Of a DNA stretch of 64,000 nt, positions 1-64,000 are shown one piece after another. This DNA comes from Eutreptiella sp. 'Long Island Sound 2002' (Eukaryota > Protista > Euglenida), in contig OZ038378.1 of assembly GCA_964036045.1 (NCBI GenBank), positions 96,224,001 through 96,288,000 of the forward strand, read 5' to 3'. The translations under genes and the position numbers were made by a program. Under the pieces are notes generated by a model, which was given only the letters and a program-made list of their open reading frames with translations, made no database searches and was not told the origin of the DNA. Numbering within the stretch: position 1 is the stretch's first letter; each line of letters opens with the position of its first letter.

Positions 1-78
1 ACACCACACACGCAGCAGGACACACCACACGGGCACAGCGGTATTTGGCTCCAATTACCTACTTTGTATTGCGACGCC

Positions 79-2024
79 TCACATTAAAGCAAGTACATCT
101 ACCTGAAAATGTATGTTTTCAGCAGTCGATTGTGAGGGCTCGCATTCCCGACTCGAAGGAGCAAGGAAAAGCAGCGTCGTGCGCGCAGTAGCAACAATGG
201 AGCTGGGATTCATAGTAAAACCGATTGTATGCATCGGTAAAGGCCGGTATTGTGTCCAGAATGTTCGTTCGCTGCGCATCAGACCGCAGAGGAATCTTGT
301 TGTCCATCAATCGTAGCACAGCAAGTGAGAAGTTCCGGGGATGCCGCAGAAATGTGCGCAAAACATCAGTCAACAAAGTCCTGTATGTGTCCACATCCGG
401 CTGCCTGTCACGGTCAGACGGACAATTTGGTTCAGCCTCCCAGTGCCTCTCCATAGTCGATGTGCCTGATTGCCAGGGACAGCACCGAATTCTCAGGCGG
501 CCCCGGTAACATACGAGTGCAAGCGCTGTCTCATCTCTGTTTCAATGTCGGAAAGGAAACCCCTCAACAGCAGGTGTCTGTTAATTCTGGCAGGACAGAT
601 TTGCACGAAAGATTCTCCCACGTTGCTCAGTGTGACGGCCCAGGTGTCCCTGTATTTTTTGGACCCAAGTCGACTGAGCATAACTTCGCCAAACTGTTCA
701 CCATACCACAATCTCGACAGGGCGCCGTCGAAAGCCTGCCAACGCATCAAGGCGACACCGATGGTCCTCACATACACAAGTGGATCAGATGCCGCCCTGC
801 GTAGCTCTATGAGAAGCACGAACACCGGTCGCAGAACATGATCGGCGTCGATGGCTGATCCTGGTTGTCGTCCGGACCAGTTGCATTGCCTCACGAGAAA
901 TCCACAGTAGAGGACAAGCGAACACCAGTTCTGCAGAAGGTTCACCAGAGCTTAACATACCGTACTCTTCAGGCGATCCATCGCCGTCCGACCGTGCTCC
1001 TCAAAAGCCTGTAGCCTGTTCGACTTCCAAGGCAACTGCTGCAAGAAATATGGTGCACATTTCAGGATGCCAGCAATAGTTCTCTCCCTGACTCTCAGCT
1101 TTGGGTACAACCCTACTGTTTTTCCCACTCCTAAGCGGGCAAAGTGGAAGTACACAAACAGCGAATGAAAGCGCTGCCACACGTTTGTCACAAGGTATTT
1201 ACAGGGATGCCATCAACTGTACAAGATGTTAGTTCTCTTCAGTGTTTCGTGCCAGCTCCAGCACTGCGCTCTGTCGCAGTACGGTAACTTGAGGCATCTT
1301 TTGTGTATGTTCTCATCAAGGAGGAGTGGCACAATCAGGTGCGTGTGGTTCGACAGGGATGCAATGTAGTCCAGCACCCCAACGAGGCCCTCGTACGAGG
1401 ATGCCTGATGCGTGGTCAGCAACAGCGGTTTCCAGCCAAGATTCGGTACCTGATCTCGCACGATGTCAACCAGCGCCCTGATGCTCAATATTGGCGCTGG
1501 TCTGTCTGCAAGCACGCCGAGATCTGTTACTATCCGACAGAAGCTACGTTTCATTCTGACAAGCGCTGCAACTACATTGCCGATGCTGCCAATGAGCACA
1601 TCTATGGTTGGATGTCCTCTGAAATACGGCAACCTGCACCGAATCTCAACAACGCAAAGCGCTGTGCAATTTTGCGACTCATCCTGGATCGTTGGATGCG
1701 TTCCATACTGCTTAATGTAGCAATTGTTGATCCAGATGCAAACCTGCCGGTCAATCCAACGCCATGTTTCCAGCATCCTCCCTGCGGACCCATGCTTCAT
1801 AGTTTCCTCTCGCAGCCGCAGCAGTCCTGTCTTGCGCAACTGGCGCCTGTTTTGCCGCCCCATAGAGGCAAAACCTGTGCGTCCTCGTCCAGGTGTTGGG
1901 GTGTGCAACGCAAGCGCAGGATTTTGTATAGGTTAACGAACTCCTCCTTGAAGTGATTTGCCGCTCGACCCTCTGGTATGCCTCTCAGTGTCAGGGGCAG
2001 TGCCCTGTCTTCCGGTTCAGTCAC
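79..2024 (-). pseudogene. Degenerate RNase H-fold/DDE transposase-like gene (DUF6589-like motif order)
   Basis: ORFs 1213-1908, 952-1191 and 493-945 are one frame separated by single stops; 1797-2024 joins by a frameshift. Motif order WINN(DN)CY, TTHQASSYEGLVGVLDYI, PLLLDENIHKR, xWHPCK, GEQFGEVMLSRL fits a D-D-H-E core. Family assignment is by eye. Confidence 0.5.
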
Positions 2025-2593
2025 AACAAGGGCGCAAAATCAAAAAAGAAAACAGCTCTGTTTTTTTCTTTCCTCCTGCCTGATCCTGTGAGTGGTCGCG
2101 CGCGCTGATCCTCAGCGCCAAAAAAAAATAAAAAGAGAAGAAAAACACGACGAAAAATATTTCTAAATAGCTGAGAAAAAAGCTAATTAACATAAAAAAC
2201 GGATAGGACAAAAAGCGCGCAGCAAAAAGCGTTAAAACACGACGTCGAAAATTTTGAACTTAAATAGACAAATAAATAGCGCCGTAAGCGCCATAACGTA
2301 AATAGGAGTATAACCCTGTGCCTGTCGTTGCCTAATTTGCCGTCTACGCAAAGAAAACTGCGTCGCGAGCAACGTGGTAAACTCGAAAACCACGCCCCTG
2401 CCCTCGCTCCCTCGCGCCCTCTTTTATCCACCATGTACCTTCCTCTCCTGCCCGTGCCCCACCCTCAACGATTCTGCCTTCTTTCCGCTGCAGGTGGTCT
2501 GTACGTGGCATGAAGGACAAGGACACCGAAGCCACCAAGGTGATACCACCCACGACAACGCCAGCATCGCGGGCTGAAATGTAAGGCAGTGGG

Positions 2594-3110
2594 GTAGGTA
2601 GGTAGGTGCACTCGTTCGTGGAGAGGCGCCCCATGGTTCCCCCTGGCGTCGCCCCTGTGACGAACAGGAAGAGGCTCCGCGCGTGAAGAGGGGAGGCGGC
2701 TTACTTCCCGCTAGACCTGACTGTTGGCCCCCAACAAAGCGGCCCCGGGCAACGCCAGGAGGGCTGATCGCCGCCAGCGTGGCGTACTTGTCTCGCCGGG
2801 AGGGTTTGCCCCCGTGCTTGCGCACGTCCCCTCCTTTGGGTGGAACCCTAGGGGTTCACCGGACTTCCTGGCGTATCCCGTTCCCAAGGCATGCATGCAT
2901 GTTCTTCGTACTAGGGTTCCGAGGCGCTTGGGTGTCGCACGCTCCGCCTCGAGTCCCAAAGCAGCGCAGGCCTTGGGATGCAGCCTTACCCCCTGTCTCC
3001 GGATCTCGTTTGGCCGGGTCACCTGCATGGCATGGGCTGCCTCAGTGTCCGGGCTGTGGGCACTGGGTTTCCTACTGTTGTGCGGCGTTTGTGTTTGGGT
3101 CCGGTTAGCG
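2594..3110 (+). mobile_element. (GGTA)n-capped ~520-bp terminal module, copy A
   Basis: Starts GTAGGTAGGTAGGTGCAC; alignable along its length to 15070-15595 (reverse) and 63379-63930 (forward), roughly 85% identity by eye. Confidence 0.85.
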
Positions 3111-4760
3111 GTTGGGTGTGGGTTTTGTTAACCCCGCCGGTCCTGGCTGGGGTCTTGGGTGGGTGTGTTTGGGCACGGTTTGTGGTGTTGTCCCTCTAGT
3201 GTTGGCTGTTTGTGGTGTTTGTGGTTGGGCTTCGGTTTCGGCCTGCTTTTGGGACGTGTGTGGTTTCGTGGGCGCCCCGCTTGCCCCCCGCCGTTTCCGG
3301 TTCCGGCGTGCGGTGTGGGCGTGTGTGCTGGGCCCGGGTCTCGGCTGTGCCCAGCCCCTCTTGGCTGGGTTGTCGGGGTGTGTTTTTTGCGCTTTTTTTT
3401 TTCCCGGGCTTTGTGGTCCCTGTCCCTCCATCCCCTTTCTTTCGGGCTGGGCTGGTGGCTCTCTCTTTTTTTTTTTTTTCCGTTTCGGTGTCCCTTTTCC
3501 CCGTTGGCCGCTGTTACTGGCTGCGTGTTGCCGGTTTTGGGTGGGTGGTCCCCCTGTGCCTCTGTGGGGGTCCTGTCTTCGGTGCCTTAGGGGGGGGGTT
3601 TGGCCGCCTGTGGTGGTGTTGGTGGGCGGTTTGGCGGCTGTGGGCTGTTTTCGTGCCTTTCCCCCCCCCCCTTCTTTTTTTTTTTGCGGGGGGGGGGCTT
3701 GCCTGTTCCTCCCTCTGCCTTCCCTGGGCTGGCGCACACACTGGCCTGCAGTCAGTGTTGTCTTCCGGGCTGCTGTCTTCAGTTGCGTTCTGTGTGGCCG
3801 CGTTCCGGCCCCATGGGTCGGGTGGGCTATGTACACGGTGGGCTCGGCGCCCTTTCTTGCCGGGTTAGGTCCTGGCTCTGCCGGCTGGGCGGCTGCGCCA
3901 GGCGGCTGCTTGTGGTTTTGGGTTAGGGGGCTGGGGTTGTTCGTGTCCTTTCCCCTCTGCGGTGCCGGCTGTAATCTTCTGGGTGGTCCGCCACCGTTGT
4001 CGCCAGGCGCGCTGTGGCCCCGTGTGTGGCCTGCGGTGCTGGTGTGTGGCGTGCTGGCGCGGCGCCTTTCAGGGTGTGCGGTGGCTGGCTTCGGTTAGTC
4101 CCTCAGGTTAGGGTCAGTTGTGTGGTGCTGTGCCGCTCTGTGCCGCGTCGCGTCGCATCGTGCTGTGGCGCGTTGCACTGTGGCGCGCGGTGGTGCGGTG
4201 TGCCGTGGTCTCGCGTGGTGCCGCGGTGGGTCAGTGGAGGTCAGCCTGGCCTGTGTCGTGGTGCGGAGTGCGGGCCGGAGTGTGGCTGGATGGTGGCTGG
4301 GGGGTGCGGTTAGGTGTGGGTGGCTCGCTGGGTCCGTAATGTGGGGGCTTGGGCGTGCCGCTCGGGCTGGTGGGTCGAGTAGGTCGTTCGCGTGACGGTC
4401 CAAGGGGTTGCCCTCCCTGGGGGCCTGTGCCTTGGTCCTGTGTCCTCTCGGGGTTTCGGTCCCTAGTCGTGGGTGCCGCGGCCGTGCCTTCGTCCTCTTC
4501 CGGTGCCTGTGAGGTGGCCCTTGTGGTGGCCGGGGTCGTCGCCTGGCGGTGAGGGCGTGGTGGTGCGCCGTGCGGCGGCGTTCCCTGCGGCTTCCTCTGT
4601 GGGTGTGGCCTGCTCTCCCCGTGTAGGTGTGCCCTTCATTCTCCGTGTGGTTTCCGGTGGCCGGTGGGCGTGCGCTGGTGTGATCCGCATGGCGGTAAGG
4701 CAGTGAAGCAGACATGGTCTTGCTGCCTGCAAGTGTGCGAGTGTGCGTGCGTTGGGTAGT
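3111..4760. repeat. GT-rich low-complexity arm following module A
   Basis: Strong G/T strand skew; begins with minisatellite-like CCGCCGGTCCTGGCTGGGG and degenerates; ends at an AT-rich junction (about 4760-4830). Confidence 0.7.
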
Positions 4761-4829
4761 GTATAATTTTATTTTATCTTCAAAAAATAAATAAATGTTT
4801 TTTAACAAATTTGGCAGCTGTTTTACAAG

Positions 4830-6990
4830 TAGGAGAAACCAAACAAACACAGGAAACAAATCAAACAAGGCAGCAGGACAGGACACCACAGCACTACACG
4901 GCAGCACAGCACCACGGGGCACAGCTCAGGGGAGCAGGGCACCAACGTAGAGCAAGGGCGCACAGCAACACCGCACAGGGCGGAGAGGACAGGGAACGCA
5001 CAGCACGACACACCAGGACGCAGACGGCACAAAGCACAGCGGCGAACAACACCAGGCAGCAACACACCACAGCAAAACGCACACAGCGCGGCGAGACAGG
5101 ACAAAACACAGCGCCAGACGCACAGCACCCCAGGACAACGGACAGCGCCCCAGGACACAACGGAGCTCGCGACAGCACCAAACAGAGCAAATGAAAACAA
5201 CACAGCGCACAACAACACAAGGCCAGGCGGCACAACGCGCACTGACACGGCACGGCACAGCACCCAGGGACACTCCACAGCACACCACCGACACACAACA
5301 CCAGGGCCAACCAGGATCCACCAGGGGACAAAGAAGGACAGCCAGGCCCACCAGCAAACTCGCAAACACAACAGACAACAACACGAAACACAAGCCAGCG
5401 CCGTAGGGGCAAAAGAGCAACGCACAGAGAGCAACGCGCAGGCACACTGGCACAGCACCGCACACACATAGCACAGAAACAGAAACAGCCCAGAGCACCA
5501 CGGAAAGGCGAGGAACAACGCAAGGAAAAAACAAAACAAGCAGGTAACGCAGCAACGCACGACAGCAAAGCACAACAAAAACAGCACAACACGGTGCAAG
5601 ACCCCAACCCGACACAAGCACGCCAGACAACACCGGGCACAGCACAAAACACACCACAGACAACAGCACCACCCGACACGACGGAAAAAAAAGCGCAACA
5701 CAGCACAACACAACCAGCCGCGCGGGGGGGGGGGGGCACAACCGACACACACCAGACAAAGGGAAGACCGGCGCAAAGCAACCGAGAGGGGGGGGCGGGC
5801 AACACCACACGTCACCCACCAGAGGCAGCACGGGGAAGAGCAACACCGCCAGTGCGGCGCCGGCGGGCACGCACAACACAACAGGCAACAACACAAAAGG
5901 AGGAGGCACAGGCAGGGAGCACCGAACAACAGAGCGCAAGCGAACACCGGCCCCTGCCGCAGCACAAGGGCTACAAAAACACGCACCAACACGCCCCACA
6001 GCCCGGGACACACCACTTCGGCACCACACAGCCACCACAGCACGGCACAGCAAAAAGAAAAGGAAGGTGAAGAAAAAAAAAACCCAGACAGCGAAAAAAA
6101 AACGCAGGAAAAAAAACCCCTCGCGGGGGGCGGGGAGAAAGAAAAAAGGAGAAAAAAAAGAAACAAAAGAGCGGGGGGGCGGACCACAGGACGCCAAGGC
6201 CCAAGGCAGTCAGGGCCGGAAAATACGGAACACCGGAGACAAGGGGGGCGGAAAGAAAACAAGAAAAAAACGCAGGAAAAACCACAGGCAGGGCAACCCC
6301 AGCCCAGAGGGGGCCGAGCAGACGGAGAGAGCACCAGGAACAGCCACAGGAAAAAGGTGAGGCGCATCAAAACGCGCCCAGGAGGGCGGCCCGCCCGACC
6401 CGGCCAAGAAAGCACGCACACGCACACACGCACGGGGCGGTGTCGGCGTCCACACGACGAAGCCGGACCCGTCAGTGACCGGGTCCACACATGCAAACCA
6501 CCGCAGCGCACGCAGCCCAAGACCGACGCTGGAGGGACCTGCCAGGGACAACCCCGGCGCGGGGCCCCGAACGGGTACGACGCGGAGCAAGCCCAGCACC
6601 CCTGCCTCGGCGGGGGCCAGCGGCAGGCACAAAGAGCCCGGGTCTCGGCCGGCCTCCACTTGCCCCGCGCAGCCGCCCAGTAAAGCCGGGGGCGCAAGCC
6701 CCTGGGGTGGGGAAAGGCACCACGGCGCCGGGAAAGCGGACCGGAGCACTGAGAGGGACCGGACCGGACGAGGCGCGGCGCATCAACGCGGGGCCACGAG
6801 GCACGCCAGAGAGGCACGCCGCAGGCCACAACCAAGGCACCCGGGGTGGTGCCAAGCAACAACGGCCACCGGGTGCCGCAAACCCGGGCAGCACGCACAA
6901 CACGCAACAAACGGTGGCACAGGAACAGGTGCCTGGCAACAGCCAGGAGAGGCGGGGTACAAGCAGAGCGCACACAGAAACCCACACACC
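4830..6990. repeat. CA-rich low-complexity arm (opposite skew to 3111-4760)
   Basis: C/A-rich cryptic repeats (ACACAGCAC, CAACAC) that grade into the minisatellite. Confidence 0.7.
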
Positions 6991-7796
6991 CCAACAGCCC
7001 AGCCAGGAGTGGCGGGGCGCAGCCAATGCCCGAGCCCGAGCACACACACCCATACTGCACAGCACAGCTAGGAGTTGCGGGGTACCAGCAGAATGCGCAC
7101 GGGAACAGACAAAGACCCCAACACCCCAGCCAAGTGTGGCGGGGCGCAGCCGAAACCTGAGTCCACACACACACACCCACACCGCACACCCCAGTCAGGA
7201 GTCGCGGGGTACAAGCGGAGCGCGCACACAAACACACACACACCCCAACACCCCAGCCAGGAGTGGCGGGACGCAGCCAACTCCGAGCCGGAGCACACAC
7301 ACCCACAGCGTACACCGCAGCCAGGAGTGGCATTGTAAAAGCGGAGCGCGCAGTGGAGCACACACACGTTAGAACACCCCACTCAGGAGTGGCAGGGGCG
7401 CAGCCCAAACCCAAGCCCAAGCACACACACCCACGCTGAACACCCCAGCCAGGAGTGACGGGGTAAGAGCGGAGCGCGCACCCCAAAACACACACATCCA
7501 AACACCCCAGCCAGGAGTGGCCTGGGGCAGCCAAAACCCGAGCCCAAACACACACACCCACGCCGCACACCCCAGCCAGGAGTGGCGGGGTACCAGCCCA
7601 GCGCGCACAGCAGCACACACAAACGCGAACACCCCTGCCAGGAGTCGCGGGGTGCAGCCGAAACCCAAGAACACACTCCCACACCGCACACCCCAGCCAG
7701 GAGTCACGGGGTACAAGCGGAGGGCACACACGAACACACGCACACCCCAACACCCTGGCCACGAGTGGCGGGGCGCGGCCAAGACCTGAGCCCAAA
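6991..7796. repeat. ~62-bp monomer / ~125-bp dimer CA-rich minisatellite
   Basis: Core CCAGGAGTGGCGGGG recurs about every 62-63 bp, alternately followed by CGCAGCCGAAACCCGAGCCC or TACAAGCGGAGCGCGC. Confidence 0.9.
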
Positions 7797-8128
7797 CCCC
7801 GCACGCCCACCTGGTCCCTAGTTTCATCTTAAGAAATTTATCTTCTTAAGATGAAAAATTCATCTTAAGATGAAACGTAAGAAGAAAAATAAGAAGAATA
7901 ATCTGCTGAACTTTTTTTTTGGGGTTCCACTTTTTTGCCTACACTTTTTTGTAGCTTTACAGTTCTGGGGACTCTTTGCACCTTTGCAGTTGTAAACATT
8001 TACATTTATCATTGCAGCTATGAAGTTGATGGATTGCTTGATTGATCATTAGGACTTGCCCAAATCAAAACTCCATCCCCTTTCTGTTGTGCACATCCGC
8101 CTTTTGTTTGCCAGTTTTTTTCAGAGCG

Positions 8129-10249
8129 ATGGAAACCGCAATTCAACAACTACAAACACAAATCAAGAAGATGGCACATCAATACTCACCTTATGGTGAC
8201 GATGCTGCCACGTTACTAGCGGCTTACTTCGATCGTTCTACTCTTGGTCGCTCCCCATTCCACCAAATAAACAAGAAAATGCAACTCACCGCAAAAAATG
8301 CTGAGCTGCACGATTTCACAAAAAAATGGTGTAGTCTTATACAAGCTGTGTGCTTGATTGTGGCACTTGGCCTCTCCCGGGCAAAATACAGGCACCTCCT
8401 GCTCTTTGCAAGTGCCAAGAAGCAGGCCTACTTCAATGCGACCGGGGTTCGTGTTCCCAATTTGTTCCCGGGTCGACGTACTGTGGAGGACACATGGAAA
8501 AGTCTCACAAGCCTTTGCACATTGGAGTCATCTACATGGTACAACAGCACCGTTCCAATTTCCTGGCAACTCGAAGAATGGGTGGAATATGTGCAGTCCC
8601 AGGATGCTATCTGGGACACTGTTGCAGACCCGCAGGATGGTATTACATTAATTATCCGAGGCGATGGTTATCCGGTTGCGGGATGTAGTTGGACGCAGTT
8701 AAATGTGTCCATCATGGACCATGGTCGCCATGCAAGGACAACCAGCCACATGTGGGTGATTTCACTGGCCTATGCAAGCGACAAGGACATGGAGGACCTG
8801 AAGATTCTTTGGAAAACCAATGTGGAGGTGTGCTGCGCTGCATTCTTCGTGATGTTTCATCGTAAGATGAATTTTCCATCGTAAGATGAATTTTTCATGG
8901 TAAGAAGAAAATTTAAGAAGAAAAAACTCTCTCTTCCCTGCAGGCCATTCAGCAAATCTTGACGACTGGTTGCATTTCTCTGCGGTGTGGCATGGTGCTG
9001 GGTACCTGCAGGTTTGGTGGCGACCTACCGTTTCTCTGTGGTATCCTCAGACTCAGTACAGCATGGATGGTTCCTTCCACATTCTGCAATGGTATTTGGT
9101 CTGATGTGCACCAAGATTCAATTGGGTGGGAAAGGCAGAGAACAGCTGAGGAGGACGCACAATGCAGAGGCAAACTGCCTGTTGTACAGGCTGGAAAGTG
9201 AGTCAAATATGAACCCATGTTTGACACTGATAGATCATCATTTTTCCCTTGTATTCTACACATCATGATGATCTGTGGCAAGCTGATCTTATCCTTTACA
9301 CGCAAGGTTGCACTAGACCTGCCCAGCGACAGGGTGCGGCTGCTGAAAGCGACGTTCAAGGCTGCCAACATCCGATGGAGAGCGTTGCACAAGGAGTCTG
9401 CACCAGATGGCCAGGAAGTCCAGCGTCTGCTTTGCGCTTGGGATACAGTGGCACACGTGTTGAGCATTCACAGATCTGCAGCAGATGAGGCTGTGCGGCA
9501 GCTGGGTGAAGTACTGCGCCAACTGTATCACTCTGGGCCCCCGGTTGACGGCTTGGAAGATCGGGTGGAGCTAGCGGCACGCAACTTCCAGTTGCATTGT
9601 GTTCGAAATTCCAAATCGTCGTATCTGTACATCCTCATCCATGACATGAAAACCATCATCAGCGAATGTCGCAACTCCGGAGTCGGTCTGGCTATGTTTT
9701 CAAACGACCTGACAGAAACCATGAATGCAATTATGAAGGGAATATACCTCCAGCACAGCAGCAGAGGGGGTGGTTCTGGAACAGAATACGGATTGGGCAA
9801 AGCCTTTGCACTAAGAGAGACCATTCTTCATGTTTTTCTATGGAATTATGCACATCTGGAATCCCATGGCGTGCCACGACCCTGCACATCACGTCTGGCA
9901 TCACTGGATCGCTCAATACAGAAGCCAAAATGGACCAAGATTTCAAAGAATTTCTGGAGTCCAAGAAGTGGAAAGAGGTATGCTGTGAAAACAATGATGA
10001 TACTAACAATAATAATAATAACAGTAATTTTTTCAAAGAAAAATTTGAAATATTTGTCGTCGGGAAAATTCATCTTAAAATTTCTTCTTAAGACGAAAAT
10101 ATTCATCGTAAGAAGAAAAGTTCGTCGTACAAATAAAAAATTCGGAAAAAACAGAAAAAATTGCAAGACCAGAAAAAAAATGTATTTTTTGCAGACAACG
10201 CCATTCCTGCCACCTCAGGCCCAGAAACAAGCTCCGGCAGCCACCATGA
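8129..10249 (+). pseudogene. RAG1/Transib/Chapaev-like transposase, intron-containing, one in-frame stop
   Basis: ATG 8129 follows a pyrimidine tract plus AG. GT-AG introns 8828-8943 (phase 0, restores frame) and 9978-10194. Motifs LGLSRAKYRHL, IIRGDG (D), GGDLPFL (D), PMF...PCILH, SYLYILIHD, FSNDLTETMNAIMK (E). TGA at 9199-9201. Confidence 0.75.
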
Positions 10250-10255
10250 CTCCAA

Positions 10256-11070
10256 GGTAGGTAGGTAGGTAGGTATCTTCGGGAGCTCGGGATGCCTCCT
10301 TTGACATTGCAGGAAGAAGGTCTTACCCAGGGGACGTCCTGTCCCTCCCACTGCCCTATGTCAGGTGCCTCTTGAGCCGCTCCCGCATGTGCTTGGGAAG
10401 GCATTGTCGCGGCCACCCGGTCCATGTGTCCCAGGTGGGAGGGTGTCCCCACATGTGTCCATGGGTAGGGCCACATGCCCCCTCCTTTGGGCGGCAGCTC
10501 TGGGGGGCTGCCGAGCCGTGTGGAGTATCTCTCACCACAAGGGGTATTGCTCCCGCTTGTCTACGGCACGAACGCCTCACCCTTGTGGCTTGAGTTGCGG
10601 GGCCACTCTGCTTGGCAGGTGACCCCCTCCTGGACTGTGTACTGGCTCGCGTGTCACCGGTTGCTTCCATGGCTCCGGGTGACGTTTGCCATGGTCTCCA
10701 GTGCAGCCTGGCCGGGCTCGGACCAGTGGCCTTGGAGTACCGCTCCTGCCACTGGCCCGGTGGGTCGGCTGGGTCGCCCCAGTGCGTCCGACCCATGGGG
10801 TATTGGTTCTTTCCTGTCCCTCGGCCGCCCTACGTGTGTGCAGTGTCCTGGGCGGCTGGGCTCCTGTTCACCGGTGTGCCCGCGCGGTTTGCTGTGGTGC
10901 GTCTGCGGTGTCCTGGGCCAGCTGGCTCCTGTTCACCGGTGTTATCGCTCGGTGTGTTGTGTTGCATGTGCGGTGTCCTGGGCCACTAGGCTCCCGTTCA
11001 CCGGTGTGCGTGCTGTGTGCGGTGCGCGTGTGCCATGGGAGGTTGTGTCCCTCTTCCTCCCCCCCTAATT
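10256..11070 (+). mobile_element. Second-family (GGTA)n-capped insertion between the two transposon genes
   Basis: Begins (GGTA)4-5; the body differs from module A but has the same progression to GT-rich repeats (GGCTCCTGTTCACCGGTGT recurring 3-4 times). Right boundary uncertain. Confidence 0.55.
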
Positions 11071-11228
11071 TTCGTTTTTTTTTTGGTTTTCTTTTTTTTG
11101 TTTTTTTTTTCTGCCAGCTGCAGATCAATTGGTTCACACACCAACACAATTGGCAGGACCCTGTGCGACAACGTGACCTCAGTGCCACGGACAGCCCACG
11201 CAGTGCACTTGGCAGCCCCCTCTCTGAA

Positions 11229-13023
11229 ATGTCTGGCTACAAGCTATCTAGCCATGAGAAGGTGGTCCTGGAGGAAGGCCACGTGAACCCAATGTTATTG
11301 AAGTGCGTGGAGGATGATGTTGATATTCCTGCGCCGTCGACACCCATTTACACTGACCCTACCATGGTGCACGTGACAATCAATCATGCTTTTGGTCGTT
11401 GTCGGAACAAGCTTACGAAGCAGCACCAGAGCATGAGCCTGGATGCCTGGGTTACAGCAAATCAGCTGGCTGGCCAACGACCTTCTGGTGTTCCATTGAC
11501 TGAAAGGCAGAGAATTAATGCAGCCCGTCAGCCTCCGGTGCCTCCAAACGCCCTGCTAAAATTTTTGGGAGTCATCTGGAAATTACATGGAGTTGTTGAG
11601 CTTCATGCTCAAGCGGGGGAATGGATGCTATGGTTTTGCAGCACCCCCGCACCTGACATTTGGAATATTCCTATCCCTGAGGGCAAGCAGAAAGGGAGAC
11701 CTCCAGTAACATCTGCGCCACCACCTGCTATGAGATCGACATCTGCACCATTACAAGAACCAAGTGAGCCTCCATCACCAGTAGCAGCAGCACCAAATTG
11801 GAGCGCGACGTTGATTGCAGCCGTGACTGCTGGACTCCAGGAGAACGCGACAAAGCAGCGCCAATATGAGGTAGGCAACCTGTGAAGAGGTGCGCGCGTA
11901 ACGTGGGACGATTCATCTTAAAAATTCATCGTAACACGAATAATTCATCGTACGAGGAAAGCTATTCATTGTACAATGAAACAGTACGAGAAATGTCGTT
12001 CGTTCATTGCTCTTACCTCAGATTGAAGCTGTTGAGCGCTCAGCTGCAGGAGTTCGATTTGTTGTGGCCAATATTGGTACTGACCTTGGGGTTCAGCATG
12101 TTCTCACTGCAGAAGGCATCCTAATTTCAATGAGACGTGCACCAGCTCGAACATTGGGGATGCTACCAGGATTCGAGACCGATGAGAACGCAGCAAGAGC
12201 AATGCAGCATGAGCAGAAAAAGGCTGTTCACTGGGAGCCCTGGCAGAGCCCACTGAAAACGGCAACAACAACCGTGAAAATTGCAAAGCCCATTAACCCC
12301 AATGCCATGCGGACACTGCTTGCCCTCCAGGAACAAGCCACAAGGACGGGCACACCAAAGAGTAATGCAAAAAGTAATGAAAAAAGCGAACCGACAAAAG
12401 CAGCACCACCAGCCACCAGAAAACGCAAGTGGGAATCTGAGTCTGAAAACGAGGAGTCGGAAGAACCTGAGGAGGATGAAGGTGAAGACGAGGAAGAGGA
12501 ATATGACAGTGATGCCAGTGATGAAGTCGTCACCCAAACAACTCCAGCCAAAGGAATGAAGTGGTCGCATGTCCCATACCAGGCGGAGGCCACTGGCGAA
12601 TGGAAGGTGGCACCAGGGATCGCTCGTTGTTTTTCTGAGCCTAGAGGAACGAAGGTATCTGACGAACTAGTGGCTGAAGCGGAGCGGACTAAGAGCACTA
12701 TCTATTGGCTTCCTGACGATGCGACCGACAAGAGCTGGAATGTGGAAGGTCAATACCTTGCTGCTCGCATTGCGTTTCGCACTCTGGAAGAAGCCAAGCT
12801 TTACCGCAAAGGCATGACGCTGGCACTGAAGAAGCACAAAATGAAGGAACAGCAGCAGAAGGAGCGCGAAGCCTGCAAGGCACGCAAGGCAGAAGCTGCT
12901 GCAGAACCAGCTGCACCACCAGCACCAGCTGCAGATCAAGAAAAGCCCGAGGAACAAACAGATAAGGTGTCCGAAGGTGCAGGTGCGAGTGGTGCAGCGC
13001 CTGACGGTGCAAAGGGCAACTGA
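11229..13023 (+). CDS. Second gene of the RAG1-like transposon, unknown function (acidic stretch, K/A-rich C-terminus)
   Basis: First ATG (11229) after a T-tract plus CAG (11117/11123). Exon 1 open to 11870, GT-AG intron about 11871-12022, exon 2 open to TGA 13023 with no disruptions. Confidence 0.7.
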
Positions 13024-13383
13024 ACGTATCTTTTTTGATTGCTATTGAGTGTTGGAAGCGACAGTTACGACTTTCACTGTTACTGTGTCAGATTTTGGTG
13101 CGGACTTTTGCATGTTGCTTCTGTCGCGCTAAATTCATCGTAACCTTTCATCGTACGACAAAAAAAACCTTCCGTGCAAAAAGTTGCGGCGACAGGCAGA
13201 AACAGCGGCACACACGCGCACGGCATCTGCAGCAGGCACCCAACCACGGATTTGGAACCAATATGACCAAAAAAATGAAGGCAGAATGAATAAGATTTAA
13301 TTTCAAGATTTTCATCTTAAACCGTTTAAGATGAAAGATGAGTTCTGGTAAGATGAAACTAGGGACCAAGTGGGCGCGCGGGG

Positions 13384-15069
13384 AACACACACACGCACAC
13401 CCCAACACGACAGCCAGGAATGGTGGGGTACGGGCGGAGCGCTCACATACACACCCCAACACCCCAGCCAGGAGAGGCCGGGCGCAGCCGAACACTGAGC
13501 GGAAGCAGATGCACCCACACAACACAGCCCAGCGAGAAGTGGAGGGGTACAAGCAGAGCGCACACGCGCACACCCTAACACCCCAGCCGAGAGTGGCGGG
13601 GCGCAGCTGAAGCCAGGACCCAAGCACACCCACCAACACCGCGCAGCCCCGCCAGGAGTGATGGGGTACCACCGGAACGCGCACAGAAACATACAAAGAC
13701 CACAACAGCCCAGCCAGGAGTGGCAGAGAGCATCCAAAACCCGAGCCGGAGCACACACAGCCACGCCACACACCCAAGCCAGGAGTGGCCAGGTAAAAGC
13801 GGAGCGCGCACACGACCACACACACCCCCAAACACCCCGGCGGGGAGTGGCGGGCGCAGCCGCAACGCGAGCCCAAACACACACACCAGCACCGCGGATC
13901 CCGGCCGGGAGTGGGGGGCTGGAAACGGAGCGTGCACAGCAGCACACACACACCCTGACACCCCAGCCAGGAGTGTCGGGGCGCAGCTGAGACCCAGGGC
14001 CCAAGCACACACAGCCACGCCGCACACTCCAGCCAGGAGTCGCGGGGTACAAGCGGAGCGCGCACACCAGCACACGCACACCCCAACACCGCAGCCAGGA
14101 GTGGCGGGGCGCCGCCGAAACCCGAGCCCAAACACACACATCTACGCCGCACACTCCGGCCAGGAGAGGCCGAGTAAACGCGGAGCGCGCACCCCAGTAC
14201 ACACACACCCCAACACACCAGCCAGGACTGGCGGGGTTCAAGCGGGACGCGCACAGCAGCACACACACACGCCAACACCCCAGCCAGGAGTGGCGGGGCG
14301 CCGCCAAAACCCAAGCCCAAGCACACACACGCAGGCCGCACACTCCGGCCAGGAGTGGCGGGGTACAGGCGGAGCGCAGACACGAACACACGCACACCCC
14401 AAAACCCCAGCAGGGAGTGGCGGGGCGCAGCCGAAACCCGAGCAAGAACACATACACGCACACCCGAACACCCCAGCCAGGAGTGGCGGGGTACCAGCGG
14501 AGCGCGCACACACACACCCCAACACCCCAGCCAGGAAAGGCGGGGCGCAGCTGAAACCCGAGCCCAAGCACAAGCACCCACACAGCACACCCGAGCCAGG
14601 AGTGGCGGGGTACGGGCGGAGCGCGCACACCAACACACACAGACCCCAACACCCCAGCCAGGAGTGGCGGTGCGCAGCCGAAGCGCGAGCCCAAGCAGAC
14701 ACACCCACGCTGCACACCCCAGCCACGAGTGGCGGGGTACAAGCAGAGCGCGCACATAAACACGCACACCCCAACACCGCAGCCAGGAGTGGCGGGGCGC
14801 AGCCAAACCTGGAACCCAAGCACAGACACCCACACCGCAAACCCCAGCCAGGAGTGGCGCGCTACAAGCAGAGCGCCCACACGAACACACACACACCCCA
14901 ACACCCCAGCCGGGAGAGGCTGGGCGCAGCCGAAACCCGAGCCCAAGCACACACACCCACGCCGCACACTCCAGCCAGGGGTGGCGGGGTGCAAGAAGAG
15001 CACGCACACAAGCACACACAGGCCCCAACACCCCAGCCAGCAGTGGCGGGGCGCAGCCGAAACCCAAGC
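13384..15069. repeat. Continuation of the ~62/125-bp CA-rich minisatellite
   Basis: Same CCAGGAGTGGCGGGG core, about 27 monomers. Confidence 0.9.
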
Positions 15070-15595
15070 TCAATCACAACCCAAACCCAAACAGAAGCGC
15101 AACACAACAGGAAACCCAGTGTTCATAGCCCGGGCACTGAGGCAGCCCGTGCCATGCAGGTGACCCGTCGAAACGAGATCAGGAGCCCGGGGGTAAGGCT
15201 GCATCCTAAGGCCTGCACTGCTTTGAAACTCGAGCCGGAGCGTGCGACACCCAAGCGCCTCGGAACCCCAGTACCAAGAACACGCATGCATGCCTTGGGA
15301 ACGGGATGAACCAGTAATTGCGGTGAACCTCTAGGGTTCCGCCCAAAGGAGGGGACTTGCGCAAGCACGGGGGCACACCCTCCCGGCGAGACAAGTACGT
15401 CACGCTGGCGGCGATCAGCCCTCCCGGTGTTGCCCGGGGCCGCTTTGTTGGGGGCCACCAGTCAAGTCCAGCGGGATGTAAGTCGCCTCTCCTCTTCAAG
15501 CGCGGATCCTCTTCCTGTTGGTCACAGGGGCGACGCCAGGGGGAATTATTGAGCGCCTCTCCACGACCGAGTGCACCACCCTACCTACCTACCTT
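15070..15595 (-). mobile_element. (GGTA)n-capped terminal module, copy B (inverted relative to A)
   Basis: Ends ...GTGCACCACCCTACCTACCTACC; reverse complement aligns to 2594-3110. Confidence 0.85.
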
Positions 15596-16649
15596 TTGTT
15601 CTCTCCAACAGCAACCCATGGGGATAGTGGTATATCCATGTTCTGTTGCACAGAAAGCTGGCATTTGCCTGACACTCCGTTCCAACTCCCTCTGGGCTCA
15701 ATGCATAATGTTGCATGGCAAGAACAATCATCTCAAAAGCTGAAAAAGTGTATTTGAGCTGCACAGTTAAGAAAAAAAGGCACTTTGAACGTTACAGCTA
15801 AAAAAACGTTCTTGCCAGAACAGCGCTGCACACGCGAAATGCGCATATCAATCCCTGCGCGCGACTGCGTCGCGCGTGCACAATCTTGGTTATTTGTAAC
15901 GTTCAACTGGTCCCACATTTCTCTTGTTTATCCCAACAGTGGTACCCAGTTGCGGCACGAGACCATTGCTGTTGGGCAGTGAAGCCAGCGGTGACCACAG
16001 TATGAAAACTAGACATGCCGGCAGGCCCTGTAGGGCCGGCCATACAGTAGCGCTGCATCAAAGGGAATGTACATGCTGTGTAGTTCATGGATCCTTCCAT
16101 TTGATTGTTTCGTGCTACGCTATTGCGGGACCTCGCATTTTGATTTGGGAAACTACCCTTTTTTCGAATATTTTGAACCTGAGTGCGAGGCCTCCCATTT
16201 GGAGGACCATGTTATTTGTCGGAATTACCTATATGCGAACTTTGCATGCGTTCAATTGTACCAGAAAAACCAAGAATCAAATGCTAGTATTGCAAGGCCT
16301 CGCAATGCGTCGGGGAAAAAGGCCTATTTACCTGCACTTGGCAGGACGTATAGGGCAATATCCTTCTGCAGGGGGACCCCGTACTACGCAGTAATACAGA
16401 GCAGCCCAAATCGTTGCGACGTCCTGAAAAAATTTCCTTTTTTTCCTGAAAACAAATTCATGAAAAATGAGGGTCAAAAAAAGAGGATAAATCACTGAAA
16501 TAACCCACATCATTTCTCGGTATTGTTTTTAAACAAACCAGCGGTACAAAAGTGTACCTGTTTCGGCCGCCTAAGGTTGATATTGCAATCACTAACGGAG
16601 AGAATCAGCCCTCTTTGAAACTGGCCACTGCCAACACCAGGAACGGTCC

Positions 16650-18500
16650 TGAACTTTCACCATGATCCTAGTGACAACAACCCGAAGAAATCCGTTCGGG
16701 GACACTCAATTGTCAATGAAAAAGAATGAACGTCGCAACCTGGGGGAGAGAATGTCTGTGATTTTGCACCTCTGATCTGCGATCATTTTGACCTACTTCA
16801 ATTCTTGGCTTGAGCGGCGATGTGCTCAGAAGGACTGTTGCCTTGCCTGCTGTTTGCCGCACTTGGCAGCGCCTTGCTGAAATGTTGTGCTCCTCCTTGG
16901 ACGTTCAGAAGGGCTGTAAACACCGCCTGGATAAGCTCCACTCAGTAGTCACGGCTTTTAGTACAAGTAAAGATGGTAATAGGTAGCATTGCTGCATTTC
17001 ACACACTTAGCCAAGACACTGGCGTCCATCCAGTATTTTTAGGACGATCATCCTGAACCTCTCTCCAGGACCGACTGTAAGCAGCGATTCTCGGATAACA
17101 AATCAGCCATAGAGCTGCAAAAACCGCTCACAGTAGCAGGTTATTGGGTTGTGCTTACGCATTTTTGCTCTGCATTTTTCCCTAGCTATTTGGATTTCCA
17201 CCTGGACTCCTGTTGACGATTTGATGCACTTTGAAGATGATCCTTCTCAGAACTGCCTCAAAGAGGATGAAAGCTTTCATTTTTGAATGCTGAATTAGCC
17301 ATCGAATAGACTAGACGTCCGGAAACAGCACAAAGCTGCTCTCCTTGATGTCCATTTGCGCTGCGTGAATTTTGAGGCACTGCATGCGGGTTTCGAGACA
17401 TGGTTCCCACAAAAAGAGTGTGCAACTGGGTCCTGAAGCAGGGTTGTAACACCTCAGAAGGGTAAACGCTGCTCGGTACTCCACTCTCATACTAGGACAG
17501 ATCTGGGTAGCAGATGGCATTGCTTTTTTTGAGACACTTGGTTCAGAGACTGCCGCATGTCATAAACCTGCGGGGAGTACTGTTCAGAATCCTCCTTCCA
17601 AAAAGGCAAAGATGCAGTTTTCGACCACTAAATCTGCAATCTACAGGGCTAGATAGCTCAGAATGGCACGAAGCTTCGATATGCCTTTGCTCTGCCATCT
17701 GTGTGAGCAACTTGCATGCCAGGGCTGACATAACTGTGAAGATCATCTTCAGATTTTGAACACGATCGTCCCAAAAAAAAAGCCTTCTTCAAAAAGGCCG
17801 AAGATCGTTTTTGTTGACCTCTTAGTTAGCCATAGAATGAGCTAGATACCTGAAAATGGTGGCAAACCTGGTCAGACCAATGGGAACTTCCTTTGCAGTC
17901 ATTTGATTCACCTGCATGCCGGTTTTCAGTAATGGTATCTTTGCAAGGACCTTTTTGCCCGCCTCTACTTTGCTTGCCCCTGCTGTTGCTAAAATATGCC
18001 GCTCATGCTTGGATCCTGAGGAGGATTGTAAATGCTCGACAGGGTGAGCTGAGTTCCGTCAATAACACTTGTAACCCAGACAGAGCTGCGTCCGAGTGGT
18101 GCTCACCGCATTTGGAGTCATCGTAAAAGAGAACCCACCTGCTTTCGTGTTGCTCCACCGTCTAAACAATTGTCGTAAAATGGCTTGGAAAGGTCTCAAC
18201 CTGTCCTCCAAATGGACAGCTCTGTGGTACCACCAAGCGCTAGACGCCATTTGAGCACCCATTGGCCATCATCTGATAGCTCAAAAGCTATGAAAAGTGG
18301 ATGGCCTTCATTGCAATCAACTACTCGACAGACCGCAATCAACCTGAGTTTGCGGTACACTTTTCCTGAAGTAAGCCCCAAATCTGCCTTTTTCTGGGCA
18401 CTAACCTCACTGTACAATGGTGTGGACGGCTTGAAATGCTGCAAAGCTTAGTTGTGGTCATTGAAACCTGCTCGGGCGTTATTTGGAAATACTTGAATTC
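16650..18500 (-). pseudogene. Heavily degraded coding remnant of unknown family
   Basis: Several short minus-strand ORFs (18196-18444, 17543-17746, 17311-17520) with protein-like composition, broken by many stops; no motif I can assign. Confidence 0.25.
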
Positions 18501-18739
18501 ATTTTTCAGTCACTGTGCCCCCACAAGGAGGTTTCAAGGGTTCAAGGGCCTCGTGAGCCCCCATGCACTTGCGGCGGCAAGGTGCACCCGTGCGATCGTC
18601 ACCACGGCATACTAGGGCACATGGGAACAACGCCGGCCGGCCGGGTGCACGTGGCAACCAAGGGTTTACCATTAGGATCTATCATCTCTGCCGGATTTCC
18701 CCTTAGTCTCCGATTCGTGTCAGTGGCTGCAACCGGATA

Positions 18740-18955
18740 GATTATTCCGGGGTGTAGTAAATAATATTCCGCCCCCCCCGGAATATTTAGTCAGACCCCG
18801 GAATATTCCTAATCTCTAGGGCTAAATATTCCGCCCCCCCCGCAGAATATTTAGTCAGCCCCCGGAATACTTCTAGTCTATGAGGTTTTTATATTCCGGT
18901 ACCCGGAATATTTCTGGTCTATCTAGATAAATATTCCACAAAAAAATATTCCGCG
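18740..18955. repeat. Array of about 11 AATATTCC/GGAATATT motifs in both orientations
   Basis: Examples: AATATTCCG-C6-CGGAATATT, GGAATATTCC, ATATTCCGGTACCCGGAATAT. Confidence 0.85.
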
Positions 18956-20750
18956 TACATATACCTCGTTAGCTAGGAAAAGATGGCAAATGAGGTATCA
19001 TCTGACTCAAAAAACAGGAGATTGCTTCTGTTGGCAAAAAAGCCTTTTCCTCACTTTTGGTGAGACGAATACTAAGGTGAAAATGTGCAGTATCTCTGAG
19101 TGTCTCTTTCACAATCAAATGTACTTAGCAGGAACAGAGAATACACGTTTTCTTACTCCTCCCACGTGGGCTCGTTGCCACCACTGTTGCATTGTAAGGA
19201 AAAAAGGTATTCTTTCTGTCGGTCTATTTTGATGTTCCTGCATTCCTTTGAAACTACCTACATCCTCCCTAATCACCCCTGCAGTTGATACTGCAGAGCC
19301 AGTAGAATATCATCGCAGCTCCGCGTGATGCTCTTGCGGCGCTCAGACCGGGTTTGTGGCATGCATGGGGTTAGGGCATGCCTGCTGAAATGCTCATGTA
19401 TCTCTCCCTCCAATGTACACTACTCAGTCTAAAAGCTATACAAGCCCAGGTCAAGCGGATTAAGGGGTATGTACACCACCTGTTGCGGCACCTGACCTGG
19501 TATTTTATGCGTGATGCGAGCCTGGTATTTCCTGCCCCTCTCAATAGGGTCTCGGTCCTCTAATTCACGTCCAGGCTGCAGGCACCATCCGAGCGCGATG
19601 GTCTGCTCAGCAGCTAGCCAGGGACATTTGCAGAGATGGAACGCCTATGGATGATTCCTGATCCCTCACAGTTGATCAGCGTCTTTTGAGATCCATCCAA
19701 AAGGCACGCACATTTTTTATGAACAGACCATCCAGATCAGAATCCCGTTCAGCTTCCCATGCGCATTTTTGTTAAGATTCTCCTCGTCTTGAGCAATTTT
19801 CTATTCAAGAATTCATCAGCAAAAAAAGGGCAGCCGCATAGCACGTCCCAACTAACAGCCGTTAATTTACCAAAATGATGAAATTAACCGCGCATGTTAT
19901 GCATCTAAGAAGAAAGAAGAAATCTCATTGGAATAGTGGTGGTAAAGATTACGCGCACGCTTCCAGAAACAGCAGTCTGAGAAGAAAAAAAAGAAATTAC
20001 CAGAAGCGGCAGGTAACTCTGGCATACCTGCAGTTCTGTGTGCTTTGCTTCACCCCGTGCTCGTGCGTTCGTTGATTAGCATGCACACCATGGTTACAAA
20101 TTTTGAGGTGTACACACAGGATAGACAGGATGGATCTAAGGGACGTACGATCAGATGATGGATGATTAGCGCAGAGCAACTGGCCATCGGCCAGCGAGTG
20201 GTTGTTGCTGGAAGGTACTAGTACTGCCCCGCAATTCCCGACGTGGCAGCTGCGACACCTGTTCTCACACACCAAGGTCCCTCTCTTGATGAACTGATTA
20301 GATCATACACACGCATGCCTAAAATGATTTGCCTCGCTACATTGATACACTATTGTAATTTTTCCTTCTCGGTAGGTAAGGTGAGTAAGCCAAGGAGGGC
20401 GACCTCCTGGTACAGTGATACCCTGTTCTCGGACGTTGTTTGTGTGCCCCTTGAAGGGTTATGAAGCATGCCGGATGCATGTGATGAGTCAAAGGGCGTA
20501 GGCCATGCGCAGTGCACACCGCATGATGTTCGTTTAGTACTGAGGCACCTCCCTACATTCTCTAAGAGTACACGAGCTGTCTCTAGACCATGCTTCCTGG
20601 ATGCGAGCTTTTCCGAACTGCCGTATTCTTGTCATTGAAAGCCGAATAATAAGGGGAGTGGGATTTGTGTCTTGTTCGAAACTCATCTACATGTGCAGAC
20701 TTCTCTTCATGTGCAATAGGTGGGGTTAATGGTGCAACACAATCACGCTC

Positions 20751-20776
20751 ACTTTCTGAGTGTCCATTTTTTTTCG
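20751..20776 (+). other. Euglenid spliced-leader (SL) exon sequence
   Basis: ACTTTCTGAGTGTCCATTTTTTTTCG matches the 26-nt Euglena gracilis SL (ACTTTCTGAGTGTCTATTTTTTTTCG) at 25/26; ATG follows 22 nt downstream at 20799. Confidence 0.9.
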
Positions 20777-23299
20777 GTTGACCCACAGAATTTTTTCGAT
20801 GGCCCCACCAGTAGTCCAGGCTACTCGGTGATTTGCGAAAATCCTGGGCTGTCCAAGTTCTGGGACAAATCTGTGGACTATTGACAACAATCCCAAGGCC
20901 GCAAATTGGAGCCGAGGCAAGCGAAACACCCTTTCTGTCATTTGCTAGTTGCCTAGCGCAACAAAGCACTCGTGAACACCGTCCTAGCCACCTTGTTTGA
21001 CAACGCCGTTTTCGTGGCAATGTCGCAACCTGGGCCCAAGGAGCATTCCGCAATGTTCAAATCGGAAAGCAAGCAGCTAAAGTCCGTAAAATCTTTTAGT
21101 GCCCGGATTCAAGCTAAAGTGGACGACAAGTTGACTCAAACTTGTGTTATTCCTACTTATTCGTCTTGAAAATCACAGAATGACCCACTACACCCACCAC
21201 TCGATCTATTCCCGTCACGGGAAGAAGAATCATCATCTAATGTTACTTCAGACCATGAACACCCGAAGAAGTCGCAAAAGGTCTCTTTCCACCCGCCGAC
21301 AACACCAGTAACACCGCCAAAGAAAAAGGAGCCCAAGAACCACAACAACAATTCAAACTGCTCGCACCGCCAACCGACAGCGAGAACCTTCTGGACACCG
21401 AGCCTGAAGACACACACAGGAACACCGAGGGAAACCACTCATGTGATGCCGATGAGTTGGAGTTGACGACTCTGTTGTTATTTTCAAGCAAAATGAAGAG
21501 CTCTCGAACACCGTCATTGTCTACGGACAACAAACAACCCGAAGATATCGCAAAAGAACTCTTTTCACCCTCCGCCAACACCGGTAACACCGCAAAAGGA
21601 AAACCGTCATTGTCTACGGTTTCTCTCCCCGTCCTTCCTCCCCCTCTGCCTCCACCTCTGCCCGACACCTCTAAAGAAGAAATCGTACCGGGAGGCATTG
21701 AGAATTCGAGCGGAGAAGACCATCCCCCCGACAAGGTTCCGCTCTTCTGTTAAACCCTCAACCCCGATGCAGTGGTCGGCGCCTTTTGTGAACAATGGAA
21801 ATTGCTCTTACGTGAACAGGATCAACAAGCAGTTCTGGCCTAACCTTATAACGATGGAGAACCAGGCCTTGATTGAAATCAAATGATTCTCCAACATTAC
21901 CACCGCCAACCAATCTATGAAGCCATGCGCCCAACAATTGACTTGAGCGCAAGTGAATGGGTGCACCTTTTTTCACAAACTCAACACAACCGGCCCCACC
22001 GCATACTCCACCGTCGCACACAAAAACTTCCACTCTCTCTCTGACATATTGCACCATTACCCACGCTTCTACATTTTCCCCCACCAACAAGACTACTATA
22101 ACAACAAGAAAACGTTCGGCCACACTTGGTCCGAATGGGCAAAAAAAATAGGTGAAGTGCTCGGAGAAGCTTTTGAGTCCGGCGTGCTATACCATGGGTC
22201 CTTCATCATGCCTGGCATGGAAGACAATTTGTCGGCCCAAACCTTATTCATGAACCCTCTCAACCCAGGGTTTGTTCTCTTTAGCCCGTTGGATATGTGT
22301 CATAGATTGCCTACGGGACGCCCGCACTTACAACCCGACGGTCCATTCGGACGGTGTGATTCTGCCGGTCTCTTTGGCTGATCCCATGTATCCCTAGTTG
22401 CATATACACTTGTCTACCAAAACCAAACACCATGTTTCCATTGCCTACGGCAACATCATGCTACCACCCTCGTCACTCCAATCGGCGGTGAAAAAGGTGA
22501 ACGCTTAGATCCAACTTCAAAGCGTAAAATCCCCGGTCCGCTTTGAAATCGCCCGCCACCTCTTACCCAACTTCAAGGTCCCTCCAAAAACCAATGAGGA
22601 AAGGGGCTCGCCGCCGGCGAGGCAACACCTGAGATTTTTTCGTGCTCACGAACCGACTTTTCCACTTCGACGATGACGAAATCACGGTACGCACCCACAA
22701 TGCCAAATACCCCAAAGAACACATACAACCACTCACCCCATCTTCCGGAAGAATGTTTCGTTTTGATTACACGATCTCCACCCCCCTTGCCAAGGAATTG
22801 TTAGGCAGGCTCATGAGACACCTCTTGTGGACCATGGGAAACGTCTTTGCTATCAACAGTGCCGACCTCGCGCGAGAGATCACGTTCAAAATCAGGTCGT
22901 CTAAGTTTTTCAAACGCGGCTCCCCCGACTTTCAACCCGTCGACGTGTGGAGAGCCATTCTCACTAGGGAGGCTGTCCGCCGGTGTTGTGTTTTGGGAGC
23001 CAGCTCCCGCACTTACAACAAATTCCATGTGTGCATGAACTACAACCACATGCCGGCAATGCCTAACAAAGACTCCCTCACCACGATGTTCTTCATGCTT
23101 TTCCAAGAAAACAACTTGGTCCCCTACCGAGGCACAACAGGTGCGATGATCTCCTGGGGCAGTTACGCCTCTCGGCGTGCTAAACACCCGGGGCAACAAA
23201 ATGACACATCCATCACACGCACTGCTCCCGAGTCGCCTGCGTCCCCAAATACTCGCACCCCGACTCCTCAATATATCCCACCGCCAAATCCAGAGACCC

Positions 23300-23510
23300 C
23301 GATGCTAGTGGAGGTCCACTCCGCAGCAAATACCCCGGACGTGGATGTCATGTTCGCCATTGCTTTGCTGGGCAAGATAAAACACATAACTCTCTACAGC
23401 TCTAAGATCGCCCGTGTCCAAGTCTATCATGTCACTTACGCGACCCGAGAGACAGCTATCCCTGCCACAGGTTTCCATGTGGGACAAATGGCTCTTCACC
23501 GGAAGTCCCC
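23300..23510 (+). pseudogene. Possible RRM-like domain in LINE-A ORF1 region
   Basis: LVEVH..helix..LLGKIKHITL...YHVTYATRETAIPATGFHVGQMAL resembles the beta-alpha-beta-beta-alpha-beta RRM pattern; by eye only. Confidence 0.35.
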
Positions 23511-23735
23511 GATACGCTGAAACGAGATTCCATGCTCGGCGCATCAAACCCGTTAGTGAACGAACACTACGACTTTGTGAGCAGGACGCTGGCTGCAGCG
23601 GCGGCATATGGTAGTGCGGAACAACTCAAGGTTGCGAGGGACCACTATCTCACCACTATCAACCCTCTAACACTCACAGAAAAGGTTTCTCAACCTGCGG
23701 TGCATGATTCTGACGATTGGGAACCCATTGAGGGG

Positions 23736-24270
23736 CTCCCGGGCGCCTTTCTAGCCCTGGATTCCTTTTTCCGAGGACGAAGAATCCCTCCTCACCGCGT
23801 GGGCAGAGGACCCTGAACTTGATTGGTCTGAAGAGGGTGAGCGTCCCCTCATCAATCACGGTCACGCCTACGACCCTGAGCTTAAGTCAGTCACCACTGT
23901 GGACAGTCTACGGGCGCATGAGTCCGCTGTAATGCATACTCAGTGCCCCCCGCCCCCCACCGCCAACATGTGGTCGCTTGCCGAGTATGAACCAGGTTCC
24001 GGCGTCAAGAGCTAGGTGGATGTGGGAGCCCTGGGCAGCTACTCCCTGAGTGGATCCTTGGGCTATGGAGCCGGGATCGTCTTTGAGCACAGGCCTTTCC
24101 CCAACAGCGGGCCCCCTAAAAGGAAAAAGCGCATCTTCCTTCAGCGCAGTTCTCTTCTGCTCCTGACGGGTGACTCCAGGTCACGCTGCAAACACTTGAT
24201 ACCAGCTAGGGACTTTGACTTAGTGGGGAAAACAAACCCCTGCGAGAAACAGCTCTCCTTGTTGATTAGG
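23736..24270 (+). pseudogene. AlkB-family 2OG-Fe(II) dioxygenase domain within LINE-A
   Basis: With two frameshifts in homopolymer runs it reads LPGAFLALDSFSEDEESLL..W....RPLINHGHAYD...NMWSLAEYEPGSGVKS*VD....SGSLG....VF....LQRSSLLLLTGDSRSRCKHLIPARDFD...EKQLSLLIR. The HxD His position is TAG (24013-24015). Confidence 0.8.
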
Positions 24271-25261
24271 ACTACCCATGAGCCACTCCGCACTCATCTG
24301 TCGGTACAAGACCCCAGAGAGCCCCCAGAGTAGCCTGCCCCACAGCTGCATTAATAAATATTTCGAGCCCCACCGCGGCGCCACCAGGAAGGCTACCCTT
24401 GCCCCAACCCTTCATCCACACAACTTTGAATGTTTTAACTGGTTTCCCCTCCAATGGCACCGGGATTTTGAATGTCAGCGCTCACCCCTCGCCTCTCTCG
24501 CTCACCCTGACCCGCACCCTCCTCCCCACAGACGCCCGGACCCAGGCCAGATGCGTCAACGTGCTGGACTCCACGACATCATACGGCGATCTATCATGGA
24601 CGAGGGGAAGGTGTGCGCTCTGTTGTACGTTGCCACCTGTCAATGCATTATTTGCCCAACCCCCTGTAGTCTGTATGGGATACTTTTGAAGCCCAGATGG
24701 GGCCTGCGACGGGCGCACTGTCGCACAGGACACAGATCCATGGAAGCTACTGTATATCGGGGCTCTGTCCCTTGCAACGGACTACCTGTCTGCAATTCTT
24801 CCTGTGTGCCTCTTGGCGTCACACACTGTTGCTCTGGCCAGAAGCTGACCCCCCTTGTACATATACATCCTTTCCTAATCACCATGCCCGCCATCACGAA
24901 GCCCTCATTCCGAGCATTATGAGAACGTGTGCCCGCGTGCTCGCCCGCTTGGGCGTTACAGGGGCCACGCTTCGCAGAACCCTGCACAAAATGAACTCCG
25001 CTCCTCCCCTCGCTTCTGCCCCGACCACTTCCACTGCGCGCTTCCGCCAAACGGTCATCAACGACCACCTCTCACCACCCCAACAATTCCTTCCCCCATC
25101 TCCTCCATCTGCAAGTCCCATGCCACGGGATTGCCCGACTCGAGTCATCTCCCCCCCTGTTAGGAACCCAGCAAACCCCCCTTTTTCCTTACCACCCCAA
25201 GTCAATAAAAATCATAAACCCCATTACGCCCGCCAACCCCCCCCCTCCATACCGTCCATCA

Positions 25262-25970
25262 CGGCCCTGCGCGTTCTCAGCATAAATGTCGAAAAAAGCA
25301 ATGACAACTCTGGCATCATTTTACATTTTCTCCGCAAGGGTTATGACATAATCCTCCCCCAAGAACGCAACTCTCTGCCCCCTGCCTCACCAGTTCTCTG
25401 TTGGTCTTGACAAGGCAAAAGTCTTCGGAAACGTGGGGAGCAATCGACACAGCTCCGCCATTGTCTTCGGCCCCAGGATAGCAAAATATGCGTCCTCGAT
25501 TCCAGACCACGACCATGAAGGCCTCATCTCCGGAGCAGTCCTGGCTCTCCCTGAAGCCCCGGCACTTGGCGTATTTTCTGTGTACTCTCCCCACTGCCTA
25601 CTGGAGCCCCTGCGCCTTTTCGTGATATCATTGAACGTCGCCTTGCCTACGTTTTCAATGAGTACACCCGCAACATCGTAGGAGGGGGTTTCAACTGTGT
25701 CATTGAACCAGCCTTAGACCAACATGGCCAATCTGACCCTCATCGATGGCCCTGGCTTTCCGGCGAAGTCACCTACGTCACTGCTAGACTTGTCGACACC
25801 TTTGGCTCACATCACCCCTCCGGCCAAGAGTACACGGGGTACAAATGTGCTCGATGGAATAGTGAGTGTAGGCTCAACTATAATTTCGCCTCCCCCACCA
25901 AGGTGGCCATATTCCCCGTTCTAGAGGAATCAATGCTTACCGGACACATATATTCCAACCATCACCCAGG
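25262..25970 (+). pseudogene. AP-endonuclease domain of LINE-A
   Basis: LRVLSINV, DIILPQE, GGGFNC (GDFN), LVDTF, RLNY (RLDY), SNHHP (SDH). Confidence 0.85.
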
Positions 25971-26689
25971 CTCTGCAACATTCCAATGCCCCGCCCCCAT
26001 TCTACTCGCTAAACCACCCCTCACCCCTTTCGTTTACCAAAAATTCAATGAGGAAGAAAAATCCATATACACCTCTCGACTCCTTCACTTGGCCACCTGC
26101 TGCCACAATGCTAAAGATTTAGTTGACACAGCGGATGCCGGCCAACTCATCCCTGCTGTTGACTCACCTTTGTCACAGATGGCAACAGCCTTTCACAAGA
26201 TCACGAGTCGTCGACCCGATCGTAAACACGTAGCGAACACAAAGCGGCTACATTCCTTGGAACGCGACACCCCTCCGCCCTCCTCTCCCTCCTTCTCTGC
26301 GCACATCGCAAAAGTCCAGGACACCGTAGAGTCCCTGCGTGCTTCCAACGACTCTGATGCCATCCGCAAACTCGACAGGAGCCTGGTCCAGGGCTGCAAA
26401 ATGAAAACCGTAGCCAGTGAAACCCTATGTCCCAACTACATGCATCTCACTTTGGTTCGCGACCCTGCTACGGGACAGATAGAGCAAGACCCGGTGCGCG
26501 TCGCGAAGATCTTCGGCTCCACACTGCAGCACCTTGGTGGGGACCCCTCTTACCGTCCTCCCCCTGGGTTTGTCGACGAAGTCCTCGCCTACTCCCCCTC
26601 CTGCCCTGCTCTGGCGGCACTGGAGGCCATTCCTTATGTTTCATGGAATGTTTTTGCGGCCCACCTGAAGCACAGCAAACCCAGCAAAT

Positions 26690-27600
26690 CTGGCGGTGGT
26701 GACCGTACCGATAACAATCATTTGCACCTTGCACCTGAACCGATTGAAACATTTTCTTCGCGGGTTTTGAATAGGTTTTTAAGTTCTCCAATGCCACACC
26801 ACTGGCTTGGGTCATACATTTGCCTCCTCTACAAATGCGGCGACCCTTACCAAGCCGCCAACTACAGACCCATTGCATTACTTAACACAGTATACAAACT
26901 TGTTGCCATCTTCACACGCGTCTCACCTGTAGCAACAAACCCTTAACCTCTCCCTACTTTCCCCCATCCAACAAGGGGGACTCCCCCGCCATCAGTGTAC
27001 CGACCACATATACCACACGAAGAGTTTATACGCTCGCTCTAAAAGTGGTTACTCCCTCTACGTCGACTTCAACAAAGCCTTTAATTCTGTTCCACTGTCC
27101 AAGCTGTGGACAGTGCTCGAGCCTTCAAACCTTCCTTGCGCCGCCATTACGTTGGTGAAAAACCTCTACGCATCCCCTGTGGATGCTCTAAAAATTAACG
27201 GGCATTGCCCCAACACCTATGTCCAGGCCTGCGGCCTGCGTGAAGGCTGTGCTCGGTCTCCCATTCTTTTCATCTTATACTTAAACGCCCTTTCCTCTTA
27301 CTTCTTGGCCACTACCCCTTCCCCCGAACAAGGTTGCGTCACCAGCCACAAAGCCTTCATTGACGATATTTTGATCCGCAGCGAGGACCCGTCCTATATA
27401 CAGCGAGCTATCAACTTTCTTCGACGGCCTGGCTAGATTGCGGGGCCCCGATATGAATTTAAAAAAAAACAATCCCAGGCCATGGGCCAAGCAGTGCAGC
27501 GCACCTTCACCACCGCCGCGGGCAGCTCATTTCCCACTTTTGACCCCAAAACCTCCCGCCCACGGACCCATTATAAATACCAGGGGGTCTACATTTTTAC
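26690..27600 (+). pseudogene. Reverse transcriptase domain of LINE-A
   Basis: G.D, LYKCGDPYQAANYRPIALLN, VDFNKAFNSV, GLREGCARSP, FIDDILI, YKYQGV; several stops and frameshifts. Confidence 0.9.
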
Positions 27601-28234
27601 TCAGCACCAAGCGGAAGGGCCAGACACCATGATTTGGGCTGAAATTTTAAGCTATCTTTCCCGATTGTCTCCGCTCCCCCTAACTCTCAGGCTCCTACCC
27701 CCTCACGCACAGCAGATTGCCCGACGCCGCGCCCAATGCACAACCGCCGCCCTTGACCCAGCCCCAGGTGGACAACCCGGGGAGCCCCCCCCCCTGCGAG
27801 ACCAACGACGGGAACCTCCCACGGCAGCCGTCCAGAACATGCCACATCAACTCACCAAATGTCACCTCCTACACGACCACGATGCCAACAACGAGACGCG
27901 GCGGAGCTACACATTACCCCTGCAGTGGACATCACCACAAGGCACCTTCACGTGGGGGGAAATCATCCCCGGCACCACGGCGCTCACATACCTATGGCTC
28001 CCGGATGCGAAGACTCATGCACAACCCCCCGGCACACACCTCCTCCTCACCCTGGAAATAGAGGCTGTCATCCAAGACATTCACACCACAGAGGGAGAGG
28101 ACTACGTGACGGCCAACGCGGACACCAGAGTGGCGTTACACACCAAAGAACACACCACACCCCGAACCGCAATACCAGGGTCACACCCTTGGCACGTGAC
28201 TATCGTACACCTACCCGCAGGGGCACACACGGAA

Positions 28235-31200
28235 GAGGCCCGGCAATGGTGCATGATCAGGTAGGCACAAGTGTGTACCATCCTGCACGAAGGGCGCAAA
28301 AGCCCTCCCTCACCAGCCACATCCCACAGCCTGCCCCCACCCCGGGGAATCCCACGTCGAGACAGCTCTTCCCCACCGGAGTCCTGGGCTACACACGCAC
28401 CCTCTGCCGCGGGGCAGTGGAGGCTCTCAAGACCACCATCTCCAGCCGGCCCATGATTACAAGGAGGAAGGCTACACCCTGTGGTGGCAGCAGCCCACGC
28501 CGAATGGGGGCGTCCAAACACCGGCCGACCAACCTGGCCTTGGCCCGGAGCTCACTGTGATCGCCCGCGCCATCGCTAACATGGTCGAGGAAGTTGGGGC
28601 GCCACTCCAATGGACACCAGCCATCATAAAAGAGGCGGCAGCACGCCACAACCCAGCATTCTCACACTTCAGGGGCAGCCGCATCCATCAACCCCCTACC
28701 AGACCTCAACCTCCGAACCCACAATGAGTCGGCTGTCCACATCTTCGTGCCCAATGACACCGCACCCAAAGCAGGGGACGGTACAGCGCACGTCACCAAA
28801 CAGGTTGCCAGCACCACGCTCCACTATGACATACCAACAACGAAGGTCATGGTCACCCACAAAACCGGCCGCGACAACTACTGCCTCCACGCCACACACA
28901 AGCGCTCCGCGATCAGCATTTACAGGTTCACCATCTACCCGAGCCTCCAGTCACCGCAACGCCACTCAAGGCTGGAGTGGAGGCATGCGCTGCACATCTC
29001 CCAAGCCCGACGCAAAAGGCCCGCGCAGCACACGCCCCCTTCTGACGACTGCACGGTCCTCCACGCAGCCCCCCGATGAGCCGCTGCACAACACCACAAT
29101 AGCCTACTCCCACGCATTAGCAATGGGCCGGGCACAGGTACTGACACCCCCCCCCAAGAGCACAATGAAACTACTAGCCCGAAAGCTGCGCCCCAAAATG
29201 GCGCTAGGCGACACGCTCTGGGTATACCATGGGAAAAGCCTCACAGCACGGTTGGCTGAACTCCGGAACTTCATCCCCCATCACACACAACGCGCGATGG
29301 GACCCTTGACCATTTACACGGTGCCGCACCCCATAACAGCCCAGTGCACCCACTGCAACCCCCGGTGCGCGCATCCATGCGGGGGCACTCTGCAACAACC
29401 CCTGCCCATCCCTACAGAGGGGGCATATACCGTGGCACTATACCCAGAGACCCAAACCCTTACTTCCTACCCGCGGTCGACTGCCACCACGGCATAGTAG
29501 GCGACCTGTCGAGTACCTGGCAGTGGGACCGTCCCTCTTCCTGAGACGCCCCCCCTACACCCCGTCCGACAAGCGCCCGCCAGTTGAGCCAACAGACGCT
29601 CCTCACTCCAAAGGCGGCAGCCAGCATCCCCTGAGACCCAGAAGGGGTAAACCACCTCGTGGTGCAGGGGCTGACGGAACAGGTCCCTAGTGCGGCCAGT
29701 TGGCACAAGACGCCCCTGAGGACTGCCAAGGACATCTACCCTGTCATCCTCATGTGAGCGCCCCGAAGAGCCAATCCCGTAGTGTGCCCCATCACACTCG
29801 TAGGCTTGGACGCAATAGACGCACTCCCGGCCATCACGGAAGTAGAGTCCTCAAGCACCAGGAGACCCCCCGGACGTCCGATTTGTTGGACCACGGCAAG
29901 GTCAGGAGGGCGACAGCGCAGACTCCGGATGACTAGGTACCGCCCCAGCAATGTGGCGGCGACCGCCTGCGACTCGCCGCCCCTGTCCTCCACACCCAAA
30001 AAGGCGGCCTGGAAAGCGCTCCACAACACCCTTTACTAGGCGCAGGGGGCTCCAAGAGCCCCCTCCCCGGGGACCCATTCAGGCGCAAAAGCGCCACGCC
30101 ACACGCCTGACAAAGACGTGCTCCGCCATGCGCTCGACTAGGGCTCCTCACTCGGCCCACAGACCCACCTGACGCCCTACAGGCGGCCGAGGAGACGCTC
30201 GGCCTCATGAGCAGGCAGGTGTCCCGGCTGACGGATGCTGTTCCAACGTGAAAGCCCGACATCCCAGCGACCCGTTGAACACCCAGTGTCCACACCAAGC
30301 CACGACACAGCCCAGAGGCGCAGCACCCCAAAGAAGCTGGCGCGATGCCCCGCAACGTCAGGGTACGAAGAAACACAAAGCCCGCATACAGCCCGAACCC
30401 CCGACGAAACGCAGGCTGAAAAGTTGGACCAGGGAGGAAGCCGCCGCACTATACCCCGAGTTGGCCGTGGGTACCCAAGTTCAACTACCCTTCGAGTTTG
30501 CAACAGCCGCAGGCCCCGCAACTTGGATATGGGCAGCGGGCGAGGTTGCCCATCGGTACCTTTTCACAGAAGAACACCAGGGAATCAACGTCTGCGTCAA
30601 GTGGGACCCAGCAAGCCCCGGGGACAAGAATAAGGCGCAAACCGTTGAGCTCTGCCGGGGCTACAACCGTCAGAAGATGGTCGCCATGCAATTGTGCACC
30701 TCCGACACAGAGAACCTCACCCGCAGCACATACACGGGCGAAGTCCACAATGCATGGCCCCCGCTCAAGCCTCAGAAGCACATTTCGCAAGGCGTCCGCA
30801 GCTCGGGGCGTCATCGACCTTCTCCAAGGCTGACAGGGCCCGGGTCGGAAAAAGACCACCACCATGACTGCCGGTCCCTAACAGCCAGCGCCCACAGAAG
30901 CCCATGCACACATCAACATCCTCAACGAACCTGCGGTCACCTACGACCCCACCAAGGCTGCCACGCTGCAAGCCATGCCACCAGGGCGCAGACCTTCTCG
31001 GGTTCCTGGAACAAGCCCTCCATAGGGCGGACCAGCCCGAATCTGCCCCAGTCTTGAACTGAGAGGGGAACAAATACCAGGCCCACTGGCAGCGAGGGGT
31101 GCCCCTTTACCACAAGGCAACAGTCGCCGTACACCCCCACACTGACCTCGGGATCATCGGCCCCCTGAGAAGGTACGAGTGCGCCGAGCCTGGATGGCAG

Positions 31201-34200
31201 CACAACGTGCTACTCACGCACGTCTGCTTTGGCAAGGCCATGAAGGATTTCCTGGACGGCCTGAGCCTGGCATACCGTCGTCTTTCCCTCCCAGTGACCA
31301 CCATCATCGTTGGCAACCTAAAAACTGCCCCAACCGAGGACGATCACACCAGTCCAACCACAGCCACCAACACTGCCAACCGGGACGCTGTGCATTAAAT
31401 GTGCACCACCAACCTCACAGCAGGACTCACCGGCATACCCTCCCACCAACCCAACCCGGCCGGCACCCATCCCTCCCGCATCGACACGTGCCACGGGGAC
31501 GCAACCACGGTACACGTCAACGAGGCAACCTACGGGGACTTCCGACCCGCAGGCACGGCGCACAGCCCCTCTACATCGACCTCATCATCCCGAACCACCA
31601 TGCCTGACAACAGCCTCCCGGCCGCGCTGCAGTTCCGACTCCAAGACAACCACAGCCCCTGGCACAAATCTAACAGTGCGCATCACGCCATTATCTGCCG
31701 CAATGCTGCACCAACACTCACGACCGCCATGTGCCAGGCAGCGCAAGGGTGCGGCAGCCCCCAACTGGATAGATGGGAGGCACAGTGCCAAAGAAGGGTG
31801 CGGCATGGCACCCGACACTAACCACACGGAAACGGTGCCGGACCTCCCACTCCAACAACTCATCCGTCACATTAGGAACACAAAAGAGGAGCTTACCACC
31901 CTAAGAGACCCCACCACCCTCCTCACCACCCCCCGCCACCAGCTCCAGGGCTGGCACGCCCAGCGCATGGCAGCCGCCGCCCAGGAACGCGAAAGATACG
32001 GCAGAAACGACATGCCGTACACTTAGCCCACGCAAACTGCACCCCCTTTTTTAAGCGAAGCACCAAAGTTTTGTCATCGAAAAAATAGTTTTTTTGCCAT
32101 TTCGAAGGTGCTGTTTTCCAAAGCCCCCAGAGAAATGCATTACCTACGAAGTTTGCCCATTTTGTGGCTTTTCTCAGGGGGGTAAAAGAATAATCTTTCA
32201 GTCCAAATCAGAGGTCTTACGGGTCATTTTCCCCGAAAAAAAATTTGGTTCGCAAATTTCAAGTATACCAATTTTTGGAACTTCTGAAAAAATGTTAACG
32301 ACGGGGGCTGTTGACACAACGTGTGCATGTCTGAATGAACAGCTAATTATTGGAGGAGGCTGAGTGCTCGAGGCCTCGCGCACTCAGTCACCTGAAGTAA
32401 GATTTTCAGGCCTTTTTGACACGAGTTTTTGACATCGCAAGTGGCATGAAGCAAGAATGGAGCTAACGCAAAACTGCAACACACAGCGGAACACTCAGTG
32501 GGCGAGGCACCGGCAATGGTTCATGAACAGGTAGGCACAAGTGTGTACCATCCTGCACGAAGGGTGGAAAAACCCTCCCTCACCAGCCACATCCCTCAGC
32601 CTGCCCCCACCATGGGCGAATCCCACATCAAGACAGCCCTTCCCCACCGGAGTCTGGGGCTACACACGCACCCTCCGCCGCGGAACAGTGGAGGCCCTCA
32701 AGACCACCATCTCCAGCAAACCCATGATTACAAGGAAAAAGGCTAGACCCTGTGGTGGCAGCACCTCGCGCCAGATGGGGGCCTCCAAACATCAGCCGAC
32801 CAACCTGGCCTTGGCCCGGAGCTCACAGCGATCGCCCGCGCCGTCGCTAACATGGTCGAGGAAGTCCGGGCGCCACCCCAATGGACACCAGCCATCCTCA
32901 AAGAGGCGGCAGCACGCCACAACCCGGCATTCTCACACTTCAGGGGAGGCCACATCCATCAACGCCTACCAGACCTTGACCTCCCAACCCACAATGAGTC
33001 GGCTGTCCATATCTTCGTACCCCATGACACCGCACCGAAGGCACGGGACGGTACGGCGCGCGTCACCAAACATCTTGCCAGCACCACGATCCACTACGAC
33101 ACACCACCACTGAAGGTCATGGTCACTCACAAAACCGGCCGCGACAACTACTGCCTCCACGCCACACACAAGCGCTCCCCCATCAGCATTTACAAGTTCA
33201 CCATCTACTGCGGCCTCCAGTCACCGCAACGCCACCCAGGGCTGGAGTGGAGGCATCCGCTGCACATCCCCTAAGCCCTACGCAAAAGGCCCGCGCAGCA
33301 CCCGCCCCTTTCCGACGACTGCACAGTCCTCCACGCAGCCCCCCGATGAGCCGCTGCACAACACCACAATAGCCTACTCCCACGCATTAGCCCTGGGCCG
33401 GGCACAGGTACCGAGGCCCTCCGCAAGAGCACAATGAAACTACTCGCCCGAAAGCTGCGCCCGAGAATGGCGCTAGGGGACACACTCCGGGTATACCATG
33501 GGAAAAGCCTCACAGCACGGTTGGTGGAACTCCGGAACTTCATCCCCCACCACACACAACGCGCGATGGGACCCTTGACCATTTACACGGTGCCGCACCC
33601 CATAACGGCCCAGTGCACCCACTGCAACCCCCGGTGCGCACATCCATGCGGGGGCACTCTGCAACAACCCCTGCCCATCCCCACCTACAGAGGGGGCATA
33701 TACCGCGCCACTATACCCAGGGACCCAAACCCTTACTTCTTACCCGCGGCGGACTGCCACCACGGCATAGTACTCGACCTGTCGAGTACCTGGCAGTGGG
33801 ACTGTCCCTCTTCCTGAGACGCCCCCCCTACACCCCGTCCAACAAGCGCCCGCCAGTTGAGCGAACAGACGCCTCACAGGGACCCGAACGAGCCATCGTG
33901 CTCCTCACTCCAAAGGCTGCAGCCACCATCCCCTGAGACCCAGAAGGGGTAAACCACCTCGTGGTGCAGGGGCTGACAGAACAGGTCCCTAGTGCGGCCA
34001 CGTACGCTAGGACAGCCGCCTCCCGCCTCCGGGAGGACCGCTCCTCTCCAACCCTAGGCCAGTTGGCACAAGACGCCCCTGAGGACCGCCAAGGACATCT
34101 ACCCTGTCCTCCTCATGTGAGTGCCCTGAAGAGCCAATCCCGTAGTGTGCCCCATCACGCTCGTAGGCTTGGACGCAATAGATGCACTTCCGGCCATCAC

Positions 34201-36488
34201 GGAAGTACGAGTCCTCAAGCACCAGGAGACCCCCCGGACGTCCGAATTGGTGGAGTACCGCAAGGTCAGGCAGGCGACAGCGCGGACCCCTGATAACGAG
34301 GTACCGCCCCTGCAACGTCCTCCACACCCCAAAGGCGGCCTGGAAAGCGGTACACAATACCCTCTACTGGGCGCAGGGGGCGCCAAGAGCCCCCTCCCCG
34401 GGGACCCATTCAGGCGCGAAAGCGCCACGCCACCTGCCTGGCGGAGGACTGCGCCGCCATGTGCTCGACTAGGGCTCCTCACTCGGCCCACAGACCCACC
34501 TGACGCCCTACAGACGGCCAAGGAGACGCTGGGCCTCATGAGCAGGGGGTGTTCCAGCTGACGGATGCCGTTCCAACGTGAAAGCCCGACATCCCAGCGA
34601 CCCTTGAACACCCAATGTCCACACAAAGCCACGACACAGCCAAGAGGCGCAGCACCCGAAAGGAGCCGGCGCGATGCCCCGCAACATCAGGGTACGAGGA
34701 AACACAAAGCCCGCACACAGCCCGAACCCCCCACGAAACGCAGGCTGAAAAGTTGGACCAGGGAGGAAGCCGCCGCACTATACCCCGAGTTGGCCGTGGG
34801 TACCCAAGTTCAACTACCCTTCAAGTTTGCAACAGCCGCAGGCCCCTCAACGTGAATATGGGCAGCAGGCGAGGTTGCCCATCGGTACCGTTTCACAGAA
34901 GAACACCAGGGATTCAACGTCTGCGTCAAGTGGGACCCAGCAAGCCTCACAGACAAGAAGGACGGGCAAACTGTGGAGCTCTGCCGGGGCTACAACGGTC
35001 AGGAGGTGGTCGCCATGCAATTGTGCACCCCCAACACAGAGGACCTCACCCGCACCACATACACGGGCAAAGTCCACAATGCATGGCCCCCGCTCAAGCC
35101 CCAGAAGCACATTTCGCAAGGCGTCTGCAGCTTGAGGCGTCATCGACCTCCTCCAAGGCTGATGGGGCCCGGGTCGGAAAAAGACCACCACCAGGACCGC
35201 CGGTCCCTAACAGCCAGCGCCCACAGAAGCCCATGCACACATCAACATCCTCAACGAACTCGCGGTCACCTACGACCCCACCAAGGCCGCCACGCTCACG
35301 ATCACACCAGTCCAACCGCAGCCACCAACATTGCCAACCGGGACGCAATGCATTAAATGTGCCTCACCAACCTCACAGCAGGACTCACTGGCATACCCTC
35401 CGACCACCGACACCAGGCTGGCACCCAGCCCTCCCGCATCAACACGTGCTACCTGGACGCAACCACGGTACACGTCAACGAGACAACCTACGGGGACTTC
35501 CGACCCGCAGGCACGGCGCACAGCCCCTCTACATCGACCTCATCATCCCCAACCACCATGCCTGACAACAGCCTCCCGGCCGCGCTGCAGTTCCCACTCG
35601 AAGACAACCACAGCCCCTGGCACAAATCTAACAGTGCGCATCACGCCATCCTCTGACGCAATGCTGCACCAACACTCACGACCACCATGCGCCAGGCAGC
35701 GCAAGGGTGCGGCAGCCCCCACCCGGATAGATGGGAGGCACAGTGCCAAAGAAGGGTGCGGCATGGCACCCGACACTAACCGCAGGGAAACGGCGCCGGA
35801 CATCGCACTCCACCAACTCATCAGTCACATTTGGAACACAGGAGAGGAGCTTGCCACCCTAAGAGACCCCACCACGCTCCCCACCACCCCCCGCCACCAG
35901 CTCCAGGGGTGGCACGCCCAGCGCATGTCAGCCGCCGCCCAAGAACGCGAAAGATACGGCAGAAATGACATGCCGTACACTTAGCCCACGCAAACTGCAC
36001 CCCCTTTTTCAAGCGAAGCACCAAAGTTTTGAAATCGAGAAAATAGTTTTTTTGCCTTTTTGAAGGTGCTGTTTTCCACAGCCCCCAGAGAAATGCATTA
36101 CGTACCCAGTTTGCCCATTTTGCAGCTGTCCTCAGGGGGGTAAAAGAAAAGTTTTTCAGTCCAAATCAGAGGGCTTACCAGTCATTTTCCCCGAAAAAGA
36201 ATTTGGTTCGCAAATTTTGAAGTATATCAATTTTTGGAACTTCTGACAAAATATTAACGATGGGGGCTGTTGACACAACGTGTGCATGTCCGCATGAAAA
36301 AAGAATTATCATAGGAGGCTGAGTGCTCGAGGCCTCGCGCACTCAGCCACCTGAAGTAAGAGATCCCGGCCTTTTTGAGACGAGTTTTTGACATCGCAAG
36401 TGGCATGAAGCAAGAATGGAGCTAAAGCAAAACTGCAACATTCAATATGGGTTAAACGGTTACACAGCGGAACACTCAGTGGGCGAGG
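28235..36488 (+). repeat. Tandem duplication of about 4.2/4.0 kb (LINE-B segment plus left part of the MITE)
   Basis: 28235-32507 aligns with 32503-36488 (about 90% by eye, reciprocal indels); the junction shares GAGGC microhomology. Confidence 0.9.
32022..32507. mobile_element. Truncated duplicate of the left part of the 1.2-kb MITE
   Basis: Same GTACA-CTTAGCCCACGCAAACTGCACCC start as 35975 onward; ends at the duplication junction. Confidence 0.85.
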
Positions 36489-37183
36489 CCTCGCGCACTC
36501 AACATGCTAGAAAAATGGTTCTTTTGACCTGACCACTTGCAATCTGGCAATAACCTGAAAAAGGCCTTTTGAGATTCCTCCTCTTTGGATTCCTGTGAAA
36601 ACAGTAAACTCAAGAGTAGTGTTCAGACACGCCGCCTGTAGGGCACCTTGTTTCATACCTCCTGTCACCCGAACCTCTTGAAAAACTGTTATACAGCCCA
36701 GACGATGGGAGGCTGGGGACGTCAGTTGAAGGTAAAACAACTGAGAAATGCGTGTTTAGCGAGAACTGAGGGCAACCCGCTGTTTAAAACAATTGCGCCT
36801 TACATGGCGCATGGCGTGAAACAAAAATACATTCATTGAAAATGCTTGCTGCTGATACGACCCAAACGGTACAACATGAGGTTTTTATTGCGACATTAGA
36901 GCTTTGTGTGGCATGGAATACTCTTTGTTCAGGACCGGTAGGAAATACACATTCTGCATGATTGAGTGCCCGAGGCCTCACGCACTCAACAAGCTAAAAA
37001 ATTAGTTTTTTTTATACATTTGAGTACCTGCAATGTGCCGATGACCTTAAAACCATTTTTTGAGAATCGAAAGCTTTCGAATCCTCAGTTTTCAGGTTGA
37101 AACACGGGAAAATGGGGCGTCATTTTTTTGCACACAAATGCCACCCTTGGGATGCAAAACAGGGTGCAGTTTGGTGGGCTAAG
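35980..37183. mobile_element. 1204-bp non-autonomous DNA transposon (MITE) with ~23-bp TIRs and 5-bp TSD GTACA
   Basis: Left CTTAGCCCACGCAAACTGCACCC; right end reverse complement CTTAGCCCAC-CAAACTGCACCC. GTACA at 35975-35979 and 37184-37188. Excision restores the LINE-B frame GRNDMPYKSLRYLS. Confidence 0.9.
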
Positions 37184-40100
37184 GTACAAGTCCCTGCGGT
37201 ACCTCAGCTGCGGCCTGGAGGGCACAGGACGCCGCCCCATTCAAGCAGTGCGCAGCCCCAGAGGAGGCCTCACCAGTGATTCCAACACCGTTCTTCAGAC
37301 CGTTCTGGATAGCGTCCGGGCGCAACACGGGGATGCGCTCCTTACGCTGGACCCCGATACCAGAAGCACCATCAGCGACAATGTACCCAAGGTCTTCAAC
37401 CGGTTACCACGACGCGGCATCAAACAAACCCCCTTCAGCATCCCAGGACTGCCTAGAGAAAGGGGTCATGCCGGGCGTCGACAACTTCCTTGATGAAGGG
37501 TACCAACGCCTCATGCTGCCCGTCAAGCGCCGCCCAGCAGGCCGCTTGTTGGATATTGTCACGGGCGCCACACCCATCCACTGAGAGGCAGCCAACCTAC
37601 TCGACCCCCTCTACAAGAAGGAGGACCGGAAGCAGCCAAGAAACTGGCGGCCATTCTATGCACCACCACCGTAGTCAAGCTGGTGTGGACGGTTCGCCCA
37701 CGTGCCCCCAGCATGTGGGGGGCCATGGAAGGCAGGTCCCTCCACGAGGCCATCTTCCTCCAGGACACCGCGCTGGACATGAACCCCTACGTCGCCTCCC
37801 TCTATGTCCAAGGCGCGTTCCCCTTCGCGCCGCACCTGCTCCTCACAGAAGTATGGGATGCTACCGGCCTCCCATTCGTGCCTTTCATGGCCGGGTACAT
37901 CTGGACCTGCCTCTGCGCTGTCGTCACGGCGACAGCCCCTACCCTGTGCAGCGGCACCAACAGCGGGGTCCCCCAAGATGGCGCCGAAGGCCCCTTCCTC
38001 TACCTCCTTGTCACCCTCTCGCCGGCATTTGAACCGGCACGCGAATGCCCGGGATACGCCCCATACCCAATACGGTTTGCCCTCCCAAACCTTGCGGACG
38101 ACAACCTCCTGACAACAACCATCCGCCACCAGGACCCGTTAAAGCACAACTACCAACGACCACCTACCAAGTGTCTGCCATTCTCCAGCTCACGACAGCC
38201 TACCTGGACGTCCATCACCTCCTGGTGCACCTTCACAGGTCGGTCGGCCTGGCCGATGTCGGGACCCCTGCCCCCTACATCCAGAAAGGCGAGACGCCGC
38301 AGCTGGAGGACACCACGGTCCACCTGGGGGTCACACAAGCCACCCGGCATCACAACATTGGACAGCCAAACAAGCTGGAAGGGTGCCCCGCAAAACAACT
38401 CAAGCTTGCAAGGGAGGACGTCCTGTCTACGCAGTGCCTGGAATACTTCATCGAGGCAGTGCTGAATGCGGCCGTCGGGTACCAGGCCCTACAGGTGCCG
38501 ATCCCCCAGCACACCTTAGACCACGCACGTCAACAAGTAACCGAGACATGGGCGCAGCACGGAGGCTTGCCCACATCCTTCTGCAAGGAAGCCATGATGG
38601 CCCACTGGCGCTACTATGGGGACAACACGTGCGCCCTAGTCCACACGGCCTACGTCAAACTCGCGGCTCACCTGCTGCACAGGATGACTCATAACCACCA
38701 ACCGGACGTCTGCAAAGCGGCAGCTCTACGCATCACGGAGGCTCAAATAGCCAGCAATACCTGCCCCACGTGGATACTGGCACAGCACTACGTCCCCACC
38801 CCCGTGGGCACCGGCATTTGGGCCCAGCTGCAATTCACTCTGCCGCACCACACACACGCCATCCTGACAAACCACCATTGCGATCACTCATGGCCACATA
38901 CACCGACATCCACCGGCACCCGGCGGGCAAGGTGTACACCCTGCGAATTGTAGGAGCCACCATCACCAGGGTACACATCACCGCGGCTCAGATGAAAGTC
39001 TTGGCCCAATGCAGAGCCAACCACGCCCCATTCCCCACCGACCCGTAATGACAGACATGACGCGTCTTCCAGGCAGACCTCCGCACATGCGCCACGAAAG
39101 CGGGGCGTACGATGCAAGGCCCAGTGACATCGATGAGGCGTACAAGGCCTTTCAACGCCAACACCCCACGCCCCGCCCGAACAAGAACCAGGCCCCCAAA
39201 GACGGTAACACAAAGTGGAAGGAGCCCACCCCGCCGGGTGCGGGCTCGGCAGCAGCCACCATCCTAATACTAGTGACCAAAGAGCAAAAGTAAGCTACCC
39301 ACACCTTCCAGCGACAGGACACTTCCTGATCCATCCCCAAACAGAACGCCCTGGAGACCGATGTGCCACCCGTTACCAAGGCACACCAGGCACGTGATGG
39401 CACTGCGGTCCGGGGGCCATCAACACCCCAAGGCCCCTGCTAAACCTCATCTCCACCCACTACCACGCCCCAACGGCCGCCTCCAGCGGGGATCAGCAGG
39501 CATGGCTCTCCCCCTGGTTTCACACAGTACCCCCAAGCCACCCAGCGCACGTGGCCTGGAGTCAAACAACCACAGCAGAATGGCCATTCACCAACGGGCT
39601 GGCAGACCCAGAGAGCGTAGCCATAGAATACAACCACTCCACCCCAACAGTGCAGGCCCTCATGAAGCATCCATGCGCCCCCTGCAGCAGAAATGCCAAA
39701 CACTCGGCGGCAACAAAGAAGAATTGCAGCGACTACAGATCCTCAGTTGCCAGGGGTCCGACCCCAAGACGGCATACCTCTTCCACCTGATGTCTGCGTA
39801 CATCACACAGGGCCGCCCCGACATGGGCCTCTTCTGCCTCACCCCAGGGGCCCAGACCATCATCACCCGAGGGATAGGCGCATACACGACCCGGCTGCCT
39901 CAGCCCACACAAAGCACCACGAGAACCGCCCAGGGAAACCCCGTACACATCTATCACCCAACAGCAATTGCCCGCCTACCCATACCAAGTGACACCAACA
40001 TCACCTTCTTCACTGACGCATCGGGCACCCAGCAGCTCACCCCCATGGTGCGATCTGCTCCCGCACAGGTCACCCGGCTGCGGAGTAACTCCACGTTGAG

Positions 40101-41939
40101 CACGCTGCCGGTGCCACCATCTTTGGGGCCCCGTCCCACAGCGAACTGCGCACCCTGCAGGTGCCATCAACACCACATCGCCACCCACACCAACCCGGCC
40201 TCGCAACATCTGGGGTCTCGTAGGCGCCACGGTCGGCATTCACCTTACAAAGTGCCTCACAGAACTACCCCTCTACAAGGCGCTCGAATTCCGCCTCACC
40301 ACACAGGCATTGGGGCTATTGATGGCCTTCAGAGGCATGCACCCCCCGGACGCCCTGCACATTGTCAGGCAGTACTCCCACCGCTACACGTACAGCAATG
40401 GACGCACAGGCATGCATGCCAACCACCAGAACACAAACCACCTCCCAGAGCTCCATCAAGTACGAGTCGAGGCCACACCACAGCCACCTGCAGCAGCTAC
40501 CCCCGATACCCTTGGCAGCACAGCCCCGGCAATTGTTACCCGAAGTCACGCCATACACGGACAGAGACACACAGTACCACTGCCCCATACCAATCCAACA
40601 ACTCGCCACCACACTGGGCCATCCAGCAAAGACCAAGCTCCTATGACGCCTCCAGGACTCCGTCCGTATCCCCCTCTACTACTCAGCTCTGCGCTCAGAT
40701 AGCCTCCCAGCACACCTGCTAAAACGCCGGCTCCAACTCGCCCTCGAGCACCTACCACTCCTCACCCGACACTACCGATGGTACACACACCACTCCATCA
40801 CCATCCCCGCACGGTACACGAAATGCATCTGACACAGAGGACGAGACCTGGGACAACTTCAAGACATGCCCCCTGTACCGGGGTCTCGATACCCTCACAC
40901 ACTGGAATCAAGCCCACACTATCGTACAGCACGCCAGATTGCGGAAACGGTCCCTGACGACCCAAAGAGTCACCACCATCCTCCGGCAGGCATAGGTACT
41001 AGGAGCGTTCCGTAGGAGGCTTCTCCTCACTGCGGTCCACACCCTACTACGCAACCACGCAGACAACCCCGGCGCCACAGCTGAACCCATGCAACGGACG
41101 GCCGTCACCAGAACGGCGGCGCAACTCACGTACCGCAGCCGCAGGTACCTACAACACGCATCCAACTTACCCCCAACAGACCAGGCCCACCTCCTCAAAA
41201 TCCTGCTCTACCAACTGTAATGCCCCCAGCAGAGGACTATCACCCCCAGCCCGTGCACCAACCACCGCACACAACACCATCGCAACAAGCAGGAGCACCA
41301 CAGGCACACACCGCAAGCCCCCATGATCCCAGGCCACCATCCGTCCACAGGTACCGCCGGCAATCGCATACCCGCTCTGCGTACGCCTACTGCTGCCGCA
41401 GACGGCCCTGCCCTGCAAGCCGAGCCGCTGCGTCTGCCTAGGGGCCGCACACCGCCTCACACGCTGCCCCACTGCGGGGAGCTCAACCCCCACCACCATG
41501 CGCAGCCCGCAATCCCGGCCGCAGTCCCCCCCTACGAGCCAACCAAGCTTCTTCGGGCCCCTCACCGACACCGTCGGGGACTACCTGGGAGGGCATTACG
41601 CCGCCGACCCGGGGAACAAACATTGGCCACACACCACTGCCCCTCCACGGGCCGCCCCTACGCCACAGCCGGGGCGGCCTGAACGTGGCAGCCCGCCACA
41701 TCCTCCTTGCTCTCCACCGCCACCACTGCGGCCTCCACCTCTCGGACGCACACCCCCCAACCACCCACATAGCATCCCCGGCCCCAGAGGCCTGCGCGGA
41801 AAAGGCACCGGAGGAGGTGGCAGACAACCTCAGGCGCACCTGCGGCCAGTTCAACAATGCTTTCGGCCGGCACAAAGGAACATTCTCAACAAACTCCGCT
41901 ACCAAGCACAGCCCCCCCCCCCCTGCCACCCAGCTGAAG

Positions 41940-42790
41940 CCCCCTCAGGGCTGGGTGCCCTTTCGTGGCACCCACCGGTCCCGCATTGGGGGCTGTGAGG
42001 CGGCCACTGAGCAGGGAGCCGGCGCCCTCGGGGACCGCAGGGTCGTTTGACAGGGGCTCGCGTTCTGGCGGGGCTTGTTTCCCGTGCAGTTCCGCTTCCT
42101 CTGTGTGTTTGAGCTCCAGCTCCAGTAGGCTGTCGATGTCGACAGCCATGGGGCTATCTCGGGTGGTTGTGTGTTGGGGTGTTGCCTTGTGGTGTGGCGG
42201 GTGTGCCTTGCCGAAGTCTGGGGTGTGTGTGGCGGGTCCGGTGTCAATTCGTGATGGATGACGCGGTTTGGTGTGGTCGCGGCGTGTGGTTGGTCGCTGG
42301 GATACGCCTCGGCCTGCAAATTCGGCACCTGGGTGCGGTGTGAGGTGCCGCTTGCGTAGCACGCTTGGCGGGCGTGTGGTGTGCTGGGTCCCCAGGGGTA
42401 GGTACCCCAGTTGTGGGGGGGTTGTTGTGTGGCGGTTGTTTGGTGCGGTGGTGCAGCGGAGTCGGTGGGCTGTGGGGTCCCATGACCATGGGTTCGCCTG
42501 GCTGGTGTGTCGCAGTGTCACTTGTCTGGGGTCTTCCTGGTGAGGTGCGTGTGAGCAGGGAGCCGGCTGGTTCGGCGTGGTGTGGTGCTGCTGTGTCGTG
42601 TGTTGGCTTCCCCAGGGGGGGGGGGCGTACCACAAGCTGGACCCGGTGGAGTTCAGTGTTGGGTAGTCGGATGGCATTGGGTGCGGGGCCCACGTAAGGT
42701 GGGTGGCTGCTCGTGTTTGGCCGTCTGGCGGAGGGGGGCCTTTCCTTGCGCTCGCCTGGTGTTCCCCCCAAGCTCCTGCACCTGAGGCTC
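41940..42790 (-). mobile_element. Inverted fragment of a CA-rich retroelement ORF abutting LINE-B
   Basis: Abrupt strand-skew reversal; minus-strand reading includes MAVDIDSLLELELKHTEEAELHGKQAPP with a codon style similar to LINE-B. Confidence 0.4.
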
Positions 42791-44049
42791 TAGGACAAAA
42801 ACCCGTGGTGGTGTTCCTGCTAGGCCACAGCTGTTTAGTGGCGTCAGATTACCACGTCATTTCACAGGTTTGCTAAAGAGGGTCTGTACGACCAGCCCCT
42901 GCCATCGTGCGAGCTGAAATTTAGGGCGGTATGCAACCGCCCAGCCGGGAACGCTGGCTCTGCGCGAGCATCATCCGAAGGGTAACGAGTATGATATCCC
43001 TCGGAGTCCAACGGAGCACTGAACATCCGGCAGACGAGGCTCGGCCTCATTTCCATCGCCGTTTCCGCATCCCCCTTCGACGGCTTTGGCAACCTCGTTT
43101 GCGGTAGCGCCTAGTGCTTGAGCTGCTGCCGCAACTCGTGACCTCGTTCAAATCCCCGCGGGCACTCGAAGATGACAAAGCTTTCCACATGATCCTTCAC
43201 AAAATGTGACGATGTCGTCCATGTCGGTACCCACTTTTCTCTCCGAGTGTCTTCTTTCTTCTCGGGCTTCAACAATGGTGAGCCGGGGTCCACTTTGGCA
43301 GGGCTCATGAGGGCCCAAGATGGCCGGCTGGCAGTAGGCGGCAGGCACTCCTCTGCTACCATAAAGAAGGTCTGTAGGACCACCCCCTGCCATTTTGCGA
43401 GCTCTACTGCCTATACCCGATTTCTCCACCCTCTTTCCCGTGACTCCCATCGTCCTTGACCTCACCAGTGATTCCATGTGTCAATGCAATGTTCAAAATT
43501 CCTGCAACTACCCTTCGCAACCCTTGGCCACAAAAACCAAACAAATCCCGTAGGTCCACCCGTTGGCAACCCTTGCAATAAGAGCCAAACAATTGATCAA
43601 TGAATTGAAATGACCGCCAAAGTCCAAACAATCGATCGACAAATTGGATTGACTGTACCCACATCAATACATGGACATGATCATGGAGAGGAAAACAGAT
43701 AAGACAATGTTGGGCAAAGGGAGAGGAAGAAACAGAAGTATAATTGAAGCCGTGGAATAGAGTTGTCGAAGACGATGTTGCATTCCTAGTCCGAGCATCA
43801 ATTTTATATATAATGTGCATTCGAGCTACGGACATATGACGCCATGCTAACAACCTCGACCCATCACATCTTGGAAAAATAAATTTGAGGTCATGCGTGA
43901 CAAAATGACATCAATGAGGTCCATATGGCACATGGCGGAACACAAGGAAATGATACACATCATCAGATTCAACATAAGTGTGGCCCCACATGGCGCATCC
44001 TGACGCTTCCTTATAAGACGGCAAAACTGGAATTCAGAAACATGAGCTC

Positions 44050-44760
44050 CAAATATGAGGAATGTACATGTAAAAATGTTTTCATGTAAAAATGGGCAAA
44101 AATGGCCGTTTTTTGGTCAAAAATTGAGTTTTTTGGCTTCCAAAAAACAGTTGAAGACCCCCCCCTATTTTGAGGGTATTGGATGCGAGACAGCAGGTAG
44201 TAGAGGCACAAAGATCACAAAACCTCCATTTACAGAATCCGTATGCACCAAAATTTGCCATTTGTCATGAAAAAATGGCGAAGTATGCCCGTTTTTTGGT
44301 CAAAAATTGAGTTTTTTGGCTTCAGACAAGCATTTGAAGACCCCCCTGCCTCATTTCGAGGGTGCTGGATGTGAGAGTGTACGTGATGGAGGCACACAGA
44401 TCACGAAAACTCCATTTACAGCATGCATATGCACCAAAATGTGCCATTTTTCATGTAAAAAGGGGCAAAAATTGCCGTTTTTTGGTCAAAAATTGAGTTT
44501 TTTGGCTTCAGAAAAACAAATGAAGACCCCCTCCCTATTTTGAGGGTGCTGGATGCGAAGAATGCAGATTTTAGAGGCAGACAGATCACAAAAACACAGT
44601 TTGCAGCATGCGTATGCACCACAACGTGCCATTTTTCTTGGAAAAATGGCCAAAAATGCCCATTTTCTGGTCAAAAAATGAGTTTTTCGGCCTCAGATAA
44701 GCAGTTGAAGACCCCCCCCCCTATTTTGAGGGTGCTGGATGCAAAAACGTATGGTATACC
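44050..44760. repeat. ~184-bp tandem repeat, about 4 copies
   Basis: GTTTTTTGGTCAAAAATTGAG anchors at about 44108, 44291, 44477 and 44661. Confidence 0.9.
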
Positions 44761-45937
44761 GACACACAGAGCCTTCAAACACCATTTGAAATATGCTCAA
44801 CTACTTAAAAGGGTGGTCTTTTTGATGCTGCAGGTTTTTTGGGATTTTTGGACGTCATAAAATCCTATGTGTCCCACTGTGGATCAAGTCTGACACCATG
44901 GCATCCATGAACAGAAAGTACGGCATGGCGACATACATGACTTGTACACACTCATGAATCACCAATGATCACAAGTAAAGAGCTTGCAATGAGGATAACC
45001 AAATATGAGTCAGGAGAGTGAGCTCATGGCAATACCTGACACCTGCCATTTGTGACACATTCCATATATCATAATGCTGGCAATGCCTCCGTACTTTACA
45101 TCGGATGCCGGTTGCCTATCACACGGCAATAACATACACAATGGCCAGCAGGTCGATAGACTTGGCAGATTTACTTGCTGCTCGCGAACAAGACAACAAG
45201 AAGGGCCAACCCACCATACCTCACCTGTTTAGTGTCTGCCACATACCAACCACTGGGCTCCTGCGGTTAGAGTATCGCGAACCAAGGCATCATCAAAATG
45301 TAAAGCCAACACACGAGATATGCCTCATGCCCTCACATGCTTGGACACACCACTCAGTCCCATCACCTGGTGCCTAATTGCTTGGGAACCAAGGGCGTTG
45401 GCAAACACAAATTGTCATGTGCATTGGAAACCATCCACACATGGACATGTGAAACCAATATTGCCTAATTGCATGTTCGTTTGACACCGAACCAATTGAT
45501 TGCATGCTAATTGGAGACTGATTGGGCAAGAGTGCTTGGGTAAGAAGATGCCCTCGGTCACATGAAGAGATCTAGACCCGGCCCGCAGAGAGAGTGCACA
45601 TGGAGAGATATCCCAGGTTTAATGAGAGCACATCTGACACATCGTGAGATTGTTCTATCCCAAGGGGAGATTGTCCTGCCTCCAAGAGAGATGGTCCCGC
45701 CCCAATTCAGGCCTTGTGAGAAATGGTCCAGCCCCAGTCCATGCCCTGAGAGAGTGACCCTCACCGATCCATGCCCAGGAGAGGAAATATAACCAATCCA
45801 TGGCCAAGTTGAGAAAACCTCATCAAAACCCAATCCTGAGCGCGTAGCCCAGCCCCGACCCATCGGAGCATGCATATGGAGAGAGACTTTCGCCTAGCCA
45901 TGACCCATGAGAGCATGCATGCACTTGAATTGAGATT

Positions 45938-48900
45938 CTCTGACATTGATTGAGGATTATTCCTACACCCGATTGCCAAATCAATTGAGGTATCCTCATG
46001 CCATACCGCAAGTCGACAAAGGAGGGATAGTGGATCATGGACGAATGAACTCACCGAAGGTTAACAAGGTAAGACGGCATACAAGAGGTTCGCAACCAGG
46101 GCATAGGTGCAATTGTCCAACTTTAACATGTTCACCCACTGCACGTGCAGCCAACAACAGCAACGACCGAGTTACTTCCCGCCCGGTGCGCCTACCTATG
46201 CTTCCCTTGGTCTCACCTCTCTTCCGCTTCGGAAGACACCCCATGTGACTGGTAGGTTTTTCCATGACTAGTAATACCACCATAGCAGAGATAAGGACGG
46301 CCTCGGTTCCCCCGAAGGTACTCTCTCACTACTTGTCCACAGAAGCAATCAACGTACGTACTATGGCTGTTACATAGTCTTCCTCCGGTTGGATAATTGA
46401 TTCCAATTTCCACATGATCCATCTAACACCATTAGCACCGATCGGGAAGAATTTTCAGACGATCGGCCCGCATTGTGGAACAGAGAGCACGCGCACGCCA
46501 ACAGGAACACGAGAGGGGCGCGCACACACAGCAGGCCGGGTCTGAACCAGAAATATCAAATCCTCCATCCTGTGGTTTATAAATAGTAGAAATTCAGAAT
46601 TATCCTAAATTTATACGCTAAATTGCTGAAATTGCTGAAATCCCACAAATCGTTCAAAAAACGGAACAGTGCAGCCAATGGGGATCAGAACCGGCTTCAC
46701 CCCCCTTCGCAGAGCATTGTCACCTGCTCGGAAAGACATAAGGAGGACGGGAGGATCCAGGTTGTTCCCCTGGCACTCCCTTCATTGTTCGAGGGTACCA
46801 CATACACCGTGGCCATCCGCCCAAGTAACAGGGGGGAGAAATGAAAGGACTCAAATGAATGAACTCCCTCCAGTCACCATTAAACCTAAAAGCATAGGCT
46901 CGGCGGATGAAAGATAGACAAAAGCAACGTCATCGACCAGCCTAAATAAAAAGACTACAAAGAAATATATGATGCTTGACATCCACAGCATGAACCCCCC
47001 GCATGACCCACACTCCCACCAACGGACATGAGAGTAATGGATCACTTCCAGGAGATATTGGTATTCAAGGGGGGTCATCATGCGTCATGACAAGCGTAGA
47101 CACAAAGAATGCAGGTTTTTTTCGGAAAGAAGTTTTTGGAGTCATCAGACTCCAGGTGCAAGATCAGCTCCAACGAACATGGCCATCGAGTTCGCCTTGC
47201 GAAAAAGTGGTCGTGGACAGGTCAGATTGTCCAAAGGCGTCCAAAATGCAGAGATATGAGAAAACAATTTTCTACTAAAAATAGTAACATTTGTAACTAG
47301 AAATAGCGCAGGCGATAGATTGAGATCTCCAAACTGAGGGACCCTGCAGGGAAACCAACCCCACCAATGCGATCGCGACACTTTTTGGGTGGCTGCGGGT
47401 TCCGACAGGCTGCAGAACGGGGCCAATACAACAAGTATTTCAAAAAAAGAAAATTGTTGTGCTAAAAAAAGAAATGGTACTTTGGGGGGGACTTAGCACA
47501 TCTGATGGTCCCAATTGCATCCGCCAACCTCCAAATAGGTCATATTGCATGAAAAAGGGACAAAGACAAGACAACCAAACAAAGAGCAAAGCATGTGAAT
47601 ATCCACTCTGGAATTCCAACTCAGAAGTCCACGGAGGATCCCATGTAGCGGGGCCCTCGCTCCCACTGATGCCCTTACAGAAGGCTCCCCCAAGAAAAAA
47701 TAGGAAATATGAGTGGGTCTTGACAGTTCTTGATCCGTAGAAATCTCCTGAGCAAGCGGCGACCGATTGAATTTTGGATCTCTGACATTGATCGAGGATC
47801 ATCCTCACACCCGATTGCCAAATCAATTGAGCTATCCTCATGCCATACCGCAAGTCGACAAAGGAGGGATAGTGGATCATGGACGAATGAATTCACCGAA
47901 GGTTTACAAAGTAAGACGGCATACAAAAGGTTGGCAACCAGGGCCTAGGTGCAATTGTCCACCTTTAACATGTTCAGCCACTGCACGTGCACCCAACAAC
48001 AGCAATGACGGAGTCACTTCCCGACCGGTGCGCCTACCTATGCGTCCCTCGGTCTCACCTCTCTTCCGCTTCGAAGACACCCCATGTGACTGGTAGGTCT
48101 TGCCGTGACTACTAATACCACCATAGCAGAGATAAGGACAACCTGGGCTCCCCCGAAGGTACTCTCTCAACACTTGTCCACCGAAGCGATCAACGTACGT
48201 ACTATGGCTGTTACATAGTCTTCCTCCGGTTGGATAAGTGATTCCAATTTCCACATGATCCATCTAACACTATTAGCACCCATTGGGAATAATTTTCAGA
48301 CGATCGGCCCGCATTGTGGAACACAGAGCACGTGCACGCCAACAGAAACACGAGGAGGGCGTGCACACACAGCAGGCCTGGTCTGAACCAGAAATATCAC
48401 ATCCTCAATCCTGTGGTTTATAAATGGTAGAAATTCAGAATTCTCCTAAATTTATATGCTAAATTGCTGAAATGCTGAAATCGCACAAATCGCTCAAAAA
48501 AGGAACAGTACAGCTGATGGGCATCCGAACCGGCTTCACCCTCCTTCCCTGAGCATTGTCACCTGCTCGGAAAGACATAAAGGGGACGGGAGGATACAGG
48601 TTGTTCTCCTGGCACTCCCTCCAATGTTGGAGGGTACCACATACACCGTGGCCATCCGACTAAGTAACGGGGGGAGAAATGAAAGGACTCAAATGAATGA
48701 ACTCCCTCCAGTCACCATTAAACCAAAAAGCATAGACTCCGCGGATGAAGGATAGACAAGGACAACGGCATCGACCAGCCTAAATAAAAAGACCACAAAG
48801 AAATATATGATGCCCGACATCCACAGCATGAACCCCTCGCATGACCCACACTCCCACCAAGAGACATGGGAGTAATTGATCACTTTCAGGAGATATTCGT

Positions 48901-49553
48901 ATTCAAGGGGGGTCATGATGCGTCATGACAAGGGTAGACAGAAACAATGCAGTTTCTTTTTGGAAAAGAAATTTTGCAGTCATCGGACGCCAGGTGCAAG
49001 ATGAGCTCCAACGGACGTGGCCATCGAGTCTGCCTTGCAGAAAAATTTCTACTAAAAATAGTAACATTTGTAACTAAAAATAGCGCAGGCGATAAATTGA
49101 GATCTCCATCCTGAGGGACCCTGCAGAGAAACGAACCCCAACAATGCGATTGCGACACCTTTTGGGTGGCTGCGGATTCGGACGGGTTGCAAAACCGGGC
49201 GAATACAACAAGTATTCTAAAAATGGAACGTGGTGTGCTAAAAAAAGAAATGGCACTTGGGGAGGGGATTAGCACATCCGATGGTCCCCATTGCATCTGC
49301 GAACCTCCAAATAGGTCATATTGCATGAAAAAGGGACAAGAACAAAGCAACCAAACAGCTTGGGTGAGGAGAGCAACGCCAATGAATATCAACTCTGGAA
49401 TTCCAACTAAGTAGTCCACGAAAGATCCCATGTAGCGGGGCCGTCACTCCCGCTGATGCCCTTACAGAAGGCCCCTCCAAGAAGGAAAAGGAAATATGAG
49501 TGGGTCTTGACAGTTCTTCATCCGTAGGAATCTCCTGAGCAAGCGGCGACCAA
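45938..49553. repeat. Two tandem ~1.8-kb units with fragmented minus-strand coding potential
   Basis: 45938-47778 and 47779-49553 both start TCTCTGACATTGAT and end CTCCTGAGCAAGCGGCGACC; parallel ORFs (46851/48689, 46213/47904). Confidence 0.88.
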
Positions 49554-49730
49554 TTGTGCACACCAAAAAAAATTACCAGGATCCAAGACTGATCTTGGTT
49601 CCATATGCCCATCTCATGTCAAGGAAATTCGGATGGGGGATACTTGGGAGGTATTGAGCCATGGTATGTGCTTTCCTACTGCAAATCAAACAAAAACAAA
49701 CAATCGTGTCACCGGTGAAGGGAGCATCAC

Positions 49731-50085
49731 TCAATCCCGTTCGTGCAGGTTCAAATGCCCGAAGACATCCTTGACATCTAGACTAATCTCCTTTTTCTTG
49801 AGATAGTCCAGCCACACCGTGGTATACCTCGGCACAAAACCTCTCAGAAGCTGCCACAAATCCCGCAAAGTGGCAAATCCTTTCCAACGAACCTTGTATC
49901 TCCTCCCTCCCCGGCTCGGCGGGGTTCTGCTTGTCCGACAGGATTCGCTTCGCGGTATAGTCATCCTCGTCACCGTCATCGTATGAGTCCAGGTCTCAGG
50001 CGGTGAACTCAAACGTCACAGCTGGCCCGCTGGGATGTGGCGCCCGCGGTTGAAGTTGTTTATGGTCGCGATCCAGGAATTTTTG
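49731..50085 (-). pseudogene. Ty3/gypsy integrase C-terminus and chromodomain, second diverged copy
   Basis: RRYKVRWKGF...W....FVPRYTTVWLDYLKKK; about 80% similar to 51727-51990. Confidence 0.8.
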
Positions 50086-50099
50086 GATGTGGATGATTT

Positions 50100-51726
50100 T
50101 ACGTGTTGGCTCTGGTGGCGCACGCATCCTCTGATCCCCTGCTCTTGGAAATAACATTCTCGATTATGTGCTCCGACGCCGGGGGATCCCGCATGACGTG
50201 ATGGGCTGGACTTAATGTAACATTCCCGACGTAATCGGTCGGCCCCTGGGTCCTGCGTGTTGGGCTGCCCCCACTGCTCCGGTCCACCTCGTGGCAGGCT
50301 TGTGGGAGAGGAAGGTCAGGCGGAATGACAGGTCTGTGTCGGGCCCCCGGTCCCTTTACTCGACGCTGATGGATTGCGGGGGCGTGGGGAGCGTGGCCCT
50401 CACCCGGATACCTGGGAGGAATTGGTTGGGGTTCGATGGGTGTTCGTGCTCGATAGCACGGTCCATAGGGCTGCCAAGAGTAGCCCGCATTTGTTGGGTG
50501 CCGGCTGCCTAAGTCGTGTAGCCCAGTGTTACTCTCGCAGGCGCGTCCGATCGACAGGCGTCGGCGGATTGTGTTGCGCGGTCGTGCTTCGTCGGGTTGT
50601 GCGGGGGGCTCTGGCAGGTAAGGTCGGCCTGCCCGGGTTCGTCGCGGTTTATGGCTGGTCTCTTGGCCGCTGGTTTGACGCCCATTGTCAGGGTCTCCGG
50701 TGAGGTGAGGCGGTCCCAGGGGTGCCGCATTGTCTCCTCATCAGCAGGTGGCCGCTGTGGGGCTCCTGCCCCATGTGTCGCGTGTGTCGTCGCATTTTGG
50801 CCGCAGTGCGCCTCCGGTTCCTGGAGTGTCCTTCGGTCGGTATGTTGCCCTTCCAGTGCCGGCGACCGGCAGCGGTGGGCAGGGCACGCGTTTGCCGTGT
50901 TTGGCAGGGCGCGACGGTCCTGATGGTGTCGCCTCGCGTGGTCATGGGGGCGTGTTCCTGGTCTCGGCTTGCAGTGCTTTAGGGCCCGGGGGGCCTTCCC
51001 ATACGCCGCACGAGGGCGCTGCGGAGGGCACTGAGGATCTCGTGCACAAGGGCTGCGTTTGCTGCTTGGGCTTCCGTCTCAGTGCCGATGGCGGGCTGCT
51101 GTTGCCCGCTCATCCCAAGCGCCCGGATCTGGTGGATCGCGAAAACAGGGCACAGGTTCGTTGCGCCAGGGATCTCTGACGTCCGCTCGCGCTGGGGGAT
51201 GGCCTCAAGTTGCTGCTGCCGGAACCTCCACGTTGCCATCCAGTCCCTGGTGTGCGAGCAGCGGCGCTGAGCCAACCGCCAGAGGCAGTAGAGGGCATGC
51301 CCCGGGTGCCAGGTGCCTGCTTCCCCCGACAGGACGGCTGCCAGGGGGTCTGGGGGTTGGTTTTCGGGCAGGGGGGTGGGGCCCTTCAACAGGGCTGCTC
51401 GCGCCGGGAGCATGGAGTCGACGGCTTCCAGGTTCCAGTGGCACTCCTGCGGGTGCGGGGTGCTCCGCACCTGTTGGTAGTGGCCACTTTCGAACACAAT
51501 CATGGAGGTGGTGCGGGTGTCATCTTTGCGTCGCGGGGGTCCTGCGCGTGCTGTCTCGACAGCTGGTGGGTACCGCTCCACCAGATCCCTGAGGTTGCGC
51601 CCCTCGTCGGGGACCGTCCTGCTTTCCCATTCCGCAAGGCTGTTGTACGGTGAGATGTTGAGGGCGTTGGCTCTCCATTGTGGGGCGGCCCTTTCCTGGC
51701 ACCCGGTGCTGGGCGCGGGCCTGGAA
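50100..51726 (-). pseudogene. Retroelement-like segment with a Ulp1/C48-like cysteine protease motif set
   Basis: IVFESGHY (H), NLEAVDSM (D), QQLEAIPQ...NLCPVFAI (Q, C) at about 51505-51130. Confidence 0.55.
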
Positions 51727-54700
51727 CCGTGGTATACCTCGGCACAAAACTGCTCGGAAGTTCCCACGAATCCCGCAAAGGGGCAAATTCCTTCCAACGA
51801 ACCTTGTATCGCCTCCACCCCGGCCAGGCGGGGTCCGGCTTGCCCGTTAGGATTCTCTTCGCGGTATAGTCATCCTCCTCCACGTCATCGTAGGAGTCCA
51901 AGTCTCCGGGGTTGAACCCAAACGTCACTGCTCGCCTGCTGGGATCCGGCGCCAGCGGTTGAAGTTGTTTATGGTCCTGATGCAGGATTTTGTTGTCCCC
52001 CAGCTGGACGGGATACACGTCTCGCCCGATCCTGCGCACGAGGACCCCTGGGACATACCGAGACTGTTGGCGATGGCGGGTTAGCACGTCCTTGTGATGG
52101 CGCTCCATCCAAACGGTGTCCTTGAGGCAGTACTTGTGGATCTTGCCTTCCTTGAAGTACTTGGCCCTCCGCTCATTCTCATCAAGCAAGGACTTGCACC
52201 CCCTGGCTGCTGTGGCAACCGCTTCACTCATCATGGCGTCCGCATCCCAAGAAACCTTGCCATGGTTCATCCACGGGAGAGTTCAAGACACTCAATCGCG
52301 TAGGAATAAAATACGGTGCAGACACAATCTCCTAGGCATCAAAAAGTCATGGAACGCTTGTAAAACCCTGCAAAGAGAATGGAACCAATTCCTCCCGGGC
52401 TCCTCGATGTGCAATTTGGGGAACCTTTCGAACATTTGCCTCCCGGCGGCCCCCCCGTGAGGCCGTTTGACCGGCAATGATACGCCACGGTCTTGGCATG
52501 TCGAATACCCATGTGCTTGCACATGTTCTTCAACCAGGATCCCACACATTGACTCCCCCGGTCGCTGCAGATGATTGTCAACTAATGACAGATCATGGCT
52601 TGGGCGACGGTCTTGGCTTGGAGATCCACTCCATGCTTGTCCTTCTTGTCTCTCTCCTTGGACCTCTTTGCCAGAATGGCCACAATATACCCGCTATGTC
52701 CGTCCATGGCCGAAAGAATACATATTTGCCCCCCCAAACCGTGACCTCAGGCATGGCAAACACGTCCACTGGCACTAAAGCGCATCAGTGCGTCGGGGAT
52801 CGCCGTATAAAACAGAAACTCCGCTGTGGAGTGCTTCAGGCTTTTTGTGGCCTACACTTGGCACAAGCGCTGCAGTAACGATTTAAGATTGCGTAGTATC
52901 CTGGAGGGAACTCAAACCCCCACTCCAGATCTCGTTGCATCTTGTCGCGGCCGAGATGCATAAGTTGGGTGTTGTGTCAAATGATCAATGAGCGCCTCGA
53001 CCCGGATTTCTGGCACCAATCGCTCGTCATTCACGAAGAGCTTGTCCCAGTTCTCTGTCAAGCCTCCAGGCCACTGATCGTCCGAACGGGCACTCACGGC
53101 GGTCCAATACTTGTTCAGATGCTCCGAGGCCGCATAATCCTCCGACCAATCCTCCATAAGCACCGACTCCACATATTCAATGGGTGCCATGAGGAATCCG
53201 TCCAAATTCTCCTCCACCGAAACCCGAACTCAGGCATCCCGTCGTTGGCTCAACTCCGCCTTGGATGCCATGACCACAAAGCACTTGGTGTCACCCTCAT
53301 CCTTGGCTTTCTGGAGCTCAATGACCCCTTTGACCTCCACCGTTTCCTTGGTGTCTCTGTGGCAAAATGAGTCCATCCAACCCTTGCCAGCGGGATAAGC
53401 CGGACAACTGAGGCAATCAGCGGCAGTATTGTCCTTCCCGGGGACGTAGACAACGCTCAAGTCTAACTTCGCAACTGTTTTCTGCCATCAGGCGCGCTTT
53501 GCCGCTGGACCAGAGGGGTCATCCACATGCTCCTAGTGCCAGCTCCGAAGTAATTGATGATCAGTTCATACCACGACGGGTTGAAGTCCAATTTGGCTCA
53601 AACTTTTGCGGAGCGCGCACACAATGGCATAAGTCTCCTTCTCTCTTGCGGTCCAGGTCAGACGCTGGCCTTCTGCCCAGAATCGACTCCAAAAGGCCAC
53701 CGGAACATGCGTTCCATCGCACCGGACTTGCTCGAGGACTGCCCCTACGGCATAGTCCCAGGCGTGCTAGCGCAGCACAAATCCAATGTCGGGGTCCACC
53801 AGGAAAAGACCCAATAGACCCAATAGTCGTTCCTTCACTTTCCTGAACGCTTCTTCGGCTTCAGATGTCCATACCAATTTTTCCTGCTTCCCTTGCGACC
53901 ACCGAACTTCCCCAATTGTAGCATCTTGTGGAGAGGCCCCGAGAGATCCGCATACATTCGTACATTATAATTGCAAAATTCCATGAATGACCGGAATTCA
54001 CTGATTGTTTTCCGGTGGCTTTTCCGGGTGGCGTAGTACTGCCAATTCCCCAGGGCATCGGTCGACGTTCCCTGTGAGCAACCACATGTCCAGCGAACTA
54101 CTCATCTCTCACAAACAGTTAGGCCTTTGTGGGCTGCTGACCATGCTGTGCTTGTCCAAGATCCCGAATTTTCGGCGCAATTCCTTCTCATGCGCGGCAA
54201 TGAGCTCATCGTCAGTCATGTCCTCGGTGCCCGACTCAACGACGATATCATCAACAAACGGGTCGGCACAATCTGGGACGGGTTGCAGCCCTCCTCCATC
54301 ATGCGTTGAAAGGCAGCATTCCCATTTTAGGCTCCCATGGGAAATACCTTCCATTGCATGGGCCCCAGCGGAGTGAACATCGCTGTGCATTTCCCGGAGT
54401 CCTCATGCAGCAGCATTTGGTAGTTCCCATGCTTCATGTCCAACATCTTGAGGATGCGCTTCTTCTGTTGCTTTTGTAGGATGCAGGCAATCAGCAGTAT
54501 TGAGTACGAGTCCTGCTCGGTTTGTTCGTTCAATCCCCTGCAATCGACAACCAATCTCCATTCACCTTTCTCCTTTTTTCGGAGGATCAAGGCCGGGATT
54601 GCCCACTCACTATCGGAGGGTTCAAACCAACCACACTCAATAAGTTCCATCAAGAGTTTCTTCGTCGCTTCCAATCGTTCCCCTTGCAGTTGATATTCCG

Positions 54701-54738
54701 GGCCTTCTGGTTTGGTTTCAGCTTGCTCTAGGCCCTAC
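51727..54738 (-). mobile_element. Degenerate chromoviral Ty3/gypsy pol (RT, RNase H, integrase, chromodomain)
   Basis: GWFEPSDSEW..P.....KKEKGEWRLVVD.RGLN, LDMKHGNYQM, PMGA, FVDDIVV, RNase H region about 53450-53830, SDRGSQ...AYH.RSNG integrase, DDYTAKRIL...RYKVRWK..WE chromodomain. Confidence 0.92.
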
Positions 54739-55595
54739 CACCTTTGATTTTACCGGGCACAAAGTGGCCAAAACCCGGATTCTATCCAAATGGTTGACAC
54801 AATTGACACATCTTTGTTGTGTATTAAGCTTGTTTTGAAAATTTTGTGGTTTTTGCCTATCATTCATAATAAGAGTTGACGCATGGCTCATTTTGAGTGC
54901 CAAGATGTCATGCACATCCAATATTTCGGGCAAAACAAAAACTCAATTTGTGTGGCAAAATGAATTACTTACTTGTCCAACACAATGCAAAATTGAAACC
55001 ATTGCAATTTATGTAGACAACATAGTCTGACCCTGATCTACACACGATTCACATTGTCCTTGTGCTTTTTGTCTTGCACCATGCAGTTATAATGTGATAT
55101 GCTCGTCAATACCCCAACTTTTCATAACAAACATTTCACTAAAAAAATCATACAAATGCCAAATCATTTGTTTCACCCAATGTCTGGCAACGGATCACTG
55201 CACCTACCAACTGTCGTCAACCTTGTACGCCGCCCTAAACTCTGACCAAAACGGATCTTCTTGCAGTCTCTGCCTCGCATGCGTTTTATTACTTCAAATC
55301 TACCAAAATCAATCCTTGCCAAGCATGCAATGGGTTGTTGCACTTCACAGGGTTGCGTAATAATCATATGCAAAATGAGTCTCGCACATGCAAAATCGCT
55401 CGCTGTATGTCAGCATGGAGGCAACAACTAATGGATGCAGGAAATGCCTGTGCTGCCATCAATCCTTGCCAAGCATGCAGTGGGTTGTTGCACTTCAGCG
55501 GGTTGCTGATAAATATTAACTGGTGAAGCAACAGAAAAATTGTCATCGCTGTGTGTTGTACCCTCAGCAGATGGTTCAAAAACAGCTGTAATCAA

Positions 55596-58010
55596 TTAAC
55601 TTACAAATTCAGAAGAGGCCACTGGCTGAACTGTAACTCTGACTACCATCAACGAATCGTAATATGCAAAATGAGTCTTGCAGCTGCAAAGTCGCTGCAT
55701 TTCAGCAACAGCTAATGGATGGAGGAACACAGAAAAACATGCAGTGCGCTCCATGCCTCTGGTGTCAGCACACGTGGCACAATGTGCAGTGGGTTGTTGT
55801 GCAGCAATGGTTTGCTGAGAAATAATCACTGATCAAGAAACAGAGAAGTAGCTCAGGTTAAGCAATCAAACATTGTGACTGTCCCTGCTGGCCTTGCAGA
55901 AGCAGCTGCTGCTGCTGCCCCTGCAGAAGTTGCTGCAACAGCGGCCCCTGCTGCCCCTGCAGAAAATGCTGCTGCTGCCCCTGCAGAAAATGCTACTGCC
56001 CCTGGAGATGCTGCCCTTGCAGAAATTGCTGCCCTTGCAGAAGTTGCTGCCCTTGCAGAAGGTTCTGCAGCGTTTTCTGGTTCTGTGCTTGTTCTCGCAG
56101 CAATGGCAACCCTTGTGGAGGCAACGCTGTCGGGACACTCTGCAATGGGTGCACTGTGTGCTGTGTTGGTGGTGGCATCAAACTTTGCAATACCTGTGTT
56201 ACCAACTGTGCCGGCATCTGTGGCATCTGTGTCGGCAACTGTGTCTGCTGTGAAACTGAGCCCTGATTACCTGCCTCCTGACCCTGCCCTTCATTTCGCA
56301 GCAACTCCAGAATGGACTGCAGCTTGGAGGAAACGTCATCCCGTGTTTTGATTGTAGTGTCTGCTTTGTCCTCTGCCTCGACACCCTGCTCCGCATGCGC
56401 TGCTGCTGCTGCTGCTGCTGCTACAGCAGCTGCTGCTTCCTTCTGCGCCTGGGCTGCGGCCGTTTTTTTCGCCTTGTCCTCTGCCGCTTTTTTCGCCTTG
56501 TCCGCTGCTCGCTTCTCCGCTGCCGCAGCGCGCTTCTGCTCCTTTGCTGCTGCTGCAGCCTCCTTCTGAGCCTTGGCCGCTGCTGCCTTTTTTGTTCTTC
56601 CGGCGGCCTGCTTCTCTGCTGCGGCCCGTTTCTTCGCCTGCTCCTTTGCTGCTGCTGCTGCTTCCTTCTGTGCCCGATCTGCCGCCGCCTTTTTCGTTTT
56701 GTCAGCTGCCTCCTTCTCTACTGCGGCGCGCTTCCTCTCCGTTGCTGTTGCTGCTGCATCCTTCTTCGGCACCACCATGCTCCCGTCATCGCCCCCATCT
56801 CCGCTGTCGCTGCTCACATGGATGTCCGCAGCACTATCGAGCCTCTGATTGCCTTTGGCCTGAAGACGACACAAAGCGAACAATGAACATCGCATGAAGA
56901 CAGGGTTGCAGGCACTGTGGTGGGGTAAGAATTAGGTAAAGTAAGGTGAGGAGAAGGGTGCGCGATATGAGAAACCAGGGGGGGGGGTGCTACCTCTGAG
57001 GCCTGGTCTGCTGCTACTTGCGGCCGCACCATGGTGGGACAGGACAACAAGAGTGTTCATGTATCTCCGTGAAAAATCATATGCCTCTGCACAGCTGTGG
57101 TGCCGGGTGGAGGGGGAACTCGTGCTGGTGTGGGGGGTGAGACCTAATGCTAGTGTGGGGGGGGGGGGGAGGGCTTGTGTTTGTGTGTGCAGGGGGGGGG
57201 GGGTTCAAAGGGTTGCCTGTTTGTCTGAGGAGAGACAATTTTTGGAAAGCACGGAGCAAATACCTCCGCATGAATGACACTAGGTAGCATCAACCCAGGG
57301 TCACCGTATTGCAGTACTACTAAGTAGCCTGGTTCATGTGGGTGTTTGAGCGTTTGACGCTCATCCATGGCTGGCACTTGCAGGATCTCACCGTTCCGGA
57401 TTGCAATGTCAGCTCCAGCAACCTTCATGCTCCACAATGTAGGTTTCAAGGGCACAAAAATAGTGTATCCCACACGTAGCTCAGCCCATGCACTTGTGTA
57501 CCCTGTACCAGAACTAATTTTGGCTGAATAGCCTCCGACATATGGGTAGTCTCCAGTCGTCCCTAGCTTCTGCATGATGGCCGCAAAGTCATCTGACAAA
57601 GAGGCCCCTTTCCCGCACTGCATACAGGGGCAACAATTTCAGATTGACTGCTGCCTCATCATGCGCCCAGTCACCACGCCCAACATGCCCAAAAGCATGT
57701 TGCGCCTTTTGCAGCAGAATCCTTGCCAATGGCAATTTACGAACACATACTCCTAAACCCTCTTGTGGGAGTGGACGCATGGTACCCAGCATTCCTCCTC
57801 CCACCACTGGGGACCTTGTAACCCCTGAATCTACCACACTACCGCCCGAGCCCCGGGTGTCATCCTCTGGTTCGGGTGCTGGAGGCTCTGTGGCCTGTGA
57901 ATTTGCCCTGGGGGTGACCATGTCCATGGCTTTGGATTCCTCCGTTGGTACTGCAGGTCCACTACTGGGCTTGCCTTGGTTCTGGGCCCAGTAACAACTT
58001 CACCACGAGC
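55596..58010 (-). pseudogene. 5'-truncated duplicate of the cargo gene with a premature stop
   Basis: Lacks the first exon start; TAG at 55993-55995 where the other copy has TCG. Confidence 0.65.
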
Positions 58011-58434
58011 TGGGGATTTGGGGTGTGTCTGTGCTTTTGTGCGCGCTCTGCTTGTACGCCGCCTCTCCTGGCTGGGGTGTTGGGGTGTGCGTGTTTGTGT
58101 GCGCGCTCCGCTTGTACCCCGCCACTCCTGGCCGCGGTGTGCGCTGTGGGTGTGTGTGCTTGGGCTGGGGTTTCGGCTGCGCCCCGCGACCCCTGGCGGG
58201 GACGTCGGGGTGTGTGTGTGCTTGTGTGCGCGCTCCGCTTGTACCCCACCTCTCCCGGCTGTGGTGTGCGGTGTGGGTGGGTGTGCTTGGGCTCGGGTTT
58301 CGGCTGCGCCCCGTCACTCCTGGCTGGGGTGTTGGGGTGTGTGTGTGATTGTGTGCGCGCTTCGCTTGTACCCCGCCAGTCCTGGCTAGGGTGTGCATTA
58401 TGGGTGCATGTGTTTGGACTCGGGTTTCGGCTGC
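58011..58434. repeat. GT-orientation minisatellite fragment
   Basis: Same ~62-bp monomers; its first ~65 nt match 63936-64000 by eye. Confidence 0.9.
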
Positions 58435-58538
58435 GGTGAAGCGACAGAAAAATTGTCATCGCTGTGTGTTGTACCCTCAGCAGATGGTTCAAAAACAGCT
58501 GTAATCAATTAACTTACAAATTCAGAAGAGGCCACTGG

Positions 58539-61110
58539 CTAAACTGTAACTCTGACTACCATCAACGAATCGTAATATGCAAAATGAGTCTTGCAGCTGC
58601 AAAGTCGCTGCATTTCAGCAACAGCTAATGGATGGAGGAACACAGAAAAACATGCAGTGCGCTCCATGCCTCTGGTGTCAGCACACGTGGCACAATGTGC
58701 AGTGGGTTGTTGTGCAGCAATGGTTTGCTGAGAAATAATCACTGATCAAGAAACAGAGAAGTAGCTCAGGTTAAGCAATCAAACATTGTGACTGTCCCTG
58801 CTGGCCTTGCAGAAGCTGCTGCTGCTGCTGCCCCTGCAGAAGTTGCTGCAACAGCGGCCCCTGCTGCCCCTGCAGAAAATGCTGCTGCTGCCCCTGCAGA
58901 AAATGCGACTGCCCCTGGAGATGCTGCCCTTGCAGAAATTGCTGCCCTTGCAGAAGTTGCTGCCCTTGCAGAAGGTTCTGCAGCGTTTTCTGGTTCTGTG
59001 CTTGTGCTCGCAGCAATGGCAACCCTTGTGGAGGCAACGCTGTCGGGACACTCTGCAATGGGTGCACTGTGTGCTGTGTTGGTGGTGGCATCAAACTTTG
59101 CAATACCTGTGTTACCAACTGTGCCGGCATCTGTGGCATCTGTGTCGGCAACTGTGTCTGCTGTGAAACTGAGCCCTGATTACCTGCCTCCTGACCCTGC
59201 CCTTCATTTCGCAGCAACTCCAGAATGGACTGCAGCTTGGAGGAAACGTCATCCCGTGTTTTGATTGTAGTGTCTGCTTTGTCCTCTGCCTCGACACCCT
59301 GCTCCGCATGCGCTGCTGCTGCTGCTGCTGCTGCTACAGCAGCTGCTGCTTCCTTCTGCGCCTGGGCTGCGGCCGTTTTTTTCGCCTTGTCCTCTGCCGC
59401 TTTTTTCGCCTTGTCCGCTGCTCGCTTCTCCGCTGCCGCAGCGCGCTTCTGCTCCTTTGCTGCTGCTGCAGCCTCCTTCTGAGCCTTGGCCGCTGCTGCC
59501 TTTTTTGTTCTTCCGGAGGCCTGCTTCTCTGCTGCGGCCCGTTTCTTCGCCTGCTCCTTTGCTGCTGCTGCTGCTTCCTTCTGTGCCCGATCTGCCGCCG
59601 CCTTTTTCGTTTTGTCAGCTGCCTCCTTCTCTACTGCGGCGCGCTTCCTCTCCGTTGCTGTTGCTGCTGCATCCTTCTTCGGCACCACCATGCTCCCGTC
59701 ATCGCCCCCATCTCCGCTGTCGCTGCTCACATGGATGTCCGCAGCACTATCGAGCCTCCGATTGCCTTTGGCCTGAAGACGACACAAAGCGAACAATGAA
59801 CATCGCATGAAGACAGGGTTGCAGGCACTGTGGTGGGGTAAGAATTAGGTAAAGTAAGGTGAGGAGAAGGGTGCGCGATATGAGAAACCAGGGGGGGGGT
59901 GCTACCTCTGAGGCCTGGTCTGCTGCTACTTGCGGCCGCACCATGGTGGGACAGGACAACAAGAGTGTTCATGTATCTCCGTGAAAAATCATATGCCTCT
60001 GCACAGCTGTGGTGCCGGGTGGAGGGGGAACTCGTGCTGGTGTGGGGGGTGAGACCTAATGCTAGTGTGGGGGGGGGGGGAAGGGCTTGTGTTTGTGTGT
60101 GCAGGGGGGGGGGGTTCAAAGGGTTGCCTGTTTGTCTGAGGAGAGACAATTTTTGGAAAGCACGGAGCAAATACCTCCGCATGAATGACACTAGGTAGCA
60201 TCAACCCAGGGTCACCGTATTGCAGTACTACTAAGTAGCCTGGTTCATGTGGGTGTTTGAGCGTTTGACGCTCATCCATGGCTGGCACTTGCAGGATCTC
60301 ACCGTTCCGGATTGCAATGTCAGCTCCAGCAACCTTCATGCTCCACAATGTAGGTTTCAAGGGCACAAAAATAGTGTATCCCACACGTAGCTCAGCCCAT
60401 GCACTTGTGTACCCTGTACCAGAACTAATTTTGGCTGAATAGCCTCCGACATATGGGTAGTCTCCAGTCGTCCCTAGCTTCTGCATGATGGCCGCAAAGT
60501 CATCTGACAAAGAGGCCCCTTTCCCGCACTGCATACAGGGGCAACAATTTCAGATTGACTGCTGCCTCATCATGCGCCCAGTCACCACGCCCAACATGCC
60601 CAAAAGCATGTTGCGCCTTTTGCAGCAGAATCCTTGCCAATGGCAATTTACGAACACATACTCCTAAACCCTCTTGTGGGAGTGGACGCATGGTACCCAG
60701 CATTCCTCCTCCCACCACTGGGGACCTTGTAACCCCTGAATCTACCACACTACCGCCCGAGCCCCGGGTGTCATCCTCTGGTTCGGGTGCTGGAGGCTCT
60801 GTGGCCTGTGAATTTGCCCTGGGGGTGACCATGTCCATGGCCTTGGATTCCTCCGTTGGTACTGCAGGTCCACTACTGGGCTTGCCTTGGTTCTGGGCCC
60901 AGTAACAACTTCACCACGAGCCGCCAGCAGGGTCACAGGTATGGTGGTACTGGGTGTACCAAGTGGAAGCATAGAACCCCACAGGGCCCACACTGGCTCA
61001 CGCAGTTTTACGCCCAGAGTGGCAGCAGTAATCACTGCATCAGGGCGGACTTGTCGGAGGATGACATCACTACAGATAAACTGCCCTTCTATGTCCTTTG
61101 GGGTTAACAT
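58539..61110 (-). CDS. Multi-exon cargo gene of unknown function (K/A-rich coil, Q-rich tract, Cys/His-rich last exon)
   Basis: ATG 61110 follows a pyrimidine tract plus AG; open exonic ORFs 60742-61197, 60500-60838, 59989-60534, 58771-59808. A ~45-nt GT-AG intron (about 58786-58742) joins in frame to exon 58539-58742. Full exon structure not resolved. Confidence 0.55.
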
Positions 61111-61787
61111 TGTCAGTCTAGGGAGGAAATTGATGATAGGTAAGAGGCAAAAGTGTGCAGAGCCCCCCGGGGGGGGGGGATCCTTGGGGTTGTACACAAC
61201 ACCTCAACTGAGCGGGGGGGGGGGCGATTTTTGGGTGTGTGCACAATGAAGAAACTGCGACATAGTGGAGTGTGGCAACACAAAACACACTTGCTGCAAA
61301 TCCACCACCAGCACCACAGATCTCCACTTGCAGTTCAAGAATGACGAAGTCAACTGAAATCCACCAAAACCAGCAGCCCCAGGTCACGGAAATCAGAGTG
61401 AAGCCCAACCAGGATGCCCAAAACGACCTCGGAGGTCACAAAACCCGGAGTGAAATCCAAAAAGCAGGCCCTAAAGGACCTTCAGTGAAGCCTGTTGCGC
61501 AGCGCCAGAGTGCAGCAGCCCATTGCAGAGCACCACGGTGCAGAAGTGGAGGGCAACACGAAGCAGGTGAAGAATGCCCGTAGGTGGAAGGTCATCGAAA
61601 TCAGGCCCATGCCCAAAGTCAACTCAAAGTATACTGTGCACGGAAGTGGAAAACCAGGAGTCACACAAAACAGGCAGCAGCAAGCAGCAGCAGCAGCAGC
61701 ATGCCGTTCACCGGCAGTACACATCCAGTTCCTTACAGCAGTTCTCAACCATTCAAGACAGCTTGAACCGCCACTGCACCACAAACC

Positions 61788-62330
61788 GAGTTCTCAGTTA
61801 CCCACTCACCTCAATTTTCAACTTTATTTCAAAAGCCTGGCCCAACCTTTGTGACACGAAGTTCTTTAGCGCCTTGTACGCTGCGACCAGTTCAAACCGA
61901 GTTCTCAGTTAACCACACACCTTAGTTCTCAGTGTCATTTCAAAAACCTCGGCCAACCTTTGTGACGCGAAGTTCCTTAGCGCCTCGTACGGTGCGACCA
62001 GTTCAAAACAAGTTCTCAGTTAACCACACACCTCAGTTCTCATCGTCATTTCAAAGGCCTGTGGCAACCTTTGTGAAGCGAAGTTCTTTGGAGCCTCGTA
62101 CGCTGCAACCAGTTCAAGCCGAGTTCTGAGTTACCTGCACACCTCAGTTCTCAAAGTCAGTTCAAAAACCTGTGCCAACCTTTGTGAAGCAAAGTTCTTT
62201 TGAGCATCATAGGGTGGGACCAGTTCAAACTGACTTCTCAGTTAGCCACACACCTCAGTTCTCATTGTCATTTCAAACACCTGCCAACCTTTGTGAAGCC
62301 TAGTTCTTTTGAGCATTGTGCGGTGCAAAG
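61788..62330. repeat. 111-bp tandem repeat, about 5 copies, subterminal in the 8.25-kb element
   Basis: GAGTTCTCAGTT anchors at about 61788, 61899, 62010, 62121 and 62232. Confidence 0.9.
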
Positions 62331-62986
62331 GGCCCGTGCCTGCAAGTTTGAGACTATTTGCCAAAGATGAGCTACAAAGCCTGACCGTTGGAATGGGTAC
62401 TTCTGCACCACATGAGATCCCTTTTCAGGGAGGGTCAAGGGTTGCAGAACAGGCTTTGCAACAAATCAGGCAAATAGTAAACTCACACAGCCAAGACCGG
62501 GCAAAGAAGGCACAACACAAGCAAGTGCACAGCACGTCAAATGTCAACTGTTCCGAAACCTTTACCAGCAACACAAATCAAGTCCCAGGGACCTCAGTTC
62601 TCAACAGTTCTCACCAGATCAACGTTGTGTTTGCAAGCAAGGCAAAACAAAGGCAATTGCACAGCATAAGTCAGAAATGTTGTGTCAAAATTTAGCAGTC
62701 AATAGCCGGAAATGAGCTGATCGATCTGCACTACAGCTGAGCAGCACAAAAACAGCAGAACAGCAAGATTAAAACGACTTTTGGCAGGCATCTTTAGATT
62801 CAACCACAGCATTGTCATGTTCTGACACATCCACATTTTTGTGCCAAGGAATCCAATGTATTCAAGCAATGAATTTTGCAAAAATTCATGTTTGAACGAC
62901 AAATTTTTGGCACCGCGGCCGTTTCAGATCTGTGCGGTACCGGAAATACGGTTTTGGCCGCAGAATGCCCCACAAAATCATAGGTG

Positions 62987-63378
62987 ACCAAATTTCCTGT
63001 GATCCGGGGGATTCCTGTTGTCAACTTCACTAAATAGCCGCGGATAGGCTGCAATAACTCTATCCTTGAGATCGGCTAACTTTGGGTTCTCCTTGGCTTC
63101 TTCCTCCGCATGCTTGGGTATTGATACTACCGACCTTACAGCGCTATATGCCTCTTGTGGATCCAGGTGCGACATCTCCTCGTCCGATATGCCCTCTTCA
63201 TCGACGTTGGCCGCCGTTCCCACCGATAATGTTTGAAAAATTCGGGCCTTGTGCTGGAATTCGTCGGATTGCTCAGCCACTCTTGGAGAACCCCATGCCG
63301 GAGGGTCAGACCCTATGGGACCATCGTATTCGTCGGCGAAATGGTCCATAACTCTTGCCACGAACTCATCCTTCTCGA
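62987..63378 (-). pseudogene. Upstream continuation of gypsy gag-pol (protease-RT linker)
   Basis: KLADLKDRVIAAYPRLFS..NPPDHRKFG joins in frame to KLKP at about 54725 once the 8.25-kb insert is removed. Confidence 0.75.
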
Positions 63379-64000
63379 AGGTAGGTAGGTAGGTGCACCC
63401 TGTTGTAGAGAGGCGCCCGATGGTCCCACTCGCGTTGCCGCTGTGACGAACAGGAACAGGCTCCGGGCTTGAAGAGGGGAGGCGACTTACATCCCGCTAG
63501 ACCCGACCGGTGGCCCCCAACTAAGCGGCCCCGGGCAACACCGGGAGGGCTGATAGCTGCCAGCGTGACGTACTTGTCATGCCGGGAGGGTAAGCCCCCA
63601 TGCTTGCGCACGTCCCTTCCTTTGGGCGGAACTATAGGGGTTCACTGGACTTCCTGGCGTATCTCGTTCCCAAGGCATGCATGCATGTTCTTGGTACTGG
63701 GGTTCCGAGGCGCCTGGGTGTCGGACGCTCCGCCTCGAGTCCCAAAGCAGCACAGGCCTGAGGATGCAGCCTTACCCCCGGTCTCCGGATCTCGTTTGGC
63801 TGGGTCACCTGCATGGAACGGGCTGCCCAAGTGCCTGGGCTATGGACACCGGGTTTCCTACTGTTTTGGGCCGCTTGTGTTTTGGTCTGGATTGTGCTCG
63901 GGCTCGGGTTTCGGCTGCGCCCCGCCACGCCTAGCTGGGGATTTGGGGTGTGTCTGTGCTTTTGTGCGCGCTCTGCTTGTACGCCGCCTCTCCTGGCTGG
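63379..64000 (+). mobile_element. (GGTA)n-capped module, copy C, followed by minisatellite; inserted in gypsy and running off the window
   Basis: AAG|GTAGGTAGGTAGGTGCAC start; aligns to 2594-3110. Confidence 0.85.

What the first reader, a model, noticed from the sequence alone, without database searches (positions are those of the whole stretch)
23300..27600. LINE carrying an AlkB-family dioxygenase upstream of APE-RT (RRM?-AlkB-APE-RT)
Seen: a collinear AlkB signature (PG.....F.EDEE..L, R....G..Y, Y.PG.G..HxD, SLG, L..SSLLLLTG..R....H.I..R..D, terminal R) on the same strand and coding block, about 1 kb before the endonuclease. Established: AlkB enzymes oxidatively demethylate DNA/RNA (m1A, m3C, and m6A for some members); some plant RNA viruses carry AlkB; human ALKBH8 has an RRM before AlkB. 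Inference: a retrotransposon-encoded demethylase that could protect or unmark its RNA or cDNA or counter host base modification. I am not aware of this architecture in LINEs. This copy is inactivated (TAG at the His position, frameshifts).
Basis: partly seen in the sequence, partly recalled or inferred. Interest (0 to 1): 0.88.

Follow-up and report, generated by a model that had tools for sequence, protein, structure and literature searches.

The report
Dead LINE copy with AlkB enzyme
This is a broken copy of a jumping gene (LINE) from a Euglena-like alga whose first protein ends in an AlkB-type oxidising enzyme; the enzyme belongs to the whole LINE group and selection has kept it, I found no paper reporting it for any LINE, and its target is unknown.

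Summary
Window 20747-27690 (+) is a degraded, 3'-truncated LINE copy.

AlkB is not a one-off capture. Each window piece finds at least 150 loci in the same 2.28-Gb euglenid genome. Intact relatives pass Pfam PF13532 and fold as AlkB (pLDDT >90; best matches ALKBH6, Ofd2, ALKBH8). Four deep lineages, with ORF1 only 23-27% identical between the most distant, all keep the domain at the ORF1 C-terminus.

Selection: substitutions shared between copies are 2 non-synonymous to 11 synonymous in AlkB (p = 8e-6).

- AlkB is the C-terminal domain of a roughly 1130-aa ORF1, not part of the APE-RT coding block. ORF2 starts at its own ATG (24278) in another frame.
- ORF2 is APE-RT-RNase H in intact relatives.
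- The "RRM" is not supported.

Substrate and activity are untested. My best guess is demethylation of the element's own RNA.

I found no paper on AlkB in a LINE; the nearest precedents are orchid Ty3/Gypsy AlkB and plant-virus AlkB. Other agents of this scan already reported this family on other DNA of this genome.

The parts
20747..27690 (+). Whole degraded LINE copy ('family B'); 3'-truncated within ORF2 after the RT
   Evidence: One 7009-bp blastn alignment at 88% identity to L041 2002-8998. tblastn with ORF1 and ORF2 of relatives covers 20957-27664 and nothing further in the window.
20749..20775 (+). Spliced-leader-like sequence forming the 5' end of the element
   Evidence: CACTTTCTGAGTGTCCATTTTTTTTC sits at the exact start of homology. 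The same leader starts L045 and L041. Contigs of small cDNA-like runs match only this stretch of L045, 1916-1956, and then diverge.
21020..24333 (+). ORF1 remnant (ATG 21020; stop TAG 24331-24333)
   Evidence: 65-83% aa identity to the intact 1138-codon open frame of L041. Seven frameshifting indels and eight in-frame stops relative to L041.
23302..23520 (+).
   Evidence: Alignable across lineages A-D. No RRM signal from Pfam, hhalign or PDB. Low-confidence model.
23727..24270 (+). AlkB-type Fe(II)/2OG dioxygenase domain remnant
   Evidence: Motif coordinates. Non-LINE AlkB profile gives E = 1.2e-13 and 1.4e-5. Lesions: +1 bp at 23764, -30 bp at 23906, +3 bp at 23950, -3 bp at 24237. The first Arg of RxSxxxR is Gln here (KQLSLLIR, against KRLSLLIR in L041).
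24013..24015 (+). TAG at the His codon of the HxD iron-binding motif
   Evidence: The codon is CAC in L041. The context reads ...GVKS*VD.
24278..27690 (+). ORF2 remnant: own ATG at 24278 in another frame, a Pro-rich N-terminal region, an APE-like region at about 25270-26010, and the RT
   Evidence: ORF1/ORF2 overlap. 42-49% aa identity to L043 ORF2 residues 62-1012. L043 ORF2 carries Exo_endo_phos, RVT_1 and RNase_H. Eight frameshifting indels relative to L041, whose own ORF2 is also broken.
26933..27433 (+). Reverse transcriptase domain
   Evidence: Pfam RVT_1, E = 6.4e-15, 55.8 bits, above the cut-off of 29.6.

Best explanation
Shown. The window holds an old, dead, 3'-truncated copy of a euglenid non-LTR retrotransposon.

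In intact relatives the element is about 9.4 kb and has these parts:
- a spliced-leader 5' end;
- ORF1 of about 1130 aa, made of a disordered N-terminus, an orphan middle domain of about 500 aa, a conserved module of about 75 aa, and a C-terminal AlkB-type Fe(II)/2-oxoglutarate dioxygenase;
- ORF2 in another frame, overlapping the end of ORF1, carrying an AP-endonuclease, a reverse transcriptase and RNase H;
- a poly(A) tail and a target-site duplication.

The AlkB domain keeps the iron ligands (HxD...H) and the 2OG-binding arginines. It has been under purifying selection in the lineages that kept transposing. It is shared by at least four deeply diverged lineages of the element.

Inferred mechanism. 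ORF1p binds the element's own RNA, as LINE ORF1 proteins do, which brings the tethered dioxygenase to that RNA or to the nascent cDNA. There it oxidatively removes base methylation. Candidates are m1A/m3C-type lesions that stall reverse transcription, or an m6A-type mark that flags the RNA. Either would raise the yield of full-length insertions or escape host control. Substrate and activity are not shown.
For: Family-wide presence:
- Each window piece finds at least 150 scored loci (466 and 591 candidates), many inside open frames of 1118-1228 aa.
- PF13532 finds 1108 candidates in the genome; all 150 scored exceed Pfam's cut-off.

Domain identity:
- PF13532 scores 41.5 and 39.0 bits in intact family A ORF1s, above the cut-off of 31.2.
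- The best solved relative by sequence is ALKBH8 (E = 4e-12 with one sequence, 1e-13 with a profile).
- The AlphaFold model of the domain has pLDDT >90. Foldseek matches ALKBH6 (E = 7e-16, TM 0.72), Ofd2 (TM 0.74-0.77), ALKBH8, ALKBH5, ALKBH3 and E. coli AlkB.

Catalytic residues:
- The HxD His and Asp, the second His and the first Arg of RxSxxxR are invariant between families A and B, which are 43-47% identical. The second Arg is kept except in two decayed gene models.
- They are retained in 53/56, 53/56, 40/47, 39/43 and 32/38 of the family's predicted proteins.

Selection:
- Mean pairwise dN/dS is 0.33-0.38 in the AlkB domain of family A and 0.41-0.51 in family B.
- In 7 distinct intact copies, substitutions shared by two or more copies are 2 non-synonymous to 11 synonymous in AlkB. 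The neutral expectation is 76% non-synonymous (p = 8e-6). Private substitutions are 26 to 15, close to neutral.

Depth of the architecture:
- Lineages C (L052, L057) and D (L064) have a collinear ORF1 with the middle domain followed by AlkB, at 23-27% identity to A and B over about 800 aa. In L064, ORF2 follows directly.
- The LINE AlkB domains form one clade (98/95 for A-C; 63/94 for A-D with a mixture model).

LINE hallmarks:
- APE, RT and RNase H in ORF2.
- Poly(A) tail and a target-site duplication of about 11-13 bp.

Precedents for the mechanism:
- Plant-virus AlkB domains repair m1A and m3C in RNA (PMC2553587).
- An orchid Ty3/Gypsy-encoded AlkB demethylates m6A in vitro (PMC9289625).
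Against: - No enzymatic or expression data. No public RNA run held the LINE body; three very small cDNA-like sets matched only the spliced leader.
- The closest solved relatives are not classical repair or m6A demethylases. ALKBH8 hydroxylates a tRNA wobble uridine, and to my knowledge ALKBH6 and Ofd2 have no defined nucleic-acid demethylase activity.
- Lineage C has HxE instead of HxD.
- RNA binding by this ORF1 is assumed, not shown. Its middle domain has no recognisable fold or family.
- The dN/dS sample is small (7 distinct copies), was chosen for intact ORF1, and is not corrected for transition bias.
Confidence: 0.6

Rival explanations
1. The AlkB segment is a one-off capture, a nested retrocopy of a host ALKBH gene, or an assembly chimera specific to this copy.
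For: Pfam does not score the window's own pieces. This copy is heavily damaged.
Against: Hundreds of copies carry the domain at the same position in ORF1. A second, independent assembly (ENA ERZ25074135) carries the same proteins. Four deep lineages share the architecture. The host AlkB genes sampled (L050, L051, L053) lie elsewhere in the tree, and at least L050 appears to be split by an intron.
Confidence: 0.01
2. The domain acts on DNA rather than RNA. It might remove 6mA or alkyl lesions from the single-stranded cDNA or the target site, or reset adenine methylation around new insertions in a genome that uses 6mA and heavy 5mC.
For: AlkB-family members include DNA demethylases; E. coli AlkB, ALKBH3 and NMAD-1 appear among the fold matches. 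A preprint reports that the Euglena epigenome carries promoter-associated 6mA and heavy 5mC, and that other Euglena retrotransposons carry DNA adenine and cytosine methyltransferases (10.64898/2026.05.21.726589).
Against: The closest relatives by sequence and fold are ALKBH8, ALKBH6 and Ofd2, not ALKBH1, ALKBH4 or NMAD-1. The domain is fused to ORF1, which in LINEs is the RNA-binding partner, not to ORF2, which handles DNA. That preprint does not mention AlkB.
Confidence: 0.2
3. The domain is not a nucleic-acid demethylase. It may be an ALKBH8-like tRNA-modifying hydroxylase, a protein hydroxylase, or a mainly structural or binding module like Ofd2 or ALKBH6.
For: The best solved sequence match is ALKBH8, and the best fold matches are ALKBH6 and Ofd2. 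Lineage C has HxE at the metal site.
Against: The iron and 2OG ligands are conserved under selection across lineages A, B and D, which argues for catalysis. There is no ALKBH8-type methyltransferase domain and no detectable RRM. The LINE clade does not nest inside the ALKBH8-type proteins.
Confidence: 0.15

Closest known systems
AlkB (2-ODD) ORF of Phalaenopsis Ty3/Gypsy (Tat/Ogre-like) LTR retrotransposons (PMC9289625)
   Same: A retrotransposon-encoded AlkB-family dioxygenase carried at the C-terminus of an accessory protein. It is fixed in a lineage and proposed to counter RNA methylation of the element.
   Different: That element is an LTR retrotransposon in a plant. Its domain sits in an extra ORF after pol, is a recent acquisition in one lineage, resembles plant m6A demethylases, and has in vitro activity. 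Here the host element is a LINE in a euglenid, the domain is fused to ORF1, it is old (four lineages down to 23-27% ORF1 identity), it is closest to ALKBH8, ALKBH6 and Ofd2, and it has no assay.
AlkB domains of plant RNA viruses (Flexiviridae; PMC2553587)
   Same: A selfish RNA-templated replicator carries its own AlkB. The shown activity, repair of m1A and m3C in RNA, is the model for 'template cleaning'.
   Different: Those domains lie inside a viral replicase polyprotein and are related to bacterial-type AlkB. Here the domain is in a retrotransposon ORF1 protein and is of a different AlkB subgroup.
Human ALKBH8 (PDB 3thp/3tht), ALKBH6 (7vjs) and S. pombe Ofd2 (5ylb)
   Same: Closest solved relatives by sequence (E = 1e-13, 3e-9 and 7e-5 with the profile) and by fold (TM 0.7-0.77 for ALKBH6 and Ofd2). 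Same HxD...H and Arg ligands.
   Different: Only 23-26% identity. No ALKBH8 methyltransferase domain and no detectable RRM. These are cellular single-copy genes, whereas this is a domain of a transposon protein present in hundreds of copies.
LINE ORF1 proteins with an enzymatic domain (esterase-type ORF1 of CR1/L2-like elements; from my own knowledge, not tested here)
   Same: They show that a LINE ORF1 can carry an enzyme domain in addition to its nucleic-acid-binding role.
   Different: A different enzyme class (SGNH hydrolase against Fe/2OG dioxygenase) and different LINE clades.

Membership tests
AlkB-like 2OG-Fe(II) oxygenases (Pfam PF13532) | Profile match above the curated cut-off | tested here: met
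   Intact relatives score 41.5 and 39.0 bits against a cut-off of 31.2. All 150 scored genomic loci exceed the cut-off. L041, the closest relative of the window copy, scores 28 bits, just below. The window's broken pieces do not score in Pfam, but they do score against a profile built only from non-LINE AlkB homologues (E = 1e-13 and 1e-5).
AlkB-like 2OG-Fe(II) oxygenases (Pfam PF13532) | HxD...H iron-binding triad | tested here: met
   Invariant in families A and B and present in lineage D. Lineage C has HxE. In the window copy the first His codon is TAG.
AlkB-like 2OG-Fe(II) oxygenases (Pfam PF13532) | Two conserved Arg residues (RxSxxxR) that bind 2-oxoglutarate | tested here: met
   Present in A, B, C and D. 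The first Arg is Gln in the window copy.
AlkB-like 2OG-Fe(II) oxygenases (Pfam PF13532) | Double-stranded beta-helix fold of AlkB type | tested here: met
   AlphaFold pLDDT >90 over the domain. Foldseek matches to ALKBH6, Ofd2, ALKBH8, ALKBH5, ALKBH3 and AlkB all have E below 1e-10.
AlkB-like 2OG-Fe(II) oxygenases (Pfam PF13532) | Fe(II)/2OG-dependent oxidation of a substrate | not testable with these tools
   Needs a biochemical assay.
ALKBH8 subfamily | RRM directly N-terminal to the AlkB domain | tested here: not met
   No RRM_1 hit at E up to 0.1 on whole ORF1s. hhalign probability 0.2% against the RRM of an ALKBH8-type protein. No PDB hit. The model is low-confidence there, so a very divergent RRM-like fold is not excluded.
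ALKBH8 subfamily | C-terminal SAM-dependent methyltransferase domain | tested here: not met
   ORF1 ends about 20 residues after the AlkB domain. ALKBH8-type hits of the profile do carry Methyltransf_11.
ALKBH8 subfamily | Phylogenetic placement inside ALKBH8-type proteins | tested here: inconclusive
   The LINE clade branches outside the sampled ALKBH8-type group, but the deep nodes are unsupported.
Non-LTR retrotransposon (LINE) with APE-type endonuclease | Reverse transcriptase of the non-LTR type | tested here: met
   RVT_1 in the window at 26933-27433, E = 6e-15, and 110 bits in L043 ORF2.
Non-LTR retrotransposon (LINE) with APE-type endonuclease | AP-endonuclease domain N-terminal to the RT | tested here: met
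   Exo_endo_phos at residues 217-445 of L043 ORF2. In the window it is shown only by homology (42% identity); Pfam is silent on the window pieces.
Non-LTR retrotransposon (LINE) with APE-type endonuclease | Poly(A) 3' end, target-site duplication, many dispersed copies | tested here: met
   Full-length family A copies end in A10-A14, and one has the flanking repeat GAGGAAGACCC. There are hundreds of loci. The window copy itself lacks its 3' end.
Named LINE clade (Ingi, I, Tad1 and other RNase H-bearing clades) | RT phylogeny with reference elements | not tested
   No reference RT set was available. The RT search found at least 20 related lineages in the same species at 35-48% identity, and only unnamed hits at 29% or less elsewhere.

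The most novel reading that the evidence does not exclude
A whole, ancient clade of euglenid LINEs depends on an ORF1p-tethered AlkB 'eraser' that strips methyl marks or lesions from the element's own spliced-leader-capped RNA, or its cDNA, before or during target-primed reverse transcription. This would be the first LINE-encoded nucleic-acid-modification enzyme of this kind. Together with the methyltransferase-bearing LTR and DIRS elements reported in Euglena, it would suggest that base modification is a main battleground between this host and its transposons.
Probability: 0.35. Interest if true: 0.85.

Novelty: new variant of a known kind. Interest (0 to 1): 0.7.

Why it matters
Extra enzymatic domains are rarely fixed in retrotransposons, and when they are they point to the host defence that the element must overcome. 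AlkB is known in plant RNA viruses and in one orchid LTR-retrotransposon lineage. Finding it fused to ORF1p of a large, old and diversified LINE clade would extend 'self-encoded demethylase' to non-LTR elements and to a very distant eukaryotic group. It also gives a testable handle on whether RNA or DNA base methylation limits target-primed reverse transcription, and it supplies a natural set of diverged AlkB domains for biochemistry. The copy in this window is a fossil and has no function of its own.

Tried and rejected
- Pfam on the window's stop-free pieces gave no AlkB or APE hit, only RVT_1. I did not search a read-through of the broken gene as one protein, because such a string has no reference.
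- NCBIfam on ORF1 found nothing.
- The ESM Atlas feature search of the ORF1 middle domain gave best scores of 0.77 to unnamed clusters, which is not informative.
- AlphaFold of the ORF1 middle domain with a 10-row alignment gave pLDDT 34, so the model is unusable and was not searched.
- The RRM hypothesis for the pre-AlkB module found no support.
- Expression: no public run on record as RNA holds the element. Three tiny cDNA-like sets matched only the spliced leader. This is no evidence of silence.
Three more full-length copies from a second assembly came from the look-up of encoding contigs instead, so the selection test rests on 7 distinct copies.
- Copies of three more distant ORF2 lineages (L065-L067, 36-45% RT identity) show no AlkB or ORF1 homology within 6 kb upstream. 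They may be 5'-truncated, so this neither shows nor excludes AlkB-less sister lineages.
- Word-based protein searches found relatives only in one ENA assembly of what is evidently the same species. The exhaustive profile search found no close relative elsewhere; the next best hits are stand-alone AlkB proteins at E of about 1e-21.
- The one-off capture reading is rejected (see rivals).
Full report
**What is in the window**

Exact coordinates are:
- IEGLPGAF at 23727-23750.
- FSEDEE at 23767-23784.
- HGHAY at 23857-23871.
- EYEPGSGVKS at 23983-24012, followed by TAG (24013-24015) and then V-D, so the stop sits at the His of HxD.
- SLLLLTG at 24151-24171.
- CKHLIPAR at 24187-24210.
- KQLSLLIR at 24247-24270.

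Pfam does not score the broken pieces and finds only RVT_1 at 26933-27433 (E = 6e-15). A profile built only from 50 cellular AlkB homologues, with no LINE rows, does score them. It gives E = 1.2e-13 for 24016-24330 and E = 1.4e-5 for 23755-24012, in collinear profile positions, against all 1300 six-frame segments of the window.

**Extent and state of this copy**

- The copy runs from 20747 to 27690 as one 7-kb alignment at 88% identity to a relative, L041.
- It starts with a euglenid spliced-leader-like sequence. Contigs of small cDNA-like runs match only that leader in a relative and then diverge. Together with earlier notes of this scan, this identifies the genome as Euglena-like.
- Against L041, ORF1 (ATG 21020, stop 24331-24333) has 7 frameshifts and 8 in-frame stops.
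- Within the AlkB domain there is a +1 at 23764, a -30 at 23906, a +3 at 23950, the TAG at the His codon (CAC in L041) and a -3 at 24237.
- The first 2OG-binding Arg is Gln in this copy.
- Homology stops at 27690, just after the RT, at about residue 1012 of an ORF2 of roughly 1780 aa. No RNase H part is found anywhere else in the window.
- Two copies of a roughly 4.3-kb direct repeat follow.

**Architecture in intact relatives**

- The genome (2.28 Gb) holds at least 150 scored loci for each AlkB piece, many inside open frames of 1118-1228 aa.
- An intact ORF1 (1134 aa from its ATG) passes PF13532 above Pfam's cut-off at its C-terminus.
- ORF2 carries Exo_endo_phos, RVT_1 and RNase_H.
- ORF2 has its own ATG in another frame. 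It lies 14 nt before the ORF1 stop in family A, and at 24278 in the window, about 50 nt before the ORF1 stop. AlkB is therefore the C-terminal domain of ORF1p and is not fused to APE-RT.
- Full-length copies are about 9.4 kb and end in poly(A). One has a clear target-site duplication.

**Is it a real AlkB?**

- By sequence, the best solved relative is ALKBH8 (E = 4e-12 with one sequence, 1e-13 with a profile). S. pombe Ofd2, ALKBH6 and ALKBH5 follow.
- An AlphaFold model built on 60 sequences gives pLDDT >90 over the domain.
- Foldseek matches ALKBH6 (E = 7e-16, TM 0.72), Ofd2 (TM 0.74-0.77), ALKBH8, ALKBH5, ALKBH3 and E. coli AlkB.
- The HxD motif, the second His and the first Arg of RxSxxxR are invariant between two families that are only 43-47% identical. 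These residues and the second Arg are kept in most of 76 predicted family proteins.
- The 130 residues before the domain are modelled poorly. A conserved module of about 75 aa is there, but Pfam, hhalign against an ALKBH8-type RRM (probability 0.2%) and a PDB profile search give no RRM signal.
- The 500-aa middle domain of ORF1 is an orphan.

**Is it a family trait under selection?**

- The window copy belongs to a small, old lineage, 'family B', with about 20 loci at 60-83% aa identity to the window pieces.
- The main lineage, 'family A', has hundreds of copies. One 90%-identity cluster alone has 113 member sequences.
- Searching with a cellular AlkB protein revealed lineage C, and looking up the contig of a related ORF2 revealed lineage D. 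In both, ORF1 is collinear with A and B (middle domain followed by AlkB) at only 23-27% identity over about 800 aa.
- In lineage D, ORF2 (48% RT identity) follows directly.
- In trees with cellular homologues and three host AlkB genes, the LINE domains form one clade. Support is 98/95 for A-C and 63/94 for A-D under a mixture model. Long branches were flagged, so a single origin is likely but not proven.
- Mean pairwise dN/dS in AlkB is 0.33-0.38 for family A and 0.41-0.51 for family B. This is similar to most of the rest of ORF1.
- In 7 distinct intact family A copies, substitutions shared by two or more copies have passed through transposition. In AlkB these are 2 non-synonymous to 11 synonymous, against a neutral expectation of 76% non-synonymous (p = 8e-6). 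Private substitutions are 26 to 15, close to neutral.

**Distribution and literature**

- Word-based searches and an exhaustive profile search of 1.84 billion representative proteins found close relatives only in one ENA assembly with Mb-scale contigs, evidently the same species. The next hits are stand-alone AlkB proteins at E of about 1e-21.
- Full-text searches found no paper that describes AlkB in a LINE.
- The closest precedents are the orchid Ty3/Gypsy AlkB with in vitro m6A demethylase activity (PMC9289625) and plant-virus AlkB that repairs m1A and m3C in RNA (PMC2553587).
- A 2026 preprint on methyltransferase-bearing retrotransposons covers Euglena but does not mention AlkB.
- Other agents of this scan have already reported the same family on other DNA of this genome. 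My tests are independent of theirs and agree with them.

**Mechanism**

Shown: the architecture, the intact catalytic ligands, purifying selection and the deep conservation.

Inferred: ORF1p binds its own RNA and brings the dioxygenase to the RNA or the cDNA, where it removes methyl lesions or marks that would block reverse transcription or flag the transcript.

Rivals are action on DNA (6mA or lesion repair) and a role other than nucleic-acid demethylation, as in ALKBH8, ALKBH6 or Ofd2. No expression or activity data could be obtained.

**Limits and compliance**

Noticed in passing
window 28240-36440: Directly after the LINE breakpoint at 27690 lie two copies of a roughly 4.3-kb direct repeat, 87-97% identical, C- and A-rich on the + strand. 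The long ORFs in 28.6-42.7 kb that I scanned have no Pfam hit. They could be long LTRs or a large tandem unit that displaced the LINE 3' end.
   Followed up: partly
window 44079-44787: A tandem array of about four units of about 185 bp, 62-92% identical (repeat finder).
   Followed up: no
window 10259-10972 and 12749-13383: These stretches match the flanks of unrelated LINE loci: L045 1-714 at 97%, and a stretch about 13.6-14.2 kb into the L041+L047 region at 90%. They are therefore other dispersed repeats, lying inside the region other notes call a Transib-like transposon or foldback.
   Followed up: no
L052, L054, L057, L058 (G000 C7, C14, C13, C27): LINE lineage C: its ORF1 ends in an AlkB domain whose metal motif reads HxE (GDHFEN) instead of HxD. 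The copies are nearly identical, so the lineage is young.
   Followed up: partly
L064 404-10701 (ENA ERZ25074135 ctg9828): A LINE of lineage D (ORF1 with AlkB, plus ORF2) sits inside a polyketide-synthase gene. The gene caller fused the PKS domains and the LINE AlkB into one 1602-aa model.
   Followed up: partly
L050 292-2724 (G000 C8:12.91 Mb); also L051 and L053: Cellular-looking AlkB genes of the host. L050 has an RRM-like stretch in a separate upstream open frame, apparently across an intron, followed by an AlkB domain and a long low-complexity tail, which resembles ALKBH8. None of the three is sister to the LINE AlkB clade.
   Followed up: partly
L045 1916-1945, L041 about 2005-2030, window 20749-20775: Full-length copies of families A and B begin with the spliced-leader sequence, so the transposing RNA appears to have been trans-spliced. 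This is already noted separately by the scan for this window.
   Followed up: partly
G000, one search list (for example C2:6044265, C948:8181, C17:12019649, C1:167492476): The strongest PF13532 loci in the genome (83-106 bits, open frames 311-683 aa) are not the LINE families studied here. They could be host genes or AlkB domains of other element classes, since earlier notes mention a chromovirus with AlkB. I could not fetch them.
   Followed up: no
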